This document shows positions 1 through 64,000 of a stretch of 64,000 nt of DNA, piece by piece (position 1 is the first letter of the stretch; each line of letters starts with the position of its first letter). Source of the stretch: a virus. Location: positions 1 to 64,000 of IMG/VR virus record IMGVR_UViG_3300042398_001385. One strand, written 5' to 3'. A program made the translations under genes and the position numbers. The notes beneath the pieces were generated by a model. It was given only the letters and a program-made list of their open reading frames with translations, was not told where the DNA came from and searched no databases.

Positions 1-3000
1 TTCAAATTCATCTCTATAGAATTTTTCCTCCTTCCAAGACCATGCGTGAGATCCAAGCCAAGATTGTACTGATCCTATCTTATTACCCTCTTTAAATCTT
101 TCCTTTGGTATTTTTCCCAAGAAAGCATCTAGATTTCCTCCAGGCGGGGATAAAATAACATAAGGTGAAAATTCAGATTCACCTTCAAAATAACCAGTTA
201 TATAAATATTTTCTTCTTTATCCAAAACTAGATCAGCTCCTGAATCATTGTTAATACCTCCAGCTGTTACTATATCTACTAATAATCCATCCTTATTGAA
301 TTTAGTTAGATATATGTCCGTTCCTCCTCTTGATTCTATTTCCTCCGGAGAAAAATACGCTGGTGAAGTGTATGATCCCGTTATATAAACATTTTCATCG
401 GAATCACTTTCTATATCGTGAGCAGTATCACCTCCCGATCCACCGCACATTTTCATCCAAATTAATTTTCCAGTGGACAACAGTTTTATTACAAATATAT
501 CAGTTGTTCCAGGGAATGAAGATAATGTCTGGTTCTCTATTTTTATAGTTCCTTCATATGAACCACTAATTAATACATGCCCATTAGGATCTAAACATAT
601 TGATGAAGAACCAAAAGATGTGGAAGAATCGTATCCAATACTATTAGCCCATAAGCATTCCCCGTCTCCTGTATAGAATTTAGCTATAAACATATCAGGA
701 TTACCCACACCGGTTAATTGTATAGGTCCTAAATCTATCTGAGAATCAAATACTCCAGTTAAATAAAGGTATTCTTCTTTTAGTATTCCTATCTCATATG
801 CTTTAGAATACGTGGTATTCGTAAATTGCTTAGCCCAAACAAAAGTCATAGAAGGATCTAATTTAGCTAAGAATCCAGAATCTTGTCCGGTTGATATTAA
901 AGATGACGAGCCAAGGATTAGATTTCCTTGGAATCCTCCACATATATAAATATTTTCATACTTATCTACTTTAATATCACCTATGTATTGATCTGGTGTA
1001 ATAGGTATATTCAAAGAATTTAATAAAACCCCATCAAAATTAAACTTATCTATTTGTATAAATCCAGTAAGATTATTATCACTAACTACATATATGTTTC
1101 CATTCGTATCTGTTATAACAGATCTAGCATAGATAGGACCTTGAGGTGATGTTGATGCTATAGATCTAGCCCATTGTATAACTCCACCTTTATTATATTT
1201 AGCTATATAAACTCCTTGATCTAATGATGTTAGATATAGATCCTGAGTACCTATATTATTAACCTCACCCATGAATATAGTACCAGTAAAGTCTCCAATA
1301 GCTATTATGTCACCCTCGTTGTCTACTGTAACCTTGACACCTTGATCAGGATTGCTATTACCTAGTGTTATAACCCATTCGAAATTATCAAAAAGATCTC
1401 TAGATTTTTTCTTAGCTATTCTTTCTATTTGTGAGTTTTTCCAGTAAGGTTCTTTATTGGCTTTGTCGTTCAAAATATCTCTTAGGGGAGCGTATAAGAA
1501 GACATCGTCTATATTCAAAGATGGAAATTGGTATTTCAATCGATCGATGCTGTAACGCTGCCAAATAGGCTTATACCAAGAATATCTATCAACATTAGGC
1601 ATGATAGGCCTGGTGTAATCGGAGTTTAAAGTTATATTATCATAATAAGGACCAACTATAAAGTTAAAACCTAATTGTGATGTGCCTATACCAGAATCAA
1701 AAATATATTCTACTGACGGAAGAGGACTAGAAGTATTGTGATAAATAAAATCCCATCCATTAGTACCAGGATCCTTAGATGTCGCCTGTATATGAGGTAT
1801 TATATAATCAATTTTACCTATCTCTCCATCCTTTGTTAGAATTAAAAGATTTTTAGGGAAAGTTGTTTCTCCATTTTTAATAGTTTTCCATGGTGCGGAT
1901 AATGATATCTTACCAAAATTACAATCAACAGGATTTATAAGAGTAGTTCCATCATTTCTATATAAAACTTTAGTAAAATAGTATCCATCAAAATAATAAA
2001 GTTCTGTACTAGAAGGTGAAGAACTAGAATCTATAGTAAACCATATGTTACTGTTTCCTGTTTCTATTATGCTTTTTACGGAGCCTAAATTTAGTTCAGG
2101 ATTAGTAGCATTGTTCCAAACCGCCCATCTTATATCATCCCAATAAACTAAACCATCGGAAGTTCCTATCCATTTATGATTTAGCTTATCTAATTCAATA
2201 GAATAAACATTATTTGACGGAATACCTGAGTTACCCGTATTATAATTTTTGAAATTAACTCCATCAAATCTAGAAATTCCGTTATCTGTTGCTATCCATA
2301 AGTACCACTTGTTTATCGAGTAATATTGTAATTTAAGATCTCTTATATTATCGGAAGGTATATCAGAATTAGAAGTTGTATAAAGATTCCAAGATTTTGC
2401 ACTAGAATCATAGAAAAGTAATCCGTCATAAGAAGGCGAAGAGTTGCAAGTAAATCCTGCAAATATGTCTCCTCTCTGCGGATTTATTTCTATACAATTT
2501 ATACTAGAAGGTGTTATAGGAGATATTGGATTTCCTCCATTATCTACAAAATCATTAACAGAATATGCAAAACTATCTGATGGATCTTTCTCGTTTATTT
2601 TAACTAGAGGTACAAGATTGTTTTCTAATCCTATCCATTTTATATCATTTCTATCTATTTTTATACAATTAGTAAGAAGAGATACTCCAGGCATTACACT
2701 GTTACTTGAATCATAATTTGTGTAATTAACACCATCGAATTTTATGACATCCTCACCGGTTACCCATATATCACCATCAGCATCCCAAGCTATTCCTGTA
2801 GGTTCAAATAGTACAGGCGAATAAGTAGGAACTTTATAAAATTTAGATTGTATATTTTTAGGTCCTGGATTTGTACTAAGATCTGGAGATATGGGATTAG
2901 CGTTAGGATAAAAATTATTAGGAAGCTCTGAAAATCCTCTTACAACATAATCAAACCTTTTTATATTTTCGTCTATAGAATTGTTTAACTGATCCGCAGC

Positions 3001-6000
3001 TTCCTTAAGATCTAAATAATTATTTCCGGGAGAATCAGTCTCACCAAATACTAATCCATTAGAATCTTCAGTAACCTTAACCCTATCTCCATATTGTAAT
3101 GAATATAGATTAAACCCTCCTAGCCAATCATTATGATAATCGTACATATCCCAAGTATGGGCATAAGCTTTTTCGAAAGAAAAATCTTCAAAAGTTTCCC
3201 ACGATAAGCTTTTAGTTCCCCAATACCTCATTTCCTTCTTAGGTAATAAATTGAAGTCATAATAAACATACTCCTCCCTTTCATTTAATCCGCCAGAGAA
3301 GGTGTTAATTGGAGTAGTTATTAAAAGAGACCCAGTTGTCTGAACTATAAATTGTTTACCGTTCCAAAGACTTCCAGAATTATTAGGTGCTTGAACTGTA
3401 AAAGTTTTATAATTAGTAGTAACAGAATCCACTAAATTTATAACCTTATACTTAGGATCTAGCGGAGACGAATTAATTATACTATATGCTAAGCTAGTAG
3501 TTGAGTTTAAATCTCCTTGGAAATTACAGTCTGCTATTAAAACAGCATCAGCATAAAATTTAATATTACCTGTTCCATAAACATATCCTCCAGTTATTGC
3601 TGTTATAATAATCTCCGGTATTTGGAATGTGTTAGCTCCTGTTACTGTAATAGGATATTGACCTAATGAAGATCCTAAAGAATCATATATCCAAACAGTA
3701 TCCCCTGATGAATATCCATGAGGAGTTATTGTTGTAACTTCAGCTAAATCATATCCTCCACCAATATAGTTACTAACTATTGTTGATATGTCAATTTGTT
3801 GAACTCCGACATCAAACGTAACGGTAGATTTTACCTCTGGTAATTTGGTTAATACCTCACATTGCTGTCCCTCATTAAAATTATTAGAATACTCTGGGTA
3901 ATTCTGTATAAAATCAGATATGCTTAGTATTTTATTTGTGTTTTCTACTGGGAATATCCATTGTGAAGGATAGCTTTCCCATTTCAAAGGCATATTATTC
4001 CAATCATAACTTTCAGATTCCCTGAATCTAGTTAATGTATTTAATTCTATTCCTCTCTTATCTACTTTTACTACGCCCCTTTTTATACCTAATGATATAG
4101 AATTCAATGTATCCCAAACCCTACATTTTATATTATATTCACCAGAGTAAGGTAAGAAATGAACTATAGTTTCCAATTCTGGTAATCCTCCTCTTGTTTG
4201 ATAGTAGTAAGGCTTATCGTCATCGTCTTTATAAATAGTCCATTCTATCTCATAAAAATCTAAATAAGGTAATCTATTCCATGAATAGAATCCATTACTC
4301 TGTATAAAGTTCTCATAATAATCAAATACGTATGAACTGAATCCTAAATTAGTAGGACTCACTTTCCAATTTGAATATTCCCCGGATCCTCTAGTATAAA
4401 TCATTTGTATATAGAGGTTTCCTGTTAATGTATTATAGTCTCCAGCACTACAATATCCAAGAACTAAATTTCCTGGCGAATCTACTGACTCAACCCTTAC
4501 AAAAATAACATCTGGAAAAGTTGTGTCGAACCAATTATTTCCTGCGCCTATATTAATATTAATTCCCACAGGGAATGTGGTTGGCAAAGTAAATAATGAA
4601 GTGCTATAAACTGTTTGTAAGCTACCCCCAGGATTAGGAGATGTAGTGCTTGAATAGCTAGCTATTTGTAAGTCTGTTCTAGTTATTGTTGGATCTAAAG
4701 AGTTCCAGCTTCCACTCAATTCTTCCCAAGATAGATTAAAGGTATCATTTTTTATAATAACTGGACATCCAGCGGGAAAAACATAATCACTACCATCAGA
4801 GAAAAGTTTATATCCAGGAGGATCATAATCTCCGTCACCTAAAAATTTAGGCATTTCTCCATTTGTAATGTCCTGATAGAAAAGATTTACTGCATTTTCT
4901 AATGATGGTATAGTGGAGATAGGATATTCTTGAAAATATGAATAAGGATCTACTGTGTTTCCGTAATAGCTTATTCCCTCTTCTACTCCATTTATATTTG
5001 GATATAAAAGACCGCTCTGATTTGGTTTTGTATAGAAAGGTCTAAGATCTTCTACGTATCCTCTTTCGGGATAAACATTAAAACCTACTTTTATACCTCC
5101 TTTTATTTCAGTGATATCTACAACATCAGTCCATCCTCTTGTTTTATATAAATTAAAATATACACCCTCCCCTGTAATATCTATTATCCTAGCATTTAAG
5201 GGAAGGTAGTCTCTTTTAAGTCTTTGCTTTAATCCAAAAAGTTTTATTAGTACCTCTTCTGGACTAAAAGCAAAAGCATCTTCAACTATTGGATATCCGT
5301 ACTGATCCTCCTCCTGATCTTCTACTACTCTATTTATATCATAGAATAATCCAAATAAAGCAGTTTTCTTATAAGACTTGGACGGGAAAAGACTTTCGAA
5401 TTGTTTTTTTAAACCAAACGTACCGTCTTTTTTCTTACCGTATATTTCTACCTGCTTAAACTTTCCCTGGTTCTCATCCTTTATTAAACTACTTATTAGT
5501 TCCAATTTATTAAGTCCCTCTATATTAGGCTGACTTAATTGATTTAATATTTTTTGGTTTTGTTGTAGTGGGGTAAGGGTATCTGCTTCGTCAGTTTTTA
5601 TATTAAGCCAATATTCTTTAACTCTTAGATCATAATAACCAAAGAATTTTATAGCATTAAAAAGAGATTTATATGATCCTAAATAAGGGAAAATACTCTC
5701 TCCTGCTAATAAAAGCTCCTTTCTTTTTTTGTTTATTATTTCATAGTCAGGAAACTCTTCTTTTATATCACTTTCTCTTACTATTAAAGCATCATCTGGA
5801 TTAAAAGATCTTCCGAAATTGGAGAGAGTAACAGACAATCTGCTATCTTCTCCTTCAACCTCACCATGTAGTTCTACTTTTAATATAGTTACTGGATTAT
5901 TAGGATCTGTATAATCCTCTATTATTAATCTCCTATCATATATTCCTTCGCTATCAGAATTTAAAGCTATGTTTATCTGCATAGAAGATGGACTGATATC

Positions 6001-6408
6001 ACTACTAACAACCAATCCGCTAGGAGATGCTACAACGTCACCAGGAACTATCTCTGGGTAAAATTCTACGTTATTCGCTTTAACTAATACAGGAGCATCA
6101 AGATTTCCATCCACTCCCAATTCATATGTGTATATGATAGAAGAAACATTAGTACTTCCATCATAATCTGATTCCCATCTTGTTCTCCATACAGAAGGAC
6201 CCGGACTAACACCGTATGAGTGTGGAAAACCATATTTTATTTCAGATAGAGGGTTTAGAAATTTTTCTATTATAAATATATGTTGGACCTCAAAAAGCTT
6301 TTCAGAAACAATAGGGAAAAGTATTGCACCCTCCCAATAATTACCATTCCATACAAAATTATATTGATCACCTTTTTTATCAAAAAATAAAAGATTTTGA
6401 AAATTCAT
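1..6408 (-). CDS. Very large (>2136 aa, runs off window start) baseplate/tail protein: N-terminal baseplate-wedge-like region plus beta-propeller repeats
   Basis: Absent from the ORF track, apparently because it has no stop inside the window. ATG at 6408 (MNFQNLLFFDKKGDQYNFVWNG...). The same frame was spot-checked open at ~2160 (PSNNVYSIELDKLNHKWIGT, regulator-propeller-type repeat), ~200 (GADLVLDKEENIYITGYFEG, SBBP-type repeat) and position 1. Lies downstream of the gp6-like gene. Confidence 0.8.
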   Translation of the reverse strand, partial: MNFQNLLFFDKKGDQYNFVWNGNYWEGAILFPIVSEKLFEVQHIFIIEKFLNPLSEIKYGFPHSYGVSPGPSVWRTRWESDYDGSTNVSSIIYTYELGVDGNLDAPVLVKANNVEFYPEIVPGDVVASPSGLVVSSDISPSSMQINIALNSDSEGIYDRRLIIEDYTDPNNPVTILKVELHGEVEGEDSRLSVTLSNFGRSFNPDDALIVRESDIKEEFPDYEIINKKRKELLLAGESIFPYLGSYKSLFNAIKFFGYYDLRVKEYWLNIKTDEADTLTPLQQNQKILNQLSQPNIEGLNKLELISSLIKDENQGKFKQVEIYGKKKDGTFGLKKQFESLFPSKSYKKTALFGLFYDINRVVEDQEEDQYGYPIVEDAFAFSPEEVLIKLFGLKQRLKRDYLPLNARIIDITGEGVYFNLYKTRGWTDVVDITEIKGGIKVGFNVYPERGYVEDLRPFYTKPNQSGLLYPNINGVEEGISYYGNTVDPYSYFQEYPISTIPSLENAVNLFYQDITNGEMPKFLGDGDYDPPGYKLFSDGSDYVFPAGCPVIIKNDTFNLSWEELSGSWNSLDPTITRTDLQIASYSSTTSPNPGGSLQTVYSTSLFTLPTTFPVGININIGAGNNWFDTTFPDVIFVRVESVDSPGNLVLGYCSAGDYNTLTGNLYIQMIYTRGSGEYSNWKVSPTNLGFSSYVFDYYENFIQSNGFYSWNRLPYLDFYEIEWTIYKDDDDKPYYYQTRGGLPELETIVHFLPYSGEYNIKCRVWDTLNSISLGIKRGVVKVDKRGIELNTLTRFRESESYDWNNMPLKWESYPSQWIFPVENTNKILSISDFIQNYPEYSNNFNEGQQCEVLTKLPEVKSTVTFDVGVQQIDISTIVSNYIGGGYDLAEVTTITPHGYSSGDTVWIYDSLGSSLGQYPITVTGANTFQIPEIIITAITGGYVYGTGNIKFYADAVLIADCNFQGDLNSTTSLAYSIINSSPLDPKYKVINLVDSVTTNYKTFTVQAPNNSGSLWNGKQFIVQTTGSLLITTPINTFSGGLNEREEYVYYDFNLLPKKEMRYWGTKSLSWETFEDFSFEKAYAHTWDMYDYHNDWLGGFNLYSLQYGDRVKVTEDSNGLVFGETDSPGNNYLDLKEAADQLNNSIDENIKRFDYVVRGFSELPNNFYPNANPISPDLSTNPGPKNIQSKFYKVPTYSPVLFEPTGIAWDADGDIWVTGEDVIKFDGVNYTNYDSSNSVMPGVSLLTNCIKIDRNDIKWIGLENNLVPLVKINEKDPSDSFAYSVNDFVDNGGNPISPITPSSINCIEINPQRGDIFAGFTCNSSPSYDGLLFYDSSAKSWNLYTTSNSDIPSDNIRDLKLQYYSINKWYLWIATDNGISRFDGVNFKNYNTGNSGIPSNNVYSIELDKLNHKWIGTSDGLVYWDDIRWAVWNNATNPELNLGSVKSIIETGNSNIWFTIDSSSSPSSTELYYFDGYYFTKVLYRNDGTTLINPVDCNFGKISLSAPWKTIKNGETTFPKNLLILTKDGEIGKIDYIIPHIQATSKDPGTNGWDFIYHNTSSPLPSVEYIFDSGIGTSQLGFNFIVGPYYDNITLNSDYTRPIMPNVDRYSWYKPIWQRYSIDRLKYQFPSLNIDDVFLYAPLRDILNDKANKEPYWKNSQIERIAKKKSRDLFDNFEWVITLGNSNPDQGVKVTVDNEGDIIAIGDFTGTIFMGEVNNIGTQDLYLTSLDQGVYIAKYNKGGVIQWARSIASTSPQGPIYARSVITDTNGNIYVVSDNNLTGFIQIDKFNFDGVLLNSLNIPITPDQYIGDIKVDKYENIYICGGFQGNLILGSSSLISTGQDSGFLAKLDPSMTFVWAKQFTNTTYSKAYEIGILKEEYLYLTGVFDSQIDLGPIQLTGVGNPDMFIAKFYTGDGECLWANSIGYDSSTSFGSSSICLDPNGHVLISGSYEGTIKIENQTLSSFPGTTDIFVIKLLSTGKLIWMKMCGGSGGDTAHDIESDSDENVYITGSYTSPAYFSPEEIESRGGTDIYLTKFNKDGLLVDIVTAGGINNDSGADLVLDKEENIYITGYFEGESEFSPYVILSPPGGNLDAFLGKIPKERFKEGNKIGSVQSWLGSHAWSWKEEKFYRDEFE

Positions 6409-6409
6409 C

Positions 6410-6655
6410 TTATCTTACGTATTTATTATCTTTTGGAACGGTATAATTAAAATAGTTCTTTATATACTTAGCTGCTTCGAACCAGTTATAAACAACTTTT
6501 TCCATACTAGCTAAAATATCCATCCTATTAGAATCTCCGTCTAATACAGGATTAGAAAGCGTTTTTTCGAATATTTTACCCTCATAATCAAATCCCAAAT
6601 TAGATCTATCGTCGTTTTGGGTATTTATAAATTCGTACCAGCTTTTTTTATCCAT
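6410..6655 (-). CDS. Hypothetical protein in baseplate operon
   Basis: 81-aa ORF packed with 1-nt gaps between baseplate genes. Confidence 0.7.
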   Translation of the reverse strand: MDKKSWYEFINTQNDDRSNLGFDYEGKIFEKTLSNPVLDGDSNRMDILASMEKVVYNWFEAAKYIKNYFNYTVPKDNKYVR

Positions 6656-6656
6656 T

Positions 6657-8354
6657 TTAATTTCCTGTATTTAAAGAACTTTTTAATATGCTATTTACTT
6701 TTGAGTTATAAGTATTAGGTACTATAGATCTAATATCTATGTTTATAGAAGAAAGGGTTGTCATACCAGCTCCTAGATCATAATAGATTCCATTCCTATC
6801 TTCCCATCCCCCTGATATTATAACTATCTCATCTTTTCCTATAACTATATCGCCAAATTCATCAAATCCTATCTCTGGTGAATTTGGACTTTGTGCTTTA
6901 GCTGCTTCGTTTTCTTCTCCTACAAAATATAAAGAAACAGAATCCACTCCTTTTATCTCCTCCACTGCTGCAATTAAATCAGATCTAGGTATCTTATCCC
7001 TTCTTCTTATATTTAAGAAATAGTCACTCATAGTATTTACTATCTGTGATTTTATGGTATCGGGATCATTACCTTCAAATATAGTAATAGCTATGTTTAT
7101 TACATATTTTTTTATTACCGGATCTAGTATTTTAACCTCAGTTGTAACTATTTTCTGTCCGCTCTCGTCTAACAAAGCATAAATACTATTTCTTTGTGCA
7201 TTAGTTAATTTAAATCTTGATACTGGTATATCAAAATATGTTTCATTACTTTTTAGTGTTATCTGTATATCAGGAACTAAGATAAGGTATATTATATTGT
7301 CGTCATCTATGTATTGATCATCAAAAGTCGTAAATGCTTCTATTATAGAAAACTGTCCAAATTTTTCAAAATAAGTTATGTAATTAGTTGGATTGGCCAA
7401 GACAAAACTTCTTGAAGTTTTAGGTGCTATTAATCTAGTTAAATCTATAGATTCTTGATTAGCTCCTAATTGTGGAATAACTGTACAGCTAACACTTAAA
7501 ACTTCAGAAAGAGTTACACCATTACCAAAAAGATCTGTACCCTCCGAATCGAAATTAAATATTATCTGTGAAGAATCCTCTACTATAATATTTCCACTAG
7601 ATCCAGCAGATTCTAAATAATTTACTTGTATAATAGAACCAGGTGCTGGAGGAAGACCAAAATTTGTATTACCGAAGAAAATGTCTATACCAGATATTAT
7701 AGAGCTTCTGACCATATATCCTCTACCATTTCTAGGTATGTCGTATAAAGATTCGTATCTTTTCCACTCCACCCCGTTTATTTTTACATCAACCTCAAAG
7801 TTTTCTATCCCAGAAGTACCTCTGGAAGATATATTAAAGCTCTGTAAAATATCTCCAGATCCAGTATATTGATTAGTACTTATCGTTCCTTCTATTATAG
7901 AACAAAGTAAATTGGAAGACCCATCTAAATTTAATCTAGTATATTCTTGTGGAAATTTCAATAGATATGTTTTTCCATTATTGACACATTTTATTTCAGA
8001 GTTTTTTGGAATTAAAACCGCTCCACCTCCTATATTTTCTGCACCCCTTCCATTCCATTTTATAAGTACCTCACCTTTTGCTGATATACTCCTCGTTGGA
8101 TTATGCCCAGCAAGAGTAGCAAGACCGTATACAGATGATTCTCTAGTTGCTGTATTAATATTTAATTCCGTTATGGAATCTTCAATAAAAAATAAAACAA
8201 ATTGTGAGAGATTGTCAAGTACAAATATTATCTGACCCCATACAGAAGCTACAGTAAATAATTGGTTAGACATCCCATATCTTGCCTGTATTAACTCAAA
8301 AGTTTGAGTTAGAAGGTCGGATATTTTAGCGTTACTTTTCGATAATAAATCCAT
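6657..8354 (-). CDS. Baseplate wedge protein, T4 gp6/baseplate J-like
   Basis: ELNINTATRESSVYGLATLAGHNP, IFFGNTNFGLPP, YLESAGSSGN and ESIDLTRLIAP resemble gp6-family motifs; follows the gp25-like gene. Confidence 0.8.
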   Translation of the reverse strand: MDLLSKSNAKISDLLTQTFELIQARYGMSNQLFTVASVWGQIIFVLDNLSQFVLFFIEDSITELNINTATRESSVYGLATLAGHNPTRSISAKGEVLIKWNGRGAENIGGGAVLIPKNSEIKCVNNGKTYLLKFPQEYTRLNLDGSSNLLCSIIEGTISTNQYTGSGDILQSFNISSRGTSGIENFEVDVKINGVEWKRYESLYDIPRNGRGYMVRSSIISGIDIFFGNTNFGLPPAPGSIIQVNYLESAGSSGNIIVEDSSQIIFNFDSEGTDLFGNGVTLSEVLSVSCTVIPQLGANQESIDLTRLIAPKTSRSFVLANPTNYITYFEKFGQFSIIEAFTTFDDQYIDDDNIIYLILVPDIQITLKSNETYFDIPVSRFKLTNAQRNSIYALLDESGQKIVTTEVKILDPVIKKYVINIAITIFEGNDPDTIKSQIVNTMSDYFLNIRRRDKIPRSDLIAAVEEIKGVDSVSLYFVGEENEAAKAQSPNSPEIGFDEFGDIVIGKDEIVIISGGWEDRNGIYYDLGAGMTTLSSINIDIRSIVPNTYNSKVNSILKSSLNTGN

Positions 8355-8356
8355 AT

Positions 8357-8728
8357 TTATAATATTTTAATTCCTAATATAGGATTACCCTTTATTGCAA
8401 AATCTATTACACAGGCATCTCTTGTTTCTCCTCTTAAAAATCCTATTGTGTATTTCACGTCGAAAATACTAAAGGCCATAGGAACATATGTGGCTAAGTG
8501 AATATCTATTGCTCTTGATAGAGTTGATTCATCAACCTCAAGATCAAATATTAATCCTTCTAGATCTATACCAAAATAAGGATCTCCTAAAACCTCCCCC
8601 GGCCTCGACAGCATACAATTTTTAATCATCCCTATCAAGATTTCCACATCATCATTAGTGTGAAGAAACCCTTCCTTATAATTAGGATCTTGAGGTCCCC
8701 TTGGATAAATTTCACTTAATCTTCCCAT
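8357..8728 (-). CDS. Baseplate protein gp25-like (GPW/gp25 family)
   Basis: IKNCMLSRPGEVLGDPYFGIDLEGLIF matches the gp25 signature; 123 aa. Confidence 0.8.
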   Translation of the reverse strand: MGRLSEIYPRGPQDPNYKEGFLHTNDDVEILIGMIKNCMLSRPGEVLGDPYFGIDLEGLIFDLEVDESTLSRAIDIHLATYVPMAFSIFDVKYTIGFLRGETRDACVIDFAIKGNPILGIKIL

Positions 8729-8735
8729 GTTGATC

Positions 8736-8743
8736 TATATATT
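8736..8743 (-). promoter_or_regulatory. Late-promoter motif variant (AATATATA)
   Basis: One-mismatch copy of GATATATA, 7 nt upstream of the gp25-like ATG. Confidence 0.5.
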
Positions 8744-8836
8744 CCAATAAAAAAATACCCACTTATTTTACCGGATTTTATTATTTAATATTATAGACTG
8801 AAAATGGAAAATATATTCTACAGAATATTATTTTTT

Positions 8837-9616
8837 TTAATTCCACTGTAAGAAGTATGAAGGGGTGTTCTCGTCTTTTATCATCTGAATTATTTCAGTT
8901 TTTTCAGTTGATCCTATAGTTTGGATATTATTATAGTTAACTCTAACACCACCAGGAAGATTATATTCAAAAGTACCTAACAATCTACCTATATTTATTT
9001 TAGCTTCAGCTAAGCAGAACCTTACAAATAATTCATCATCATATAAGCTTTCTTCTGGTATATCTATATAAGCCCTTATTCCCACATCAGTTCCGCTGTA
9101 TAATGAGCTTGAGCTACCGCCATCTGTTTGATATGTTCTATTAGGATCTCTACCGTTTATAGTTAGTTTTTTTGTGTTTTTGTTATAGTTAAAAGCATAA
9201 GTTTCTAATAAATATGCCTTTGCTAAATCGAAGAAAGAATATAAAACAGTTCTATACACTAAATTATCCCCTGCAAAAGGAGATAACATAAGTTCCGACC
9301 CTAGTAGTTTAGAATCACCAAAATCTTTATCAGGGGTTCCTATCAATCCAGCTCCGTTTACTTCTCTAACCTCGTAAATGGATCTAACACATTGAGGAAG
9401 CTGTATTTGTCTAGTAGCTCTAAATGATGGCGTTGAGAATAATTCTCTTCCTAATACAAATATTCTATCCTCTACAGCATATTGATAATTATCATAAAAA
9501 TAAGCCCTAGCTCTTTTTATTATCCTCTTAATTTCCTGCTCGTTTAGATTATAAGGCAAAGCACAAGAATGAGATATGTCATCCTTTATTTCTTGGATTA
9601 AGTCTGCTTCGGTCAT
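8837..9616 (-). CDS. Neck/head-completion protein, T4 gp13-like
   Basis: N-terminal LNEQEIKRIIKRA and C-terminal AEAKINIGRLLGTFEYNLPGGVRVNY, similar to the gp13 LPGGV motif. Confidence 0.7.
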   Translation of the reverse strand: MTEADLIQEIKDDISHSCALPYNLNEQEIKRIIKRARAYFYDNYQYAVEDRIFVLGRELFSTPSFRATRQIQLPQCVRSIYEVREVNGAGLIGTPDKDFGDSKLLGSELMLSPFAGDNLVYRTVLYSFFDLAKAYLLETYAFNYNKNTKKLTINGRDPNRTYQTDGGSSSSLYSGTDVGIRAYIDIPEESLYDDELFVRFCLAEAKINIGRLLGTFEYNLPGGVRVNYNNIQTIGSTEKTEIIQMIKDENTPSYFLQWN

Positions 9617-9621
9617 ATCTA

Positions 9622-11064
9622 TTAATTATTTGATTTAAAGTTTACCCCAGGTATTCCTGAAGGTTTAGAATTATTATCAGAAAATCTAGCTGGAGTAGAA
9701 GGTGAATCCCCTTCGTTTCTATTAGGGAAAGGTCTTTTCTTAGAACTTCCTTTTAATTTTTTATCGTCGTCTCCATCTTTAACTATTTCTGTCTCAGGGG
9801 ATATAGTAGCAAGCTTACCTATAAATCCTGATCTAATTATTCCACCGAAAACCTCACAATTAATTTCCTTGTCTTTATTATCTATATAGCTATCATGGAC
9901 AGTATTAGTAAAATAAAGATCCGAAGTCATAATCTTAGATCTACTTATTTCATTATTGGTTATTAAATCGCAATCTTCTAGAGTTGAATCGTTTATTTTG
10001 CAAGTAAACAATCTACAATTAAATATATTTCCTGCTATTTCTCCTTCTAATATATCATAATCCTTTAAAAGGTAGGCTCTAGTTGTTTTTATATCTTTTA
10101 GCTGGAATTTACCTAAAGAACTATCATAATTAATTATTCCTTCTTTTATGCTATTCTCAACTATTAGATCGTAAAGTACTTCCCTTATATTTAGGAAAAA
10201 AGATCTAAGTATTTGTGGATCAGATCTTAAATCCACCATTATATTCATGTGTGGATAATTCTTCTGGAAAGCGTCCGGATCTATAAATGTAGATGAGTTT
10301 TTGTATATCTCATTAAGGAACATTTTAAGAGTCTTAAGATCGTTATCAGTAAATCCTGTATTGAATTGTAGTACTCCAACAGTATAGGTAATTATATAGT
10401 CTATTATTTCCTTAATAGCAGAATATCTTTTCTGGTAATCTTTTCCACCAAGATATCTAACCTCGAAATATCCTTCAGGAAGTTTTAAGAAATTTATCCC
10501 CATATTTTTTTCAAGAGGAACTTCAAATAGATTCTTATCAATAAATCCAATATTACTAGGATCTACGAACTTATTTGATGGAATAATTCTTTTTATAGAT
10601 TTAGCATATAAAGATCCCATTCTATCAGGGAATCTTTTATAGATAACATTCTCATCAAATCCAAGAATAAATTTAAGAATATTTAGTTCCGTCATTTTAG
10701 GAACTTCAGGATATATTGATGTGTCTATGCTAACACCAAACTGAAAAGCACACTTCTTATCCGTATACCCATTCTCATCTATCCATTTTAAGGTTTTTAT
10801 TAAAATAACTATAGCCTCGAAATAAGGAAGAGGACCCGTGATGAATTCTACCATCTTGGATCCTCCTGAATAATCCGGCTCTAATTTAAAAATATCCTTG
10901 TTTGGTTTAAAATTAGAATGATACTTATTAAAAAGAAGTATTTTCTTTCCTAATACCTTTCCTAGGCCCTCGCATATTTCATTCCTATTTAAGTTACTAT
11001 AAAACTCAAATTCGAAACCAAGCTTAACTGAGTAGAAAAAATCATTAGTAAGTAGATTAGCCAA
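9622..11064 (-). CDS. Putative amidoligase (COOH-NH2 ligase type 2) with C-terminal beta-solenoid-like region
   Basis: LGFEFEF, LEPDYSG, EFITGPL and FEVRYLGG motifs; the usual HxH is replaced by CAFQFG. Confidence 0.65.
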   Translation of the reverse strand: MANLLTNDFFYSVKLGFEFEFYSNLNRNEICEGLGKVLGKKILLFNKYHSNFKPNKDIFKLEPDYSGGSKMVEFITGPLPYFEAIVILIKTLKWIDENGYTDKKCAFQFGVSIDTSIYPEVPKMTELNILKFILGFDENVIYKRFPDRMGSLYAKSIKRIIPSNKFVDPSNIGFIDKNLFEVPLEKNMGINFLKLPEGYFEVRYLGGKDYQKRYSAIKEIIDYIITYTVGVLQFNTGFTDNDLKTLKMFLNEIYKNSSTFIDPDAFQKNYPHMNIMVDLRSDPQILRSFFLNIREVLYDLIVENSIKEGIINYDSSLGKFQLKDIKTTRAYLLKDYDILEGEIAGNIFNCRLFTCKINDSTLEDCDLITNNEISRSKIMTSDLYFTNTVHDSYIDNKDKEINCEVFGGIIRSGFIGKLATISPETEIVKDGDDDKKLKGSSKKRPFPNRNEGDSPSTPARFSDNNSKPSGIPGVNFKSNN

Positions 11065-11067
11065 TTT

Positions 11068-12177
11068 TTATTTCTCTATTAATTGTATTTTAAGTGTGGA
11101 AATATCCACGCTTAAGATCGAAAAATCAACCGATTCTCCAACCTCGTATTCTTTAATAGAGTTTACTAATTTTTCTTTTTCGATAAGACCACTTAGACCA
11201 TTTTCCATCTTTATGAAAATACCGAAAGTTTTAATTTTAGTAACCTCTCCTTTATATATTTTCAAATCGGTATTTTCCCCCAAAACTTCAGAAGAAGTAT
11301 CCTTCATTTCTTGGATATTTTTCATCTTCTCGTTTGGTTGGGTAACTGATAAATTTATTCTTTGTGGATTTTTAATATCCATTACATAAAATTCGATGCT
11401 ATCACCAGCTTTATATTTTTCTAGATTTCCTCTGCTTGTATCGTCCATAGGTATGATTCCTGTATAGATATCATCCCATTCTACAAATACTCCATTACCT
11501 GATAGTCCTGTAACATTACCTTGATATTTATTAGAGAAGGAAAGATCTTGAACTGCACGATCTATAATTTTTCTTAAATATTTCTTAAATGATACAACAA
11601 AAATATCTCTTTTCTGATCGTAGACTTCAACCATTACGTTTAGTTCTTTACCTACATAATCTGCAAAATTCATAATTCTGTTTGCTGCAGCTAGACTTCC
11701 AGGAAGGAAACATTCAATTCCAGATAGATCAACCATGAATCCTCCGTTACAAACATTCTTAACTTTAACCTTGAAAGCGCAGTCCTCTTCTTTTATTGAT
11801 CTATGTAATTCTCTTTTAAGTGCTTTTTCATATCCAGCAGAAACAGATCCATTGAAAGATCCAGAAGAATCCTTAGTTATCACAACATCTAATACGTGAC
11901 CTGGATTCATCTCTATAGAAGGATATCCAAGCTTTCTCATATTCTTTTCTTCCTTCTTCGTGTCTATTACAATAGTTTGACCAAAAGTGGTCTCTCCTAA
12001 AGCTATTCCTTTATCAGGATCAACAGATGTTACTGTAATTTTTTCTACTGAATTGTTTTGTAAATCTTTACCCGATATTTTCGCTGAGTCGTCAGGAAAT
12101 GTATTTCCGTAAAGTGAAGCTAGTTTTTCCCTTTCTTCTGTGTCATATTCGAAAAAACTAAAATTTTTATTTTTCAT
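11068..12177 (-). CDS. rpsA: Ribosomal protein S1-like multi-S1-domain RNA-binding protein
   Basis: About four tandem S1/OB domains, e.g. NGGFMVDLSGIECFLPGSL (bS1 domain 2-like) and GEVTKIKTFGIFIKMENGLSGLI; 369 aa. Confidence 0.75.
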   Translation of the reverse strand: MKNKNFSFFEYDTEEREKLASLYGNTFPDDSAKISGKDLQNNSVEKITVTSVDPDKGIALGETTFGQTIVIDTKKEEKNMRKLGYPSIEMNPGHVLDVVITKDSSGSFNGSVSAGYEKALKRELHRSIKEEDCAFKVKVKNVCNGGFMVDLSGIECFLPGSLAAANRIMNFADYVGKELNVMVEVYDQKRDIFVVSFKKYLRKIIDRAVQDLSFSNKYQGNVTGLSGNGVFVEWDDIYTGIIPMDDTSRGNLEKYKAGDSIEFYVMDIKNPQRINLSVTQPNEKMKNIQEMKDTSSEVLGENTDLKIYKGEVTKIKTFGIFIKMENGLSGLIEKEKLVNSIKEYEVGESVDFSILSVDISTLKIQLIEK

Positions 12178-12197
12178 GTTATTTGGGTTTGTATTGG

Positions 12198-12226
12198 TTT
12201 ATACTATAAAATTGGATTAAAATTTC
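12198..12226 (-). promoter_or_regulatory. Putative GAAA-N19-TATAAA promoter for the S1/amidoligase genes
   Basis: Intergenic GAAA-ttttaatccaattttatag-TATAAA; same spacing as three other sites. Confidence 0.55.
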
Positions 12227-12233
12227 CAAGAAA

Positions 12234-15200
12234 TTAATATTTTTTCAAATTAAAAGCTTTTTTTAATTCGGATGGCAATTCGGGGATAGGATACACAGGA
12301 TCTGCAGAGCCTAAGAAAAATTTAAACAATCCTGAAACATCAGCTGCGCTTCTTAAGAATTCATCTATATAAACAACATAATAAGTGTTTCTTAAGCTCA
12401 TTCTTCTCCAAGCAGGATGATCGTCGCTCATTATTATAGGATTTAAAATGTTTAATAAGTTTCTTCCTAATAGTACAGCTAATGGCCAAGGTATTTTTGA
12501 AAGTAGTTCTGCAGAAGCAGAAACCTTAGGGAATACTAATTTATCTCCTAGTGGAGTTTTAGGTAAACTTTTATAATATTCCCAGAATAAGCTATATACT
12601 ATTCTAGCAGGAGGAGGAGCACCTAACCCTATTAGAGCCTGCTCTATCATATCAGTTGGTCTAGCAGGGGGAAATACTGGAATGTTTAAAATATTTAAGA
12701 ATGCTGGAACTTCAGGAGATTCTGGATTTACTAGATCCAATACTAAATTTTTAGACATCTTTTGAATATCCTCAGGATTAAGATTTAAAAATTTAGGTGA
12801 ATCAACATCTTTTATTTCAGGCATAGCTGCTTCCAATGAACCATTATCTAGACTTTTTATTAAAGCCTCTATTAGAAACGATTTTATTTTAGATCCTGGT
12901 ATAGTTACTTGTATAATTCCGCCAAGGCCTGGGGTTTGTGTTAGTTGATCTTGCTTAAGTGGAAAAACCGTAGGCATTTCAAAAGCAGCAACAGCATTAC
13001 CAAATCCTCCGTTAAGAGCGCTTAAACATGAAAGTGGTCCTTTAGGATACGGAAAATTAGAAATTAAAGGATCTTCCTCATCTAGTGGTCTAACTGGATC
13101 AAAAGGACCTATTCTGCTAAGTCCAAGTTTTTTAGAAACCAATTTCTTTAAATCTTTTACTCTTATAACCAATATAGGATTTTCTCCTTCATATCTAACA
13201 TATCTAGAAAAATCTTCTTTCCTATATTCTATTGTAGAAAGACCCTCCATTATTCTAAATTTAATAGCCTCTATAATAGGATTTTTCTTTCTTAAAAATT
13301 TTAATGTTCTAGGTGCAGAATTCGTTATCTTTATCTCTGGAAATTTAAAAATTCCTTCAAATTCACTACTTTCAACTATTGAAAATGCACCATCCCTTAC
13401 TTTTTTAATAACAGAGAATCTATTACCCCATAAAATTATCTTGGTTATTATTAAAGACGCACCTCTTATCAGTTTAACAAGATCATTAAATTCGTCATCT
13501 GACATAAGTCTAGGATCCTTATCTCTTCTTAGGAATATCTTACTTGAATTAGCAACTTCAAAATTTTCTAAGAAATATTTAGGAGGACAAACTATTTTCA
13601 TAAGTTTAAGTACCTCTCTCATCTCATCTTTAAAGTTTATAAAGTTGGGGCAGTCTATAGGAACTAAACTTGCTTTCATCTCCTTTAATATTCTAAGAGA
13701 TCTTATTATACCAGGTATATCAATTTTTAATTTATCCTTATCCTTAGGAAAGTATATAGATTTAGGATCTGGTATACTTTTATCTAGATAGTTTTTTATT
13801 ACAGTTTTTAATGATTCCTTCCTTTGATTTACTAAAAGATCTAGCTGTTTTTTTTCTTCCGTTAAATCCGGCTTAGGAATATCAAGCAATGCGCTCTTGT
13901 TTTTATAATCCCTCTCTTTATCTCTTATTGATTTTTTAAGTTCTCTTTCCTTTTGTTGTTGTTCTCTAATTTTCTGTATATCTCCAGGAGGAGGAACGCT
14001 ATCAAATATTTTTGATAAATTAGTCCTTATCCCTTCTAAAACCCTTTGTTTAGAATCCTGATTATCTAATCCAAATCCAGGAAGAGGTATCAATTTATCA
14101 GGTATACCAAAAGATATAGCTTGCTTAATTTTTTCAAAAGGATCTTTTATAACAGGATCAGATTTTCTAGGAATAAATCTAGGTCCTCTTAATCCTGTAA
14201 GGAAAAGAGAACTCCCTGTTAAAAACTCTTTTATATAGACAAGCGGGGTTGGCATAAACCCTCCTATAAAAGGAATGAATATAACCAGCAATCCCAAATT
14301 AAAAGGAAGGGGTATTAATATAGGAGGTACTATAGTCCATATCATAGGAAGCGGTATCCTTATATAAGGATTTCCGTCTATAGGATTAGGAAAAGGTATA
14401 GGTATAAAAGATGGCGGAAGATATCCCACGGGCCAATATTTTAATCCCAATCTTACTGAAGGACCCTGGGATAAAAAGTATTTAGTATCTTCAATTGGAG
14501 GCAGACCGTTAGGGTATGGCAAAAGACCAACTTTTGTTACATCCTTACAAAATTGTTTCCACCAACACCTTTGAAAAATGGTTGGACAATCAGAGCTAGG
14601 AGGGGATGATAATAAATAATTTTTTGTTTTAAAATCAGAACCAGGCTCGCCACAACAAATAGGGGGACAATTCTCAGGATCATCCTCGTCTGGCTCATTA
14701 TTTACTCCTGCACATTTAACATCCGAAAATCTTTTTTTAACATTCTCAGGGCTTACAGAATCGTTTATCTCACTAACCTTTTGTGAAGCAAGAAGCATAG
14801 TATCCCTTATCTGCTCGTACTTATTTTTTACATCTAAATAATTTTCATATATTCTAATACCTATTACATCAGAAGCAGGTAGTGTTTTTGCTAATCCCTC
14901 TCCAGCCTTTATTGCTTTATCTCTTATATCTTTTATAGCAGGGTCTATATACTTCGATTTGCTTTGTCTATATTTTTCATCCCATTTAGGTTTAAAATTA
15001 CTATAGAAATCTGTAAAAACTGGTGTTGGCTCTCCGTCTTGTGTGAAACTTGAGGGTCTGTTTTTTGAAGGATCCCTAGCATCATTATCTCCTCTTTCTT
15101 CTGCAGTAAAGAAAAGCCAATTAGAAGAAGATTTTTCTATGAGTTGCCCGTATAATATTCCTCTATCATCTACTATTTTATCTATTATAGATTGCTTAGA

Positions 15201-17324
15201 GTCATTTGTTTTAATTATTTTTTCTATAAAATCATAGAACTTAGCAACATCAGGAAATCCTGTCTTTATATTGTTTATCTTTATATACTGATATGATGTT
15301 AAATAGTCAGCTTTAGTACCTCCTAATATTCCTCCATTGCCAGAATACTCATTTCCTATTTTTATTTTTTCAGCATCAGGTTCATCTACCTCGGATAAAG
15401 GTTCAGCAGATGATCCAGAGAAAGTAATCTTTCCCGGTTTTTTAACTTTTTTATAAGGTAAAGGAAAGCCGTAATCAGATACGAACGATAGCTCAAATTG
15501 TAATTCACTTAGTGACTTTACGAATTTAGTTTGGTATCTTATTGAGAATTTTTTTAATGCTTCTAAAAAATCGTACCCATAGGAATCGTATGCGTAAGAA
15601 AGACCAGTAGCTAGATTTTGTGCACTGCTTTTAAATACTCTTTCGTTTATATCTAGTGATGAATTTCCTTGACCATATAAATCAGTTGTTGCTGTATTGG
15701 TTGGAATAAAAGATTTTTCAACATCTCCTATAGTAACAGGAGCTTGCTTTCTTTCTTCTAGAGTAGAAATAGAGGCATTTAATAAATCCTCAGTTTCTTT
15801 TATTTTATTTTCTAATATTCCTATAAAATTCCTTTCTATAATTATTATTCTTATATCCTCTACATTTTCCTTAAATTTTATTATCCCTTCGGAAACTGGC
15901 CAAGATGCAGTTGACTCTTCGTAAGTTATAGGAGATTTGTTGGCATTTATTTGATTATTAAAAAGAATCTCTAAATCTGGATCGCTTAATTCTGTATCAT
16001 AAACGTTCAATAAAAAAAGATCTTCAGTAAATATATTGTTGTTCTCTAAGAAGATCTTTTTGTCGTTACTATATTTAGTATTCTGATCTATTAATTCTTT
16101 CTTATACGCTTTTATTTGATCGTTATAAGTTAATATTTCGATCCCTAAACCAAAATCGCTAGGATCGCCACCATCATTTTTAGGAACTCTAGCAATCCAA
16201 TTCTCATATAAAGATTTCTGATATTCGTATATCCCCTCATAATGATATAAAATTTCCTCTAGGCCTCTTTCTAAATTTTGCCATCTAGCTAATAATTTTA
16301 TGTCCTCCTCAAGCTTTTTACTTTTATCTAGAGCTGATGATATACAAGAATCTATTGCATTAACATCTACAGGGGATGGTACTGGATCTGGTAAAGTTTC
16401 TCTATTGAATTCGTATGTTGGTGGATCACAAAATTCGTCTAATATATCTTCGAATGAAGACTTAGTTAATATAGGATCTCCAGTTATAGGATCTTCTGGC
16501 ACTCCGGGTAAACAATCATCATCTATAATTGGATCATCACCATCAGGAAAAAAATTAGCATCAAATCCGTCTATTCTTTCAGAGCTTGAATTTTCAACTC
16601 CATCACAAGGATTAGTATTTGCATTCTGGTCTTTTAATAACCCGTTTATTTTTTCTAATGCTCCATCTATGCTTAGATCGTCTCCTCCTATCTTTACATG
16701 GACTATTTGCGTTTTATTCATTATAAATTCTAGGGGTATATCAAAACCTAGAACTTTCATTTTTCTTTTCTTTCTTGAACCGGAGTTAGAAGGTTTTCCT
16801 AAGATTAGAGGATCTATATTATCAAATATTTTTTCATTTATTTTTTCTAATAAATCCTGGTTTTTTCCTTTCAGATATTTAGTTATTCCTGATGAAGGTA
16901 TTTTTTTAGAAAAACCGAGATCCCTATTTCCTACACTTACTCCTAGATCCTTTTCTGTTACAGATATATTTTTCTTATACTCATCAGAATTTACAAGCTC
17001 ATCGTATAATTTTTTATCCTCTTTTTTTATAGATTCTAAAATGATTCTACTATATAAATCGTCTCCCTCATATTTACAAGATAGGTCCTCTATTTTTTTT
17101 AATGATATAGGAGGACCTTGAGGTTTTAAGCTATCTATTATGTTATCTACTTCCTTTTGGCTTTTTTCTAATTCCTTATTAAATCCCTCTTTAGATTGTA
17201 AATCCTCATAAGGTATATTAAAATCTTGTCCACCTGATATTATATTTAATATCTCATCAGTAGACATTTGAGAAAAATCCTTCCCTAATAATTCATCTAT
17301 TCTAGATCCTATTTCCTCTGCCAT
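12234..17324 (-). CDS. Large hypothetical protein (1696 aa), probably virion/baseplate-associated
   Basis: Long ORF 1 nt downstream of the gp5-like gene; coiled-coil, Cys-rich and Pro-rich hydrophobic segments. Confidence 0.75.
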   Translation of the reverse strand: MAEEIGSRIDELLGKDFSQMSTDEILNIISGGQDFNIPYEDLQSKEGFNKELEKSQKEVDNIIDSLKPQGPPISLKKIEDLSCKYEGDDLYSRIILESIKKEDKKLYDELVNSDEYKKNISVTEKDLGVSVGNRDLGFSKKIPSSGITKYLKGKNQDLLEKINEKIFDNIDPLILGKPSNSGSRKKRKMKVLGFDIPLEFIMNKTQIVHVKIGGDDLSIDGALEKINGLLKDQNANTNPCDGVENSSSERIDGFDANFFPDGDDPIIDDDCLPGVPEDPITGDPILTKSSFEDILDEFCDPPTYEFNRETLPDPVPSPVDVNAIDSCISSALDKSKKLEEDIKLLARWQNLERGLEEILYHYEGIYEYQKSLYENWIARVPKNDGGDPSDFGLGIEILTYNDQIKAYKKELIDQNTKYSNDKKIFLENNNIFTEDLFLLNVYDTELSDPDLEILFNNQINANKSPITYEESTASWPVSEGIIKFKENVEDIRIIIIERNFIGILENKIKETEDLLNASISTLEERKQAPVTIGDVEKSFIPTNTATTDLYGQGNSSLDINERVFKSSAQNLATGLSYAYDSYGYDFLEALKKFSIRYQTKFVKSLSELQFELSFVSDYGFPLPYKKVKKPGKITFSGSSAEPLSEVDEPDAEKIKIGNEYSGNGGILGGTKADYLTSYQYIKINNIKTGFPDVAKFYDFIEKIIKTNDSKQSIIDKIVDDRGILYGQLIEKSSSNWLFFTAEERGDNDARDPSKNRPSSFTQDGEPTPVFTDFYSNFKPKWDEKYRQSKSKYIDPAIKDIRDKAIKAGEGLAKTLPASDVIGIRIYENYLDVKNKYEQIRDTMLLASQKVSEINDSVSPENVKKRFSDVKCAGVNNEPDEDDPENCPPICCGEPGSDFKTKNYLLSSPPSSDCPTIFQRCWWKQFCKDVTKVGLLPYPNGLPPIEDTKYFLSQGPSVRLGLKYWPVGYLPPSFIPIPFPNPIDGNPYIRIPLPMIWTIVPPILIPLPFNLGLLVIFIPFIGGFMPTPLVYIKEFLTGSSLFLTGLRGPRFIPRKSDPVIKDPFEKIKQAISFGIPDKLIPLPGFGLDNQDSKQRVLEGIRTNLSKIFDSVPPPGDIQKIREQQQKERELKKSIRDKERDYKNKSALLDIPKPDLTEEKKQLDLLVNQRKESLKTVIKNYLDKSIPDPKSIYFPKDKDKLKIDIPGIIRSLRILKEMKASLVPIDCPNFINFKDEMREVLKLMKIVCPPKYFLENFEVANSSKIFLRRDKDPRLMSDDEFNDLVKLIRGASLIITKIILWGNRFSVIKKVRDGAFSIVESSEFEGIFKFPEIKITNSAPRTLKFLRKKNPIIEAIKFRIMEGLSTIEYRKEDFSRYVRYEGENPILVIRVKDLKKLVSKKLGLSRIGPFDPVRPLDEEDPLISNFPYPKGPLSCLSALNGGFGNAVAAFEMPTVFPLKQDQLTQTPGLGGIIQVTIPGSKIKSFLIEALIKSLDNGSLEAAMPEIKDVDSPKFLNLNPEDIQKMSKNLVLDLVNPESPEVPAFLNILNIPVFPPARPTDMIEQALIGLGAPPPARIVYSLFWEYYKSLPKTPLGDKLVFPKVSASAELLSKIPWPLAVLLGRNLLNILNPIIMSDDHPAWRRMSLRNTYYVVYIDEFLRSAADVSGLFKFFLGSADPVYPIPELPSELKKAFNLKKY

Positions 17325-17325
17325 A

Positions 17326-18252
17326 CTAAACTCCTGTTATTCCTGTAGCTCCAGTAGGTCCTGTAGCAGATCCTGTTACACCTGCTCCTGTTACACCCGC
17401 TCCTGTCGGATTAGGTATACCTACCGGAGAATCATTATTTATTGGAACAACAGGAAAATCTGGGGAATTTTCTCTTGTTACTCTAACAGTCTGACTTGTA
17501 GCAAGCTGTTCAAAGCTAGATGCTAAAGTTGAATTAACCCCTGGGGTAGCTGGAAGTTTACTGTCTATAGATATTGCTAATTTTTTAAGGAAGTCCCAAA
17601 GAGGTTCTGCACATACAGCAGAGAACAAAGGAGAATGGCCCAAGTTGGTTGTTTTTCCGTCCATCCAAACTTCTTCAGAACTATGTTTAATTCTTGTTAT
17701 AGCAGTATTCTCTATTTCTTGATCAGCATACTTAGTTATCTTTCCACCTTTTAATTCTATAGATGATGTGTCATCAGCATGAGATATTAGTATAGAGTTA
17801 TCATTTCTTATTATAATTTTAGATTCTTTTAAATCTATTACAAGACCTTTCTCTACGGTATAATACATTTTAAGTCTCTCTATCCCATCATAAATAATAG
17901 AATGAGCTCCATCATAACTAGCACTTATCTCTTCAATTAAATCTGGAGCAAGTTCCTGTACAGCTTTGTATTCTGGACTATAATAATTACCATTATTAAA
18001 TTGAACGTGAACTACCGATCCTAATTTAGGAACAGACATTCTACCAGATCCTCCTCCTAATCCATAACTCTGTTCAAATCTTTGATGTGCCCAAGGAAGA
18101 TCCTCGTCTAGTATATCTGGATCAAAAACACCAAAGACTCTAATCTTAGCTCTACCTTTGAATTCCGGATCCTTGTTATCTACAACAACACCTAAATAAT
18201 GAGAGATCTCAATATTAGGTCTTTCTAATTTATTTCTGTCTACTAATCCCAT
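17326..18252 (-). CDS. Baseplate central spike, gp5/VgrG-like OB-fold protein (no lysozyme domain)
   Basis: YLGVVVDNKDPEFKGRAKIRVFG...LPWA...VPKLGSVVHVQF is the gp5 N-terminal OB signature; Gly-X-Thr tail. Confidence 0.8.
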   Translation of the reverse strand: MGLVDRNKLERPNIEISHYLGVVVDNKDPEFKGRAKIRVFGVFDPDILDEDLPWAHQRFEQSYGLGGGSGRMSVPKLGSVVHVQFNNGNYYSPEYKAVQELAPDLIEEISASYDGAHSIIYDGIERLKMYYTVEKGLVIDLKESKIIIRNDNSILISHADDTSSIELKGGKITKYADQEIENTAITRIKHSSEEVWMDGKTTNLGHSPLFSAVCAEPLWDFLKKLAISIDSKLPATPGVNSTLASSFEQLATSQTVRVTRENSPDFPVVPINNDSPVGIPNPTGAGVTGAGVTGSATGPTGATGITGV

Positions 18253-18274
18253 TTTTAATTATATAAGGATTACC

Positions 18275-20830
18275 TTAATTGTTTTCATTATTAGCTGAAG
18301 GATAAATTCTACCTATTCTAGAAACATTAACTGGCGAGTTTTCTGTTTTATATTCGTCGCTATTTAAAGAATTGTAATTTCTCCCAGGAGCTCCTAGATC
18401 TCTACCAGGTACAGTTTTATAAACATCCTCATTTAATCCCTCTTTAAAAGAGCCAGAATCTTTGTATTCATCATCATTTATCTGTCCGTAAACAGCTTTA
18501 TTCTTATCATATACTTCTCCTAAAGGCGCACTTTCTAGATTAATCCTGTCCCCGTACACCTTCTCGTTTATTTGTGAGTATTTATTTTTATCCTCTTCAT
18601 AAACATCACCTATATTATTGACTTCAGTAGAAGATGGTATCTCATATTGATTTTCAGTAACTTCTGGATATTGATTGTCTTCTTCCGAATAAACATCGCC
18701 TATATTCTGTGTATCTGTCTGTGGTGGAGTTGTATAAACATCATCCGATATTGTTGGGTATTCTGGATTATTTTCAGGATAAACGTCATCGTTAAGTTCA
18801 GGATAAACCCTATCAGGAACACCCAAGCTTGATCCTGGATTAGTTGTGTATTCATCTCCTCCGGGTTCTGGATATTGTCGGTCGGGTAATCCTAGTGATG
18901 TCCCAGGATTAGTAGGATATACATCTCCTTTAATTAAAGGATAAACCCTTCCAGGAACACCTAGATCGGATCCTGGTACATTCTTATATTCGTCACCCCC
19001 AGGCTTAGGATATTCCCTATCAGGAAGTCCTAAAGAAGTTCCAGGATTTGTTGGATAAACATCCTCGTCTAATCCTGGAGGGGTAGCGCTAGATCCATTA
19101 TATGCAGTACCTAAGTTTTGTATGACAGTTACACTACCTTTATATTCATTTATATCTTCTGTTATGTTTCTATAAAGTCCCTTCTCTTCCCTTTCAATAG
19201 GACCTCCTAGTCCTCTAGCTTGTGGACTATTATCAGCAAAAGGGTTTGGTATTCCGTTTTCCCTAAAATTTTGTATATTACTTACTACTGAATACGCACT
19301 CCTTAATGCAGAAGCTGGGCTAATTCCACCGAATCCATAAATATTTCCAAGTAAAGCTCCTTGTAATGAAGTAGCACTTAGATTAACACCATTTATAGTA
19401 ACACCCTGTTCTTTAAGATCTGCAACACTATTAGTTATAAAATTAGATGCAAGTTGTGTAAAATATTCCTTAGGATCCGCTTTGTCGTCAAATGTTGCCT
19501 TTTCTATACCAGCTGATCCAGCATAATCATAATCATCATAAGGACTTTTTCTTGATCCCCAGACATCCGAAAGAACCATATTCTTTACATTGTCATCCTT
19601 TTGCATTACATCAGCTAAAGCATTAAATTGAATTTTATAATCTTTAACCCTACCTACGTGAATTTTAAATTTACTGTTAACTGCCGATCCTCCTTTATTA
19701 TCTAGGGTACCATAAGACGGATAAGAATCATCAAAATCAAATTCACATTGATCAAATTGATAAATGAAAGCGTATGGTCCTAATGTATATGATCCAAATT
19801 TATCTGATGGATATAAATTAGAATCTTTCGAAGTACTTTTTTGTAAAAGTCCCTCCGTATTATTTAAAAGACCAGTTTGTGAATTGAAACTATCTAAAAA
19901 ATTAGCCCCTTGCGCTACAGACGGAATAGAGAAAGGATTTAATATATCATTAATTCCATAAGATAGCTGTATATTTCTTATCTCAGATACTACAAGCCAC
20001 ATTCTAAACTTCCTTAAATTTTCAGGTAGCATTACTCTATGGTAAGTATAATCATATATAGCTTTCCTATAAAGTTCTGAAAGAGAAAACATTCTCATGT
20101 CTATGGACTCTAAGCAATCTATTGTTAAAGTCCCCATTCTATAAGGCTTTCCTGCCTCCTTATGTAAATTTTTTATATCTATTTTAAGTAGAGTATCTAA
20201 TCCGGTTACAGATTGAAAATAATATGGACATTTCTCGTTAACAAACTTTAGGCCTTTTTTAAATGCTTTTAGCATTTGTTTTCTTTTTACTGATCTCTGT
20301 CCAAGAAATTCTTGAGCTCCCATATAACCTACTCCACCACCGTTCATATTAAAAGCTCCTTGCTCTGCCCTACTTTTTATAAAAAATTTACTACCATAAA
20401 AGAAATCTGTACCTGTATAAAAATTACCCCTATTAGCAGCATCTATCATTAATAAAGATTGCTGGTATGCAGGATCCGTTATAATATTATAAGATTTTTC
20501 CTTGTCTCCTGGTTTCTCTCCTCTTATTCTTCCAGCTATATCAGTTATTTCTTGATTGTTTGATCCCCCCGGTTCGTCCTGAGCATTTCTAAAAAGAGGA
20601 GAAGGTGCTAAAAAAGTTTCCTCATCCAAAAATGATGTTTCACCAAAGTCGAATATAAATCTAAAATGCAGATATGTTGGATCTTCTTTTTTACCGTGCT
20701 TAGTAGTTGATATACCCTTTAACCAAGTTTCTCTCTGCGCGTCTATTTTTCTTTTTAAGGCATCACCATCAGGAAGAACTTGGTTACCTAATGCTCCTCC
20801 AAAACTATCGCCACTAAAATAATCTGCCAT
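18275..20830 (-). CDS. Tail/baseplate structural protein (possibly tube-like N-terminal domain) with repetitive C-terminus
   Basis: 851 aa between hub and spike genes; C-terminal D(V/E)Y-PG-LG-P-R-Y repeats. Confidence 0.55.
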   Translation of the reverse strand: MADYFSGDSFGGALGNQVLPDGDALKRKIDAQRETWLKGISTTKHGKKEDPTYLHFRFIFDFGETSFLDEETFLAPSPLFRNAQDEPGGSNNQEITDIAGRIRGEKPGDKEKSYNIITDPAYQQSLLMIDAANRGNFYTGTDFFYGSKFFIKSRAEQGAFNMNGGGVGYMGAQEFLGQRSVKRKQMLKAFKKGLKFVNEKCPYYFQSVTGLDTLLKIDIKNLHKEAGKPYRMGTLTIDCLESIDMRMFSLSELYRKAIYDYTYHRVMLPENLRKFRMWLVVSEIRNIQLSYGINDILNPFSIPSVAQGANFLDSFNSQTGLLNNTEGLLQKSTSKDSNLYPSDKFGSYTLGPYAFIYQFDQCEFDFDDSYPSYGTLDNKGGSAVNSKFKIHVGRVKDYKIQFNALADVMQKDDNVKNMVLSDVWGSRKSPYDDYDYAGSAGIEKATFDDKADPKEYFTQLASNFITNSVADLKEQGVTINGVNLSATSLQGALLGNIYGFGGISPASALRSAYSVVSNIQNFRENGIPNPFADNSPQARGLGGPIEREEKGLYRNITEDINEYKGSVTVIQNLGTAYNGSSATPPGLDEDVYPTNPGTSLGLPDREYPKPGGDEYKNVPGSDLGVPGRVYPLIKGDVYPTNPGTSLGLPDRQYPEPGGDEYTTNPGSSLGVPDRVYPELNDDVYPENNPEYPTISDDVYTTPPQTDTQNIGDVYSEEDNQYPEVTENQYEIPSSTEVNNIGDVYEEDKNKYSQINEKVYGDRINLESAPLGEVYDKNKAVYGQINDDEYKDSGSFKEGLNEDVYKTVPGRDLGAPGRNYNSLNSDEYKTENSPVNVSRIGRIYPSANNENN
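18300..19069 (-). repeat. Coding tandem repeat, ~23-aa unit DVYPTNPGTSLGLPDRxYP decaying to D(V/E)Y units
   Basis: Visible in the translation of 18275..20830. Confidence 0.8.
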
Positions 20831-20839
20831 TTTGTTTAA

Positions 20840-22456
20840 TTATTTACTATAGATATCATTTTTAATTATCTGGGTATTTTCTTGAACTATACTAGACACA
20901 TTATCAACGAAATCATCAAATTCTGCCTCAAATTCTTTTGTATTTAATGATAATGGTTCTGAAGCTAATCCTGGGTTTAATGCCCATTGTTTTTTACCAA
21001 GCATCATAGTTTGATATATTCCACTCTCATCATATTCTATTGTAAATCCTAAAACAACATAATTACCCGAGAGAAACATATTTATATTTCTTTTCTCGCC
21101 TTTATTACCAAGCATAGATTGCTCTCCTACTTTAGTGCTATAACTGGTGGATGCTCCAATACTAGGAGCACCTTCTGTTACAATATATACAGGAAAAGTT
21201 TGTCCTCTGTATAGAAATGGTGTCCATGCCCTATTTTTTACGTTCAATACTATTTTATAACTATCATTTCTGTTTAGTATATTCTGAACAGAAGCTTGTT
21301 GAAAATTACCATGTACATTCTCAAAATACATAGTACCAACATAAGTCTTTTTTATCTCCTCTTTGTAAGAATTTTCACCAAGTCTACCTTTGTTTATTAC
21401 GTCTCTAGAACCTAAATTTTTATTAGTAATAGATTCTATATCATATTCAACAAATTTGTTTTTAGGCTTATCTGAAACAAGTTTAGAATCGTAGAACTGG
21501 ACCTTTTGAAAATATCCAAGATCTTTATTTATACTACCAGCATTTTGCTCTATTGATATATCTTTTATAAAAAGAGGGGATTTACTAAACTGAGTTGAGT
21601 TTGTTAGCATTAAAGGGAATTCAACCTCAACTGGTTTTGTCCCCCCAGGAAAAATGTCACCAAATGAATCTGATCCATAAGCAACCCTCATATTCTCTAT
21701 TTTGGGATTGTTTTCGTCGAATTGTTTTTTTAAATTAACTAGATTTATGTTATAATATTGATCTATCCAACAATCAAAATAATCTTCTTCACCAAGCCAA
21801 GAGCTATTTACTATGTGTCTTATTAATGTTTCATAATCAAGATTGGGAGAAACCCAATTCATTGAATCATTCATTTTTACCTCATTAGAAGCATATCCTA
21901 ATCCAAGGTCCTCAGCAACTTTTAATAAAGCGTCCGCGCTGCTTCCTTTGAATGTTTTAGAAACATGTTTATATAATTTAGGAATTCTAACCTCTGCCAT
22001 TATAGTGTATGATTGATACTTACCACTAGATGGTGTGTAATCGATATAAGGTCCATTATTAAAAGGTGATATCACCTCATTTATTATAAAATCCATCCTA
22101 ATTGGTTTAAACATTTCACCAAATGGTCTTATATAAACGGAAACTATATCTCCGTCTTTAGGAAAAGAAGTGAAAATAAACTTCTCATCTATTGTTTCAA
22201 ATCTAAGTATAAGTGTTGGTTTAAATCCTGTTAGATCTAATTTAAAATATTTTATTCCATTTATTATCTCGGTGTTTATTCTTACTAAAGGTTTAACAGT
22301 ACCAAAATATTTTTTCTGGACATTATCTGCCTTCTGGTCATTTAGTTCTAGATCACCTTTTTGTGTAGAAGTATCGACCACAGCTAATTCATCCAAAAAT
22401 ATATTAGGGTCCCTATATTGAAGTATGGCTTTCCTTACGTTTATTTCTGCTGGCAT
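20840..22456 (-). CDS. Baseplate hub protein (gp27/late control D-like)
   Basis: Position between gp53-like and gp5-like genes; ALLKVAEDLGLG and FLSGNYVVLG segments typical of hub proteins. Confidence 0.5.
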   Translation of the reverse strand: MPAEINVRKAILQYRDPNIFLDELAVVDTSTQKGDLELNDQKADNVQKKYFGTVKPLVRINTEIINGIKYFKLDLTGFKPTLILRFETIDEKFIFTSFPKDGDIVSVYIRPFGEMFKPIRMDFIINEVISPFNNGPYIDYTPSSGKYQSYTIMAEVRIPKLYKHVSKTFKGSSADALLKVAEDLGLGYASNEVKMNDSMNWVSPNLDYETLIRHIVNSSWLGEEDYFDCWIDQYYNINLVNLKKQFDENNPKIENMRVAYGSDSFGDIFPGGTKPVEVEFPLMLTNSTQFSKSPLFIKDISIEQNAGSINKDLGYFQKVQFYDSKLVSDKPKNKFVEYDIESITNKNLGSRDVINKGRLGENSYKEEIKKTYVGTMYFENVHGNFQQASVQNILNRNDSYKIVLNVKNRAWTPFLYRGQTFPVYIVTEGAPSIGASTSYSTKVGEQSMLGNKGEKRNINMFLSGNYVVLGFTIEYDESGIYQTMMLGKKQWALNPGLASEPLSLNTKEFEAEFDDFVDNVSSIVQENTQIIKNDIYSK

Positions 22457-22461
22457 TTATC

Positions 22462-23067
22462 TTATCTTTTAAAAATATTTTTCTGTGCAAGTTTAGTTTT
22501 TATATCAGTAACAGATACATTCTTTTTTGATCTAGATTTACATTGCCCTATGTCAGGACCAAATATTAATTTCCCCTCAGTTACTAATATTTGTTGTTGT
22601 CCTTCTCTTAGAAGATTAGGAGGGAGAGGTGTTTCTGCAAGATTTGATATGTTTTTAGAATTTAAATATTCGAGTCTATCCTTGCTTACTTGTGAGATCT
22701 TTTCCTGAAGTTCTTTTCTAAAAGATCTGGCTTTTTGCTTTTGGTTTGTTATACTCTTACCACTATCAAATAGATCATTAATCATTTGTTCCCCTGGTAT
22801 AAAGAGTATCTCTCCTAATTTAAGACTTAATGGATTAGATATATTATTCAATTTAAGCATAGTTCCCATACTAGATTGATCATAAAGATATAGCATAGAT
22901 AATAAGTCAGCTCTAGCCTCAGTCTCTTCGTCTACAACTGCTATAGATTTTAGGGTATATCGTATATTTTTAGGAGACCAAGATGGAACTAAAAGATCTA
23001 CAGATCTCTCCTGCGTATTAGGATTAGTAAAAAATGGTTTGCGTTCTATTACATCTATTCCTAACAT
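22462..23067 (-). CDS. Baseplate wedge gp53/LysM-like protein
   Basis: EARADLLSMLYL...LKLNNISNPLSLKLGEILFIP matches the gp53/LysM pattern. Confidence 0.7.
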   Translation of the reverse strand: MLGIDVIERKPFFTNPNTQERSVDLLVPSWSPKNIRYTLKSIAVVDEETEARADLLSMLYLYDQSSMGTMLKLNNISNPLSLKLGEILFIPGEQMINDLFDSGKSITNQKQKARSFRKELQEKISQVSKDRLEYLNSKNISNLAETPLPPNLLREGQQQILVTEGKLIFGPDIGQCKSRSKKNVSVTDIKTKLAQKNIFKR

Positions 23068-23081
23068 ATCTTATTTTTATT

Positions 23082-24968
23082 TTATTGTATTGTACCTTCA
23101 GTACTTCTTCTTCCTGTTAAAGGATCTATATTATCGTTAACAATATCGTATATATTTTTACCATCTGTGTCGTTAGGGAATACCCCTTGAGTATTAACCC
23201 AAGCATTGGTACTTTCTTTACTAGAAACAAGCTGACCTAAATACAATCTTCCATTACCTCTGTTAAACATAGATTCCCAATCACCCCTGTGTCTCTGTCT
23301 TCCAGGCTCTAAAGTTACACTAGCTTTCATTTCTGTTGGAAAATCGTCAGGTCCTAATGTGTCGTTAAATTCTATCTTTACGTTTTTACACACCAAATTT
23401 CCCATCATCGCAATAGGATTCAAAGGATTTCCTATTGTAACATGCCACTCTCCAGTTGGATAACCGCTTAGCATTAAAGGACTATAGTATATTTTTTTGA
23501 GAAATAAATCCGAGATCATTACTGACAAAGATTTATATAGCTTAGAATCTGCAGCAACACCTTTAGTTGGATCATTACCAAACTTTTTAAGATCGTTTAC
23601 TACCTGCTCCATCTCTTCTTTTACGCTTTTTTCAGCATCTAGTCTTTTATTTACTTCACCCTCAGAAAGAAGCTGTCCTATTGCTTCCCTTATGTATTGC
23701 ATAGGATCTGTTATAGATTGAGCATATTTTTTTGGTCCTCCAGGGAATCCTAGACCTAAAGATGTCTGCTCTATTCTAATCTCCGGAGTTAAAAATTGTC
23801 CATAGTCCGCTCCCACAGATAATATATTAGACATTAAATCTAAAAACAAAAGCTTAGAATTTACTTGTCCTGCAGAATTTAATGTATAATGAAAATACAG
23901 AGTGAAGCCATTCGTTCCACCATTAAATCCTTGCTTTCTCGTATTTACCTGATTTACAGTATTTACATTAACAAATATTTTTTTAGATAATGGACCTTCC
24001 GCAGTTACTGCTTCGTCTAGAAGAGCTCTTTCTAATTTATTTAATTGTTTATCTGGATTTAAAAGTGTTTGTACAAATTTATCATAAGATTCAATCTCAG
24101 CGTCATTTATTTCGTTTCTTGATCCGCTTGTTATAGCGGATTTTATTAAGTCACCATAAGGTGTGTTCATTAACCCTGGATCGCCAGTTTGTTCATTCTT
24201 AAGAGCCTCTTGAGTCTCCATGGTAAAATTTAAACCAGTATCTATTCCTAATATAGAATTAAGGGAATTTCCTGTTTCCCCACCAAAAAAAGTTACAATC
24301 TGAGCAACAGGTAATGAAGTATTCAATCTTGCCTCGGAATCTTGTAATTTTCCTAAAGTTGGTATGTCTTGGGATACGTATTTTACAGACTTTTGGTCTT
24401 TTTTTCCTTCTACTACAAAATCACCTCTTTTTGTCCCATTTGCTAAAATTTTAAGGGAATCTAAAACAGGATGTGCAAATCTTCTGAGTGTTATCATTCT
24501 ATTATTTGGAATGATTCCATAGTATTTACAAAATATAAAATCCTTAACATTATATATTTGTCCTCTGTAAGGACTACTAGGATCAAGGTAAGCAGGTCCT
24601 TTAGTTCCCCTAGTAACAGCATCAATTATTTGTTTTGCTGTGGGGTTTCTAGACTCCTGCGGAGTTATTTTAGCTAATCCTGCACTTAGCTCAGAAGTAG
24701 CATAATTAACTCTTCCATTATTTACTCCTAATACATAATAAGCAAAAAGACCTCTATAAACACCATCAGAAGTTGCTGCATCATAAAATAAACTCTTAGG
24801 AAGATACTTTAACTCAGAAAGTTCATATGTAGCAAACGTTTTATCAGCTGCATTGGAATATATGAATGCACTTCCTTTAAAAGTTTGTACCGCACTAACA
24901 GTTTTTCCTCCCTCCGTAAAGGTTCTCATGGAATTAACAGCCTTTCCTACATCAGATACTCCAGTCAT
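23082..24968 (-). CDS. Baseplate tail-tube initiator/cap-like protein (gp48/gp54-like)
   Basis: C-terminal WHVTIGNP...NLVCKNVKIEF...DDFPTEMKASVTL resembles the tube-fold end of gp48/54-type proteins; first gene of the baseplate run. Confidence 0.45.
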   Translation of the reverse strand: MTGVSDVGKAVNSMRTFTEGGKTVSAVQTFKGSAFIYSNAADKTFATYELSELKYLPKSLFYDAATSDGVYRGLFAYYVLGVNNGRVNYATSELSAGLAKITPQESRNPTAKQIIDAVTRGTKGPAYLDPSSPYRGQIYNVKDFIFCKYYGIIPNNRMITLRRFAHPVLDSLKILANGTKRGDFVVEGKKDQKSVKYVSQDIPTLGKLQDSEARLNTSLPVAQIVTFFGGETGNSLNSILGIDTGLNFTMETQEALKNEQTGDPGLMNTPYGDLIKSAITSGSRNEINDAEIESYDKFVQTLLNPDKQLNKLERALLDEAVTAEGPLSKKIFVNVNTVNQVNTRKQGFNGGTNGFTLYFHYTLNSAGQVNSKLLFLDLMSNILSVGADYGQFLTPEIRIEQTSLGLGFPGGPKKYAQSITDPMQYIREAIGQLLSEGEVNKRLDAEKSVKEEMEQVVNDLKKFGNDPTKGVAADSKLYKSLSVMISDLFLKKIYYSPLMLSGYPTGEWHVTIGNPLNPIAMMGNLVCKNVKIEFNDTLGPDDFPTEMKASVTLEPGRQRHRGDWESMFNRGNGRLYLGQLVSSKESTNAWVNTQGVFPNDTDGKNIYDIVNDNIDPLTGRRSTEGTIQ

Positions 24969-24989
24969 ATAATATATACCTATTTTTTA

Positions 24990-25313
24990 TTAGTCAACTA
25001 AAATAACGTCACAAAATTCGTATTCTAATATTTCTAATATTTTACCTCTTAAAAGATCTATAAAAGGGTCAGTAGGGTTATCATATACTATGACTAAATT
25101 AAATCCAGATGTTAATTTTGTTTTAGAACTGCATATTTTTTTATGTAGCCACTCCTCGAAAATATATTGTCTTATTTCGTTCATAGAGGAAGGAGTTAAA
25201 CTATTAGATTTAAACCACATATTAACATCTATTGTATGTAGTCCAGAACAATCCCCATAATCGAAATTTTTTAACTTATCAGCTTTTGAGATTATAAATG
25301 ATTTAACCGACAC
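24990..25313 (-). CDS. Hypothetical protein
   Basis: 107-aa ORF with GTG start, co-oriented with neighbours. Confidence 0.6.
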   Translation of the reverse strand: MSVKSFIISKADKLKNFDYGDCSGLHTIDVNMWFKSNSLTPSSMNEIRQYIFEEWLHKKICSSKTKLTSGFNLVIVYDNPTDPFIDLLRGKILEILEYEFCDVILVD

Positions 25314-25319
25314 TATAAA

Positions 25320-25487
25320 TCAATTATCTTTTTTTCTATTTCTTTGCTCTGTAAGATTTCTTAAATGAATAAGATTTCCCATAGCTTTAGATCTTTCTCT
25401 AACTTCTTCTGCATTTGAAGATTTCTTTCCCAGAAGACCATTTTGTTTAGCGATCTTTCTTCTTTCTTTTCTATTCGGTAGATTCAT
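25320..25487 (-). CDS. Small basic protein (55 aa), not in ORF track
   Basis: Manual translation MNLPNRKERRKIAKQNGLLGKKSSNAEEVRERSKAMGNLIHLRNLTEQRNRKKDN*; fills the gap and overlaps the NUDIX stop. Confidence 0.7.
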   Translation of the reverse strand: MNLPNRKERRKIAKQNGLLGKKSSNAEEVRERSKAMGNLIHLRNLTEQRNRKKDN

Positions 25488-26034
25488 TCTCTTCTTCTTT
25501 TTGGTTAAAAATATCTTTAAATGTTTTTATAAATAAAGTACTAACTAAGCTATCCTCTAGATTTAGAGCTTCATCTACGCTAACTAATTCAAATTTACTG
25601 TCTTTCTCTGACTTAGATCCATCAGTTTCTTTATCTCCTGATACCATACCTGTTATATTAACAGCAAAACATGGATTAGAGTTTAATACCATTTTAGATG
25701 TGTAAAGACTTCCTAAGAATTTCCATCTTTTAAGATCCTCTACTAAAAATCCAGACTCCTCACTCATTTCTCTAACTGCAGTTTGATATATGTTGTCGTC
25801 TTTATCTTCCTGTGATCCAGTTATTAAAGTTTTTGCCATCCCTCCAGGTCTTTGATCTAATACCTCTGATATTATACCTATCTTATTAGGAAGGCCTTCA
25901 TCATTAAGAGTATAAGGCATTATAATAACGCCCGGATTTATTTGTCTGACAAAAAGGTGTCCGTCTATTTCAACGACCTCTCTATTCTTCGTCTTTTGTA
26001 TTACTACTTGTTCCGCTTTTTCGTAAAGTTCCAT
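25471..26034 (-). CDS. NUDIX hydrolase
   Basis: NUDIX box GSQEDKDDNIYQTAVREMSEESG. Confidence 0.8.
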   Translation of the reverse strand: MELYEKAEQVVIQKTKNREVVEIDGHLFVRQINPGVIIMPYTLNDEGLPNKIGIISEVLDQRPGGMAKTLITGSQEDKDDNIYQTAVREMSEESGFLVEDLKRWKFLGSLYTSKMVLNSNPCFAVNITGMVSGDKETDGSKSEKDSKFELVSVDEALNLEDSLVSTLFIKTFKDIFNQKEEENESTE

Positions 26035-26605
26035 TCGATTTATATATATCTTTTATATTTATCCTTAGACTTTCTTTTATTATTTCAATATCCAAATCCC
26101 TAACAACAAATTCTATTATTTCATCTTCCGCATCTTCAAATGAAGAGTTAAGAACATTGTATAGATTTTTTGTTGGTAAATTGAGTTTTAAATTTATACC
26201 AACCTCAACCCAATTAGGTTTTTGTTTTTCTAAAAGAGAAACTATAGGATTATCAGAAACTTTGATCTTTGTCTTTCCTTCAGATAGCATAACATTTTTA
26301 ACAGGGACCTGATGTTCTATTACTGGAGCAGATTGCACAATAGGAGAAGAATCTATCTGCATCATATATTCATTCACCAATGAGTAATTTATTCTAGTAC
26401 CACCTTTAAAATTTATCCAAACTATACCGGTCGTAGGGTCCTTAAAAATACTCTCATATTCACAAACGTTTCCAGCATTATCGCCCTTTGTCCATTTATA
26501 AAGAAAAGGCTTGAGTTCTCTATCAAGGATTTCTACATCAATTTCTTCAATGTTTTCCATGTTGTTATTTTTTCTTTTGATTAGTTTTTTTAGGAGATTC
26601 CACAT
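25982..26605 (-). CDS. Hypothetical protein (probable start MENIEE at 26560)
   Basis: ORF track; internal ATG has an A-rich leader. Confidence 0.65.
   Translation of the reverse strand: MWNLLKKLIKRKNNNMENIEEIDVEILDRELKPFLYKWTKGDNAGNVCEYESIFKDPTTGIVWINFKGGTRINYSLVNEYMMQIDSSPIVQSAPVIEHQVPVKNVMLSEGKTKIKVSDNPIVSLLEKQKPNWVEVGINLKLNLPTKNLYNVLNSSFEDAEDEIIEFVVRDLDIEIIKESLRINIKDIYKSNGTLRKSGTSSNTKDEE
26043..26050 (-). promoter_or_regulatory. GATATATA late-promoter motif
   Basis: 8 nt upstream of the NUDIX ATG, inside the upstream CDS. Confidence 0.55.
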
Positions 26606-26825
26606 CTTCCACTATTTTTATATTTATAAATCCTTCCTTTTTTATGGAAGAGATCCAGGCTTCTAGGTCTTTCTCAATTATCCATGTGTCTTCGTATCTT
26701 GTACTCCCTGTGCTATTTACTATGAGTATATTATCCATATGAGAGGCTTTATGTCTTGTTATTTCTACTAAAGCTTTACCTTTTTCTTTAGAAAATACCA
26801 TCTTATAGCCTTTCTCTATGCTCAT
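26565..26825 (-). CDS. Hypothetical protein
   Basis: 86-aa ORF downstream of a GAAA-N19 motif. Confidence 0.6.
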   Translation of the reverse strand: MSIEKGYKMVFSKEKGKALVEITRHKASHMDNILIVNSTGSTRYEDTWIIEKDLEAWISSIKKEGFINIKIVEDVESPKKTNQKKK

Positions 26826-26830
26826 AATAT

Positions 26831-26859
26831 TTTATAGGATTTTTATCATAAATAATTTC
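26831..26859 (-). promoter_or_regulatory. Putative GAAA-N19-TATAAA promoter
   Basis: Intergenic GAAA-ttatttatgataaaaatcc-TATAAA. Confidence 0.55.
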
Positions 26860-26863
26860 AAAA

Positions 26864-27508
26864 TTAAACTGTTTTATAAATAGGGTAATTTTTTTCAAAT
26901 TCTTCAGGGGTTACTAGATCTAATATCTCATTTCTGTTTTCGTGAAAAAATTCCCAAGAAATTGCATCATTAGGAAAGGCATTTATTGTTTCACTTAACT
27001 CTCTAGTTAATATACCAACTCCCCAATCAGTGTTAACTGTTACTAATTTTAAATCGTTTTTATAAAGTCTTAGCTTTATTAAAGAAAGATATACTGTACC
27101 GTTCCATTCCCCGTTAGCAGGAGCAGTAAAAACTGGCGATTCCGCAGCGTGATATCTAGTAGGTGGATTACAGTCATGTAAAAGTATAGTACCTCCCTCT
27201 GCTAAATGATTTAAAGAATTCTCAATATCTTTATCTACCTGGTGATCTAAATGAAGTCCATCTATAAAAATAATATCAAATTTATGGTCAGAATCTAATG
27301 ATCCAAAGAAAGAATCGGAAGTCATTATATGCGTTGTGTGAAAAGAAACTGGAGCAGGATCAACTCCTATTTTGTTTTCACAACATATTTCTTTGAAGCA
27401 TTGTCCATCTCTTACCCCTATTTCGAGATAATTCTTATATCCCTTATTTTCTATAATTCTGTTTATTATATCGTATCTAGTCATAATTAAATTTTTTATA
27501 AGTTCCAT
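26864..27508 (-). CDS. Class I SAM-dependent methyltransferase (Methyltransf_24-like)
   Basis: YLEIGVRDG, FDIIFIDGLH, GGTILLHD. Confidence 0.85.
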   Translation of the reverse strand: MELIKNLIMTRYDIINRIIENKGYKNYLEIGVRDGQCFKEICCENKIGVDPAPVSFHTTHIMTSDSFFGSLDSDHKFDIIFIDGLHLDHQVDKDIENSLNHLAEGGTILLHDCNPPTRYHAAESPVFTAPANGEWNGTVYLSLIKLRLYKNDLKLVTVNTDWGVGILTRELSETINAFPNDAISWEFFHENRNEILDLVTPEEFEKNYPIYKTV

Positions 27509-28206
27509 TTTTCTTTAAATAGTGGATAAGATCCGCTAGTCATCTTATACATCTGATCATAATCTTTAACTACCCTTTCTGTTGTTTTACCTATGTTGTT
27601 ATCGTGGTGTATAACAATAGAATTAGTAACTAATACGTGTTTTATCTTATTCGTAAACAACTCCATAGAATAATCATTGTCACAATACCAGTGCTGAAAT
27701 CTTTCATCCAAATCTCCTATTCTTTCATAAATTTCTCTTTTCTGTATTATACACCATCCAGAAATTTGTTTCCTTATTTCATATCCTTCAATAAGACCCA
27801 TGTTTTCATTTATTCCATAAAGAGTCTGTGTCATAGGACATAAGGGAGAAAAAGAAAGAGCTTCAGGTACTGTTGAAGATGCTTCAAGTATTCTAGTAAA
27901 CCAGTCTTTTGTAAATTCAAGATCATTATTACAAAGAGCAACCCATGGTGAATTTCCTTTCTTTCTACCAAAGTTTAAAAACTTATGATATCCGTAAGGA
28001 AGAGGAGATTCATATGTTTTTACATTTATTGACATCCAGTCCCAGCTAACACCTTGCTCGGATTCAACTACTATTATATTAAAATCGTCTACTGCATTCT
28101 CTTCAGAATATAATAAGGAAAAAATACAATTCTTTGTTAGCTCCTTACAATAATCGTCTTTTGCGTAGCTAACTATAACTATATCTAATAATTTATCTTG
28201 CATCAT
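27496..28206 (-). CDS. Glycosyltransferase, GT2-like
   Basis: DIVIVSY, LNFG...ALCNNDL, IGDLDERFQHWYCDND. Confidence 0.8.
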   Translation of the reverse strand: MMQDKLLDIVIVSYAKDDYCKELTKNCIFSLLYSEENAVDDFNIIVVESEQGVSWDWMSINVKTYESPLPYGYHKFLNFGRKKGNSPWVALCNNDLEFTKDWFTRILEASSTVPEALSFSPLCPMTQTLYGINENMGLIEGYEIRKQISGWCIIQKREIYERIGDLDERFQHWYCDNDYSMELFTNKIKHVLVTNSIVIHHDNNIGKTTERVVKDYDQMYKMTSGSYPLFKEKWNL

Positions 28207-28996
28207 AAATCTTTCTAGCTTTACCTATTATACTTTCTAGATTTGAAAGTTCTAGCATATTTTCAGAGTCAGATGGAGAAAGATGTGGATAGGGATGTGT
28301 TTCTATAAACAATCCATCTGCATCCATCACTGCACCAAATCTAACCATATCTTCTATCAGATCTCCTCTACCCTCAGTTTTTCCACTAATCCCATTAGGT
28401 CTCTGTAAACTGTGTGTACAATCCATTATTATTTTAGATCTGGTACATGATTTCTTTAATCTTGATATAGAAGTGGCATCTACTATTAAATCATTGTAAC
28501 CAAAGCTATTACCTCTTTCTCCTATTAATAGCTCCTTCCCTCCTGATTTATAAAATTTATCTTCTATAAATTTACACGATTCAGGGGAAAGAAATTGTCC
28601 CTTTTTAATAAGTACAGGTAGACCTGTTTTAGCACACTCTTCTATTAGATCAGTTTGTCTACAAAGGAAAGCAGGTATCTGTAAATAATCAACAACAGAA
28701 GCTACTTTTTCAACTTGATGTGTCTCGTGTACATCTGTTATTATCTGCATATTTAATCTAGAATTTATTTTTTTTAAAATTTCTAGACCTTTATCTATAC
28801 CAATTCCTCTAAATCCCCCTGATGATGTTCTATTGGCTTTATCAAAACTCGCTTTAAATATAGTATGATAGTTATGTAGTAATCCACATCTCCTAACTTC
28901 AGTAGCAATCTCAAAGCAAGTGTCCCAGCTTTGTATAACACAAGGACCTCCTATAAGAATTCTAGTTTTTTGATCTTTGACCGAGATATCCTCCAT
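28193..28996 (-). CDS. kdsA: KDO-8-phosphate synthase (metal-dependent type)
   Basis: GPCVIQ, FKASFDKANRTS, TDVHE, QIPAFLCRQTDL, KKGQF, ERGNSFGY, DCTHSLQ. Confidence 0.95.
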   Translation of the reverse strand: MEDISVKDQKTRILIGGPCVIQSWDTCFEIATEVRRCGLLHNYHTIFKASFDKANRTSSGGFRGIGIDKGLEILKKINSRLNMQIITDVHETHQVEKVASVVDYLQIPAFLCRQTDLIEECAKTGLPVLIKKGQFLSPESCKFIEDKFYKSGGKELLIGERGNSFGYNDLIVDATSISRLKKSCTRSKIIMDCTHSLQRPNGISGKTEGRGDLIEDMVRFGAVMDADGLFIETHPYPHLSPSDSENMLELSNLESIIGKARKIYDAR

Positions 28997-29537
28997 GGTG
29001 TAATTTTGAGTATTCTTTTTTGGTAAAATTCTTATCCATTAATCCAATAACTATTAAATCAGATATCACAGACATACAAGTTGTAGAAGTTGTTGGAGTT
29101 AATCCCATGGGACATATCTCCTCAACAGGACCAAATTCAATATAGTCTGCACATTTTATAGAGATATCTTCGGTTTTGGTTCCGACTATAGCATATATGT
29201 AATTACCATACTCTAAATTATGTACAAGATCAATAAGTTCTAAAACCTCTCTAGTTTTACCGGAATTACTAAAAACTATAATTACGTCACCCGGTTGAAC
29301 TATTCCCAAATCACCGTGCTGGGCTTCAGATGGGTGTAAGAAAAAAGAAGGTGTTCCTGTTGAGGATAAAGTAGTGGCAAAGGTATGTGCGATATGTCCA
29401 GCTTTTCCCATACCAGAAGTTATTACTCTTCCATGTCCGATATACCTTCTTATCTGAGAAACTAAATTACTTACTCTCTGTATTGGTATTTTTTTTAGAG
29501 CTTCTATCTCTTTCTCTATTAATAATTTATAATCCAT
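28962..29537 (-). CDS. kdsD: Arabinose-5-phosphate isomerase, SIS-only (no CBS domains)
   Basis: GMGKAGHIA, STGTPSFFLHPSEAQHGDLG, SNSGKT, PTTST, HHGGYLG. Confidence 0.9.
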   Translation of the reverse strand: MDYKLLIEKEIEALKKIPIQRVSNLVSQIRRYIGHGRVITSGMGKAGHIAHTFATTLSSTGTPSFFLHPSEAQHGDLGIVQPGDVIIVFSNSGKTREVLELIDLVHNLEYGNYIYAIVGTKTEDISIKCADYIEFGPVEEICPMGLTPTTSTTCMSVISDLIVIGLMDKNFTKKEYSKLHHGGYLGQRSKN

Positions 29538-30549
29538 AGGATTTTATTTTATCTTCTATCATTTCATCTATTATATGAGAAAGAGAAAGTTTTGGTTCCC
29601 ATCCTAATACTTTTTTAGCATCGCTAGCATCTCCTATTAATAAATCAACCTCAGATGGTCTAAAATATTTGCTATCTACTTCTATTATTTTTTTACCAGT
29701 TTCTTTTACTACACCAATTTCTTCAACGCCTTCTCCAAGGAATTCAATTTCCATATCTAATTTAATTGATGTCATTTCTACAATTTCTCTTATTGTATAA
29801 GAAACCCCGGTAGCTAAAACAAAATCCCTAGGCGTTTCTTGTTGTAGCATACTCCACATACCCTCAACATATTCTTTGGCGTGTCCTATGTCTCTTGAAG
29901 AATTTAGATTACCTAATTTTAAAATATCAGATTTACCAAGTTTAATATCTACTAATCCATCAACTATTTTCTTCTCTACAAAATTTTCACCTCTTCTAGG
30001 AGATGTATGATTGAAAAGAATACCATTACAAGCAAATATGTCGTATGCTTCCCTATAGTTTTTTATTATCCAAAATCCATAAAGCTTAGCAACTCCATAG
30101 GGGCTTCTTGGATAAAATGGGGTTCTTTCTGTTTGTGGCGTTTCTTGAACCATTCCATATAGTTCAGAAGTTGAAGCCTGATAGAGTTTAGTATTCGGAG
30201 AATGAGTTCTTATAGATTCTAATACATTCAAAGTACCTATTGCATCTACTTGACCAGTATAATAAGGAATTTCAAAAGAAATCTTAACGTGGCTCTGTGC
30301 AGCTAGATTATAAAACTCGTCTGGCTTAATACTAGAAATTAAATTACTAATAGAAACTGGATCTGTTACGTCAGCATAATACCAATTAAACATAGGATTA
30401 TTTCTAATGTGATCTATTCTCCTTGTATTAAACGATGATGATCTTCTAATTGTTCCATGAACCTCGTATCCCTTATTGAGAAGAAGCTCCGCTAAATAAG
30501 ACCCGTCTTGCCCATTAACACCAGTTATAATCGCTTTTCTAATCGACAT
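29527..30549 (-). CDS. gmd: GDP-mannose 4,6-dehydratase
   Basis: ITGVNGQDGSYLAE, NLAAQSHV, QASTSELYG, FYPRSPYGVAKLY. Confidence 0.97.
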   Translation of the reverse strand: MSIRKAIITGVNGQDGSYLAELLLNKGYEVHGTIRRSSSFNTRRIDHIRNNPMFNWYYADVTDPVSISNLISSIKPDEFYNLAAQSHVKISFEIPYYTGQVDAIGTLNVLESIRTHSPNTKLYQASTSELYGMVQETPQTERTPFYPRSPYGVAKLYGFWIIKNYREAYDIFACNGILFNHTSPRRGENFVEKKIVDGLVDIKLGKSDILKLGNLNSSRDIGHAKEYVEGMWSMLQQETPRDFVLATGVSYTIREIVEMTSIKLDMEIEFLGEGVEEIGVVKETGKKIIEVDSKYFRPSEVDLLIGDASDAKKVLGWEPKLSLSHIIDEMIEDKIKSYGL

Positions 30550-31469
30550 ATTGTATTTTTATAATATTCGTAAGTTTTTTTAATCCCCTCTTCTATTGTA
30601 TGAGAAGGTCTCCATCCTGTTTCAAAAATTTTAGAAACATCCATAACTTTTCTGTATGTACCATCAGGATATTTGTAATTAAATTTTATTTTTCCCTTGT
30701 ACCCTATCACTTCAGATATTAATAAAGAAAGATCAGATATTGAAATATCATTTCCTGATCCTACATTTATAATATCTTCAGATGAATAATTCTCAGATAA
30801 ATGAATTAATGCTTCTGCTAAATCGTCAACATATAAAAATTCTCTCATAGGTTTTCCTGTTCCCCATACCTCGACATAACTTGAATCTGCTTCTTTTGCT
30901 TCGTGAAATTTTCTAATTAGAGCAGGGAGAACATGACTTGTGTCTAGATTAAAATTATCCCCAGGTCCGTAAAGATTACAAGGCATAACAGATATGTAAT
31001 CTCTTCCGTATTGTTGTCTATAAGACTGACACATCTTAATCCCAGCAATCTTGGCTATTGCATAGGAATCATTGGTTGTCTCTAAATGGCCAGTCATTAA
31101 ATATTCTTCCTTTATAGGAATTGGTGAATCTTTAGGATATATGCAGGAAGATCCAAGAAAAACTAATTTGCTAACATTGGACAAGTGACAAGCTTCTATA
31201 ACATTTATCTGTATTTTAAGATTGGTAGTTATAAAATCAGCTTTATAATCATTGTTTGCTTTTATTCCCCCAACCTTGGCTGCACACATAAAAACTAAGT
31301 CTGGTTTATTTTTTATAAAATATCCGATAACCTGGGATCTATCTTCAAGATCTAAGCTATATCTTTTTGGAGTAAGTATGTTTGAATTTGGATATTTATC
31401 CCTATATTTTTTATAAAGATTAGAGCCAACTAACCCAGTAGATCCCAATATTAATATTTTTTTATCCAT
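30525..31469 (-). CDS. fcl: GDP-L-fucose synthase
   Basis: GSTGLVGS, AAKVGGI, FLGSSCIYP, YAIAKIAG, MPCNLYGPGDNF, WGTGKPMREFL. Confidence 0.97.
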   Translation of the reverse strand: MDKKILILGSTGLVGSNLYKKYRDKYPNSNILTPKRYSLDLEDRSQVIGYFIKNKPDLVFMCAAKVGGIKANNDYKADFITTNLKIQINVIEACHLSNVSKLVFLGSSCIYPKDSPIPIKEEYLMTGHLETTNDSYAIAKIAGIKMCQSYRQQYGRDYISVMPCNLYGPGDNFNLDTSHVLPALIRKFHEAKEADSSYVEVWGTGKPMREFLYVDDLAEALIHLSENYSSEDIINVGSGNDISISDLSLLISEVIGYKGKIKFNYKYPDGTYRKVMDVSKIFETGWRPSHTIEEGIKKTYEYYKNTICRLEKRL

Positions 31470-31470
31470 T

Positions 31471-32217
31471 TTAGATTATTATCCAATTTTTACAATATAA
31501 ATCATCCGTTATTACTCCTTTTTTTGCTGGACCAAACCACTTAGAAGGAGATATTACTTTCTTATTATTATTTTTATTTAACCAAGCTCCCCACCAAGAA
31601 AAACTAGAATTTGCTATAATATTATTTTTACAAGAAGACATTAAACATAAATCTTTTATATCAGAATTTTCTGAAATATATTCAATATCATTAAAAGCTG
31701 TAAAAAATTCTCTGCACCAACTAATGTCATCAGAAAAAACATAAAACTTTTTAACGCCCGAGTTCCTCATATATTCTATAGATTTATTATAGTAATCAAT
31801 CCCAGGAAATGGATGATAATCGCTAAGATTAACATAATCTCCTCTTCTTATATGAATAGAACAGGTCTCTTCATTATTGTCTATAGAATCATCATATAAT
31901 GAATCAACAAAATCAAAATGATATAATATCTTATCCTCACAGTGAGAAAAATACTTATAAGACTGAAAATATCCAATTAAGTCCACATTATCCATATTAG
32001 GAATAGGATCATAATTAAAATTTTTCTCCCGGTAGATATTTTTTATTTCCGATGAATTTAAACTCTGGTCTATAGGATTTTTAAAAAAATCAGAATAATC
32101 CCACGAATAGAATTTAGCTTCTTTTGAGTATAAATTTGCTGTTCCTATACATGAAGCTATTTGGAATAACTGATTTCCTAATCTTCCGAAAGAACCGATT
32201 TTAGAGAATGTTATCAT
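31471..32217 (-). CDS. Alpha-1,2-fucosyltransferase (GT11)
   Basis: GRLGNQLFQ, GYFQS, IHIRRGDY, FSDDISWC, IIANSSFSWWGAWL. Confidence 0.93.
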   Translation of the reverse strand: MITFSKIGSFGRLGNQLFQIASCIGTANLYSKEAKFYSWDYSDFFKNPIDQSLNSSEIKNIYREKNFNYDPIPNMDNVDLIGYFQSYKYFSHCEDKILYHFDFVDSLYDDSIDNNEETCSIHIRRGDYVNLSDYHPFPGIDYYNKSIEYMRNSGVKKFYVFSDDISWCREFFTAFNDIEYISENSDIKDLCLMSSCKNNIIANSSFSWWGAWLNKNNNKKVISPSKWFGPAKKGVITDDLYCKNWIII

Positions 32218-33185
32218 TTTTCAATTACTGCTTTCCATTGGGAGATACATTTCTCCTCATGAATTTTACTGAAATTTATAACATTGTTTCTTTTTTCTTT
32301 AATTAATTCTTCATTTTTAGTTAATTCCAAAAGATGATCAAATGAATTAAAATAAATAAATAGATCTTTATGATCAGGTAAATACCATTCTGACGATTCT
32401 ATAAAACTCCTATCAAAAGGAGGACTCCAGAAAAAATTAGGTTTAAATGAGAGGTCTAATAAAAAATTTTTAGAAGGTATAAAATAAACGTTCCCTATTG
32501 ACCAGTTTTCAAAAATAGCTAAATTAGACCAAGCATAAGGAATGTGTATTATTCCTTTTATGCCTATAAGATCCGAGGGTCCATTGTATTCACCTCTATA
32601 CGTTTCTATTCCTAATTCATCACACTTATTTTTAAGATCCATATAGATATTATCATTGTGATATCTTGTTATTAAAAACGTATTACTTTTTAATTGACCA
32701 CTAGGAAAAAGATCGTATTTATCTTCTTTATCTACTATGCTAACAGGTCTAAAAACATCCGTATCCCATTCTATTTCTCTATATTTTTTAGCATACTCGT
32801 GTTCAAACTTAGTATAGGATCTAACAAAAGTATTATCTCTTTTTATAGCAGATTTAAATAAATCATAATAATTATTATCAGGAAAGTTTACGCTATTTGT
32901 TGCTGAATCACTATAGTCAAACCTATTACACACCCATATTATTAATTTACCTATAAATTGATCTCTAAGAAATATTCTAGAAAGTGGTGCAGTATCTGAT
33001 GTAATTACACAATCAAAAGAATTATAATAATCGCAGTTTTCTTTCCATATACTATCAGCAAGATCTTGAGATATATTATAATTCCAATTAGCCCTTTGAG
33101 TTTCTAATTGATATCCTAGTTTTTTACAAATATAATCTACGGAGATAACACACCCCGAATGATATGTTACGTGTAATATTCTCAT
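32214..33185 (-). CDS. Hypothetical protein, possible GT-B glycosyltransferase
   Basis: MRILHV start; GIIHIPYAWSNLAIFE and YFNSFDHL resemble a GT-B C-terminus; operon context. Confidence 0.45.
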   Translation of the reverse strand: MRILHVTYHSGCVISVDYICKKLGYQLETQRANWNYNISQDLADSIWKENCDYYNSFDCVITSDTAPLSRIFLRDQFIGKLIIWVCNRFDYSDSATNSVNFPDNNYYDLFKSAIKRDNTFVRSYTKFEHEYAKKYREIEWDTDVFRPVSIVDKEDKYDLFPSGQLKSNTFLITRYHNDNIYMDLKNKCDELGIETYRGEYNGPSDLIGIKGIIHIPYAWSNLAIFENWSIGNVYFIPSKNFLLDLSFKPNFFWSPPFDRSFIESSEWYLPDHKDLFIYFNSFDHLLELTKNEELIKEKRNNVINFSKIHEEKCISQWKAVIEK

Positions 33186-33814
33186 CTATTTACCTTATAG
33201 TTTCTTAACACGTCTATAAGAGGTTCCTTATCTTTTTTAATCCAAATTGTAGTTCCCATGTAGGTATCCTCAAAATGTATTTCTACGTAATTTGAAGGAA
33301 CTTGCACGATGTTATATCCATATATGTTTTTTAAAACCCTATTATGATCTCTACTTGTATCATGAGCGGCAATTATATCAGCTTTATCAAAAGAAAGATT
33401 AACTAGATCTCCCCTGAGATGTATACCAGCGTCTACGAAAATAAAATCGTATGCGCTATTGCTAATAAATGGATCCGTTATTTTTTTAAGGACTTTAAGA
33501 TATTTAGTATCTTCTAGAGGAAATCTTAATTTTTGTGCTCTTTGATCAGCATTAGATATTTCCTCAGGAACGTTTACGTAATGCGATTCCCAATTATCGT
33601 AATCTTTTAATTTTTCCTTAGTTTTCTCATACCACTCCAAATTATATGATCCTAGTGATAACTCCACTGATGTTACCTTTTCACAATTTTCAAGTAGGAA
33701 TTCAGTTCCTACGCCTAATCCAAACTCTAAAAAATTATTTATTTTTTCATGCGAGAATATTTCTCTAAAATAATAATTCCAATCTTGAGGAGGACCTAAT
33801 TCATATTTTTTCAT
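33182..33814 (-). CDS. Putative SAM-dependent methyltransferase
   Basis: FLEFGLGVGT, VTSVE, YDFIFVDAG, IIAAHD. Confidence 0.7.
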   Translation of the reverse strand: MKKYELGPPQDWNYYFREIFSHEKINNFLEFGLGVGTEFLLENCEKVTSVELSLGSYNLEWYEKTKEKLKDYDNWESHYVNVPEEISNADQRAQKLRFPLEDTKYLKVLKKITDPFISNSAYDFIFVDAGIHLRGDLVNLSFDKADIIAAHDTSRDHNRVLKNIYGYNIVQVPSNYVEIHFEDTYMGTTIWIKKDKEPLIDVLRNYKVNR

Positions 33815-35106
33815 ATTTCTATTTTTATTTCATAAGCACCATAGATAGTATCTATTTCATTATAATATATCCAAACCTTCTTCGGTTCTTTTATATTTAA
33901 TATTTCTATTAATTTTTTAAACTGATTGTTGTATAATGTATTAGCCCTTTTTATATTTTTTTTTAGATTATCTCTTTTTAATTCATATTCCCTTTCTAGT
34001 TTAATAAATTTACCCACCAAATTCTTCAAGTTTAATTTAGAGTTTGTGGGTATTATTAAATCATGAGATTCTATACTCATCATATAATTTAGTGACTTGA
34101 TATTATAAGCTAGACATATAGAGGGTATGTTGAACGAATTTAATAATATATTAGCATGTAACCTAGTAGCGATACAAAATTTTAGATCTGAGCAAAATTC
34201 AACTAATGATTCAATTTCTCCGTAGTTAAAGGATTTACATAAAATATTAATATCCTTATATTTATCAATATCATTTATCATTCTAATGAGTTCTTCGTGT
34301 ATTCCTCTTTCACCTTCGCCCATAGAATAAAATATTATATTATACCCCCTATCTAATATCCAAATACAGTGATTAAATATAGAATCGACCAATCTTTTTC
34401 TATAATCATCATAACTCTCATTTTTAATTCCTATTCTCCCTTCCCCGGTAACCTCAGCTAAATTTATTCCTATATTTTTAGAATCTAAATTATTCTTATG
34501 AGTAAATAATCCGGACAATAATATACCGGGATCATAAATAAATGGCTTTGAAAATTTTTTATTTATAGATTTAGCTATATTTATATCTAAAGGTCCTCTC
34601 ACTCCTCCAATATTGCAACAGGAAATAGAATCTATATTAATTTTCATTAAATCGTTAACAGGAAAATCAACCTCTTTAGTTTTTCCTGTTAATAATTCAT
34701 TTCTATTCTTATCTGGTATTTTAAAATTAGATGTATCGCTTATTCCTGTACCAAAGCAAAATTTAGCTAATAGTTTTTTTTCATTTTTTAATACCCCTAT
34801 AGTGTAAGATATTTCCTCTGGATGTATTAAAGAACCTCCTCCTATAACACCTATATTACAACCGCTAACCCAATTGTTACCGGAAGCCCACTTTAATAAC
34901 GATTTCTCTAAGAAACAATTAACATTATATTTTTTATCTATAGCTTTTTTTAAAAATCCCATAAATATTTCAAAAAGTACATCGTCCCCAAGATTTCCAC
35001 TGTTTAAGCATCCAGTATAAAACCCTCTAAATACAAGATCCCCATTCCTATTAATATTACTTCTTCTATTAATCCTATTTAGATAAAATGTATTGATATC
35101 CATCAA
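33811..35106 (-). CDS. Polysaccharide pyruvyltransferase-like protein
   Basis: GNLGDD, IGGGSLI, GVRGP, DPGIL, IATRLHANIL. Confidence 0.8.
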   Translation of the reverse strand: MMDINTFYLNRINRRSNINRNGDLVFRGFYTGCLNSGNLGDDVLFEIFMGFLKKAIDKKYNVNCFLEKSLLKWASGNNWVSGCNIGVIGGGSLIHPEEISYTIGVLKNEKKLLAKFCFGTGISDTSNFKIPDKNRNELLTGKTKEVDFPVNDLMKINIDSISCCNIGGVRGPLDINIAKSINKKFSKPFIYDPGILLSGLFTHKNNLDSKNIGINLAEVTGEGRIGIKNESYDDYRKRLVDSIFNHCIWILDRGYNIIFYSMGEGERGIHEELIRMINDIDKYKDINILCKSFNYGEIESLVEFCSDLKFCIATRLHANILLNSFNIPSICLAYNIKSLNYMMSIESHDLIIPTNSKLNLKNLVGKFIKLEREYELKRDNLKKNIKRANTLYNNQFKKLIEILNIKEPKKVWIYYNEIDTIYGAYEIKIEI

Positions 35107-35773
35107 ATATTATTTTAAATCCTGATTCTAATAGGTATGGTATAGCATTTTCAGATTTACCTAATTTATTGTTAAAATCTCCCATATCTCTAGGTGTACC
35201 GTTTAATACATCATCAATTAAAATAATACCTCCTTCTTTTAAAAGATTCCTACGAACTATAATCTCTGCTTCTTTTAGTTGTAGATTACATGTGTATTCT
35301 ATAGGCCACATATCACCAGTATCTAAATATATAAGATCGTATCTTTTATCGGTATTTTCTAAATATATTGTAGAATCCGATGTAATATGATTGCACTTAA
35401 TATTTAAAGAATCAGTCATTATTTTACATCTTTTTAAATGAGCTTCTATTAAATCCACTGTGGTAAATGAATTGTAATTACCGATCATACCAAAAATTAA
35501 AGTAAAACATCCCGCTCCCCAATCCCATTTAGAAAAATCATCCTTATTCCAGTAATTAGGATCGTCCATATTACATCCCTCAAATTTCCCGTCTACAAAA
35601 CTTCTAGATGTTCCTAATTCTAATATATCACTAGAATTTCTTTTATCGAGAAATTCTAAACAATATTTAAAAGATTTATATCTAGACTTATCAGGATCAT
35701 TATATCTTAATCCCTCATTAGATCCTATGTCCAATAGTTCTTTGTATTTGTTGAGTGATTCTATTTTATTCAT
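35075..35773 (-). CDS. Class I SAM-dependent methyltransferase
   Basis: ILELGTSR, YDLIYLDT, GGIILIDD. Confidence 0.8.
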   Translation of the reverse strand: MNKIESLNKYKELLDIGSNEGLRYNDPDKSRYKSFKYCLEFLDKRNSSDILELGTSRSFVDGKFEGCNMDDPNYWNKDDFSKWDWGAGCFTLIFGMIGNYNSFTTVDLIEAHLKRCKIMTDSLNIKCNHITSDSTIYLENTDKRYDLIYLDTGDMWPIEYTCNLQLKEAEIIVRRNLLKEGGIILIDDVLNGTPRDMGDFNNKLGKSENAIPYLLESGFKIIFDGYQYILSK

Positions 35774-35775
35774 AA

Positions 35776-36537
35776 TTATCTATATTTTGAAATATTTATA
35801 CTGGTAAAATCATTATCTATTAATGGATTTCTAGCTACTATCAATCCGTCGTGTGAATATGACTCATTCATATCATGCTCACATAATATTTTAAATTCTT
35901 TATTTATTAAAAAAGATAGACATTCCTCATGTAAGAATTCTTTAGGAGCTCCCCAGGATTCGCCTTTATTGTTTTTATCTGTATGTGTAGATATAAAAAT
36001 ATAGCCAACATTTTTTATAAAATCTCCTAGCTGCTCTAATAAATGATACTCCCATCCTTGTATATCCACATGAAGTATATCTATAAAACTAATTGATTGA
36101 TCAGTTATAAAATCTAGAATATTCAATTCAGGGATTTTTCCTATATGAAAACTTCCCTCCATGTTATTAATATTAAAATTCTCCACACCTAAATTAAGAT
36201 TAATCGAATCGACATCAATCATAAAATTTTTAGCATCCTTTATTTTTTGATTAAACCACATAGAATAATAAGCCCATGAAGATCCAACCTCAATCATTAA
36301 TCCCCCTTCCTTTATTTTCTCAAGAACTTTATAAAAAGCAAACTCCTCCTGTGGTTCGTGGTGGCCTTTACATTTTAATATTAATTCTGTCATCCATTCT
36401 CCACAATAACAATCCCTTATTATTTTTATCCCATTGTGCATTATTTGGAAATTATCCAATATATTTCCGCTATTTAAATCTCTATCTAGAGAATCACAAT
36501 CTTTACATAATAAGGCTTTATCTATTCTGGTAAGCAT
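35776..36537 (-). CDS. FkbM-family methyltransferase
   Basis: HEPQEE, MIEVGSSWAYYS, IDILHVDIQGWE. Confidence 0.8.
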   Translation of the reverse strand: MLTRIDKALLCKDCDSLDRDLNSGNILDNFQIMHNGIKIIRDCYCGEWMTELILKCKGHHEPQEEFAFYKVLEKIKEGGLMIEVGSSWAYYSMWFNQKIKDAKNFMIDVDSINLNLGVENFNINNMEGSFHIGKIPELNILDFITDQSISFIDILHVDIQGWEYHLLEQLGDFIKNVGYIFISTHTDKNNKGESWGAPKEFLHEECLSFLINKEFKILCEHDMNESYSHDGLIVARNPLIDNDFTSINISKYR

Positions 36538-37451
36538 TCTATTATCTGTTTTATTCTATTTACGTATGTATGTTTTTCTTTGACCTCATTCATCAAATAC
36601 CTTAATTTTTCAATATGATCCGGAGAATTTTTAAATTCTATGGATTTATTAAAAAGCTCTATTGTATCCCTACTATAGATAAGCTCTTCATTAAATAATG
36701 AATTTACACTTGGTGAATTAACGTAACCCATATGCCCATAAGATATATTTTTAAATATCCTGCAAGGAATATATTCATTTTCTATTTGCCAAGGTCCTTG
36801 TATAGTAGGGGAAATATATGAAGAATTTACCATGTTCCTATTTTGTTCAAAAGAAACAGGAGATGACCATGGATTTATCTTAATAACATCTATTCCGTTT
36901 TCATTACAAGAATTAAAAAAAGGATCCAATTCAGTACCGTTTTGATAGATACCAGTAGAATCTCCGAATGTTCCTATCCAAAGGCAGCTCTTTGGATTTT
37001 GTATATTTTTTGCAAGATCTAGATCTATTTCAGATGGTAGGAGATCTGTTGCCCAACAAGTATATAATGTATCAATAGTATCTTTCTTTATAAAAGTATA
37101 ATCGTTTATTATCTCGCTTTTAAAAAATTCATCGGTTTTAGTATTAACCTGTAAAACTAATATCTTACATTCCTTATCAATATATTTTTTACCATCAACA
37201 TTATGTAAAACATAATACGAGTTTTTATTTAAGGGTATATTTTTTTCCTGCTCTCCTGCAGTAATAAACAAACATTCATCAAAACCTATATCATCATAGT
37301 TTTCGTCGCTAAACCAATATGTATCGTATCCCATACTTTTAAAAGCTTTATAAAAAGAAGCATGGATATATGAGTGTGTATGGGTATTTAATGGATAACC
37401 CCATATTATTACTTTTTTAAATTTCATTTTTATTCTTTGATAATATACCAA
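36522..37451 (-). CDS. Putative glycosyltransferase (GT-B-like)
   Basis: KVIIWG...HTHSYIH, YIPCRIFKNISYG, VKEKHTYVNRI C-terminal motif. Confidence 0.55.
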   Translation of the reverse strand: MVYYQRIKMKFKKVIIWGYPLNTHTHSYIHASFYKAFKSMGYDTYWFSDENYDDIGFDECLFITAGEQEKNIPLNKNSYYVLHNVDGKKYIDKECKILVLQVNTKTDEFFKSEIINDYTFIKKDTIDTLYTCWATDLLPSEIDLDLAKNIQNPKSCLWIGTFGDSTGIYQNGTELDPFFNSCNENGIDVIKINPWSSPVSFEQNRNMVNSSYISPTIQGPWQIENEYIPCRIFKNISYGHMGYVNSPSVNSLFNEELIYSRDTIELFNKSIEFKNSPDHIEKLRYLMNEVKEKHTYVNRIKQIIECLPE

Positions 37452-38050
37452 TCTTCAAAAGGAAAACCGTTATGTGTTACGTTTTCTCTTTCAATAATAT
37501 AACCATTTTTATTAAGTATTTTTTGTATCTCTTTTTTTCTATATTCACCGTCTGAATATAAATTATGCTCTATAGTAATAGCTCCAAATTTCCAATCACT
37601 AAAAGGAAAGTTTTCTATTATAGCTATCTCGTTACCCTCTACGTCTATTGATAAATAATCTATAAACCGGGGTGCATTATTTTTAATTAATATATTTTCT
37701 AGAGTATCACATTCTATAAAATAATCATAGGAATCATTTATTTTGCTACCCATTTCAGAACTGCTAAAAGGTACTTTTCCTTTAAAATTATTAACTGCAA
37801 CATTTTCACATATACAGTCTCTATTTTTAACAAGTGATTGATAATTTTTTAGATCTGGCTCTATACATATGCCATTCCATTTTAGGTTTTTTTCAAAATA
37901 TAAGGTATTACTATAGTTAACACCATCGTAAGCACCTATATCTAAAAAATATCCATTTTTTTTAGAATTTGTTTTTTCTAAAACCCATTGGTCCTGTCCT
38001 GCTTGTGAATAAAACATTTTTATTTTAATTTCCAGTTCTCCCAAACCCAA
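37430..38050 (-). CDS. FkbM-family methyltransferase
   Basis: YSQAGQD, FLDIGAYDG, SNT, WNGICIEP, IDYLSIDVEGNE. Confidence 0.9.
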   Translation of the reverse strand: MGLGELEIKIKMFYSQAGQDQWVLEKTNSKKNGYFLDIGAYDGVNYSNTLYFEKNLKWNGICIEPDLKNYQSLVKNRDCICENVAVNNFKGKVPFSSSEMGSKINDSYDYFIECDTLENILIKNNAPRFIDYLSIDVEGNEIAIIENFPFSDWKFGAITIEHNLYSDGEYRKKEIQKILNKNGYIIERENVTHNGFPFEDWYIIKE

Positions 38051-38640
38051 TCATAGCACCATGTGCATTCATGAGTATTTTTTAATAATTCGTTTATTCT
38101 TTCTCTTCTTTCCTCTGCACCAGGAATAAAAGTGTGATATTGTACCTGTATATTTTTTACTCTACATATTAGTTCAGAATCAGATACTAGCCTTTCTAAT
38201 AAATTATATTCTTCTCCCTCTATGTTTATTTTAATCAGATCTATTGAATCTATATTTAGCTCTTTTATTACCTCAGATATGTTTCTTAATATTATAGCCT
38301 CTCTATTAGCATCGTCTATAGGAGTTATAGAGCTAGCATCTTCAGAAATATAGATGCTGGAGATTATATTATCCTTAGATAATCCATATTTAAGATTTCT
38401 TATTTTAGAAATGTGGCCAAATTTGAAATCGCAAGCTTTGTGAAATTCATCAACAGGTTCAAATAAATAAATATTAGATCCATATCTAGTATAAATAGAT
38501 TCAGTAAATGTTCCTAAATAACCACCGACATCAAAGACTACAGATTTCTCGTTTAATTCAGGATAATCTAGTCTTTTATAAACATCACCCTTATCTATAA
38601 ACCATCTTTTTACATTCTCCTTAAATATATCGTTTATCAT
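38020..38640 (-). CDS. FkbM-family methyltransferase
   Basis: VFDVGGYLG, FEP, IDLIKINIEGEEY, IQVQYH. Confidence 0.9.
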   Translation of the reverse strand: MINDIFKENVKRWFIDKGDVYKRLDYPELNEKSVVFDVGGYLGTFTESIYTRYGSNIYLFEPVDEFHKACDFKFGHISKIRNLKYGLSKDNIISSIYISEDASSITPIDDANREAIILRNISEVIKELNIDSIDLIKINIEGEEYNLLERLVSDSELICRVKNIQVQYHTFIPGAEERRERINELLKNTHECTWCYDWVWENWKLK

Positions 38641-38643
38641 ATT

Positions 38644-39261
38644 TTATGCTTTGGTTTTTAATTCACTTATTCTGTAATATAAAAGAACATCAGGAAGTAT
38701 TTTAAATTTAGCTCCTTTAGTGAGAAGTCTTTTCCACATGCAAAAATCATCAGATGCAATTTCCTCCGATATTAGATTTTCGTTATAATCTAGTATTTTT
38801 CTACTATAAGCACATGCAGGATGTGCAATTATATTGTGATTATTTGAAAATTCTTTAAAAATATCAAGTTCTTCAAATTTTGTACGATGTATATTTTCCC
38901 TTGTCTCGCTAAAAGAAATATAGTTTCCTGACATAACAGAAATCTCAGGATCAAAATTATCTATTTGTAATTTTACCCTGTCTAGTGGATATCTGTCATC
39001 AACGTTTGTATTTAATATTAAATCATAACCTAATGAAAAGCATCTTTCCAATAGATAATTGTGAGCCTGCGCATGATCATTAAGATTTAATGATATAAAT
39101 TCACTATTTTCAAATATTCTTTCCTCGCCGCCTCCATAATTTAATTCAAATATATCGAAGTCTTTATTTGTTTGATTTATTATACTATCCCTATATTTTT
39201 CTATCCATTCAATCGGATATCTACCTATATTTTTATGAAATGATATTAATGCTGTTCTCAT
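38644..39261 (-). CDS. GT2-like glycosyltransferase
   Basis: SIINQT, NVDDRY...RVKLQ, IAHPA, DDFCMW, LPDVLLYYR. Confidence 0.7.
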   Translation of the reverse strand: MRTALISFHKNIGRYPIEWIEKYRDSIINQTNKDFDIFELNYGGGEERIFENSEFISLNLNDHAQAHNYLLERCFSLGYDLILNTNVDDRYPLDRVKLQIDNFDPEISVMSGNYISFSETRENIHRTKFEELDIFKEFSNNHNIIAHPACAYSRKILDYNENLISEEIASDDFCMWKRLLTKGAKFKILPDVLLYYRISELKTKA

Positions 39262-40202
39262 GATCTTATTTCTTTATGGTCTTTGTCTAATAGTAGTATT
39301 TTACATATGAATTTTTCTCTCCCTCCCCATGATTCATATATTTTATGATTGTTCTCCGGATAATGATACGAAGGACTTAAAACTTTAGTAGGAACTAATG
39401 TAGTGAGATATTTATTTATAGCTGATTCATCGTGCCATATAGGAATTATTCCCATACTTTCGTCAAGATTTATAATAGTCATACAAAAACTAGACATCTT
39501 AAAAAATTCGTCTCTATTAAAAGAATAAAATCCACCTCCATAATAATTTTTAGCCTCCCTTACAGGAACGTAGCATTTAGATAATTGTCTTTTCTCAAAT
39601 GATCCCAATTTATTAACAAACCCGCAGTGCTGTGTTACTGTTATAGGATATAGTATTTCTGTTCCTATATTTTCTTTAATTAAAGTATCAGCGTCTATGT
39701 ATATTAATTGTTCACCTATTATCTTATCTGAATAAGTATTAAAAAAATGAAATCTCTTGAGCGTAGGATAAGGAAAAGGCCTATGTTCTATTGGTAATAT
39801 TTGATAATTTACTCCTTTTATTTTAATATCCTTATCTGTAAATATATTATAGTATTTTTTATTTTTTGGAAGTACAAATTTTTCTATAGATTCTATCAAG
39901 GGCTCAACAAAAACGTCGTATTTACCAGTTGCTACTATTAAAAATCCAACCTCCGTAGAATATTTACTCTCGTCGTTTTCATACTCACTGTGCAAAGGGT
40001 AATGGTTATTCATAAAATCATTTTCTTTAATTTCTTTATCTTTTTTATCCCCATTGGATTCACCTTCCTCAGAATTTATTTTTTTATTCTCTGAATTTTT
40101 AAATCTTATTGGTGGGCCAAATCTATTAACTAGCTGCCTACCGATGTTTTTTTTACCACTCATACAATATTTATATAATGCTAGGACAATCTTTTTTACC
40201 AA
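39258..40202 (-). CDS. GT6-family alpha-1,3-Gal/GalNAc transferase (ABO-like)
   Basis: FLIVATGKY, IFTD, TLKRFHFF, YIDAD, YYGGGFY, IWHDESAINKY. Confidence 0.88.
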   Translation of the reverse strand: MVKKIVLALYKYCMSGKKNIGRQLVNRFGPPIRFKNSENKKINSEEGESNGDKKDKEIKENDFMNNHYPLHSEYENDESKYSTEVGFLIVATGKYDVFVEPLIESIEKFVLPKNKKYYNIFTDKDIKIKGVNYQILPIEHRPFPYPTLKRFHFFNTYSDKIIGEQLIYIDADTLIKENIGTEILYPITVTQHCGFVNKLGSFEKRQLSKCYVPVREAKNYYGGGFYSFNRDEFFKMSSFCMTIINLDESMGIIPIWHDESAINKYLTTLVPTKVLSPSYHYPENNHKIYESWGGREKFICKILLLDKDHKEIRS

Positions 40203-40974
40203 CTTCTGCTTCTTTTATTATTTTAACTAGTTTATTTTGGTCCATAGAAACAAACTCATTAAAAAGCTTTTCATTTAAATTAAGATTTTTAGTGTCCTTT
40301 GATCTATGATTTAAATGAGCAGCTTCATAAGGAATTCTGTACATTGTCTCATCATTTCTATTCAATAAAAACTTTATAGTTTCCGTTGCTGCTTTATCTT
40401 CCCATCCATATCTGAAAAAATTTTCGTTATATCCTCCGAACGTATTCCAAAACCAATTTTTATTATAAACCAATATAGCTCCATATCCACAACCCCTTGT
40501 CATAGATCTAAATTTAAAAACCTCATCTCTTGGCTCTCCCCCTTTGTTTCTTAAATTGCTAAAATTCCTAGTCCTTATCCATTCGGTAGTTGGATTTTCA
40601 TGATTACACCAATAATAAGTTTCTGCTCCGGCAGCAAATTCTCCTTTAAATTCACTTATTTTAGTAAAATATTCCTTTTCGAAAACAAAATCCGAATCCA
40701 TTAGAACTATTATCTCCCCTTCAGCCTCTCTTGCACCTACGTTTCTGCACCAGCTTAGATTAAAACCTCTATTCCCGGGGTCCTTTATTCCGATATGTTT
40801 ATATTGAATTATATTATTATTCTGTTTATAAAATCTTCCGTCTAGTGACTGCTCTATTACTATTACTTCAAAATCTCTAAATGTCTGTTCGTTTATACAT
40901 TTAAGGCATTCATTAAAATTTCTATTTCTCTGCGGATCATTTCCTGCTGTTGGTAAAATGATAGATAATCTCAT
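40171..40974 (-). CDS. GT2/GT7-like (beta-galactosyltransferase-like) glycosyltransferase
   Basis: LSIILP, FNLSWCRNVGA, MDSD, GGYNENFFRYGWED (GT7 C-terminal-like). Confidence 0.75.
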   Translation of the reverse strand: MRLSIILPTAGNDPQRNRNFNECLKCINEQTFRDFEVIVIEQSLDGRFYKQNNNIIQYKHIGIKDPGNRGFNLSWCRNVGAREAEGEIIVLMDSDFVFEKEYFTKISEFKGEFAAGAETYYWCNHENPTTEWIRTRNFSNLRNKGGEPRDEVFKFRSMTRGCGYGAILVYNKNWFWNTFGGYNENFFRYGWEDKAATETIKFLLNRNDETMYRIPYEAAHLNHRSKDTKNLNLNEKLFNEFVSMDQNKLVKIIKEAEVGKKDCPSII

Positions 40975-41711
40975 TAATATATTTTAAGTTTATTAAACAA
41001 TACGTCACATATATTTTTATTACTGATATATGGTCTTGGTAGATGACAATCTATATATTCATTTGCATTATAGTCGTTTTTAGGCCATATTACCTTATCT
41101 AATCTTCCTGTAGCATATTTTTCTTCTATCCAGCCTCTTTCAAGATGTCTAATATAGTATCCAGATTTTTTCAAAGTCTGATTATAAAAAAACTTCTGAT
41201 CAGTGCCACTTCGCAGATTCATTCTTTTTAATCTTAGAAGAAAATCTAAATGGTTTTCTTCATTTAAATCTAGCAGATCTGAAAAACTTTTTGGATCTCC
41301 CGCAAGATAACACATTGGATATTGTGGATTTGTCCTATACCATCTATATTTAATGATATCTGAACTATAGGATATTAATCCAGTATCTCCTATGTACTCA
41401 GCGTGATTTATATAGTAATCTTTTGAGATAGGAAGCATATCCATATCGGATATGATGAATGGCTTATCAAGAATGTTTGCTGCCCAAAATCTAATACATT
41501 GTGCCTGTTGTGCAATATCCCAATCATTCCTTGATTCTAAATAAAAAACCTTCCCATGTTCATAAACCCAAGCAGGTGGTTCCGCATTATCTATATAAAG
41601 AAGAACAGGTTCTAATCCTATTAAATTCTTCCATGCTCTAGCTACATAAGGCCAAAAATCAAGGTATTCCTGATTTGAGTTAGAGCTAACTACTGCATAT
41701 TCTAATTTCAT
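40974..41711 (-). CDS. Putative GT-A nucleotide-sugar transferase
   Basis: FIISDMDMLP (DXD), TDQ motif; operon context. Confidence 0.55.
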   Translation of the reverse strand: MKLEYAVVSSNSNQEYLDFWPYVARAWKNLIGLEPVLLYIDNAEPPAWVYEHGKVFYLESRNDWDIAQQAQCIRFWAANILDKPFIISDMDMLPISKDYYINHAEYIGDTGLISYSSDIIKYRWYRTNPQYPMCYLAGDPKSFSDLLDLNEENHLDFLLRLKRMNLRSGTDQKFFYNQTLKKSGYYIRHLERGWIEEKYATGRLDKVIWPKNDYNANEYIDCHLPRPYISNKNICDVLFNKLKIY

Positions 41712-42335
41712 CTATCTTCTTATTCTGAAATTAGGATTTGAATTCATTTTACGATGAACGTTTCTAGATTCCTGATAATGTTCTATAACAGGAGATACAC
41801 CAGGATACATCATCTTCATATGATCATAAATGAATGTGTATTCAGGTGGAAGATTATAATAATTCAGATCTGTCATTTCTCTTTGCGCTCTCTGCATATT
41901 TTTTTGCTCCCATGTTTCAGGTTTCATTCTTTCTGCCGGTGTTGCTTCGTTTAATTGTATCCATCTGTCTACAAATCTTTTTACCTTGTCGTTATTTTTT
42001 AAGAATAGTGTACCTGATAATGCTTCATCAGCTCTCCATCTAAAGTCCTGGGTTCTATATGCTATGTCACAATCTAGGGATGGAATAAGTTCTGGATACT
42101 GTTTAAATTTAGCATCTACATCTACATAAAGAATATCCTGATTTCTAGATTCTAATATGCCCTTAATAAAATATGCCTTATGATGTGTGTTTTTTTCCCA
42201 TGATCCTAAATCGTTTATTGCTTCTATATAATGGGGGATTGAAAATTGATTTAAAGACTGCCTAAGACTTTCTGCTAGAACTTCGTAAGAGGTGCTTTCT
42301 GTGTAATATGCTATAACTAAAAACTGGGGGCTCAT
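41712..42335 (-). CDS. Nucleotide-diphospho-sugar transferase (GT-A)
   Basis: KAYFI, ILYVDVDA, LSGTLFL, EQ, LPPEY, VIEHYQ. Confidence 0.75.
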   Translation of the reverse strand: MSPQFLVIAYYTESTSYEVLAESLRQSLNQFSIPHYIEAINDLGSWEKNTHHKAYFIKGILESRNQDILYVDVDAKFKQYPELIPSLDCDIAYRTQDFRWRADEALSGTLFLKNNDKVKRFVDRWIQLNEATPAERMKPETWEQKNMQRAQREMTDLNYYNLPPEYTFIYDHMKMMYPGVSPVIEHYQESRNVHRKMNSNPNFRIRR

Positions 42336-42383
42336 AGAATTAAGATAAGATAGTATTCATAACCTGGGATTTACAGAGTAAAA

Positions 42384-42412
42384 ATTTTAGTCCCTGTATG
42401 CAGGATAGTTTC
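42384..42412 (-). promoter_or_regulatory. Putative GAAA-N19-TAAAAT promoter of the glycan operon
   Basis: Intergenic GAAA-ctatcctgcatacagggac-TAAAAT, same spacing as the other three sites. Confidence 0.5.
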
Positions 42413-42489
42413 AGTATTTAAGAAATATTTTTTTATAGTGGGATATTTTAATTGTTTTCTATATATAATAAAGAACATAAAATGATTTT

Positions 42490-43203
42490 ATGGCAGAAAT
42501 GAAGCCTTATTGGTTTATAGAATCCCCTATAGATTTTGAATATAAGTATTACGTGCTTATGGCATATCTAATGAAGGTTAAAGGAAGCTTTGGTGAAAAT
42601 GGATTTGAAAAAAATTTCAAGCATCTATTGACGATTAAAAAAGATTTAGAGAGCTTTGTTAAAAATACAGAGCTTAGCCAAAAATCCAGAGCTAAAATGA
42701 CCGAAGACGAGAATGATAATTTTTATAATATATTAGATAGAAATTTAGATTCTATAGGAGAGATAGAGGAGATTGCTAAGAATTCTATAAGCGTTATAGA
42801 TAAATTCATAGAGGAGAATAGTAATTTTTACGAGAAATACAATTCCTTAGTAGATGTGGAAAGTTATTGTTCTAAATATAATCTGTGGGACCAGGGATTT
42901 TTAGTTATAAGAAAAAAAGAGGAAAGGACCATGAGAATATTTAATTGGTTTTTTTCTATAGTTAAAATAGCAAACAAAGAAAACGTAGCTTTATTAATGA
43001 CAGAGTTATTGGATCCTCTATGTGAAACTACTAGTGATATTAAAGGAATAAAAAAATTTCTTAAAGGAAACATAAGAGATTTTTCAGATCAGTATGACTG
43101 TATATTAGTAGCAGACATATCCAATGAGATTGATATGGAAATAGGGACGGAGTTAAGTAAGGAAAAATCTATAGATATTATAATGACTCGATTTAAGCAT
43201 TAG
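42490..43203 (+). CDS. Hypothetical protein resembling a conserved Bacteroidota family
   Basis: N-terminal WFIESPIDFEYKYYVLMAYL, recalled from Bacteroidota hypotheticals; not verified. Confidence 0.6.
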   Translation: MAEMKPYWFIESPIDFEYKYYVLMAYLMKVKGSFGENGFEKNFKHLLTIKKDLESFVKNTELSQKSRAKMTEDENDNFYNILDRNLDSIGEIEEIAKNSISVIDKFIEENSNFYEKYNSLVDVESYCSKYNLWDQGFLVIRKKEERTMRIFNWFFSIVKIANKENVALLMTELLDPLCETTSDIKGIKKFLKGNIRDFSDQYDCILVADISNEIDMEIGTELSKEKSIDIIMTRFKH

Positions 43204-43750
43204 CTTTTAAATCGTCCATCACAGATTTGGTTTCCTCTACTTCTTCATCTGTAAAATCGAATCTATCAAAAGGAAATTTATCTGCCTTAAAAAGATAAAC
43301 TCTTTCTTCTCCAGCTTCATCTTCTGTTACAACTTCTATTTTAGATCCGTGTCTGTTGATATAAAAATCTGCTCCTCTTCCGTTTTTAAGAATCTTGTTT
43401 CTTATAAAAAGAATAGCTCCTCCTGGCATTTTCGTTTCAGGCTCATATTCGCCAGCTTCTATAATTCTTTCTATCTCAGGGATAATCTTAATTATTTCAG
43501 AGAATGTTTTTTTAGCAAGATCATCTAATGATGAAATTTTCATTGTTGATGATATGAATTCGATTATTTCTTTTTTAAGTTCTGGCTTTTCTATAAAAAT
43601 AGATTTTAAGTCATCAACGAATGATTTGCTATTATAGCCATTTTTTGGATCATTGGAAGAATACTTAAATGGTATATTATAAGTTTTATCCATATTTCCG
43701 GCAGCACTGCTTTCATTTACAAATTGGTTAAAATTAAATATCCTTCTCAT
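43193..43750 (-). CDS. Putative internal head protein
   Basis: N-terminus MRRIFNFNQFVNES resembles the T4 capsid-targeting sequence. Confidence 0.6.
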   Translation of the reverse strand: MRRIFNFNQFVNESSAAGNMDKTYNIPFKYSSNDPKNGYNSKSFVDDLKSIFIEKPELKKEIIEFISSTMKISSLDDLAKKTFSEIIKIIPEIERIIEAGEYEPETKMPGGAILFIRNKILKNGRGADFYINRHGSKIEVVTEDEAGEERVYLFKADKFPFDRFDFTDEEVEETKSVMDDLKANA

Positions 43751-44151
43751 ATTCTATTCGTTATAAGTTTTTTTCTTTCCTCAAATGTCATAGGATTAGA
43801 GGATATCATATCTTTTCCTATTTTAGATATACTTTCCTTATCAAATTTATCGAAAGATGGCTCGCCATCCTTAGAAGAAGATTCTGGTCTACATTCTAAA
43901 AATCCCTCAAAATCTTTTAATTCTAAAAAAACCCCTTGTGAAGTTACACTCAGAAGATCATCCTTAATTAATTTTATTCTTGACCATATAGGTTTTAATA
44001 TATTAGGTTCTCCTATTGTTTCTATTTCATATGAAGATATTACCTCCACATAGAGATCTTTTTTTACCACATAAGAAGATCCACCTGCTTCTAATCCATA
44101 TTTAGATTTAAAATCAGATGTAAAATTATCTATCTTGGATATTTTATTCAT
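43747..44151 (-). CDS. Hypothetical protein (start corrected to MNKISK at 44151)
   Basis: In-frame ATG 7 nt below a GATATATA motif; the ORF-track extension runs through the divergent promoter region. Confidence 0.6.
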   Translation of the reverse strand: MNKISKIDNFTSDFKSKYGLEAGGSSYVVKKDLYVEVISSYEIETIGEPNILKPIWSRIKLIKDDLLSVTSQGVFLELKDFEGFLECRPESSSKDGEPSFDKFDKESISKIGKDMISSNPMTFEERKKLITNRI

Positions 44152-44158
44152 TTCTACA

Positions 44159-44193
44159 TATATATCAGATTCCATAGGATAAAAAGATATATA
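44159..44193. promoter_or_regulatory. Back-to-back divergent GATATATA motifs (44159-44166 minus, 44186-44193 plus)
   Basis: One exact copy points at each of two divergent genes. Confidence 0.65.
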
Positions 44194-44212
44194 GTATAAA
44201 AGTATTAACAAA

Positions 44213-44944
44213 ATGGTGATCAGAAGTTATTCACAATTTATATCAGAATCTAAATCTAACAGAGGGGGATATGATATTAGCCAATATACAGATGAAATGT
44301 ATATGTTAGAAAGCGAATATTTAAGACTTCAATCAGAGGGTTTAAACGAGGAGGAAATTAACGAAAATATATTTACTTCATTTTTTAGCTCTTTAGGAGG
44401 TGGTTTTACTGACACGTTTAAAGATTATATAATAGATTGGGCAGCTCAAAAATTTGGTATCGATCCTTTCGATGAGAGCGGACAACCAACTTTTTTCTAC
44501 CAAGTTATTAGAAACGTAATAGAGCAGGTACATTTTACAGATCTAGGAAAATATTTCGGGTCTGGATCATGTAAAAATTGGGCTACTGCTATTATAGAAG
44601 GTTTATCTGAAACATTACAAGAAAGAGGAATAGAATATTTATTACCTAGATTAGGTATGAAAATAGACATGACCGAAGGAATGGGAGGAACTATAGCAGC
44701 AGGATTAAGAGAGGCTTTAACAAACGCTATAAATAATACTTCTTTCATGAATAACATAGAGAAGATGATAAGCGATAAAATATGTGGATTTAAACTTGGA
44801 GACGTTTTATCTGGTGGTAATGTTACAACTTCAGATAAACAGAAAATTCAAGGACAGATAGAAGCAGCTGGTGAAAAAAATCCAGATATATATACACAAG
44901 CAATGAGATCTGGCTTATCCAGTGTTCTCCAATTTAATAAATAA
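44213..44944 (+). CDS. Putative internal head protein
   Basis: MVIRSYSQFISES N-terminus, LNE/INE sites, late motif upstream. Confidence 0.6.
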   Translation: MVIRSYSQFISESKSNRGGYDISQYTDEMYMLESEYLRLQSEGLNEEEINENIFTSFFSSLGGGFTDTFKDYIIDWAAQKFGIDPFDESGQPTFFYQVIRNVIEQVHFTDLGKYFGSGSCKNWATAIIEGLSETLQERGIEYLLPRLGMKIDMTEGMGGTIAAGLREALTNAINNTSFMNNIEKMISDKICGFKLGDVLSGGNVTTSDKQKIQGQIEAAGEKNPDIYTQAMRSGLSSVLQFNK

Positions 44945-44949
44945 AAAGG

Positions 44950-45201
44950 ATGAATCAGAAAAACGTAAAAAAAAGAGAGATCCTAAGCTATAAGGATTTT
45001 ATGAAGGTCGTTAGCGATCCTTGGAATCCTGATAATCTTAGTAAGGAAGACAGAACAGGGTTACATAAAATATCACCTGAATCTGCATACGATTATGTGG
45101 GATATAAAGATGCTATTTTTAATAAAACATCTAAAATAGATTACCCAGGATATGGCGCTACTGAATCAGGAAGTGCTGCTTCAATAGGAATAACTGAATA
45201 A
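44950..45201 (+). CDS. Hypothetical small protein
   Basis: 83 aa; ILSYKDF motif. Confidence 0.6.
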   Translation: MNQKNVKKREILSYKDFMKVVSDPWNPDNLSKEDRTGLHKISPESAYDYVGYKDAIFNKTSKIDYPGYGATESGSAASIGITE

Positions 45202-45213
45202 AAAACATAAAAA

Positions 45214-46047
45214 ATGGATAAAAAAATATTATCTTTCGAAGAATTTAGCTCAAAAAAACCTCAAGAATTGCCAGAAGAGAATGAATTCTGGAATGATATG
45301 GAAATAGAGGAGGAGGAAGAAGAAGAAGATGAAGAGGACGACATGGACCTAGAAGACGAAGAGGAAGATGACATGGACCTAGAAGACGAGGATGAAGAGG
45401 AAGATGACATGGACATGGAAGACGAGGACGAGGATGAAGACGAGGACGAAGAGGAAGATGACATGGACCTAGAAGACGAGGATGAAGACGAGGATGAAGA
45501 CGAGGATGAAGACGAGGATGAAGACGAAGACGAAGACGAGGATGAAGACGAGGATGAAGACGAGGATGAAGACGAGGATGAAGACGAAGACGAAGACGAG
45601 GATGAAGACGAGGATGAAGACGAGGATGAAGACGAAGACGAGGACGAAGACGAGGACGAAGACGAGGACGAAGACGAGGACGAAGACGAGGATGAAGACG
45701 AGGACGAAGACGAGGATGAAGAGGAAGATGACATGGATCTAGGAGACGAGGATGAAGAGGAAGATGACATGGATCTAGGAGACGAGGATGAAGACGAGGA
45801 TGAAGAGGAAGATGACATGGATCTAGGAGACGAGGATGAAGACGAGGATGAAGAGGAAGATGACATGGATCTAGGAGACGAGGAAGAAGAAGACGATGAA
45901 GAAGATGAAGAGGACGACATGGACCTAGAAGACGAAGAGGAGGAGGAAGAAGAAGAAGACACAGAAGAGGAGGATGAATCCGAATTAGAAGGTGAAGAAA
46001 ATAATGAAGTAGAGGTTATACGATTCGATAACTTCTTCGGTAAATAA
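45214..46047 (+). CDS. Extremely acidic Asp/Glu-repeat protein, probable prohead-core/internal protein
   Basis: 277 aa, mostly D/E; unique N- and C-termini carry ILSFEEF and VIRFDNFF motifs; followed by a terminator. Confidence 0.75.
   Translation: MDKKILSFEEFSSKKPQELPEENEFWNDMEIEEEEEEEDEEDDMDLEDEEEDDMDLEDEDEEEDDMDMEDEDEDEDEDEEEDDMDLEDEDEDEDEDEDEDEDEDEDEDEDEDEDEDEDEDEDEDEDEDEDEDEDEDEDEDEDEDEDEDEDEDEDEDEDEDEDEDEDEDEEEDDMDLGDEDEEEDDMDLGDEDEDEDEEEDDMDLGDEDEDEDEEEDDMDLGDEEEEDDEEDEEDDMDLEDEEEEEEEEDTEEEDESELEGEENNEVEVIRFDNFFGK
45301..45975 (+). repeat. Coding tandem repeats: 12-nt GAAGACGAGGAT units and longer EEEDDMDL(E/G)DED units
   Basis: Directly visible in the DNA. Confidence 0.9.
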
Positions 46048-46067
46048 TTTTTCCATTAAACATATTT

Positions 46068-46096
46068 AAAGCCCAGATTGATTCCGGGCTTTTTCT
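46068..46096 (+). terminator. Rho-independent terminator
   Basis: AAAGCCC-loop-GGGCTTT followed by a T run, after the acidic-protein stop. Confidence 0.7.
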
Positions 46097-46105
46097 TTGT
46101 TTATC

Positions 46106-46113
46106 GATATATA
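46106..46113 (+). promoter_or_regulatory. GATATATA late-promoter motif
   Basis: 4 nt upstream of ATG 46118. Confidence 0.6.
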
Positions 46114-46117
46114 CATT

Positions 46118-47617
46118 ATGGATTACTCATTACTAGAAAAGTTTGTATTTAAGGGAGTTAAAGGAAAGGAAAGACCCTTAACAGTTGTTATATTAACTAC
46201 TAAACTTGGTAAAAGTCTAAAAAATGCTCCAACAACAGATAAGATAATGAAAATCTGTGAGGAGAAGGGAGTTAGATGTATAATAATAGATACTGAAAAA
46301 GGATCTATACAAAAAACAATAAAAGGAACTTTTCTTATATCAAGCAGAGGGGGAAAACAACAAGAAATACATCTGGATAGAACCATAGTATTAACTAGAA
46401 GATCGTCTATAAAAAACAATGCAGCTAAGGGATTTTTTAAAAAAATGGAGGATCTAGGTTTTCCGTGTGTCAATTCCTATGATTCTGTTATTATATGTGA
46501 AGATAAACTACAGACTACAAGAAAATTACAGTTAGCTAAAATACCTGTTCCTAAAACATCATTAATATCATCTGAAGCTGATATAGATAAAGCAGTAGAA
46601 GAGGTTGGTGGTAATTATCCAGTTGTTTGTAAATTTCTATCAGGAACTAAAGGAATAGGTGTATTTATGATAGACTCTAGACCATCTCTAGTTTCTACCT
46701 TACAGGCTTTGTGGCACTTAGCACCAGGGACTGAAATAGTTTTACAAGAAAAAATAGATGCAGATTACGATCTTAGAATACACGTAGTTGCAGAAAGTGA
46801 TGGTATGGCAAGTAGAGAATACAAAGTCATAGCAGCAATGAAAAGAATAAAAATAGAGGGGGATTTTAGAACTAATTTTTCTTTAGGTGGTGAAACGGAG
46901 AATGTTAAGCTTTCGAAAGAAATAGAAAGGATAGCAATAGAATCTGCTAAAGCTACCGGATGTTTATGGTGTGGTGTAGATATTATAGTAGAAAAAGGAA
47001 AAAGTACATCAGCAGAGGAAAAACCTTATGTTCTAGAGGTTAATGCCTCTCCCGGAACTACTGGTATAGAAAAAACAACTGATATTCCTGTAACAGATAT
47101 GGTAGTAGATTTTCTTTTAGATAAGAAAAACTGGGTTAAACCTAAGAAAACTACCGGATTTAGAGAAATGGTGACTATATCTGGAGTAGGAACTTTTGTA
47201 GGTAAATTAGATACTGGTAACGGAGCAACTTCTTGTAGTTTACATGCAGACAGCATAGAGGAATCCGATGGTAAAGTTTACTGGAAGCTAGGTAATCAAG
47301 AATTTGTAAATAAAATAGTAGGTCAATCAAAAGCTGAGGTTGGTGAAAAAATACACCACAGAGCGGTTGTTAATCTCGATGTAGATTTCAATGGTCTTGT
47401 ATATAAGAAAGTTAAGTTCTCATTAGTAGATAGAACTGAAAAAAGTACCCCATTATTACTAAACAGGGATTTTTTAAGTTCCGCCGGATTAGTTGTAGAC
47501 CCTTCGGAGGATTTTGTTTTAACTGACAGACCTGAGGGATATTCACCAAAAGATGCAAAAGGAGATCCTATAGCTGGGGTTAAGGTAGTTAAATCAAACG
47601 GGAATTCCGAGAAATAA
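46118..47617 (+). CDS. rimK: RimK-family ATP-grasp ligase fused to RimK-associated aspartic protease domain
   Basis: DKLQT, YPVVCK..GTKGIGV, LQEKI, DLRIHV, FRTNFSLGG, GVDII, VLEVNASPG; C-terminal GKLDTGNG...LVDR...LLLNR. Start moved from TTG 46097 to ATG 46118. Confidence 0.85.
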   Translation: MDYSLLEKFVFKGVKGKERPLTVVILTTKLGKSLKNAPTTDKIMKICEEKGVRCIIIDTEKGSIQKTIKGTFLISSRGGKQQEIHLDRTIVLTRRSSIKNNAAKGFFKKMEDLGFPCVNSYDSVIICEDKLQTTRKLQLAKIPVPKTSLISSEADIDKAVEEVGGNYPVVCKFLSGTKGIGVFMIDSRPSLVSTLQALWHLAPGTEIVLQEKIDADYDLRIHVVAESDGMASREYKVIAAMKRIKIEGDFRTNFSLGGETENVKLSKEIERIAIESAKATGCLWCGVDIIVEKGKSTSAEEKPYVLEVNASPGTTGIEKTTDIPVTDMVVDFLLDKKNWVKPKKTTGFREMVTISGVGTFVGKLDTGNGATSCSLHADSIEESDGKVYWKLGNQEFVNKIVGQSKAEVGEKIHHRAVVNLDVDFNGLVYKKVKFSLVDRTEKSTPLLLNRDFLSSAGLVVDPSEDFVLTDRPEGYSPKDAKGDPIAGVKVVKSNGNSEK

Positions 47618-49009
47618 TCTTATTACCTCTTTTCTATATTTAATCTGATCATCTATGATCATCTTATTTTTTAAAGCTAGTTTGCTTCTTTCTATTACAG
47701 AATCAGGAACTAATCCCTTAAAAGTATCCTTTAATATCTTTTTATTTTTTCTTTCCTCGAAAGGAAGACTTATAGCAAATCTAATTATATCGTGATTTAA
47801 AAAAGGACTTCTTAATTCTAGTGTATGCGCCATCGATAGCTTATCTAATCGGGGAAGATGATAATAAGTTAATTCGTGAAATATATCAGAATGCTGTGAA
47901 TCATACTCATTTATTCTTCTATATCCACCAAATAATTCATCTGCTCCGTCACCGGATATAACTATTCTTGTATTAGAACCTTTTTTTATTGCATCGAATA
48001 AATGATACTGAGGAACTACACTTCCCATATCAACTGGAGATTCGTTCCATTTTTTGTATATTTCTATGAGATTTTTTTTACCTGAATCGGATTCTATATC
48101 AATATTATAATTTAATCTTTTGGATTCTACATCCCAGTAGTATTCACAAGCTTTTACATATTCTTCATCTTCACCATTAGATATGGAATAAAAATCAACA
48201 TTTCCCCCAAGCTTTAGTAAAAGACCAGCAATTATTGAAGAATCCAATCCCCCTGATAAAAGTAGAGATGTTGGATAATTTTTAGATAATAATCTGGCTT
48301 CTACAGATTTTTCCATCTTATCAAAAAGCCATTCACATCTGTCATCATATGTATTTAGTCCTGCGTCGAAGAAGTTAAAATCGTAGTATTGGTCAGATAC
48401 ATTAATAATATGAGGAGAGTCTAGATTCCATTGATAGAATCTATTAGGTTCAAGCTTTTTTATACCTATAAAAGGAGTTTGTTCTGTAGCTAAATAACCA
48501 AATTTAGTAACGCCTGAAAAGAAAGATCTATCAAAATTGGGTCTTTCATTTTCTTCATATAATCCTTTTATCTCTGAACAGATCTCTCCTTTTTCGTTAC
48601 GATATAAACATTTTTTTCCAAGAGGATCTGTAAAAGCATAAATATCTCTTTTTTTAGTGTCAACCAAAACTATAGCCCAAAATCCATCCCATGAAACTAT
48701 GTGTGAATCATATAAAGCCTGTAGTATACCTATTCCTCCAAATTGGAATGTTGAAAACAATTTTTGTAAATAAGCTGTATCTGATTCGTAATTTCCGTAA
48801 TTAAAAATCTCTCCATTAAACAATAGCCATCTATCTTCACCTATTTGTATAGGCTGTGACCAAGAATCCCCATCTACTGTTTGTATAGGAAGTCTATGAT
48901 GTACTAAACAAAGGTCATCCTTATAAACTACATTATGTTCAATTCCTCTATGAGCAATAGACATTATTCTTTCCTCACTTGCTCTTTTTGCTACTAATAT
49001 ACCACACAT
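47594..49009 (-). CDS. asnB: Asparagine synthetase B-like glutamine amidotransferase
   Basis: MCGI Ntn start, HRG, FNGEIFNY, SDT, LLSGGLDSS, SGDGADELFGGY, LELRSPFL. Confidence 0.88.
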   Translation of the reverse strand: MCGILVAKRASEERIMSIAHRGIEHNVVYKDDLCLVHHRLPIQTVDGDSWSQPIQIGEDRWLLFNGEIFNYGNYESDTAYLQKLFSTFQFGGIGILQALYDSHIVSWDGFWAIVLVDTKKRDIYAFTDPLGKKCLYRNEKGEICSEIKGLYEENERPNFDRSFFSGVTKFGYLATEQTPFIGIKKLEPNRFYQWNLDSPHIINVSDQYYDFNFFDAGLNTYDDRCEWLFDKMEKSVEARLLSKNYPTSLLLSGGLDSSIIAGLLLKLGGNVDFYSISNGEDEEYVKACEYYWDVESKRLNYNIDIESDSGKKNLIEIYKKWNESPVDMGSVVPQYHLFDAIKKGSNTRIVISGDGADELFGGYRRINEYDSQHSDIFHELTYYHLPRLDKLSMAHTLELRSPFLNHDIIRFAISLPFEERKNKKILKDTFKGLVPDSVIERSKLALKNKMIIDDQIKYRKEVIRLFLGIPV

Positions 49010-49011
49010 AT

Positions 49012-49548
49012 TTAAATTCTTCTAATTTCTTGTTTAAACCTCACTACCGACTCCAAATCGAAGTTATTATTGAAAACCTTTACATCCACTCCCAAGTCTC
49101 TTAAAAGCAAAGAAAACTCAGTGAAAAGGGATCTTTCTTCTTCTACTCTAGAATCGTCCTGATCCCATATATCTTTAGTTCTTTTTTCTGACCATTGTCC
49201 TTGAACAACTATTATTTTAGTATTCCTAAAAAGTCCTCTTTTGTTAAAATTTATAAGATCTTTTTCTGCTTGCTTTTTAGTTACTCTTCCTTGAAAAACG
49301 CCCCAAACAGAATTGGTAAGTATTCCTCTGTCGACTACCATTTTATCTAGAAATCCGGATGAATTTAATTCGTGAAGCATTACCTCTTTGCCTAACCCAA
49401 ACCAATGGACCTCTTCGGATTGCTTACCAAAGTCCCAGGTAGAAAAATTGGAATTAAAATCGAATTTAAAAACGGGAAGATCCGTTTGTTTTGATATAAG
49501 ATATGATTTACCGGATTTTCTTGATCCTTCTACAATAATAAGGGGCAT
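49012..49548 (-). CDS. P-loop nucleotide monophosphate kinase (thymidylate-kinase-like)
   Basis: IIVEGSRKSGKS Walker A; VVDRG motif. Confidence 0.7.
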   Translation of the reverse strand: MPLIIVEGSRKSGKSYLISKQTDLPVFKFDFNSNFSTWDFGKQSEEVHWFGLGKEVMLHELNSSGFLDKMVVDRGILTNSVWGVFQGRVTKKQAEKDLINFNKRGLFRNTKIIVVQGQWSEKRTKDIWDQDDSRVEEERSLFTEFSLLLRDLGVDVKVFNNNFDLESVVRFKQEIRRI

Positions 49549-49562
49549 AACCTTTGTTTATG

Positions 49563-49591
49563 ATTATACCCCTAAAGTAATTAAAAATTTC
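49563..49591 (-). promoter_or_regulatory. Putative GAAA-N19-TATAAT promoter for the kinase-asnB pair
   Basis: Intergenic GAAA-tttttaattactttagggg-TATAAT. Confidence 0.6.
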
Positions 49592-49607
49592 TATTATTCT
49601 TGTTTTT

Positions 49608-51620
49608 TTATGCTGCACTAACCCCGTCGGCGTATGTCATTTTTCCTCCTGCTGCCTTAAGTACTTTTAATAGAGTAGATTTTAAGTTATCTCCTGTGTA
49701 TGTCTTGCCTTTAAATGTCATGCTCCTACCTCCTTTGTCCCATGTACCTCTTATTGCTGTAGCAATCTTTCCTGTATATGTTCCCGTGTTAAATTGCCCT
49801 TGGTCATCAAAGAATATGAACAATTTACTAAGATCAGTATCCCAGTCTAAACTTACATTAAGATATCCTTCAACCCACCATCTTTTTCCTTCAGCATCCC
49901 ATTTTAGATCTTTACCTAGCCATTCAGCAACCTTAGATATTTCTTTAGCTTGGTTCATTTTTCTTGCTTCTGCAAAATTTAATTTACATTCTATAAAATC
50001 AGATAAGTCTTTTTCTGCGCCCATCAAAGAAAATTTTATCGTCTTAGATGATTTTTTGTAAGTTCCTGGGTAGCTTTTAAATGATGTAAATTTACCAGGT
50101 AAGTAGTATTTATAATCAGTATTTCCTGCCCTGTATATAACTGCTGTTACATATCCTGCAGTTCCGTAGGATATTGTACTTTCTACATAATATCTTTTTT
50201 CCTTATCAGAATCTATAGTAGATTTGCTGTTATATTTTTTAAATTCTGTGAATAGATCCTCCATCTCCTGAATACTTAATTCTCTAGAATCTAATAATTC
50301 GCTATCATATTTAGAACCGTATTCTTTCCATGCTTTTCTTATATAGCTGTTATTATGATCTCCTTCTTTATCCAAATTGTTATTTTTTGCCCAATCTCCT
50401 TGATTTTTAATTACCCATTCTCTAAATTTATTTCCTTCAGTCTCATTTGCAAAAGGGGTTTTAGGTAGTTCATCCATTTTAAATTTTGGAGGAGCGGTAG
50501 AAGAAGATTTAGAGCCGGAAGATTTAGAACCAGAAGATGATCCAGATCCTCCTTTACTCATAGCAGCAATAGCAGCATCAACATCAAAATCGTCCGATTC
50601 ATTAACTCTGTTTCTCATAAAATCAGAGAAAGTTACTATCTTATAATTATTGTCTATAGAAATACTCTCTTTCAGACTTGTTAGAACCTCTACGAATGCT
50701 TTGGTTATATTACCTGTAGTATCTCCGGATAATGTTGTATATTTTTTAACCAATCCTGCTTTAACCCCCCTTATAACGTTTGCAGTATTTGCTCTTAAAG
50801 TAGGACCAGGATTACTAGGATTTTTATATACGATTTTCCAATCTGGCTGTTCCGCTAATTTTGTACTTTTATATTTATTATAAATTAGTAACTTAACTGC
50901 CTTTATTGTCTCTGCTTGTTTTCCAGTATAAGCAGCTTTTCTTTGTACAATTGTTTCTGCTACTTCTATTTTACCCGTTGATCCTGTACCTCCTGTACCT
51001 CCTGTACCTCCTGTAGATCCTTTTACATTTAATTTTGTTAAATATAATTTAGCCTCGTCAAATAGATCTTTAATTTCTTGTATTTTAGTTTCTAACTCTC
51101 TGTTTGATTGATCTACTGGTCTTTCTTCTATATCTTTGTTCTTGTCGTCTGACCATTTTTTAGAAAGTTCCTCGTACTCAGTAGCTATTTCTACGTATTG
51201 ATCTCTAAGTGTTCTTATTATAACATCATCCTTTCCTATTTCGAATTCACCGCCCTCTTTTTTAGCTTTGTCGTACGTACTAACTAAAAGATCTAGAACT
51301 CTATTTTTAAGAGAGTTCATAGAATCTAAATTTGTTTCGTAGTATTTATATCCAGCAGATCCACTTCTAGCAGTATTCATCATCGAGCTAACTTCTGCCA
51401 TTATCTGATCTCTTAATAGCTCAAGAGCATTTATGAAAGCATTCGTTTTAAATTTTCCGCTAGCATCTGAAAATTTATCCTCGTATTTTTTTTTCTTTCT
51501 GTTTACTCTATCAACCTTATCCCCGGATGCTGTTCTATCTTTACCTCTAGCCTCTTCTAGGGGAGATACAGATTTCATGTTTTCTAATAGGGAAGAAAAT
51601 TTATTGCTAAAATATTTCAT
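49608..51620 (-). CDS. Putative virion head protein (670 aa, multi-module)
   Basis: N-terminal FSSLLE, internal IVTFSDFMRNRVNES, Gly/Thr and Ser/Gly linkers; downstream of MCP. Confidence 0.6.
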   Translation of the reverse strand: MKYFSNKFSSLLENMKSVSPLEEARGKDRTASGDKVDRVNRKKKKYEDKFSDASGKFKTNAFINALELLRDQIMAEVSSMMNTARSGSAGYKYYETNLDSMNSLKNRVLDLLVSTYDKAKKEGGEFEIGKDDVIIRTLRDQYVEIATEYEELSKKWSDDKNKDIEERPVDQSNRELETKIQEIKDLFDEAKLYLTKLNVKGSTGGTGGTGGTGSTGKIEVAETIVQRKAAYTGKQAETIKAVKLLIYNKYKSTKLAEQPDWKIVYKNPSNPGPTLRANTANVIRGVKAGLVKKYTTLSGDTTGNITKAFVEVLTSLKESISIDNNYKIVTFSDFMRNRVNESDDFDVDAAIAAMSKGGSGSSSGSKSSGSKSSSTAPPKFKMDELPKTPFANETEGNKFREWVIKNQGDWAKNNNLDKEGDHNNSYIRKAWKEYGSKYDSELLDSRELSIQEMEDLFTEFKKYNSKSTIDSDKEKRYYVESTISYGTAGYVTAVIYRAGNTDYKYYLPGKFTSFKSYPGTYKKSSKTIKFSLMGAEKDLSDFIECKLNFAEARKMNQAKEISKVAEWLGKDLKWDAEGKRWWVEGYLNVSLDWDTDLSKLFIFFDDQGQFNTGTYTGKIATAIRGTWDKGGRSMTFKGKTYTGDNLKSTLLKVLKAAGGKMTYADGVSAA

Positions 51621-51632
51621 CTTTTATTTTTT

Positions 51633-52223
51633 TTATACTTTTTTTGTTTCCTGTTTAGCTTTTTCTAAAGTAGTTAATGCGTTAGTTATAAACTCTTTAA
51701 CCGCTGTAACTAAAGCAGTATTTGTAATTTCTGTCCCATATTTTTGCGAATAAGCTGACAGTAACTGAGATATCTTAGCAACTCCTTTATTTATTGAATC
51801 GTAAGCCTTTTTAAAATCCTCTGAGCTTTCTGCTATCTTTTTTACCTCTGTAGAAGCATTCATTGTCTGCCATTTAGTAATAATATCTTTAGAAATTATG
51901 TCCAAATTTATATCAGCTTTTTGTGAGTTTAATTTAATAAAATCAAACATCTCTGCTGCATATCTAGCTTTAACAGTTTCGTCAGTTATAGAATTCATAA
52001 AATAATTATACTCATCATATATTAACTGAAATATCTTAACAGCATATTCAGTGGCATATTTTATTTTATATTCTGATGTTCCTGGTTTTAAAAAAGCACC
52101 AGTACCTCCAGTAGATCCTTGATCTATAAGTGTTTCTCCCTCCTCATTTATTCTTGAATATTTCTTAGCAGTTTCTGTAATAGATTCAAAAAGAGGGTTA
52201 TATTCTAATCTTTTATTGTACAT
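51633..52223 (-). CDS. Putative virion head protein
   Basis: YNPLFES/RINEE N-terminus, late motif upstream. Confidence 0.55.
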   Translation of the reverse strand: MYNKRLEYNPLFESITETAKKYSRINEEGETLIDQGSTGGTGAFLKPGTSEYKIKYATEYAVKIFQLIYDEYNYFMNSITDETVKARYAAEMFDFIKLNSQKADINLDIISKDIITKWQTMNASTEVKKIAESSEDFKKAYDSINKGVAKISQLLSAYSQKYGTEITNTALVTAVKEFITNALTTLEKAKQETKKV

Positions 52224-52240
52224 TTTTTAAGATTTTTATT

Positions 52241-52248
52241 TATATATC
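52241..52248 (-). promoter_or_regulatory. GATATATA late-promoter motif
   Basis: 17 nt upstream of ATG 52223. Confidence 0.6.
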
Positions 52249-52251
52249 ATA

Positions 52252-52539
52252 TTATTTGATGGATTCCATCTTTTTATATGCTACAGATTTTTTTTGAAAT
52301 TCTGCAACTTTCTTTTGTAGTTCTATTGATTGTTGATTAAGAGACTCACTTTTAGTTAGTGTTCCGTCTTTTTCTCTTTTCTGTAAATTAGCAATAGCAA
52401 GATCTATATCAGATATCCTTTTATCTATATCCATTATTTGTTTTTCTGCATCTGTTTTAGCTTGGAGCTCTTTTGTTTTTTGCTGAGTGTTTTCTTGCTC
52501 TAAAACAAATTCGTGTATTTTAAATATTCGATTCTGCAT
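52252..52539 (-). CDS. Small coiled-coil putative head protein
   Basis: IFKIHEFVLEQ N-terminus. Confidence 0.55.
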   Translation of the reverse strand: MQNRIFKIHEFVLEQENTQQKTKELQAKTDAEKQIMDIDKRISDIDLAIANLQKREKDGTLTKSESLNQQSIELQKKVAEFQKKSVAYKKMESIK

Positions 52540-53413
52540 ATCTTCTATTTTTCATTTCCCTTTCAATGGTATTTACTCTGCTTCTTACTCGATCTATATT
52601 TTTTCTTAAATGATATTTTACATTCATTTCCTTTCTATCTAAGGTAGCTAAAGTATCTGATTCCCCTTGTCTTTCTGCTATCTTACGGTCTCTTTTAATA
52701 TTATCTATTGCTCTTGAATAAGTATCCTCCAATTCAAAAAAGAAGTCCCTTATTTGAGTATAATATTTATTAAGATTGTTCTGATCCAGGGATCTAGTTA
52801 ATGCTGAAGCCTCTTTCGGCTGCATGTTTAGAAAATTTAAAACATCCTCGCTCATTTTAGGTGGAATCTCAATTGTAGGCATATAAGAGGGTCTTTCTTT
52901 TATTTCCTCGTAGAAAGAAGCCTTCCTATTAGCATCCCTAACCAAAGCATCAAATTCTGAATTTATTTGATTTAAAAATCCCGAATCTGATATAGATCCT
53001 ATGTTCTTCATTAATTTTTCTTTGGTTTCCACTTCAACTTTAGCAACTTCTGAAGCAAAAAAAGCTTCTAACTTCGGTTCATCGTCTATAATTGATCTAG
53101 CTTCTTTGGTTAGTGCATTTATTTCCTGTCCCTTTAGAGCGGAATAAGTTCTACTTTGTCTTCTTAAATTGGTAACAGTAAATCTATATTCAGGACTATT
53201 ATCTCTATCAAGTCCATTTATTTCTTTTTCTATAGAAATAACATTAGAAACCTCTTCGTTTCTAGCTTCTCTTATTTTTTTGATAATATTTTCTATCTTA
53301 CCTTTTTTTGAGGTAAAAAAGTCCTTAACACCACCAAATAATGAAGATAAAAATCCTTCATCTATCCTATCGAAATCCTCTAGTCTTTGTATGTATTTTT
53401 TATTAAATTCCAT
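52520..53413 (-). CDS. Coiled-coil putative head protein
   Basis: IQRLEDFDRIDEGFLSSLFGG N-terminus. Confidence 0.55.
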   Translation of the reverse strand: MEFNKKYIQRLEDFDRIDEGFLSSLFGGVKDFFTSKKGKIENIIKKIREARNEEVSNVISIEKEINGLDRDNSPEYRFTVTNLRRQSRTYSALKGQEINALTKEARSIIDDEPKLEAFFASEVAKVEVETKEKLMKNIGSISDSGFLNQINSEFDALVRDANRKASFYEEIKERPSYMPTIEIPPKMSEDVLNFLNMQPKEASALTRSLDQNNLNKYYTQIRDFFFELEDTYSRAIDNIKRDRKIAERQGESDTLATLDRKEMNVKYHLRKNIDRVRSRVNTIEREMKNRRYAESNI

Positions 53414-53425
53414 ATTAATAATTTT

Positions 53426-54412
53426 TTAAGACTTAACTTTTTCTTTTTCTCCTAATTCTTCAAGATATTTTTCGATCTCATTATATAGATCATAGAGTTT
53501 AGATCTATTTTCTTCACCAAGATCCCCATGAGGATTTTCCTTAGTTATTGTTGAATTATTTTTCATCATTATATTATAGATCTCGGTTTCTAGATCAAAA
53601 ATTGCTTTTCTTCTTGTTAAATATTTAGCCTCAGTGGATTTAATTAAATCGAATCTTTTTCTGAATTCTTGCTCAGGATCATCTTCAACTCTTGGGTCAC
53701 TTCCAGTAGTTGTTGTTCTTTTAAGTTTTTCAACCTCGTATTCAGCTTTTCTTTTTGCTTCTTCTGATTCTTTTTTAAGATCATCTAAATTAACACTAAA
53801 GAAATCTTCTAAATCTTTTGTTCTATTAACACTTCTTGCAGTTATAGCCTTAGTCTTTTCGTATCTGTCACTTCTTGTTTCTTCTACGTCTACTGCTCTT
53901 TGTGCATTAAAATATTTTTTCTTTCTATTACTATCCTTAGTAAGATCCCTTACTCTCTGTTCGAAAGCACTTAATATTTCATTGTGAGTTTTAGTAAGTT
54001 CTTTAAATCTTAAATTTAAAGCATTTCTACCTTGTTGAATATCTCTACTAAGAGATTGATAGTTTGTATTTTCCCTGTCCTTATCTAGAGCTTTTTGGTC
54101 TTGTAGTAAATTATAGAACTCGTCATATATCTGATATTCTTCTCTGTTGTATTTAAGTTCCTGTTCTTTCATTTGAGTAAGTACAGTTTTTAACTTACTA
54201 ACATCACCACCGAAAGCTCCACTTAAAAAATTCATTATAGTATCGCCTAATCCTTCGTTTAGCTCCACTAGCTGACATATTAATTCACCTTCTGATATTT
54301 CACTAAACATCGGAGATTTTTTCAAAATACGAGCAGTTTTATCAATATCCCTATCGTTTTCTAAAAGAACCTGTTTTGCTTTTTGGAATTGACTTGCATT
54401 TTCAAATAACAT
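53426..54412 (-). CDS. Coiled-coil putative head protein
   Basis: LNEGLGDTIMNFLSGAFGG resembles the neighbouring gene's motif; late motif upstream. Confidence 0.55.
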   Translation of the reverse strand: MLFENASQFQKAKQVLLENDRDIDKTARILKKSPMFSEISEGELICQLVELNEGLGDTIMNFLSGAFGGDVSKLKTVLTQMKEQELKYNREEYQIYDEFYNLLQDQKALDKDRENTNYQSLSRDIQQGRNALNLRFKELTKTHNEILSAFEQRVRDLTKDSNRKKKYFNAQRAVDVEETRSDRYEKTKAITARSVNRTKDLEDFFSVNLDDLKKESEEAKRKAEYEVEKLKRTTTTGSDPRVEDDPEQEFRKRFDLIKSTEAKYLTRRKAIFDLETEIYNIMMKNNSTITKENPHGDLGEENRSKLYDLYNEIEKYLEELGEKEKVKS

Positions 54413-54428
54413 AATTTATCTTTTATTC

Positions 54429-54436
54429 TATATATC
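54429..54436 (-). promoter_or_regulatory. GATATATA late-promoter motif
   Basis: Between the MCP terminator and ATG 54412. Confidence 0.65.
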
Positions 54437-54454
54437 CAAAAACCTCCCGAAAAT

Positions 54455-54483
54455 AAAAAAGGGTCTCCGTTAAGAGACCCTTT
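54455..54483 (-). terminator. Rho-independent terminator after major capsid gene
   Basis: Perfect 10-bp stem AAAGGGTCTC/GAGACCCTTT with a T run on the minus strand. Confidence 0.85.
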
Positions 54484-54509
54484 CGAGTATGTATCTGTTA
54501 CAGTTACTA

Positions 54510-56294
54510 TTAGATGATAGCAGTAGCAGTTCCAGTGTTAACGTGGAAGCAGAAATACATTGTTTCTGGGTGGTGACCAGCCTCAACTAAAGAGTAACGA
54601 GATTTAACCGCGATTTTAGGAGACATAGTACCCTCAGAGATAGTCTGGATTGACTCAGCCATCATGTAAGGCATGAATTTCATACCTGGCTCATCATCAG
54701 CACCTTTTCTACCAACTAATACTCTAGTGTCACCGAATGACATGTTTTGATCAACATATACAGTCATACCAGCAAGTGAACCTACAGGGTATAATGTACC
54801 GTTGTTTTGAGTAAGTGTGTTAGTAAATGGAGCGAATGTGAACTGACTGATGTCTTGTAAAGCAGACGCGATTTGAGAGTTAGTAACGATGAAGTTAGCA
54901 GGACCTCTACGACCTCTGTTAGCAACTACGTTAGCAGCAGCTAAGATACGAGAGTAAAGTCTTCTTTGAACTGTTGATAAGTTCTCGAAAGTACCTGAAG
55001 CAGGACCAGCAACTGCACCTGGTTTAGAACCACCTGTGATAGCAGTACCTTGTTTACCGATGTAGTTAGGAACTGTATAAGTAGCAGCACCACCAATTAC
55101 TAAGTTTAAGTTAAGGTTTGTGTTCTCTGTTACTAAGAACTGAGAGTGGTTAGACCATCCTAGAGCGTATGCTCTTGATAAGATGTGCTTGTTAATAGCT
55201 TGAGAAACCTCGTTAACAAGTGCGTTCTCGATCATAGAAACTACGTCGATACCGAACTGCTTGTTAAGGTCTTGGATTTGCTCAGTAGTAACAGAAGCAG
55301 CAACTTGGAAAGTACCAGCTTCTACGAACTTAGTGAAAGTAGAAAGACCTAATGACTTGTAATAAGTTGTCTCACCTACTCCTCTTAACATAGGATCGTA
55401 GTTTTTAGTACCGTCTACGTATGGACCTTGCCAATCGTTATCGTTTTCAGGACCAGCTCCAGAGAAACCTTGGATATGATCTTCTAACGTTTTAACTAAT
55501 ACAGCGTTACCAGCAGTAGAAGCAGCTAAAGAACCAACGTTAACTGATGTTAAAGCAGTACCAGTAGTCCATGTAGTTGCATAGATATCAGCAGTACCAG
55601 CAGCAGGAATTACCTGAGCGATAGAGTCGCCGTTACCGATAGCAAGGATTCTGAAAATAGGGAAACCGTCGATACGTGAGTTACCGATGAATACACCGAT
55701 TGCAGCGTTACCACCTGTTGCAAGGTTAACTGAAGAAGAAAGACCAACACCGATTACATAATTATCACCTACTACAAGACCAGTTGCTGGAGAAGCAATA
55801 GCCGTAGGGATTTTAATCATGTCAGGAGTGTTAGCTACATAGTTGCTAGTAGAATCAGCTGAACTACCAGCTAATGAACCACCTGCATATACGTAGTCTA
55901 GGTAAGATAATACTCCAGTAGGACCAGCCATAGGAATAACAGGAACGATGTCAAAACCAACGGTTTTAGCAGCTACCTGAATAGCCAATGGAAGTAATGA
56001 TGGGAATTTATCACCAGAACCAACATATGGACGACCAGCGTCATAAGTGTTGTTGTAGTAGAAACCAGCAGGACCCGCACCAGCTGCACCACCTTGGTAG
56101 TTACCAGCAGGAAGTACGTTACCCATACCGTTTAATACGCCTAGAGAGTTATAAGCTCCGGCAGATTCGTTTAATGAATGGAAGTGGCAATATTTAGATA
56201 ACCACTCTACCTTTGAACGATCCGTCATACCGGTCTTACTCTCGATAATTGGAGACCACGTTTCGTAAATCTCGTTTTCGTTTAAGAGTTGCAT
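54510..56294 (-). CDS. Major capsid protein, T4 gp23-like
   Basis: WSPIIE, FDIVPVIPMAGPTG, TTEQIQDL...GIDV, INKHIL, RRGPANFIV, VGSLAG.TVYVD, FMPY, PKIAVKSRY; biased codon use; strong terminator. Confidence 0.92.
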   Translation of the reverse strand: MQLLNENEIYETWSPIIESKTGMTDRSKVEWLSKYCHFHSLNESAGAYNSLGVLNGMGNVLPAGNYQGGAAGAGPAGFYYNNTYDAGRPYVGSGDKFPSLLPLAIQVAAKTVGFDIVPVIPMAGPTGVLSYLDYVYAGGSLAGSSADSTSNYVANTPDMIKIPTAIASPATGLVVGDNYVIGVGLSSSVNLATGGNAAIGVFIGNSRIDGFPIFRILAIGNGDSIAQVIPAAGTADIYATTWTTGTALTSVNVGSLAASTAGNAVLVKTLEDHIQGFSGAGPENDNDWQGPYVDGTKNYDPMLRGVGETTYYKSLGLSTFTKFVEAGTFQVAASVTTEQIQDLNKQFGIDVVSMIENALVNEVSQAINKHILSRAYALGWSNHSQFLVTENTNLNLNLVIGGAATYTVPNYIGKQGTAITGGSKPGAVAGPASGTFENLSTVQRRLYSRILAAANVVANRGRRGPANFIVTNSQIASALQDISQFTFAPFTNTLTQNNGTLYPVGSLAGMTVYVDQNMSFGDTRVLVGRKGADDEPGMKFMPYMMAESIQTISEGTMSPKIAVKSRYSLVEAGHHPETMYFCFHVNTGTATAII

Positions 56295-56303
56295 TTTGTT
56301 AGA

Positions 56304-58391
56304 TTATTTTTTAAATCTTTTTTCTAACTCTGCTGCGATATTCTGCATGTAAGAATTACTTACTCCCGAATTAGCAGGTTTGTTAGTGTTTAGAGATTCG
56401 CTTAGGAATTCAGTAGATTCCGGTTTTACAGAAACTAATCCTCTAGTTCTCCAAAAGTGATTGATCTGATAAGGAGTATCTAATTTGTAGAATTTACTTT
56501 GAGCTACAATTGCACCTCTTTGAGATTCATTTAGACCTTCCCATGTAGGAACTAAATCACCAGGGATCATGTCAAGGAATTTTTCTCCGGAATTAGCTTG
56601 TTCAGCTAAAGCGGACCCCATAATTTGAACTACATCCGTACCCGAATTATAGTTCTGCTCGTTAAGAGCTTTAGCGACCTTTTGTTTTTCGGCCTCGTTC
56701 AAGGATAAAAATCCTTTCTTCGTTCTGTCATCGACAAGCTTTAAGAAAGAATATTTATTTTCGTTTATGATTTCGTCAGTTTTTACGTTACTAACTGATT
56801 CAATTAATTTATCAACTTTTGAAGAAAGATTTGTATAATCTCCAGAGAATCCTGAAGTTCTTCTACCTTCATTAATAGACTCGTTTACGTTCTTTGCAAG
56901 ATTTGTTCTTGTGTTTCCTCCTCTATTAATAGACTCTGCTAAATATTCAGTATAATCGATACCAGATTTAACTTTTTCAGCGATATAATCTGAATAATTA
57001 ATATTGCCATTTAACTTCTCTCCTAAGTAGTCAGAATAAGTAATATTTTGATCTAATTTCTCTCCTAAATAATCGGAGTAAGTAATGTTCTTGTCTAAGT
57101 TCTCAGCAAGATAATCAGAGTAAGAAATATTCTTGTCTAAGTTTTCAGCTAAATATTCAGAATAAGTAATATTCTTGTCTAAGTTTTCAGCTAAATATTC
57201 AGAATAAGTAATATTATTATCTAAGTTTTCTCCAAGATACTCAGAGTAAGAAATATTCTTGTCTAAGTTTTCAGCTAAGTATTCAGAATAAGTGATATTT
57301 CTATCTAGGTTTTCAGCTAAATATTTACTGTAAGCTATATTGTTATCTAGATTCTCTGCAATATATTCAGAGTAAGAAATATTTCCATCAACATGCTCAG
57401 CAAGATATTTAGCATAAGAAATAGACTTGTCTAAATTTTCTGCTAAGTATTTGTTATAAGAAATAGATCCTTCTAAATTTTCAGCTAAATAATCTCCATA
57501 TTTAATAGCTGTTTCTAAATTTTCAGCTAGATACTCAGAGTATTTTTCTAATCTTTGGATTCTTTCCTCTAAACCAGAATCTGAAAAATCTGATGTTGAT
57601 CTAGTAGAAGGTCCTTTAGAAACAGATCTAAGTTCATTTTTTAATGAATCCATTTCCTTTTTAAGGATTAATGAATATTCGTTTAGCTCTTCTGCAGTGA
57701 CAAAGTTATTGTCCATGTTTCTTGAATTATTTATGTTTTCTTTTAAAAGCCTAGAGATTTTCTCCGTATCTTTTATTCTATATATCTGAGTGTTAGAATT
57801 TTTTCTAAGCCCAAAACTTTCATTTATGTTAGTTAATGAAGAAATAATTGAATCTTTTACTGATTCTGATGGAATATGTGATCCTAAGCTTTCATAAACC
57901 CTTTCTAATTGAGCATTTTCGAATCCAGGATCAGCAACTAGATCATATGTAAAAATTTTCTTAATTTCTACTTTTTTATTCTCCTTAACGTTACCTGCTG
58001 CTCTAGAAGAGATAGAAATAGGAATACCTGCATCAATTAAATTTTTAGCTATTTTACCAGCGGGGGTATCTAAAAGTTTTACTTTTATTTTTACGTTTCT
58101 ATTAGATTTATCGTATGAAAGATCCGTAATAACGTGTGATATATTTTTAAGAGAAACGTCGAACTCCTTAGGGTGATCTAATTCACCAACTAATCTATTC
58201 TGATCAATTTTCTTTCTAAGATAATCCAAATGAGGCAAGTATTCGTTTTCCTCATAAATTCTGTGGTTAGAGTTTTCAACTCCAAAAACAGCAGCAATAC
58301 CTTCAAGAAAATATTCTCCTCCTTGCTTTTTAGTGCTAAGGTTATGAGAAGATTTCTCTAATATCAGTACGTAATCTAGGTTATTTTCCAT
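56304..58391 (-). CDS. Prohead protease (gp21-like) fused to scaffold/core domain
   Basis: LEGI, NHRIY, GELDHP, LLDTPAG, ISSRAAG, TYDLVADPGF; C-terminal 14-aa repeats; directly upstream of MCP. Confidence 0.9.
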   Translation of the reverse strand: MENNLDYVLILEKSSHNLSTKKQGGEYFLEGIAAVFGVENSNHRIYEENEYLPHLDYLRKKIDQNRLVGELDHPKEFDVSLKNISHVITDLSYDKSNRNVKIKVKLLDTPAGKIAKNLIDAGIPISISSRAAGNVKENKKVEIKKIFTYDLVADPGFENAQLERVYESLGSHIPSESVKDSIISSLTNINESFGLRKNSNTQIYRIKDTEKISRLLKENINNSRNMDNNFVTAEELNEYSLILKKEMDSLKNELRSVSKGPSTRSTSDFSDSGLEERIQRLEKYSEYLAENLETAIKYGDYLAENLEGSISYNKYLAENLDKSISYAKYLAEHVDGNISYSEYIAENLDNNIAYSKYLAENLDRNITYSEYLAENLDKNISYSEYLGENLDNNITYSEYLAENLDKNITYSEYLAENLDKNISYSDYLAENLDKNITYSDYLGEKLDQNITYSDYLGEKLNGNINYSDYIAEKVKSGIDYTEYLAESINRGGNTRTNLAKNVNESINEGRRTSGFSGDYTNLSSKVDKLIESVSNVKTDEIINENKYSFLKLVDDRTKKGFLSLNEAEKQKVAKALNEQNYNSGTDVVQIMGSALAEQANSGEKFLDMIPGDLVPTWEGLNESQRGAIVAQSKFYKLDTPYQINHFWRTRGLVSVKPESTEFLSESLNTNKPANSGVSNSYMQNIAAELEKRFKK
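56930..57542 (-). repeat. ~15 tandem 42-nt/14-aa coding repeats (YSEYLAENLDKNIT)
   Basis: Counted in the translation. Confidence 0.9.
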
Positions 58392-58402
58392 TTTTCTTTT
58401 TT

Positions 58403-58410
58403 TATATATC
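58403..58410 (-). promoter_or_regulatory. GATATATA late-promoter motif for protease-MCP operon
   Basis: 11 nt upstream of ATG 58391. Confidence 0.65.
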
Positions 58411-58413
58411 TAA

Positions 58414-61014
58414 TTATGCTTCAGATTCTTCTTCTCCTTCAGCTTTAGCTCCAGAGGATGCTGATACAACTGAATCAGTGATTTCTTCCATAGATTCAGA
58501 TAATTTTTCTAAATCCTCTTCAGTTATGTATTTAAGATTCTCTGAAAGCTTAGGTTCGTTAGCATTTAATTTTCCTACTGCTGCAACACAAGCGTCTTTA
58601 GCATTTTCAAATTCTATTGGTGCTCCATTGATAGGATTTCGGGTTTTAAATGATTTAGGGAATGAAGGAATAGTGTCCATATCAGTAACCATATCTTTAA
58701 AGAATCCTCCAGCTCCACCAGAAGTGATAGAAGCTATATCACCTTCTAAGCTTCCGCCTCCAAATGATGAATATTGTCTTTTAACTAAACTCCATACTGA
58801 AACTGCTTTACCGTCTCCTGTATCAGTAAATGTACCTCTACAAAGAATAAGGGTAGAGTATATTGCTAGTAAGTCTTGCGAAGATACGGTACCACCTAAG
58901 CTGTTGTATAAACCTCTAGCCATTGCTCTAACTGCTATTTCTTCTATGAATCCATTAAATACTAATACAGCGACCGTTTTTCTATCGCTTCCTGCCCATT
59001 TTGCTATAGTGGTTCCTCCGATTATTCCACCTCCCCATAAAATACTAGCACCTACTGCTCCACTACCTAAAGTTGCTGCTGTAGCCATACCTGTACCTAC
59101 TGCACCTGCTGTAAATGTTGTTGTTGCAGCACCTGCTCCTATCGTTGCTGCTGCTGCTGCAGATCCTACTCCCCAAGTAAGTACTCCTGCTCCTATAATA
59201 ATACCAGCAACTAATGCTCCTTTAGCTACATCGCCAAACCATTCTGCCCAGCTTTCGTCGTATAATAATCCATATGTTCCATCGTCTACTGGTTTTAAAC
59301 CTTTCCATTTTATTTCTTCTCCAGTTGCGCCAGTTTCTCCAGTTGTACCAGTTTCTCCAGTTGCACCACCAGTTGCACCAACACAATCAAGAACTTTTCC
59401 TTGTTCTAGAGATTTCTTAACGCAATTATCAACGATTTTTTTCTTTCCTATATTAGGATCTGGAACTACTGCCTTAGCTCCGGGAGTTTCTTCAGATTTA
59501 CCCCTTAATCTATCAAATACGTTTTCTTCGTCTAATTTTCTAAAGCTATATGATTCTTCTATAACTGAATAGAAATCCTCGAAAGATAAAATAGGAGATC
59601 CTTTTATCTCTTCTCTTTCTTGGATCTTTTCGTCGATTTCCATTTCTTCGAAATCGTCAAAATAATATCTACCGTAACTTCCTTCAAAAACTATAGATGT
59701 AGTATCTATATCTGTAGAATTAAGAGCCATTAATTGATCGTACATATCCTGAGTTAAATCAGAAGTTAAAGCTTGACCTGATTGACCTGATAAATATCCC
59801 CATACTATATTTACTACTGCTGCAGTACCTTTACCGTATATTTTGTCTTGACCTCCAAATTTTGCTAAATATGTATTTGCTGAAGGAATTAATTCCATTA
59901 ATTTTTTCTGAAGATCCCCTATTTGTGTACATTTGTTATTAAGTTTAACAGGGAATGTACAATCTTTAACTGGTAGAGGTGTAACTTTCTTTTTCTTCTT
60001 AACAACTTCTTCTTCACCTGTTGCAACATCTACACATTTTCCTAATGATTTGTCGTAAACCTGTCCTGGAGGACAAACAGGATCTGCAGTTACTGGTTGT
60101 TCTATATTAGTAAGAGATGCTTTTAATCTTTCGTATTCTTTTTTCTGTCTAATAATTTCATTTACTAGATCGTCTTGCTTTCTCTTATATTCCCCAGCTT
60201 TAAATTCTCCTGAAGGAGTAACAATTTTTCCTCCTAAAGCACCTGCTCTGTCTACCATTTGTAGTTCTTGTGCTTTTTTATAAAGAGAATCTGCAATTTC
60301 TTTGTATCTTTTTATATCTGAATTATCCTTCAAATTTGGTAAGTATTTGTCTCTGTCTACCATACCAACAAAAGAATTTGCTGCATCTAACGATTCTTTA
60401 GATTTGTTAAAAGCCTGTCCTCTAAATTCTCCATCTGTAGCATCAGCTTCGTCTCCAGTTTTTCTTTTTTCAGATAAACCTTCTTTAACTACCAATCCCT
60501 TTTTAATTACTTCTCCGAAAAGTTTAGGATTAGTTTTTCTCATCTGATTTTCTCTGTCTTTTAAATCGTTAGAGAAGTTTTCAAGAACTTTAGCTATAGT
60601 ATCGTTTTTAATACTCTTATACATTTTAGGATCTCCTAGAACAGCTTCTACTTCACCGCTTAGTATACTAGTAATCATTTTTAGGTTTGAATCGTAAGCT
60701 TGTTTTTGACCTGGGTCCAATACTGCTAATGATTCTATAAAAGAAATAAGATACTGTCTAAAAGATCCAAAATTATCTGTTGACAGAATTTTATTTTTTA
60801 TAGATTCAAATCCTCTAACAGTTTTAGCATCCTCCATTTTGGAAGATAGTATTAAACTAAAAAGAGTATTTAAAGCAGTAACAACAGCTGTCATTGTGTC
60901 GATAGCTTTTGTTTTTCTTGATGTTCTTTCTCCTTCGTTAAGTGAGCTTCTTAAACTCTCGAAAACTGGGTTAATTCCGCCGTAGATGTCTTTTTTCATA
61001 TTATTATTATTCAT
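58414..61014 (-). CDS. Putative virion protein with peptidoglycan-binding-like domain and Gly/Ala hydrophobic tract
   Basis: IGDLQKKL...DKIYGKGTAAVV (PG_binding_1-like), CPPGQVYDKSLGKCV, internal ILSFEDF motif, ~70-aa uncharged Gly/Ala tract. Confidence 0.6.
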   Translation of the reverse strand: MNNNNMKKDIYGGINPVFESLRSSLNEGERTSRKTKAIDTMTAVVTALNTLFSLILSSKMEDAKTVRGFESIKNKILSTDNFGSFRQYLISFIESLAVLDPGQKQAYDSNLKMITSILSGEVEAVLGDPKMYKSIKNDTIAKVLENFSNDLKDRENQMRKTNPKLFGEVIKKGLVVKEGLSEKRKTGDEADATDGEFRGQAFNKSKESLDAANSFVGMVDRDKYLPNLKDNSDIKRYKEIADSLYKKAQELQMVDRAGALGGKIVTPSGEFKAGEYKRKQDDLVNEIIRQKKEYERLKASLTNIEQPVTADPVCPPGQVYDKSLGKCVDVATGEEEVVKKKKKVTPLPVKDCTFPVKLNNKCTQIGDLQKKLMELIPSANTYLAKFGGQDKIYGKGTAAVVNIVWGYLSGQSGQALTSDLTQDMYDQLMALNSTDIDTTSIVFEGSYGRYYFDDFEEMEIDEKIQEREEIKGSPILSFEDFYSVIEESYSFRKLDEENVFDRLRGKSEETPGAKAVVPDPNIGKKKIVDNCVKKSLEQGKVLDCVGATGGATGETGTTGETGATGEEIKWKGLKPVDDGTYGLLYDESWAEWFGDVAKGALVAGIIIGAGVLTWGVGSAAAAATIGAGAATTTFTAGAVGTGMATAATLGSGAVGASILWGGGIIGGTTIAKWAGSDRKTVAVLVFNGFIEEIAVRAMARGLYNSLGGTVSSQDLLAIYSTLILCRGTFTDTGDGKAVSVWSLVKRQYSSFGGGSLEGDIASITSGGAGGFFKDMVTDMDTIPSFPKSFKTRNPINGAPIEFENAKDACVAAVGKLNANEPKLSENLKYITEEDLEKLSESMEEITDSVVSASSGAKAEGEEESEA

Positions 61015-61801
61015 TGTATATATTTGAATATGCTTTAGAGATTAACTCTATTATCTTTTCTATATATCCTTCATTTCTTAATTTTTTAAATGCTAGATTT
61101 TCAACGGAAAATTCCCCTTCCCTCTCCAATCCTTCCTTTCGCATTTTCATTATTTTTTTCTTTATTTCTAAAGAATGATTATAGAGTTCAACCTCAGTAG
61201 CGGTTGAAAAATCGGATGCTGCCATTAGATTTTCCATCTTTAGTATATCTGAAACGATACCTTGAAATTTTAAATCTACGTCTTTGTAGTCAATCTCTGG
61301 TGGATTATACTTAGGAACTCTGATCCATTCGTTATTTAATAAAGAATATAAACCAGATGCAGTATGTGGCTCGTTGATGCCCTGTACGTATAATTCTACG
61401 TCGAATCCTCTTATTTTTATTTTGTGTCTAAGATTCCATATAAATCTTACACCATCAACTGCTTTTTTAACAAGGGTAAAGTTGTCATCAATCTCATTGA
61501 AGTCTATTAGAACATGTACGTCTAAATCAGATTTGTCTGTCCAGTTATAATTGGCTAAGGAACCAGTTAGTTGGATATCTCTTATTTCTGGATCGAATCC
61601 TAGTGATGAATAAAAATCGTTAGCTAACTCAATAAGTTTTTTTCTTAGTTTCTGGTCAAATTCATAATTTTCTGCTCCAGCACTTTCGGGAAGATCCTCA
61701 CTAATTTTTTTCCAGAATGACGGATTTAATTCTTTTTTATAAAAATCACTCCTTTCCTCGTTTTCTAGAACCCAAGAATAAAAATTTAAAATGTTTTTCA
61801 A
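61007..61801 (-). CDS. Pol-beta-superfamily nucleotidyltransferase with capsid-targeting-like N-terminus
   Basis: LTGSLANYNW..SDLDVHV and DVELY give the GS...DxD...D/E triad; MKNILNFYSWVLEN start (TTG). Confidence 0.75.
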   Translation of the reverse strand: MKNILNFYSWVLENEERSDFYKKELNPSFWKKISEDLPESAGAENYEFDQKLRKKLIELANDFYSSLGFDPEIRDIQLTGSLANYNWTDKSDLDVHVLIDFNEIDDNFTLVKKAVDGVRFIWNLRHKIKIRGFDVELYVQGINEPHTASGLYSLLNNEWIRVPKYNPPEIDYKDVDLKFQGIVSDILKMENLMAASDFSTATEVELYNHSLEIKKKIMKMRKEGLEREGEFSVENLAFKKLRNEGYIEKIIELISKAYSNIYNE

Positions 61802-61821
61802 ATCTGGATATTACTTTAACG

Positions 61822-61829
61822 TATATATC
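61822..61829 (-). promoter_or_regulatory. GATATATA late-promoter motif
   Basis: 20 nt upstream of the NTase start. Confidence 0.6.
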
Positions 61830-61843
61830 CAGACCTAGAATCT

Positions 61844-62539
61844 TTATGCTGTCATTCTCTTAAAACAATTCATTGTACAAACAACATCTTGTTCACAGTA
61901 TGATTTTATCTCTTCTGATTTTCCACTCCAGTAAAATTCATGTACCTGGGATCCTTCCATATTATCTTTAGATGTAGGTACTCCTAAAACATGTGATATT
62001 AGATCCAGTGAAGAAAAAGTTTGTCCCCATGCACCAAATGCAAATATTTCAGCAAGATCTAAAAAAGAAGTCTCCCATGGTTTTTTATTCCATGTTTGTA
62101 TAATAGGATCAGGAGTTATATTGTTTATTAACATTCTTTTACCCATATACGGAACATCGAAATTTTTTATATTTTGACCAGCTAATTTATACGATTTGGA
62201 TCTTGAATTAGCCAATACTTTATTTGTTTTTTCTAGTATGTCTTTTTCATCCTCCCCGTAAAAGCTTGTTAATCTCTCAACTCCTTCAGGAGTAAAGACA
62301 CCAAATGTAACACATACTATTCTACCAAATTCTGGGTGTAATGATGATCTGTTTATCCATAAATCGCTAGGATCTGTAGATTCTCCAGGCTCTACTTGCT
62401 TTTGTAGCCATTTACATCTTTTAACCCATAGTTCTGCCAAATGAGGGTCATTGGATTTTAGTTCTTCTAGTGTTGGATATAATCCTGCGGTTTCAATATC
62501 GAAAAAAATTGAACCATCTATTATTCCTTGGTGTAGCAT
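61844..62539 (-). CDS. Stand-alone PolB-related 3'-5' exonuclease (DEDD)
   Basis: FFDIET, LHPEFGRIVCV, GQNIKNFDVPY, SYCEQDV. Confidence 0.85.
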   Translation of the reverse strand: MLHQGIIDGSIFFDIETAGLYPTLEELKSNDPHLAELWVKRCKWLQKQVEPGESTDPSDLWINRSSLHPEFGRIVCVTFGVFTPEGVERLTSFYGEDEKDILEKTNKVLANSRSKSYKLAGQNIKNFDVPYMGKRMLINNITPDPIIQTWNKKPWETSFLDLAEIFAFGAWGQTFSSLDLISHVLGVPTSKDNMEGSQVHEFYWSGKSEEIKSYCEQDVVCTMNCFKRMTA

Positions 62540-62547
62540 GATATATA
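62540..62547 (+). promoter_or_regulatory. GATATATA late-promoter motif
   Basis: 6 nt upstream of ATG 62554. Confidence 0.6.
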
Positions 62548-62553
62548 GTTTAT

Positions 62554-62820
62554 ATGGAAAAATACGGGTATAAAAACATAAGCTCTAGAAACGAATTCGA
62601 AAAAGCATCTAAGAGAGACGGACGTGTTGATCACGGACCTGTAGTAGGAGACGAGCTTACCACATATGACTTCGTAGATCTTAAGAAAAAGGGAGACTGG
62701 GGAATGCCAGGACAGACTAGATATTATGTAAAAACTATCGAAGATCTTATAAAGGCCAACGACAAGATGAGTAAGTCTATTACAAATGAAAGAAAGCCTA
62801 AAGGATACGTTGCCTGGTAA
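62554..62820 (+). CDS. Hypothetical protein
   Basis: 88-aa ORF with late motif; fills the gap between minus-strand genes. Confidence 0.65.
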   Translation: MEKYGYKNISSRNEFEKASKRDGRVDHGPVVGDELTTYDFVDLKKKGDWGMPGQTRYYVKTIEDLIKANDKMSKSITNERKPKGYVAW

Positions 62821-62830
62821 AAATCCTTTC

Positions 62831-63628
62831 CTAGTTAGGCTCTGGCAAATTATTATCAAAAGCAACATCTATTATTAAATTATAAGGATTTAAATCTTGT
62901 ATTGTTATTGTTTCCTCTTGACTGGAAGGACAGTAGAACATTATAGGATTAGATCTTTCTGCCCAAGTGGAAGCAGCCAAAAATAAGCTTTCTTTATATG
63001 TTAGTCCTCCTTGGTTGGTTCTGTGTGATCCTGTTCTAAATATTATTGGTATTTTTTTCTCTATGTAGGTTACAGATAATAGATCTTTTACGGAAAATAA
63101 ACTAGGCTTTTCGTCGTTTATTATTGCTATCTGCTTTTGTACTCTCCAAGGAAGTGTATCAAAGAACTTACAAAAGTCCATCATACTTTTTCTTCGGTTC
63201 CCATTAGCTCCTCCGATATGACATATTAATGGTATATCAAATCTTCCAGCATCTATTTCATTTATAAAATTACCTATCTTTAATATTTCTGATTTAGATT
63301 TTTTCTTTGAATCCGCATCTGTTGATATGACATGGTTTTTACTTTTTATATAAAAAGCTATTCTTATTTCTAAATCATCAATATAATGAAAAAATCTTTC
63401 CTTCTCAAATTCTGTAACGTCTGTTGATAAATCTATATCTTTTTCAGATAACTCAACTATAAACAATTTATATCCTATAGACAGATACATTTTTATCTGG
63501 TCACAAACTATACGGGACAAAGAATTGTCCCTGTGTTTTCCCTCTGGAATTCTTATTACAATACCATTTCTTATTGATTCCATAACTTTTTTAGTGTGAA
63601 AAGAAAATAAGTTTCTATAGGGAATCAA
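62831..63628 (-). CDS. uvsE: Divergent UV-damage endonuclease (UvsE/UvdE)-like protein
   Basis: HIGGANGNR...FCKFFDTL...IAIINDEKPSLFSVKDLL...IPIIF follows the UvsE pattern, but metal ligands look substituted. Confidence 0.55.
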   Translation of the reverse strand: MIPYRNLFSFHTKKVMESIRNGIVIRIPEGKHRDNSLSRIVCDQIKMYLSIGYKLFIVELSEKDIDLSTDVTEFEKERFFHYIDDLEIRIAFYIKSKNHVISTDADSKKKSKSEILKIGNFINEIDAGRFDIPLICHIGGANGNRRKSMMDFCKFFDTLPWRVQKQIAIINDEKPSLFSVKDLLSVTYIEKKIPIIFRTGSHRTNQGGLTYKESLFLAASTWAERSNPIMFYCPSSQEETITIQDLNPYNLIIDVAFDNNLPEPN

Positions 63629-64000
63629 ATTGATCCAAATCCATTTTGGGCCAGGATTCTAGTAAACTTATGGGCGAAAGGTTAGCAACCTTTACTCCTC
63701 TTTTTTCTAAATTATTTCTTAATACTGAATATTCTAAATCTATATTCCTTATGTGCTTAGATAATTTGTGAGATCCTGTATTTGAAAAGAAGTGATCGTT
63801 GGTAAAATCAACTCCAACCATTCCTATTTTTTTAGCTCCTAATTGATAAGCTATTATTATAGCCATATAAGGAGAGTTCATTGTATAATCTACTAGGCTT
63901 AAATTATCTAAATTTGGATTGTTTCTTGAGCCTATTTTAATTTTAGATATATTAGAAGATCTTGTTATAGGTCCAGGATTTTCTAAATGAGTAAATATTA
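63615..64000 (-). CDS. Partial CDS, DUF115/Maf-like (MptE-like) sugar-transfer-associated protein
   Basis: Frame is open to the window end; SPYMAIIIAYQLGAKKIGMVGVDF motif. Confidence 0.6.
   Translation of the reverse strand, partial: IFTHLENPGPITRSSNISKIKIGSRNNPNLDNLSLVDYTMNSPYMAIIIAYQLGAKKIGMVGVDFTNDHFFSNTGSHKLSKHIRNIDLEYSVLRNNLEKRGVKVANLSPISLLESWPKMDLDQFDSL

Follow-up and report, generated by a model that had tools for sequence, protein, structure and literature searches.

A bS1 homologue encoded among the baseplate and neck genes of a large freshwater phage, with a predicted docking site on ribosomal protein uS2

Why does a phage carry what looks like a ribosomal protein gene in the midst of its virion genes, and does the product act on the host ribosome? 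The question is raised by an open reading frame of 369 codons within a 64,000-nt stretch of DNA (here, the window) taken from a 153-kb IMG/VR virus record, which has a G+C content of 32.5% and an estimated completeness of 53%. A sequence-only reading of the window had described the ORF, without giving its strand, as an S1 homologue of about four domains inside a baseplate/neck cluster and had suggested that it replaces or supplements host bS1 to favor phage mRNAs. The ORF is real and lies on the minus strand. The general idea of an rpS1 in huge phages is already published, as Al-Shayeb et al. (2020, Nature, PMC7162821) reported a "possible rpS1" in huge phages in whose genomes Shine-Dalgarno (SD) sites are rare and suggested that it acts in initiation, whether on the ribosome or off it; Mizuno et al. 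(2019) had left S1 out as ambiguous. Al-Shayeb et al. did not analyze domains or docking, and it is at this level that the protein is considered here.

The record probably represents a large uncultured freshwater phage with a host in the Bacteroidota, an assignment that fits both the relatives of its capsid protein and its SD-less gene starts. These capsid relatives come from Lak (Prevotella), Tenacibaculum, Chryseobacterium, Flavobacterium, and Sphingomonas phages and from the huge phages of Al-Shayeb et al., and all are Bacteroidota phages except the Sphingomonas phage records. No bS21 gene was found in the 153-kb record, which covers about half (53%) of the estimated genome.

The placement of the S1 gene in a baseplate/neck cluster is borne out by its flanks, which encode wedge/J-like, gp13/Ad2-like neck, and gp5/gp27-like hub proteins (Table 1), and in relatives PF26809 and PF04965 are found at the corresponding positions of the module. 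The same gene order, namely, hub, 1,696-aa protein, S1, 480-aa protein, gp13-like, gp25-like, wedge, and giant protein, is present in 79 of 79 IMG/VR loci and holds down to 47% identity between the S1 proteins. S1 is a fixed core gene in these related viral loci, and its rate of divergence resembles that of its structural neighbors.

Table 1. Positions in the window of the S1 gene and its parts, of neighboring genes, and of other features named in the text (aa, residues of the S1 protein; AF2, AlphaFold2)
Feature	Position	Strand	Remarks
S1 gene	11068..12177	minus	ATG start; 369 aa
Codons 6-26, aromatic stretch and helix	12100..12162	minus	Aligns with NNYTDQERDALVNDYTATLP of Flavobacteriales bS1; predicted uS2-contacting helix
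Aromatic stretch	aa 5-11
Helix	aa 13-26
Domain 1 (D1)	aa 43-111		OB domain in AF2 model, 43-111
Linker helix	aa 112-130
Domain 2 (D2)	aa 131-200; 11578..11787	minus	OB domain in AF2 model, 135-196; most conserved part; carries GGFMVDLSGIECFLPGSLAAANRI...FVVSFKKYL
Domain 3 (D3)	aa 217-278		OB domain in AF2 model, 217-277
Domain 4 (D4)	aa 307-369		OB domain in AF2 model, 308-368
Spacer upstream of S1 gene	12178..12233	minus	56 nt
Conserved element GAAAT-N16-AGTATAAA	12198-12226	minus	In the 56-nt spacer; GAAA-N19-TATAAA at the same positions
Amidoligase-like gene	9622..11064	minus	~480 aa; TTG start 3 nt past S1 stop
gp13/Ad2-like neck protein	8837..9616	minus	PF26809 found on homologues in relatives
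gp25-size protein			Among virion-gene neighbors of S1
Baseplate wedge/J-like protein	6657-8354
Giant protein	1-6408	minus	>2,136 aa; match to SBBP beta-propeller repeat
1,696-aa protein	12234..17324	minus	Unknown family; directly upstream of S1
Baseplate hub, gp5/gp27-like	17326..18252	minus	With OB domain
~20 overlapping co-oriented genes	26864-42335	minus	190-430 aa; between baseplate and head modules
RimK-type ATP-grasp ligase	46097-47617	plus	PF08443, 129 bits; Zn_protease-like C-terminal part
Glutamine amidotransferase and asparagine-synthase protein	47594-49009	minus	Convergent with RimK-type gene
GATATATA boxes	26043, 52241, 54429, 58403, 61822	minus
GATATATA box	44186	plus

Two giant proteins, neither assigned to a family, flank the module that contains S1. 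The 1,696-aa protein diverges fastest, with 33% identity where S1 keeps 47%, and it adjoins S1 in most loci, including that on L149, a contig of a 208-kb relative. Farther along the window, the baseplate and head modules are separated by a long run of overlapping genes in one orientation.

Assignment of the protein to bS1 is based on sequence, profile, and fold searches, all of which rank bS1 best. Three stretches match Pfam S1 (74 bits against a cutoff of 22), and in NCBIfam the protein matches rpsA models best, collinearly across residues 88 to 366, with scores that miss the rpsA cutoffs by a wide margin (95.5 bits versus 524 for NF004952 and 92.9 versus 577 for TIGR00717). All 12 of the 12 matches in a PDB sequence search are bS1, with residues 87 to 202 aligned to residues 59 to 175 of Escherichia coli bS1, that is, to the end of D1 and D2. 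An AlphaFold2 model built from an alignment of 22 family members (mean pLDDT of 82) contains the N-terminal helix followed by four OB domains, in agreement with the estimate of about four S1 domains. Comparison of structures with bS1, suggested at the outset as a check, returned ribosome-bound bS1 as the top Foldseek match (9gut_B, E = 6e-23); superposition of D1 and D2 on 8peg_Z gave a TM score of 0.64 and an rmsd of 3.8 Å, and 4q7j and 4r71 are also among the PDB and fold matches. PHROGs gave no informative family for the protein.

S1 domains are widespread, and the same searches bear on the idea that the gene encodes an S1 protein of the Tex, PNPase, RNase R, or CvfB type, or that it entered the contig as host contamination. 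CvfB (3go5) does appear in the fold search, at an E value of 1e-11, but with TM scores of only 0.16 to 0.21, against an E value of 6e-23 for the bS1 chains. The PNPase and RNase R models match a single domain only, and Pfam and NCBIfam searches detected no non-S1 domain of CvfB (winged helix), Tex (core), PNPase (PH), or RNase R (RNB). Contamination, for its part, is hard to reconcile with a gene that has phage structural genes on both sides in 79 viral contigs. We reject both ideas as scarcely credible on the basis of the NCBIfam, PDB, and fold searches and of this 79-locus context, and since bS1 rather than Tex, PNPase, or CvfB is the nearest match, the reading as a bS1 homologue stands: the S1 protein is a true homologue of bS1.

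bS1 usually consists of six S1 domains, with four in some Firmicutes. To place the phage protein along this architecture, a Flavobacteriales bS1 of 631 aa (P0408; 843 bits versus a cutoff of 720 for NF004953, and 76% identical to a protein from a Flavobacteriales MAG) was used as the reference. The family profile aligns by hhalign over columns 10 to 368 with residues 65 to 409 of P0408 (probability of 99%, E = 3e-18), and the alignment takes in the N-terminal helix, where FEYDTEEREKLASLYGNTFP is paired with NNYTDQERDALVNDYTATLP. It stops at D4, and D5 and D6 are absent from the phage protein. From this alignment, together with the PDB, fold, and NCBIfam matches, the protein corresponds to the N-terminal helix and D1 to D4 of bS1 without D5 and D6. 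Like bS1, it is acidic (pI of 5.3). The motif that had been singled out as similar to bS1 domain 2, GGFMVDLSGIECFLPGSL, is located at residues 145 to 162 and aligns with GGFTVELNGIRAFLPGSL in D2 of E. coli bS1 and with GGMIVDVFGIECFLPGS in Flavobacteriales bS1, so that the D2 hallmark GIECFLPGS is identical in the phage and Bacteroidia proteins. Within the phage family, D2 has a mean pairwise identity of 77% and a minimum of 64%.

The resemblance to Bacteroidia bS1 (F. johnsoniae bS1 and P0408) therefore extends to a collinear N-terminal helix and D1 to D4, to an acidic character, and to the same predicted site on uS2. The differences lie in length, with 591 to 631 aa in Bacteroidia bS1 versus 369 aa in the phage protein, in an identity of only 27%, and in the long N-terminal extension of Bacteroidia bS1, which the phage protein does not have. 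In D3 and D4, residues F231, W234, R273, F318, F321, and K363 are invariant in the family and compatible with RNA binding; where S1 domains usually have a His on the RNA-binding face, D3 has Pro and D4 has Glu. Partial retention of these aromatic and basic residues also bears on the suggestion that the protein is an OB-fold component that serves in baseplate or neck structure or assembly and takes no part in RNA binding or translation. Only the gene neighborhood speaks for such a component, and that position varies among distant relatives, while collinearity with bS1 runs along the full length of the protein and includes the ribosome anchor. We consider this suggestion very improbable.

The N terminus of bS1 is known to serve in ribosome anchoring (PMC10123108, PMC13000457). 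E. coli bS1 contacts uS2 at Met6/Arg7, His18, Phe32, and Asn203-Asp205 through its N-terminal helix, loop 2, and Phe79 of D1 (PMC10123108), and in Flavobacterium johnsoniae, residues 4 to 40 of bS1 form a helix-loop-helix, including FLANFNWHNF, that was built into 30S density beside uS2 and uS8 (PMC13000457). The Bacteroidota bS1 sequences compared here share the pattern E-F-[ND]-W and, after it, Y-[ST]-x-x-E-R...L...Y. Among distant homologues from phages, F-[ND]-W and the second helix persist; in the window's own S1 family, the second helix is retained and the first motif, F-N-W, is degenerate. The helix before D1 (residues 13 to 26 in the AlphaFold2 model) is present, is aligned with the Flavobacteriales bS1 helix, and lies at the predicted uS2 interface. 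As judged from these sequence comparisons, the phage protein keeps the N-terminal helix and the D1-D2 unit that anchor bS1 to the 30S subunit.

Docking on uS2, likewise proposed as a check, was modeled with F. johnsoniae uS2 as a stand-in for that of the host and with residues 1 to 200 of our own family alignment. The predicted complex scores 0.67 against 0.00 for the best control, although similar complexes have been solved and the score may for this reason reflect likeness to them rather than binding. Of 80 solved complexes, 58 attain that mark, as do 2 of 110 mismatched pairs. Contacts agree between runs by at least 82%, and the pLDDT of the partner is 78. The model touches uS2 at residues 7-8, 16-20, 33-34, and 204-210, which coincide with the site occupied by E. 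coli bS1, and on the phage side it involves the helix and a loop with invariant E62, G66, and Q67. In E. coli bS1, Lys43 of loop 2 enters the zinc pocket of uS2, whereas the phage family has Gly-Gln there, and conservation is equal in the predicted interface and in the remainder of residues 1 to 130 (0.62 versus 0.62). The docking check places the helix and D1 on the bS1 site of uS2, with the qualification that this result may echo the solved bS1-uS2 structures. As the ribosome-docking end is kept, the phage S1 protein probably sits on host ribosomes.

When these results are placed together, the explanation that we favor, with a probability of roughly 55%, is that the protein is a bS1 paralogue of a phage lineage that docks on the host 30S subunit and either supports SD-less initiation or retunes it during the production of virion proteins. 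It can be hypothesized that a bS1 paralogue cut down to the N-terminal anchor and D1 to D4 would be produced together with the virion genes and that its N-terminal helix and D1 would attach to uS2 on the host 30S subunit, at the side where mRNA exits, and that it could there take the place of exchangeable host bS1 or fill vacant sites. The highly conserved D2 would then lie in the cleft between head and platform, and D3 and D4 may bind single-stranded A/U-rich leaders. The effect would be to sustain or retune SD-less initiation during heavy synthesis of structural proteins, presumably late in infection. That host bS1 would be replaced or supplemented, as had been suggested, is plausible.

A preference for phage messages is a separate matter. 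The observation that gene starts in this phage have A-rich leaders without SD signals is upheld in the 153-kb record, in which a 4-mer SD core is found at positions -20 to -4 in only 13 of 151 called genes and A makes up 50 to 66% of positions -15 to -2. Bacteroidia mRNAs generally lack SD sequences as well and use upstream adenines (PMC6847099, PMC13000457), and bS1 has been postulated to be the reader of the adenines that stand in for the SD signal (PMC13000457). As host and phage messages share such leaders, the leaders provide no basis for the selection of phage mRNAs, and the claim that the protein favors them on this account is not sustained. A benefit to the phage through selectivity is left unexplained for the same reason.

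The spacer upstream of the S1 gene had been described as holding its own GAAA-N19-TATAAA motif. This motif is present, but the pattern occurs 3 times in the window against 1.9 expected, and because 28 of 100 shuffles reach its count, it is not above chance; as a promoter class, it was rejected. A related element, GAAAT-N16-A[CG]TAnAA, is retained upstream of S1 in relatives whose protein identity is as low as 47%, whereas the remaining spacer drifts. In the genome, GAAAT-N15-17-A[CG]TAnAA occurs 5 times versus 3.6 expected, and none of the copies but that at S1 precedes a gene. The element is particular to the S1 locus and not a promoter box repeated genome-wide; its sequence conservation makes it a candidate promoter or regulatory site. 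That S1 has a promoter of its own is supported only in part. The spacer also contains a weak hairpin, TTGGA..TCCAA, followed by a T-run. Scans of positions 8000 to 18500 for sigma-70 promoters and terminators remained at shuffle level, the 93-nt leader folds no better than its shuffles (z = 0.21), and the T4-type TATAAATA is not enriched.

A different box, GATATATA, lies 9 to 21 nt upstream of the start codons of capsid-module genes and of many others, and S1 is without it. Its total of 12 is not above the 10.5 seen in shuffles, and it is the placement relative to start codons that is striking. The box is a candidate late promoter that would give very short leaders.

How old the gene is in phages can be approached from its distribution. 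The S1 protein has 443 relatives in 90% clusters, on contigs of up to 320 kb, and 50% clustering leaves 154 representatives with E < 1e-30, nearly all of 340 to 450 aa. S1 genes of four-domain size are also found in Lak megaphages and in the 462- to 735-kb phages of Al-Shayeb et al. (2020). The "possible rpS1" proteins of these huge phages (LR756500-LR756504, LR745206) and the S1-like proteins of Lak are the best phage matches, at 25 to 35% identity, and belong to the same length class, with ORFs of 363 to 388 aa in LR745206 and LR756501 and of 369 aa in Lak-B2. The huge phages have related capsids and likewise SD-poor genomes. The family of the window differs from theirs in forming a separate, tightly syntenic subgroup of freshwater phages of ~290 kb, and the largest phages carry S1 away from the baseplate and amidoligase genes, unlike the window.

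In a quick maximum-likelihood tree, 48 short S1 proteins are split from 27 cellular bS1 proteins with an SH-aLRT support of 100 and a branch of ~1.5 substitutions per site, and the phage clade falls outside the sampled Bacteroidota bS1. The cellular sample is without Firmicutes, Proteobacteria, Cyanobacteria, and Actinobacteria, and with a reduced set under LG+G4, a tree uniting phage S1 and Bacteroidota bS1 is not rejected (p-AU of 0.557). A word-based search for long relatives yielded only 11, so the closest cellular relative is weakly sampled. Within this sampling, the long, fully supported branch and the lack of nesting in Bacteroidota point to an old phage lineage rather than a recent capture. 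The window's S1, placed in such a phage-only clade among virion genes, differs in this respect from the recently acquired bS1 of the jumbo cyanophage PhiMa05, which groups with a Vampirovibrio-like donor and adjoins other ribosomal protein genes (PMC13157829). Public records assign close homologues of the S1 protein (P0026) and of the amidoligase-like protein (P0288) to a "Spirochaetia bacterium" MAG; their contig, of 6.7 kb, probably belongs to a phage and was binned with a bacterial genome.

The fixed position in the baseplate/neck module at 79 loci, together with a rate of divergence like that of its structural neighbors, could also be read as the mark of a protein that is made late, packaged in the virion, and delivered with the DNA, possibly with the amidoligase-like protein, so as to act on host ribosomes at the very start of the next infection. 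The same idea has been raised for phage bS21 encoded in structural modules (PMC9723584). The phage S1 protein, however, has no similarity to any virion protein family in PHROGs and Foldseek searches, and some lineages have S1 beside replication genes or far from baseplate genes. One such exception (P0202) has S1 between a homologue of the 1,696-aa protein and ribonucleotide reductase/gp32. We regard packaging as distinctly unlikely. On the L149 contig (8283-11966), S1 is directly followed by the gene for the ribonucleotide reductase large subunit, which has an intein carrying a LAGLIDADG endonuclease, and genes for gp32-like and 5'-3' exonuclease proteins come after it.

Phage bS21 is also a useful comparison for the favored docking paralogue. 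Chen et al. (2022; PMC9723584) found it in freshwater Bacteroidetes phages and proposed that it substitutes into host ribosomes late. Phage bS21 belongs to the small subunit and acts in initiation, and its gene, like that of S1, is on the reverse strand among the structural genes of large lake phages. The proteins themselves differ, and for bS21 expression data exist.

The gene that follows S1 encodes a 480-aa protein that combines a glutamine-synthetase-fold domain similar to Amidoligase_2 with a beta-helix of the pentapeptide type and a basic, disordered tail. A homologue with 33% identity to it (E = 2e-75) scores above the Pfam Amidoligase_2 cutoff (27.6 bits versus 22). In its model (pLDDT of 85), the N-terminal part matches the folds of glutamine synthetase and gamma-glutamylcysteine ligase and the C-terminal part matches pentapeptide-repeat proteins, and residues E18, E20, E62, E73, E201, and R203 are invariant in the family. 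The protein is widespread in phages, with 772 relatives.

This neighbor could be the partner if the S1 protein instead binds RNA as a free cofactor away from the ribosome, its bS1-type D1-D2 module being bound to a phage enzyme. Such a role, left open by Al-Shayeb et al. (2020) in the words "on or off the ribosome," has precedents, as D1-D2 of bS1 is a known protein-docking module (4q7j, 4r71; the RegB, Q-beta, and lambda beta cases, PMC13157829) and host S1 partners Q-beta replicase and T4 RegB (PMC13157829). D2 is by far the most conserved part of the phage protein. S1 is followed by the amidoligase-like gene in five of six sampled subclades, often with overlapping ends, and both genes are present in all six of the 462- to 735-kb phages matched. 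The order S1, amidoligase-like, gp13, gp25, and wedge is kept in other subclades (P0271, P0136, and P0149), and S1 is likewise paired with the amidoligase-like gene at P0223 and probably at P0178. The linkage has limits, however. The two genes are unlinked in 634- to 735-kb phages and in L149: in LR745206 (634 kb), the amidoligase-like gene lies by the hub genes and S1 is ~200 kb away, and the genes are also apart in LR756501, LR756502, and LR756504. Lak phages with an S1 gene gave no amidoligase match, and the phage S1 protein retains N-terminal anchor elements that are specific to docking on the ribosome. We judge this role unlikely, if worth keeping in mind.

It could further be speculated that both proteins form a joint phage module that remodels the platform of the Bacteroidia 30S subunit, with S1 docking by its N terminus and either guiding the amidoligase-like enzyme to ribosomal or mRNA-channel proteins or being itself modified. 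We see this as a long shot, but if true, the module would yield ribosomes specialized for the phage, either late in infection or as soon as the particle has been delivered. Beyond the amidoligase-like gene, the virion genes of the window include a RimK-type ligase and an amidotransferase/asparagine-synthase protein, which makes three amide-bond-forming enzymes among them. The substrate of RimK is ribosomal protein bS6, which is part of the Bacteroidia anti-SD pocket.

In conclusion, the value of this analysis is in corroboration and detail rather than in discovery. It adds to the published idea a controlled uS2 model, the link to the N-terminal anchor of F. johnsoniae bS1, and an account of how widely S1 and the amidoligase-like gene are linked and where that linkage ends. 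A phage lineage with genomes from ~290 kb to 735 kb holds a minimal bS1, consisting of the anchor and D1 to D4, as a core gene. Such a natural minimal bS1 may help to reveal which parts of bS1 are needed by ribosomes blind to SD signals and whether phages build specialized ribosomes.
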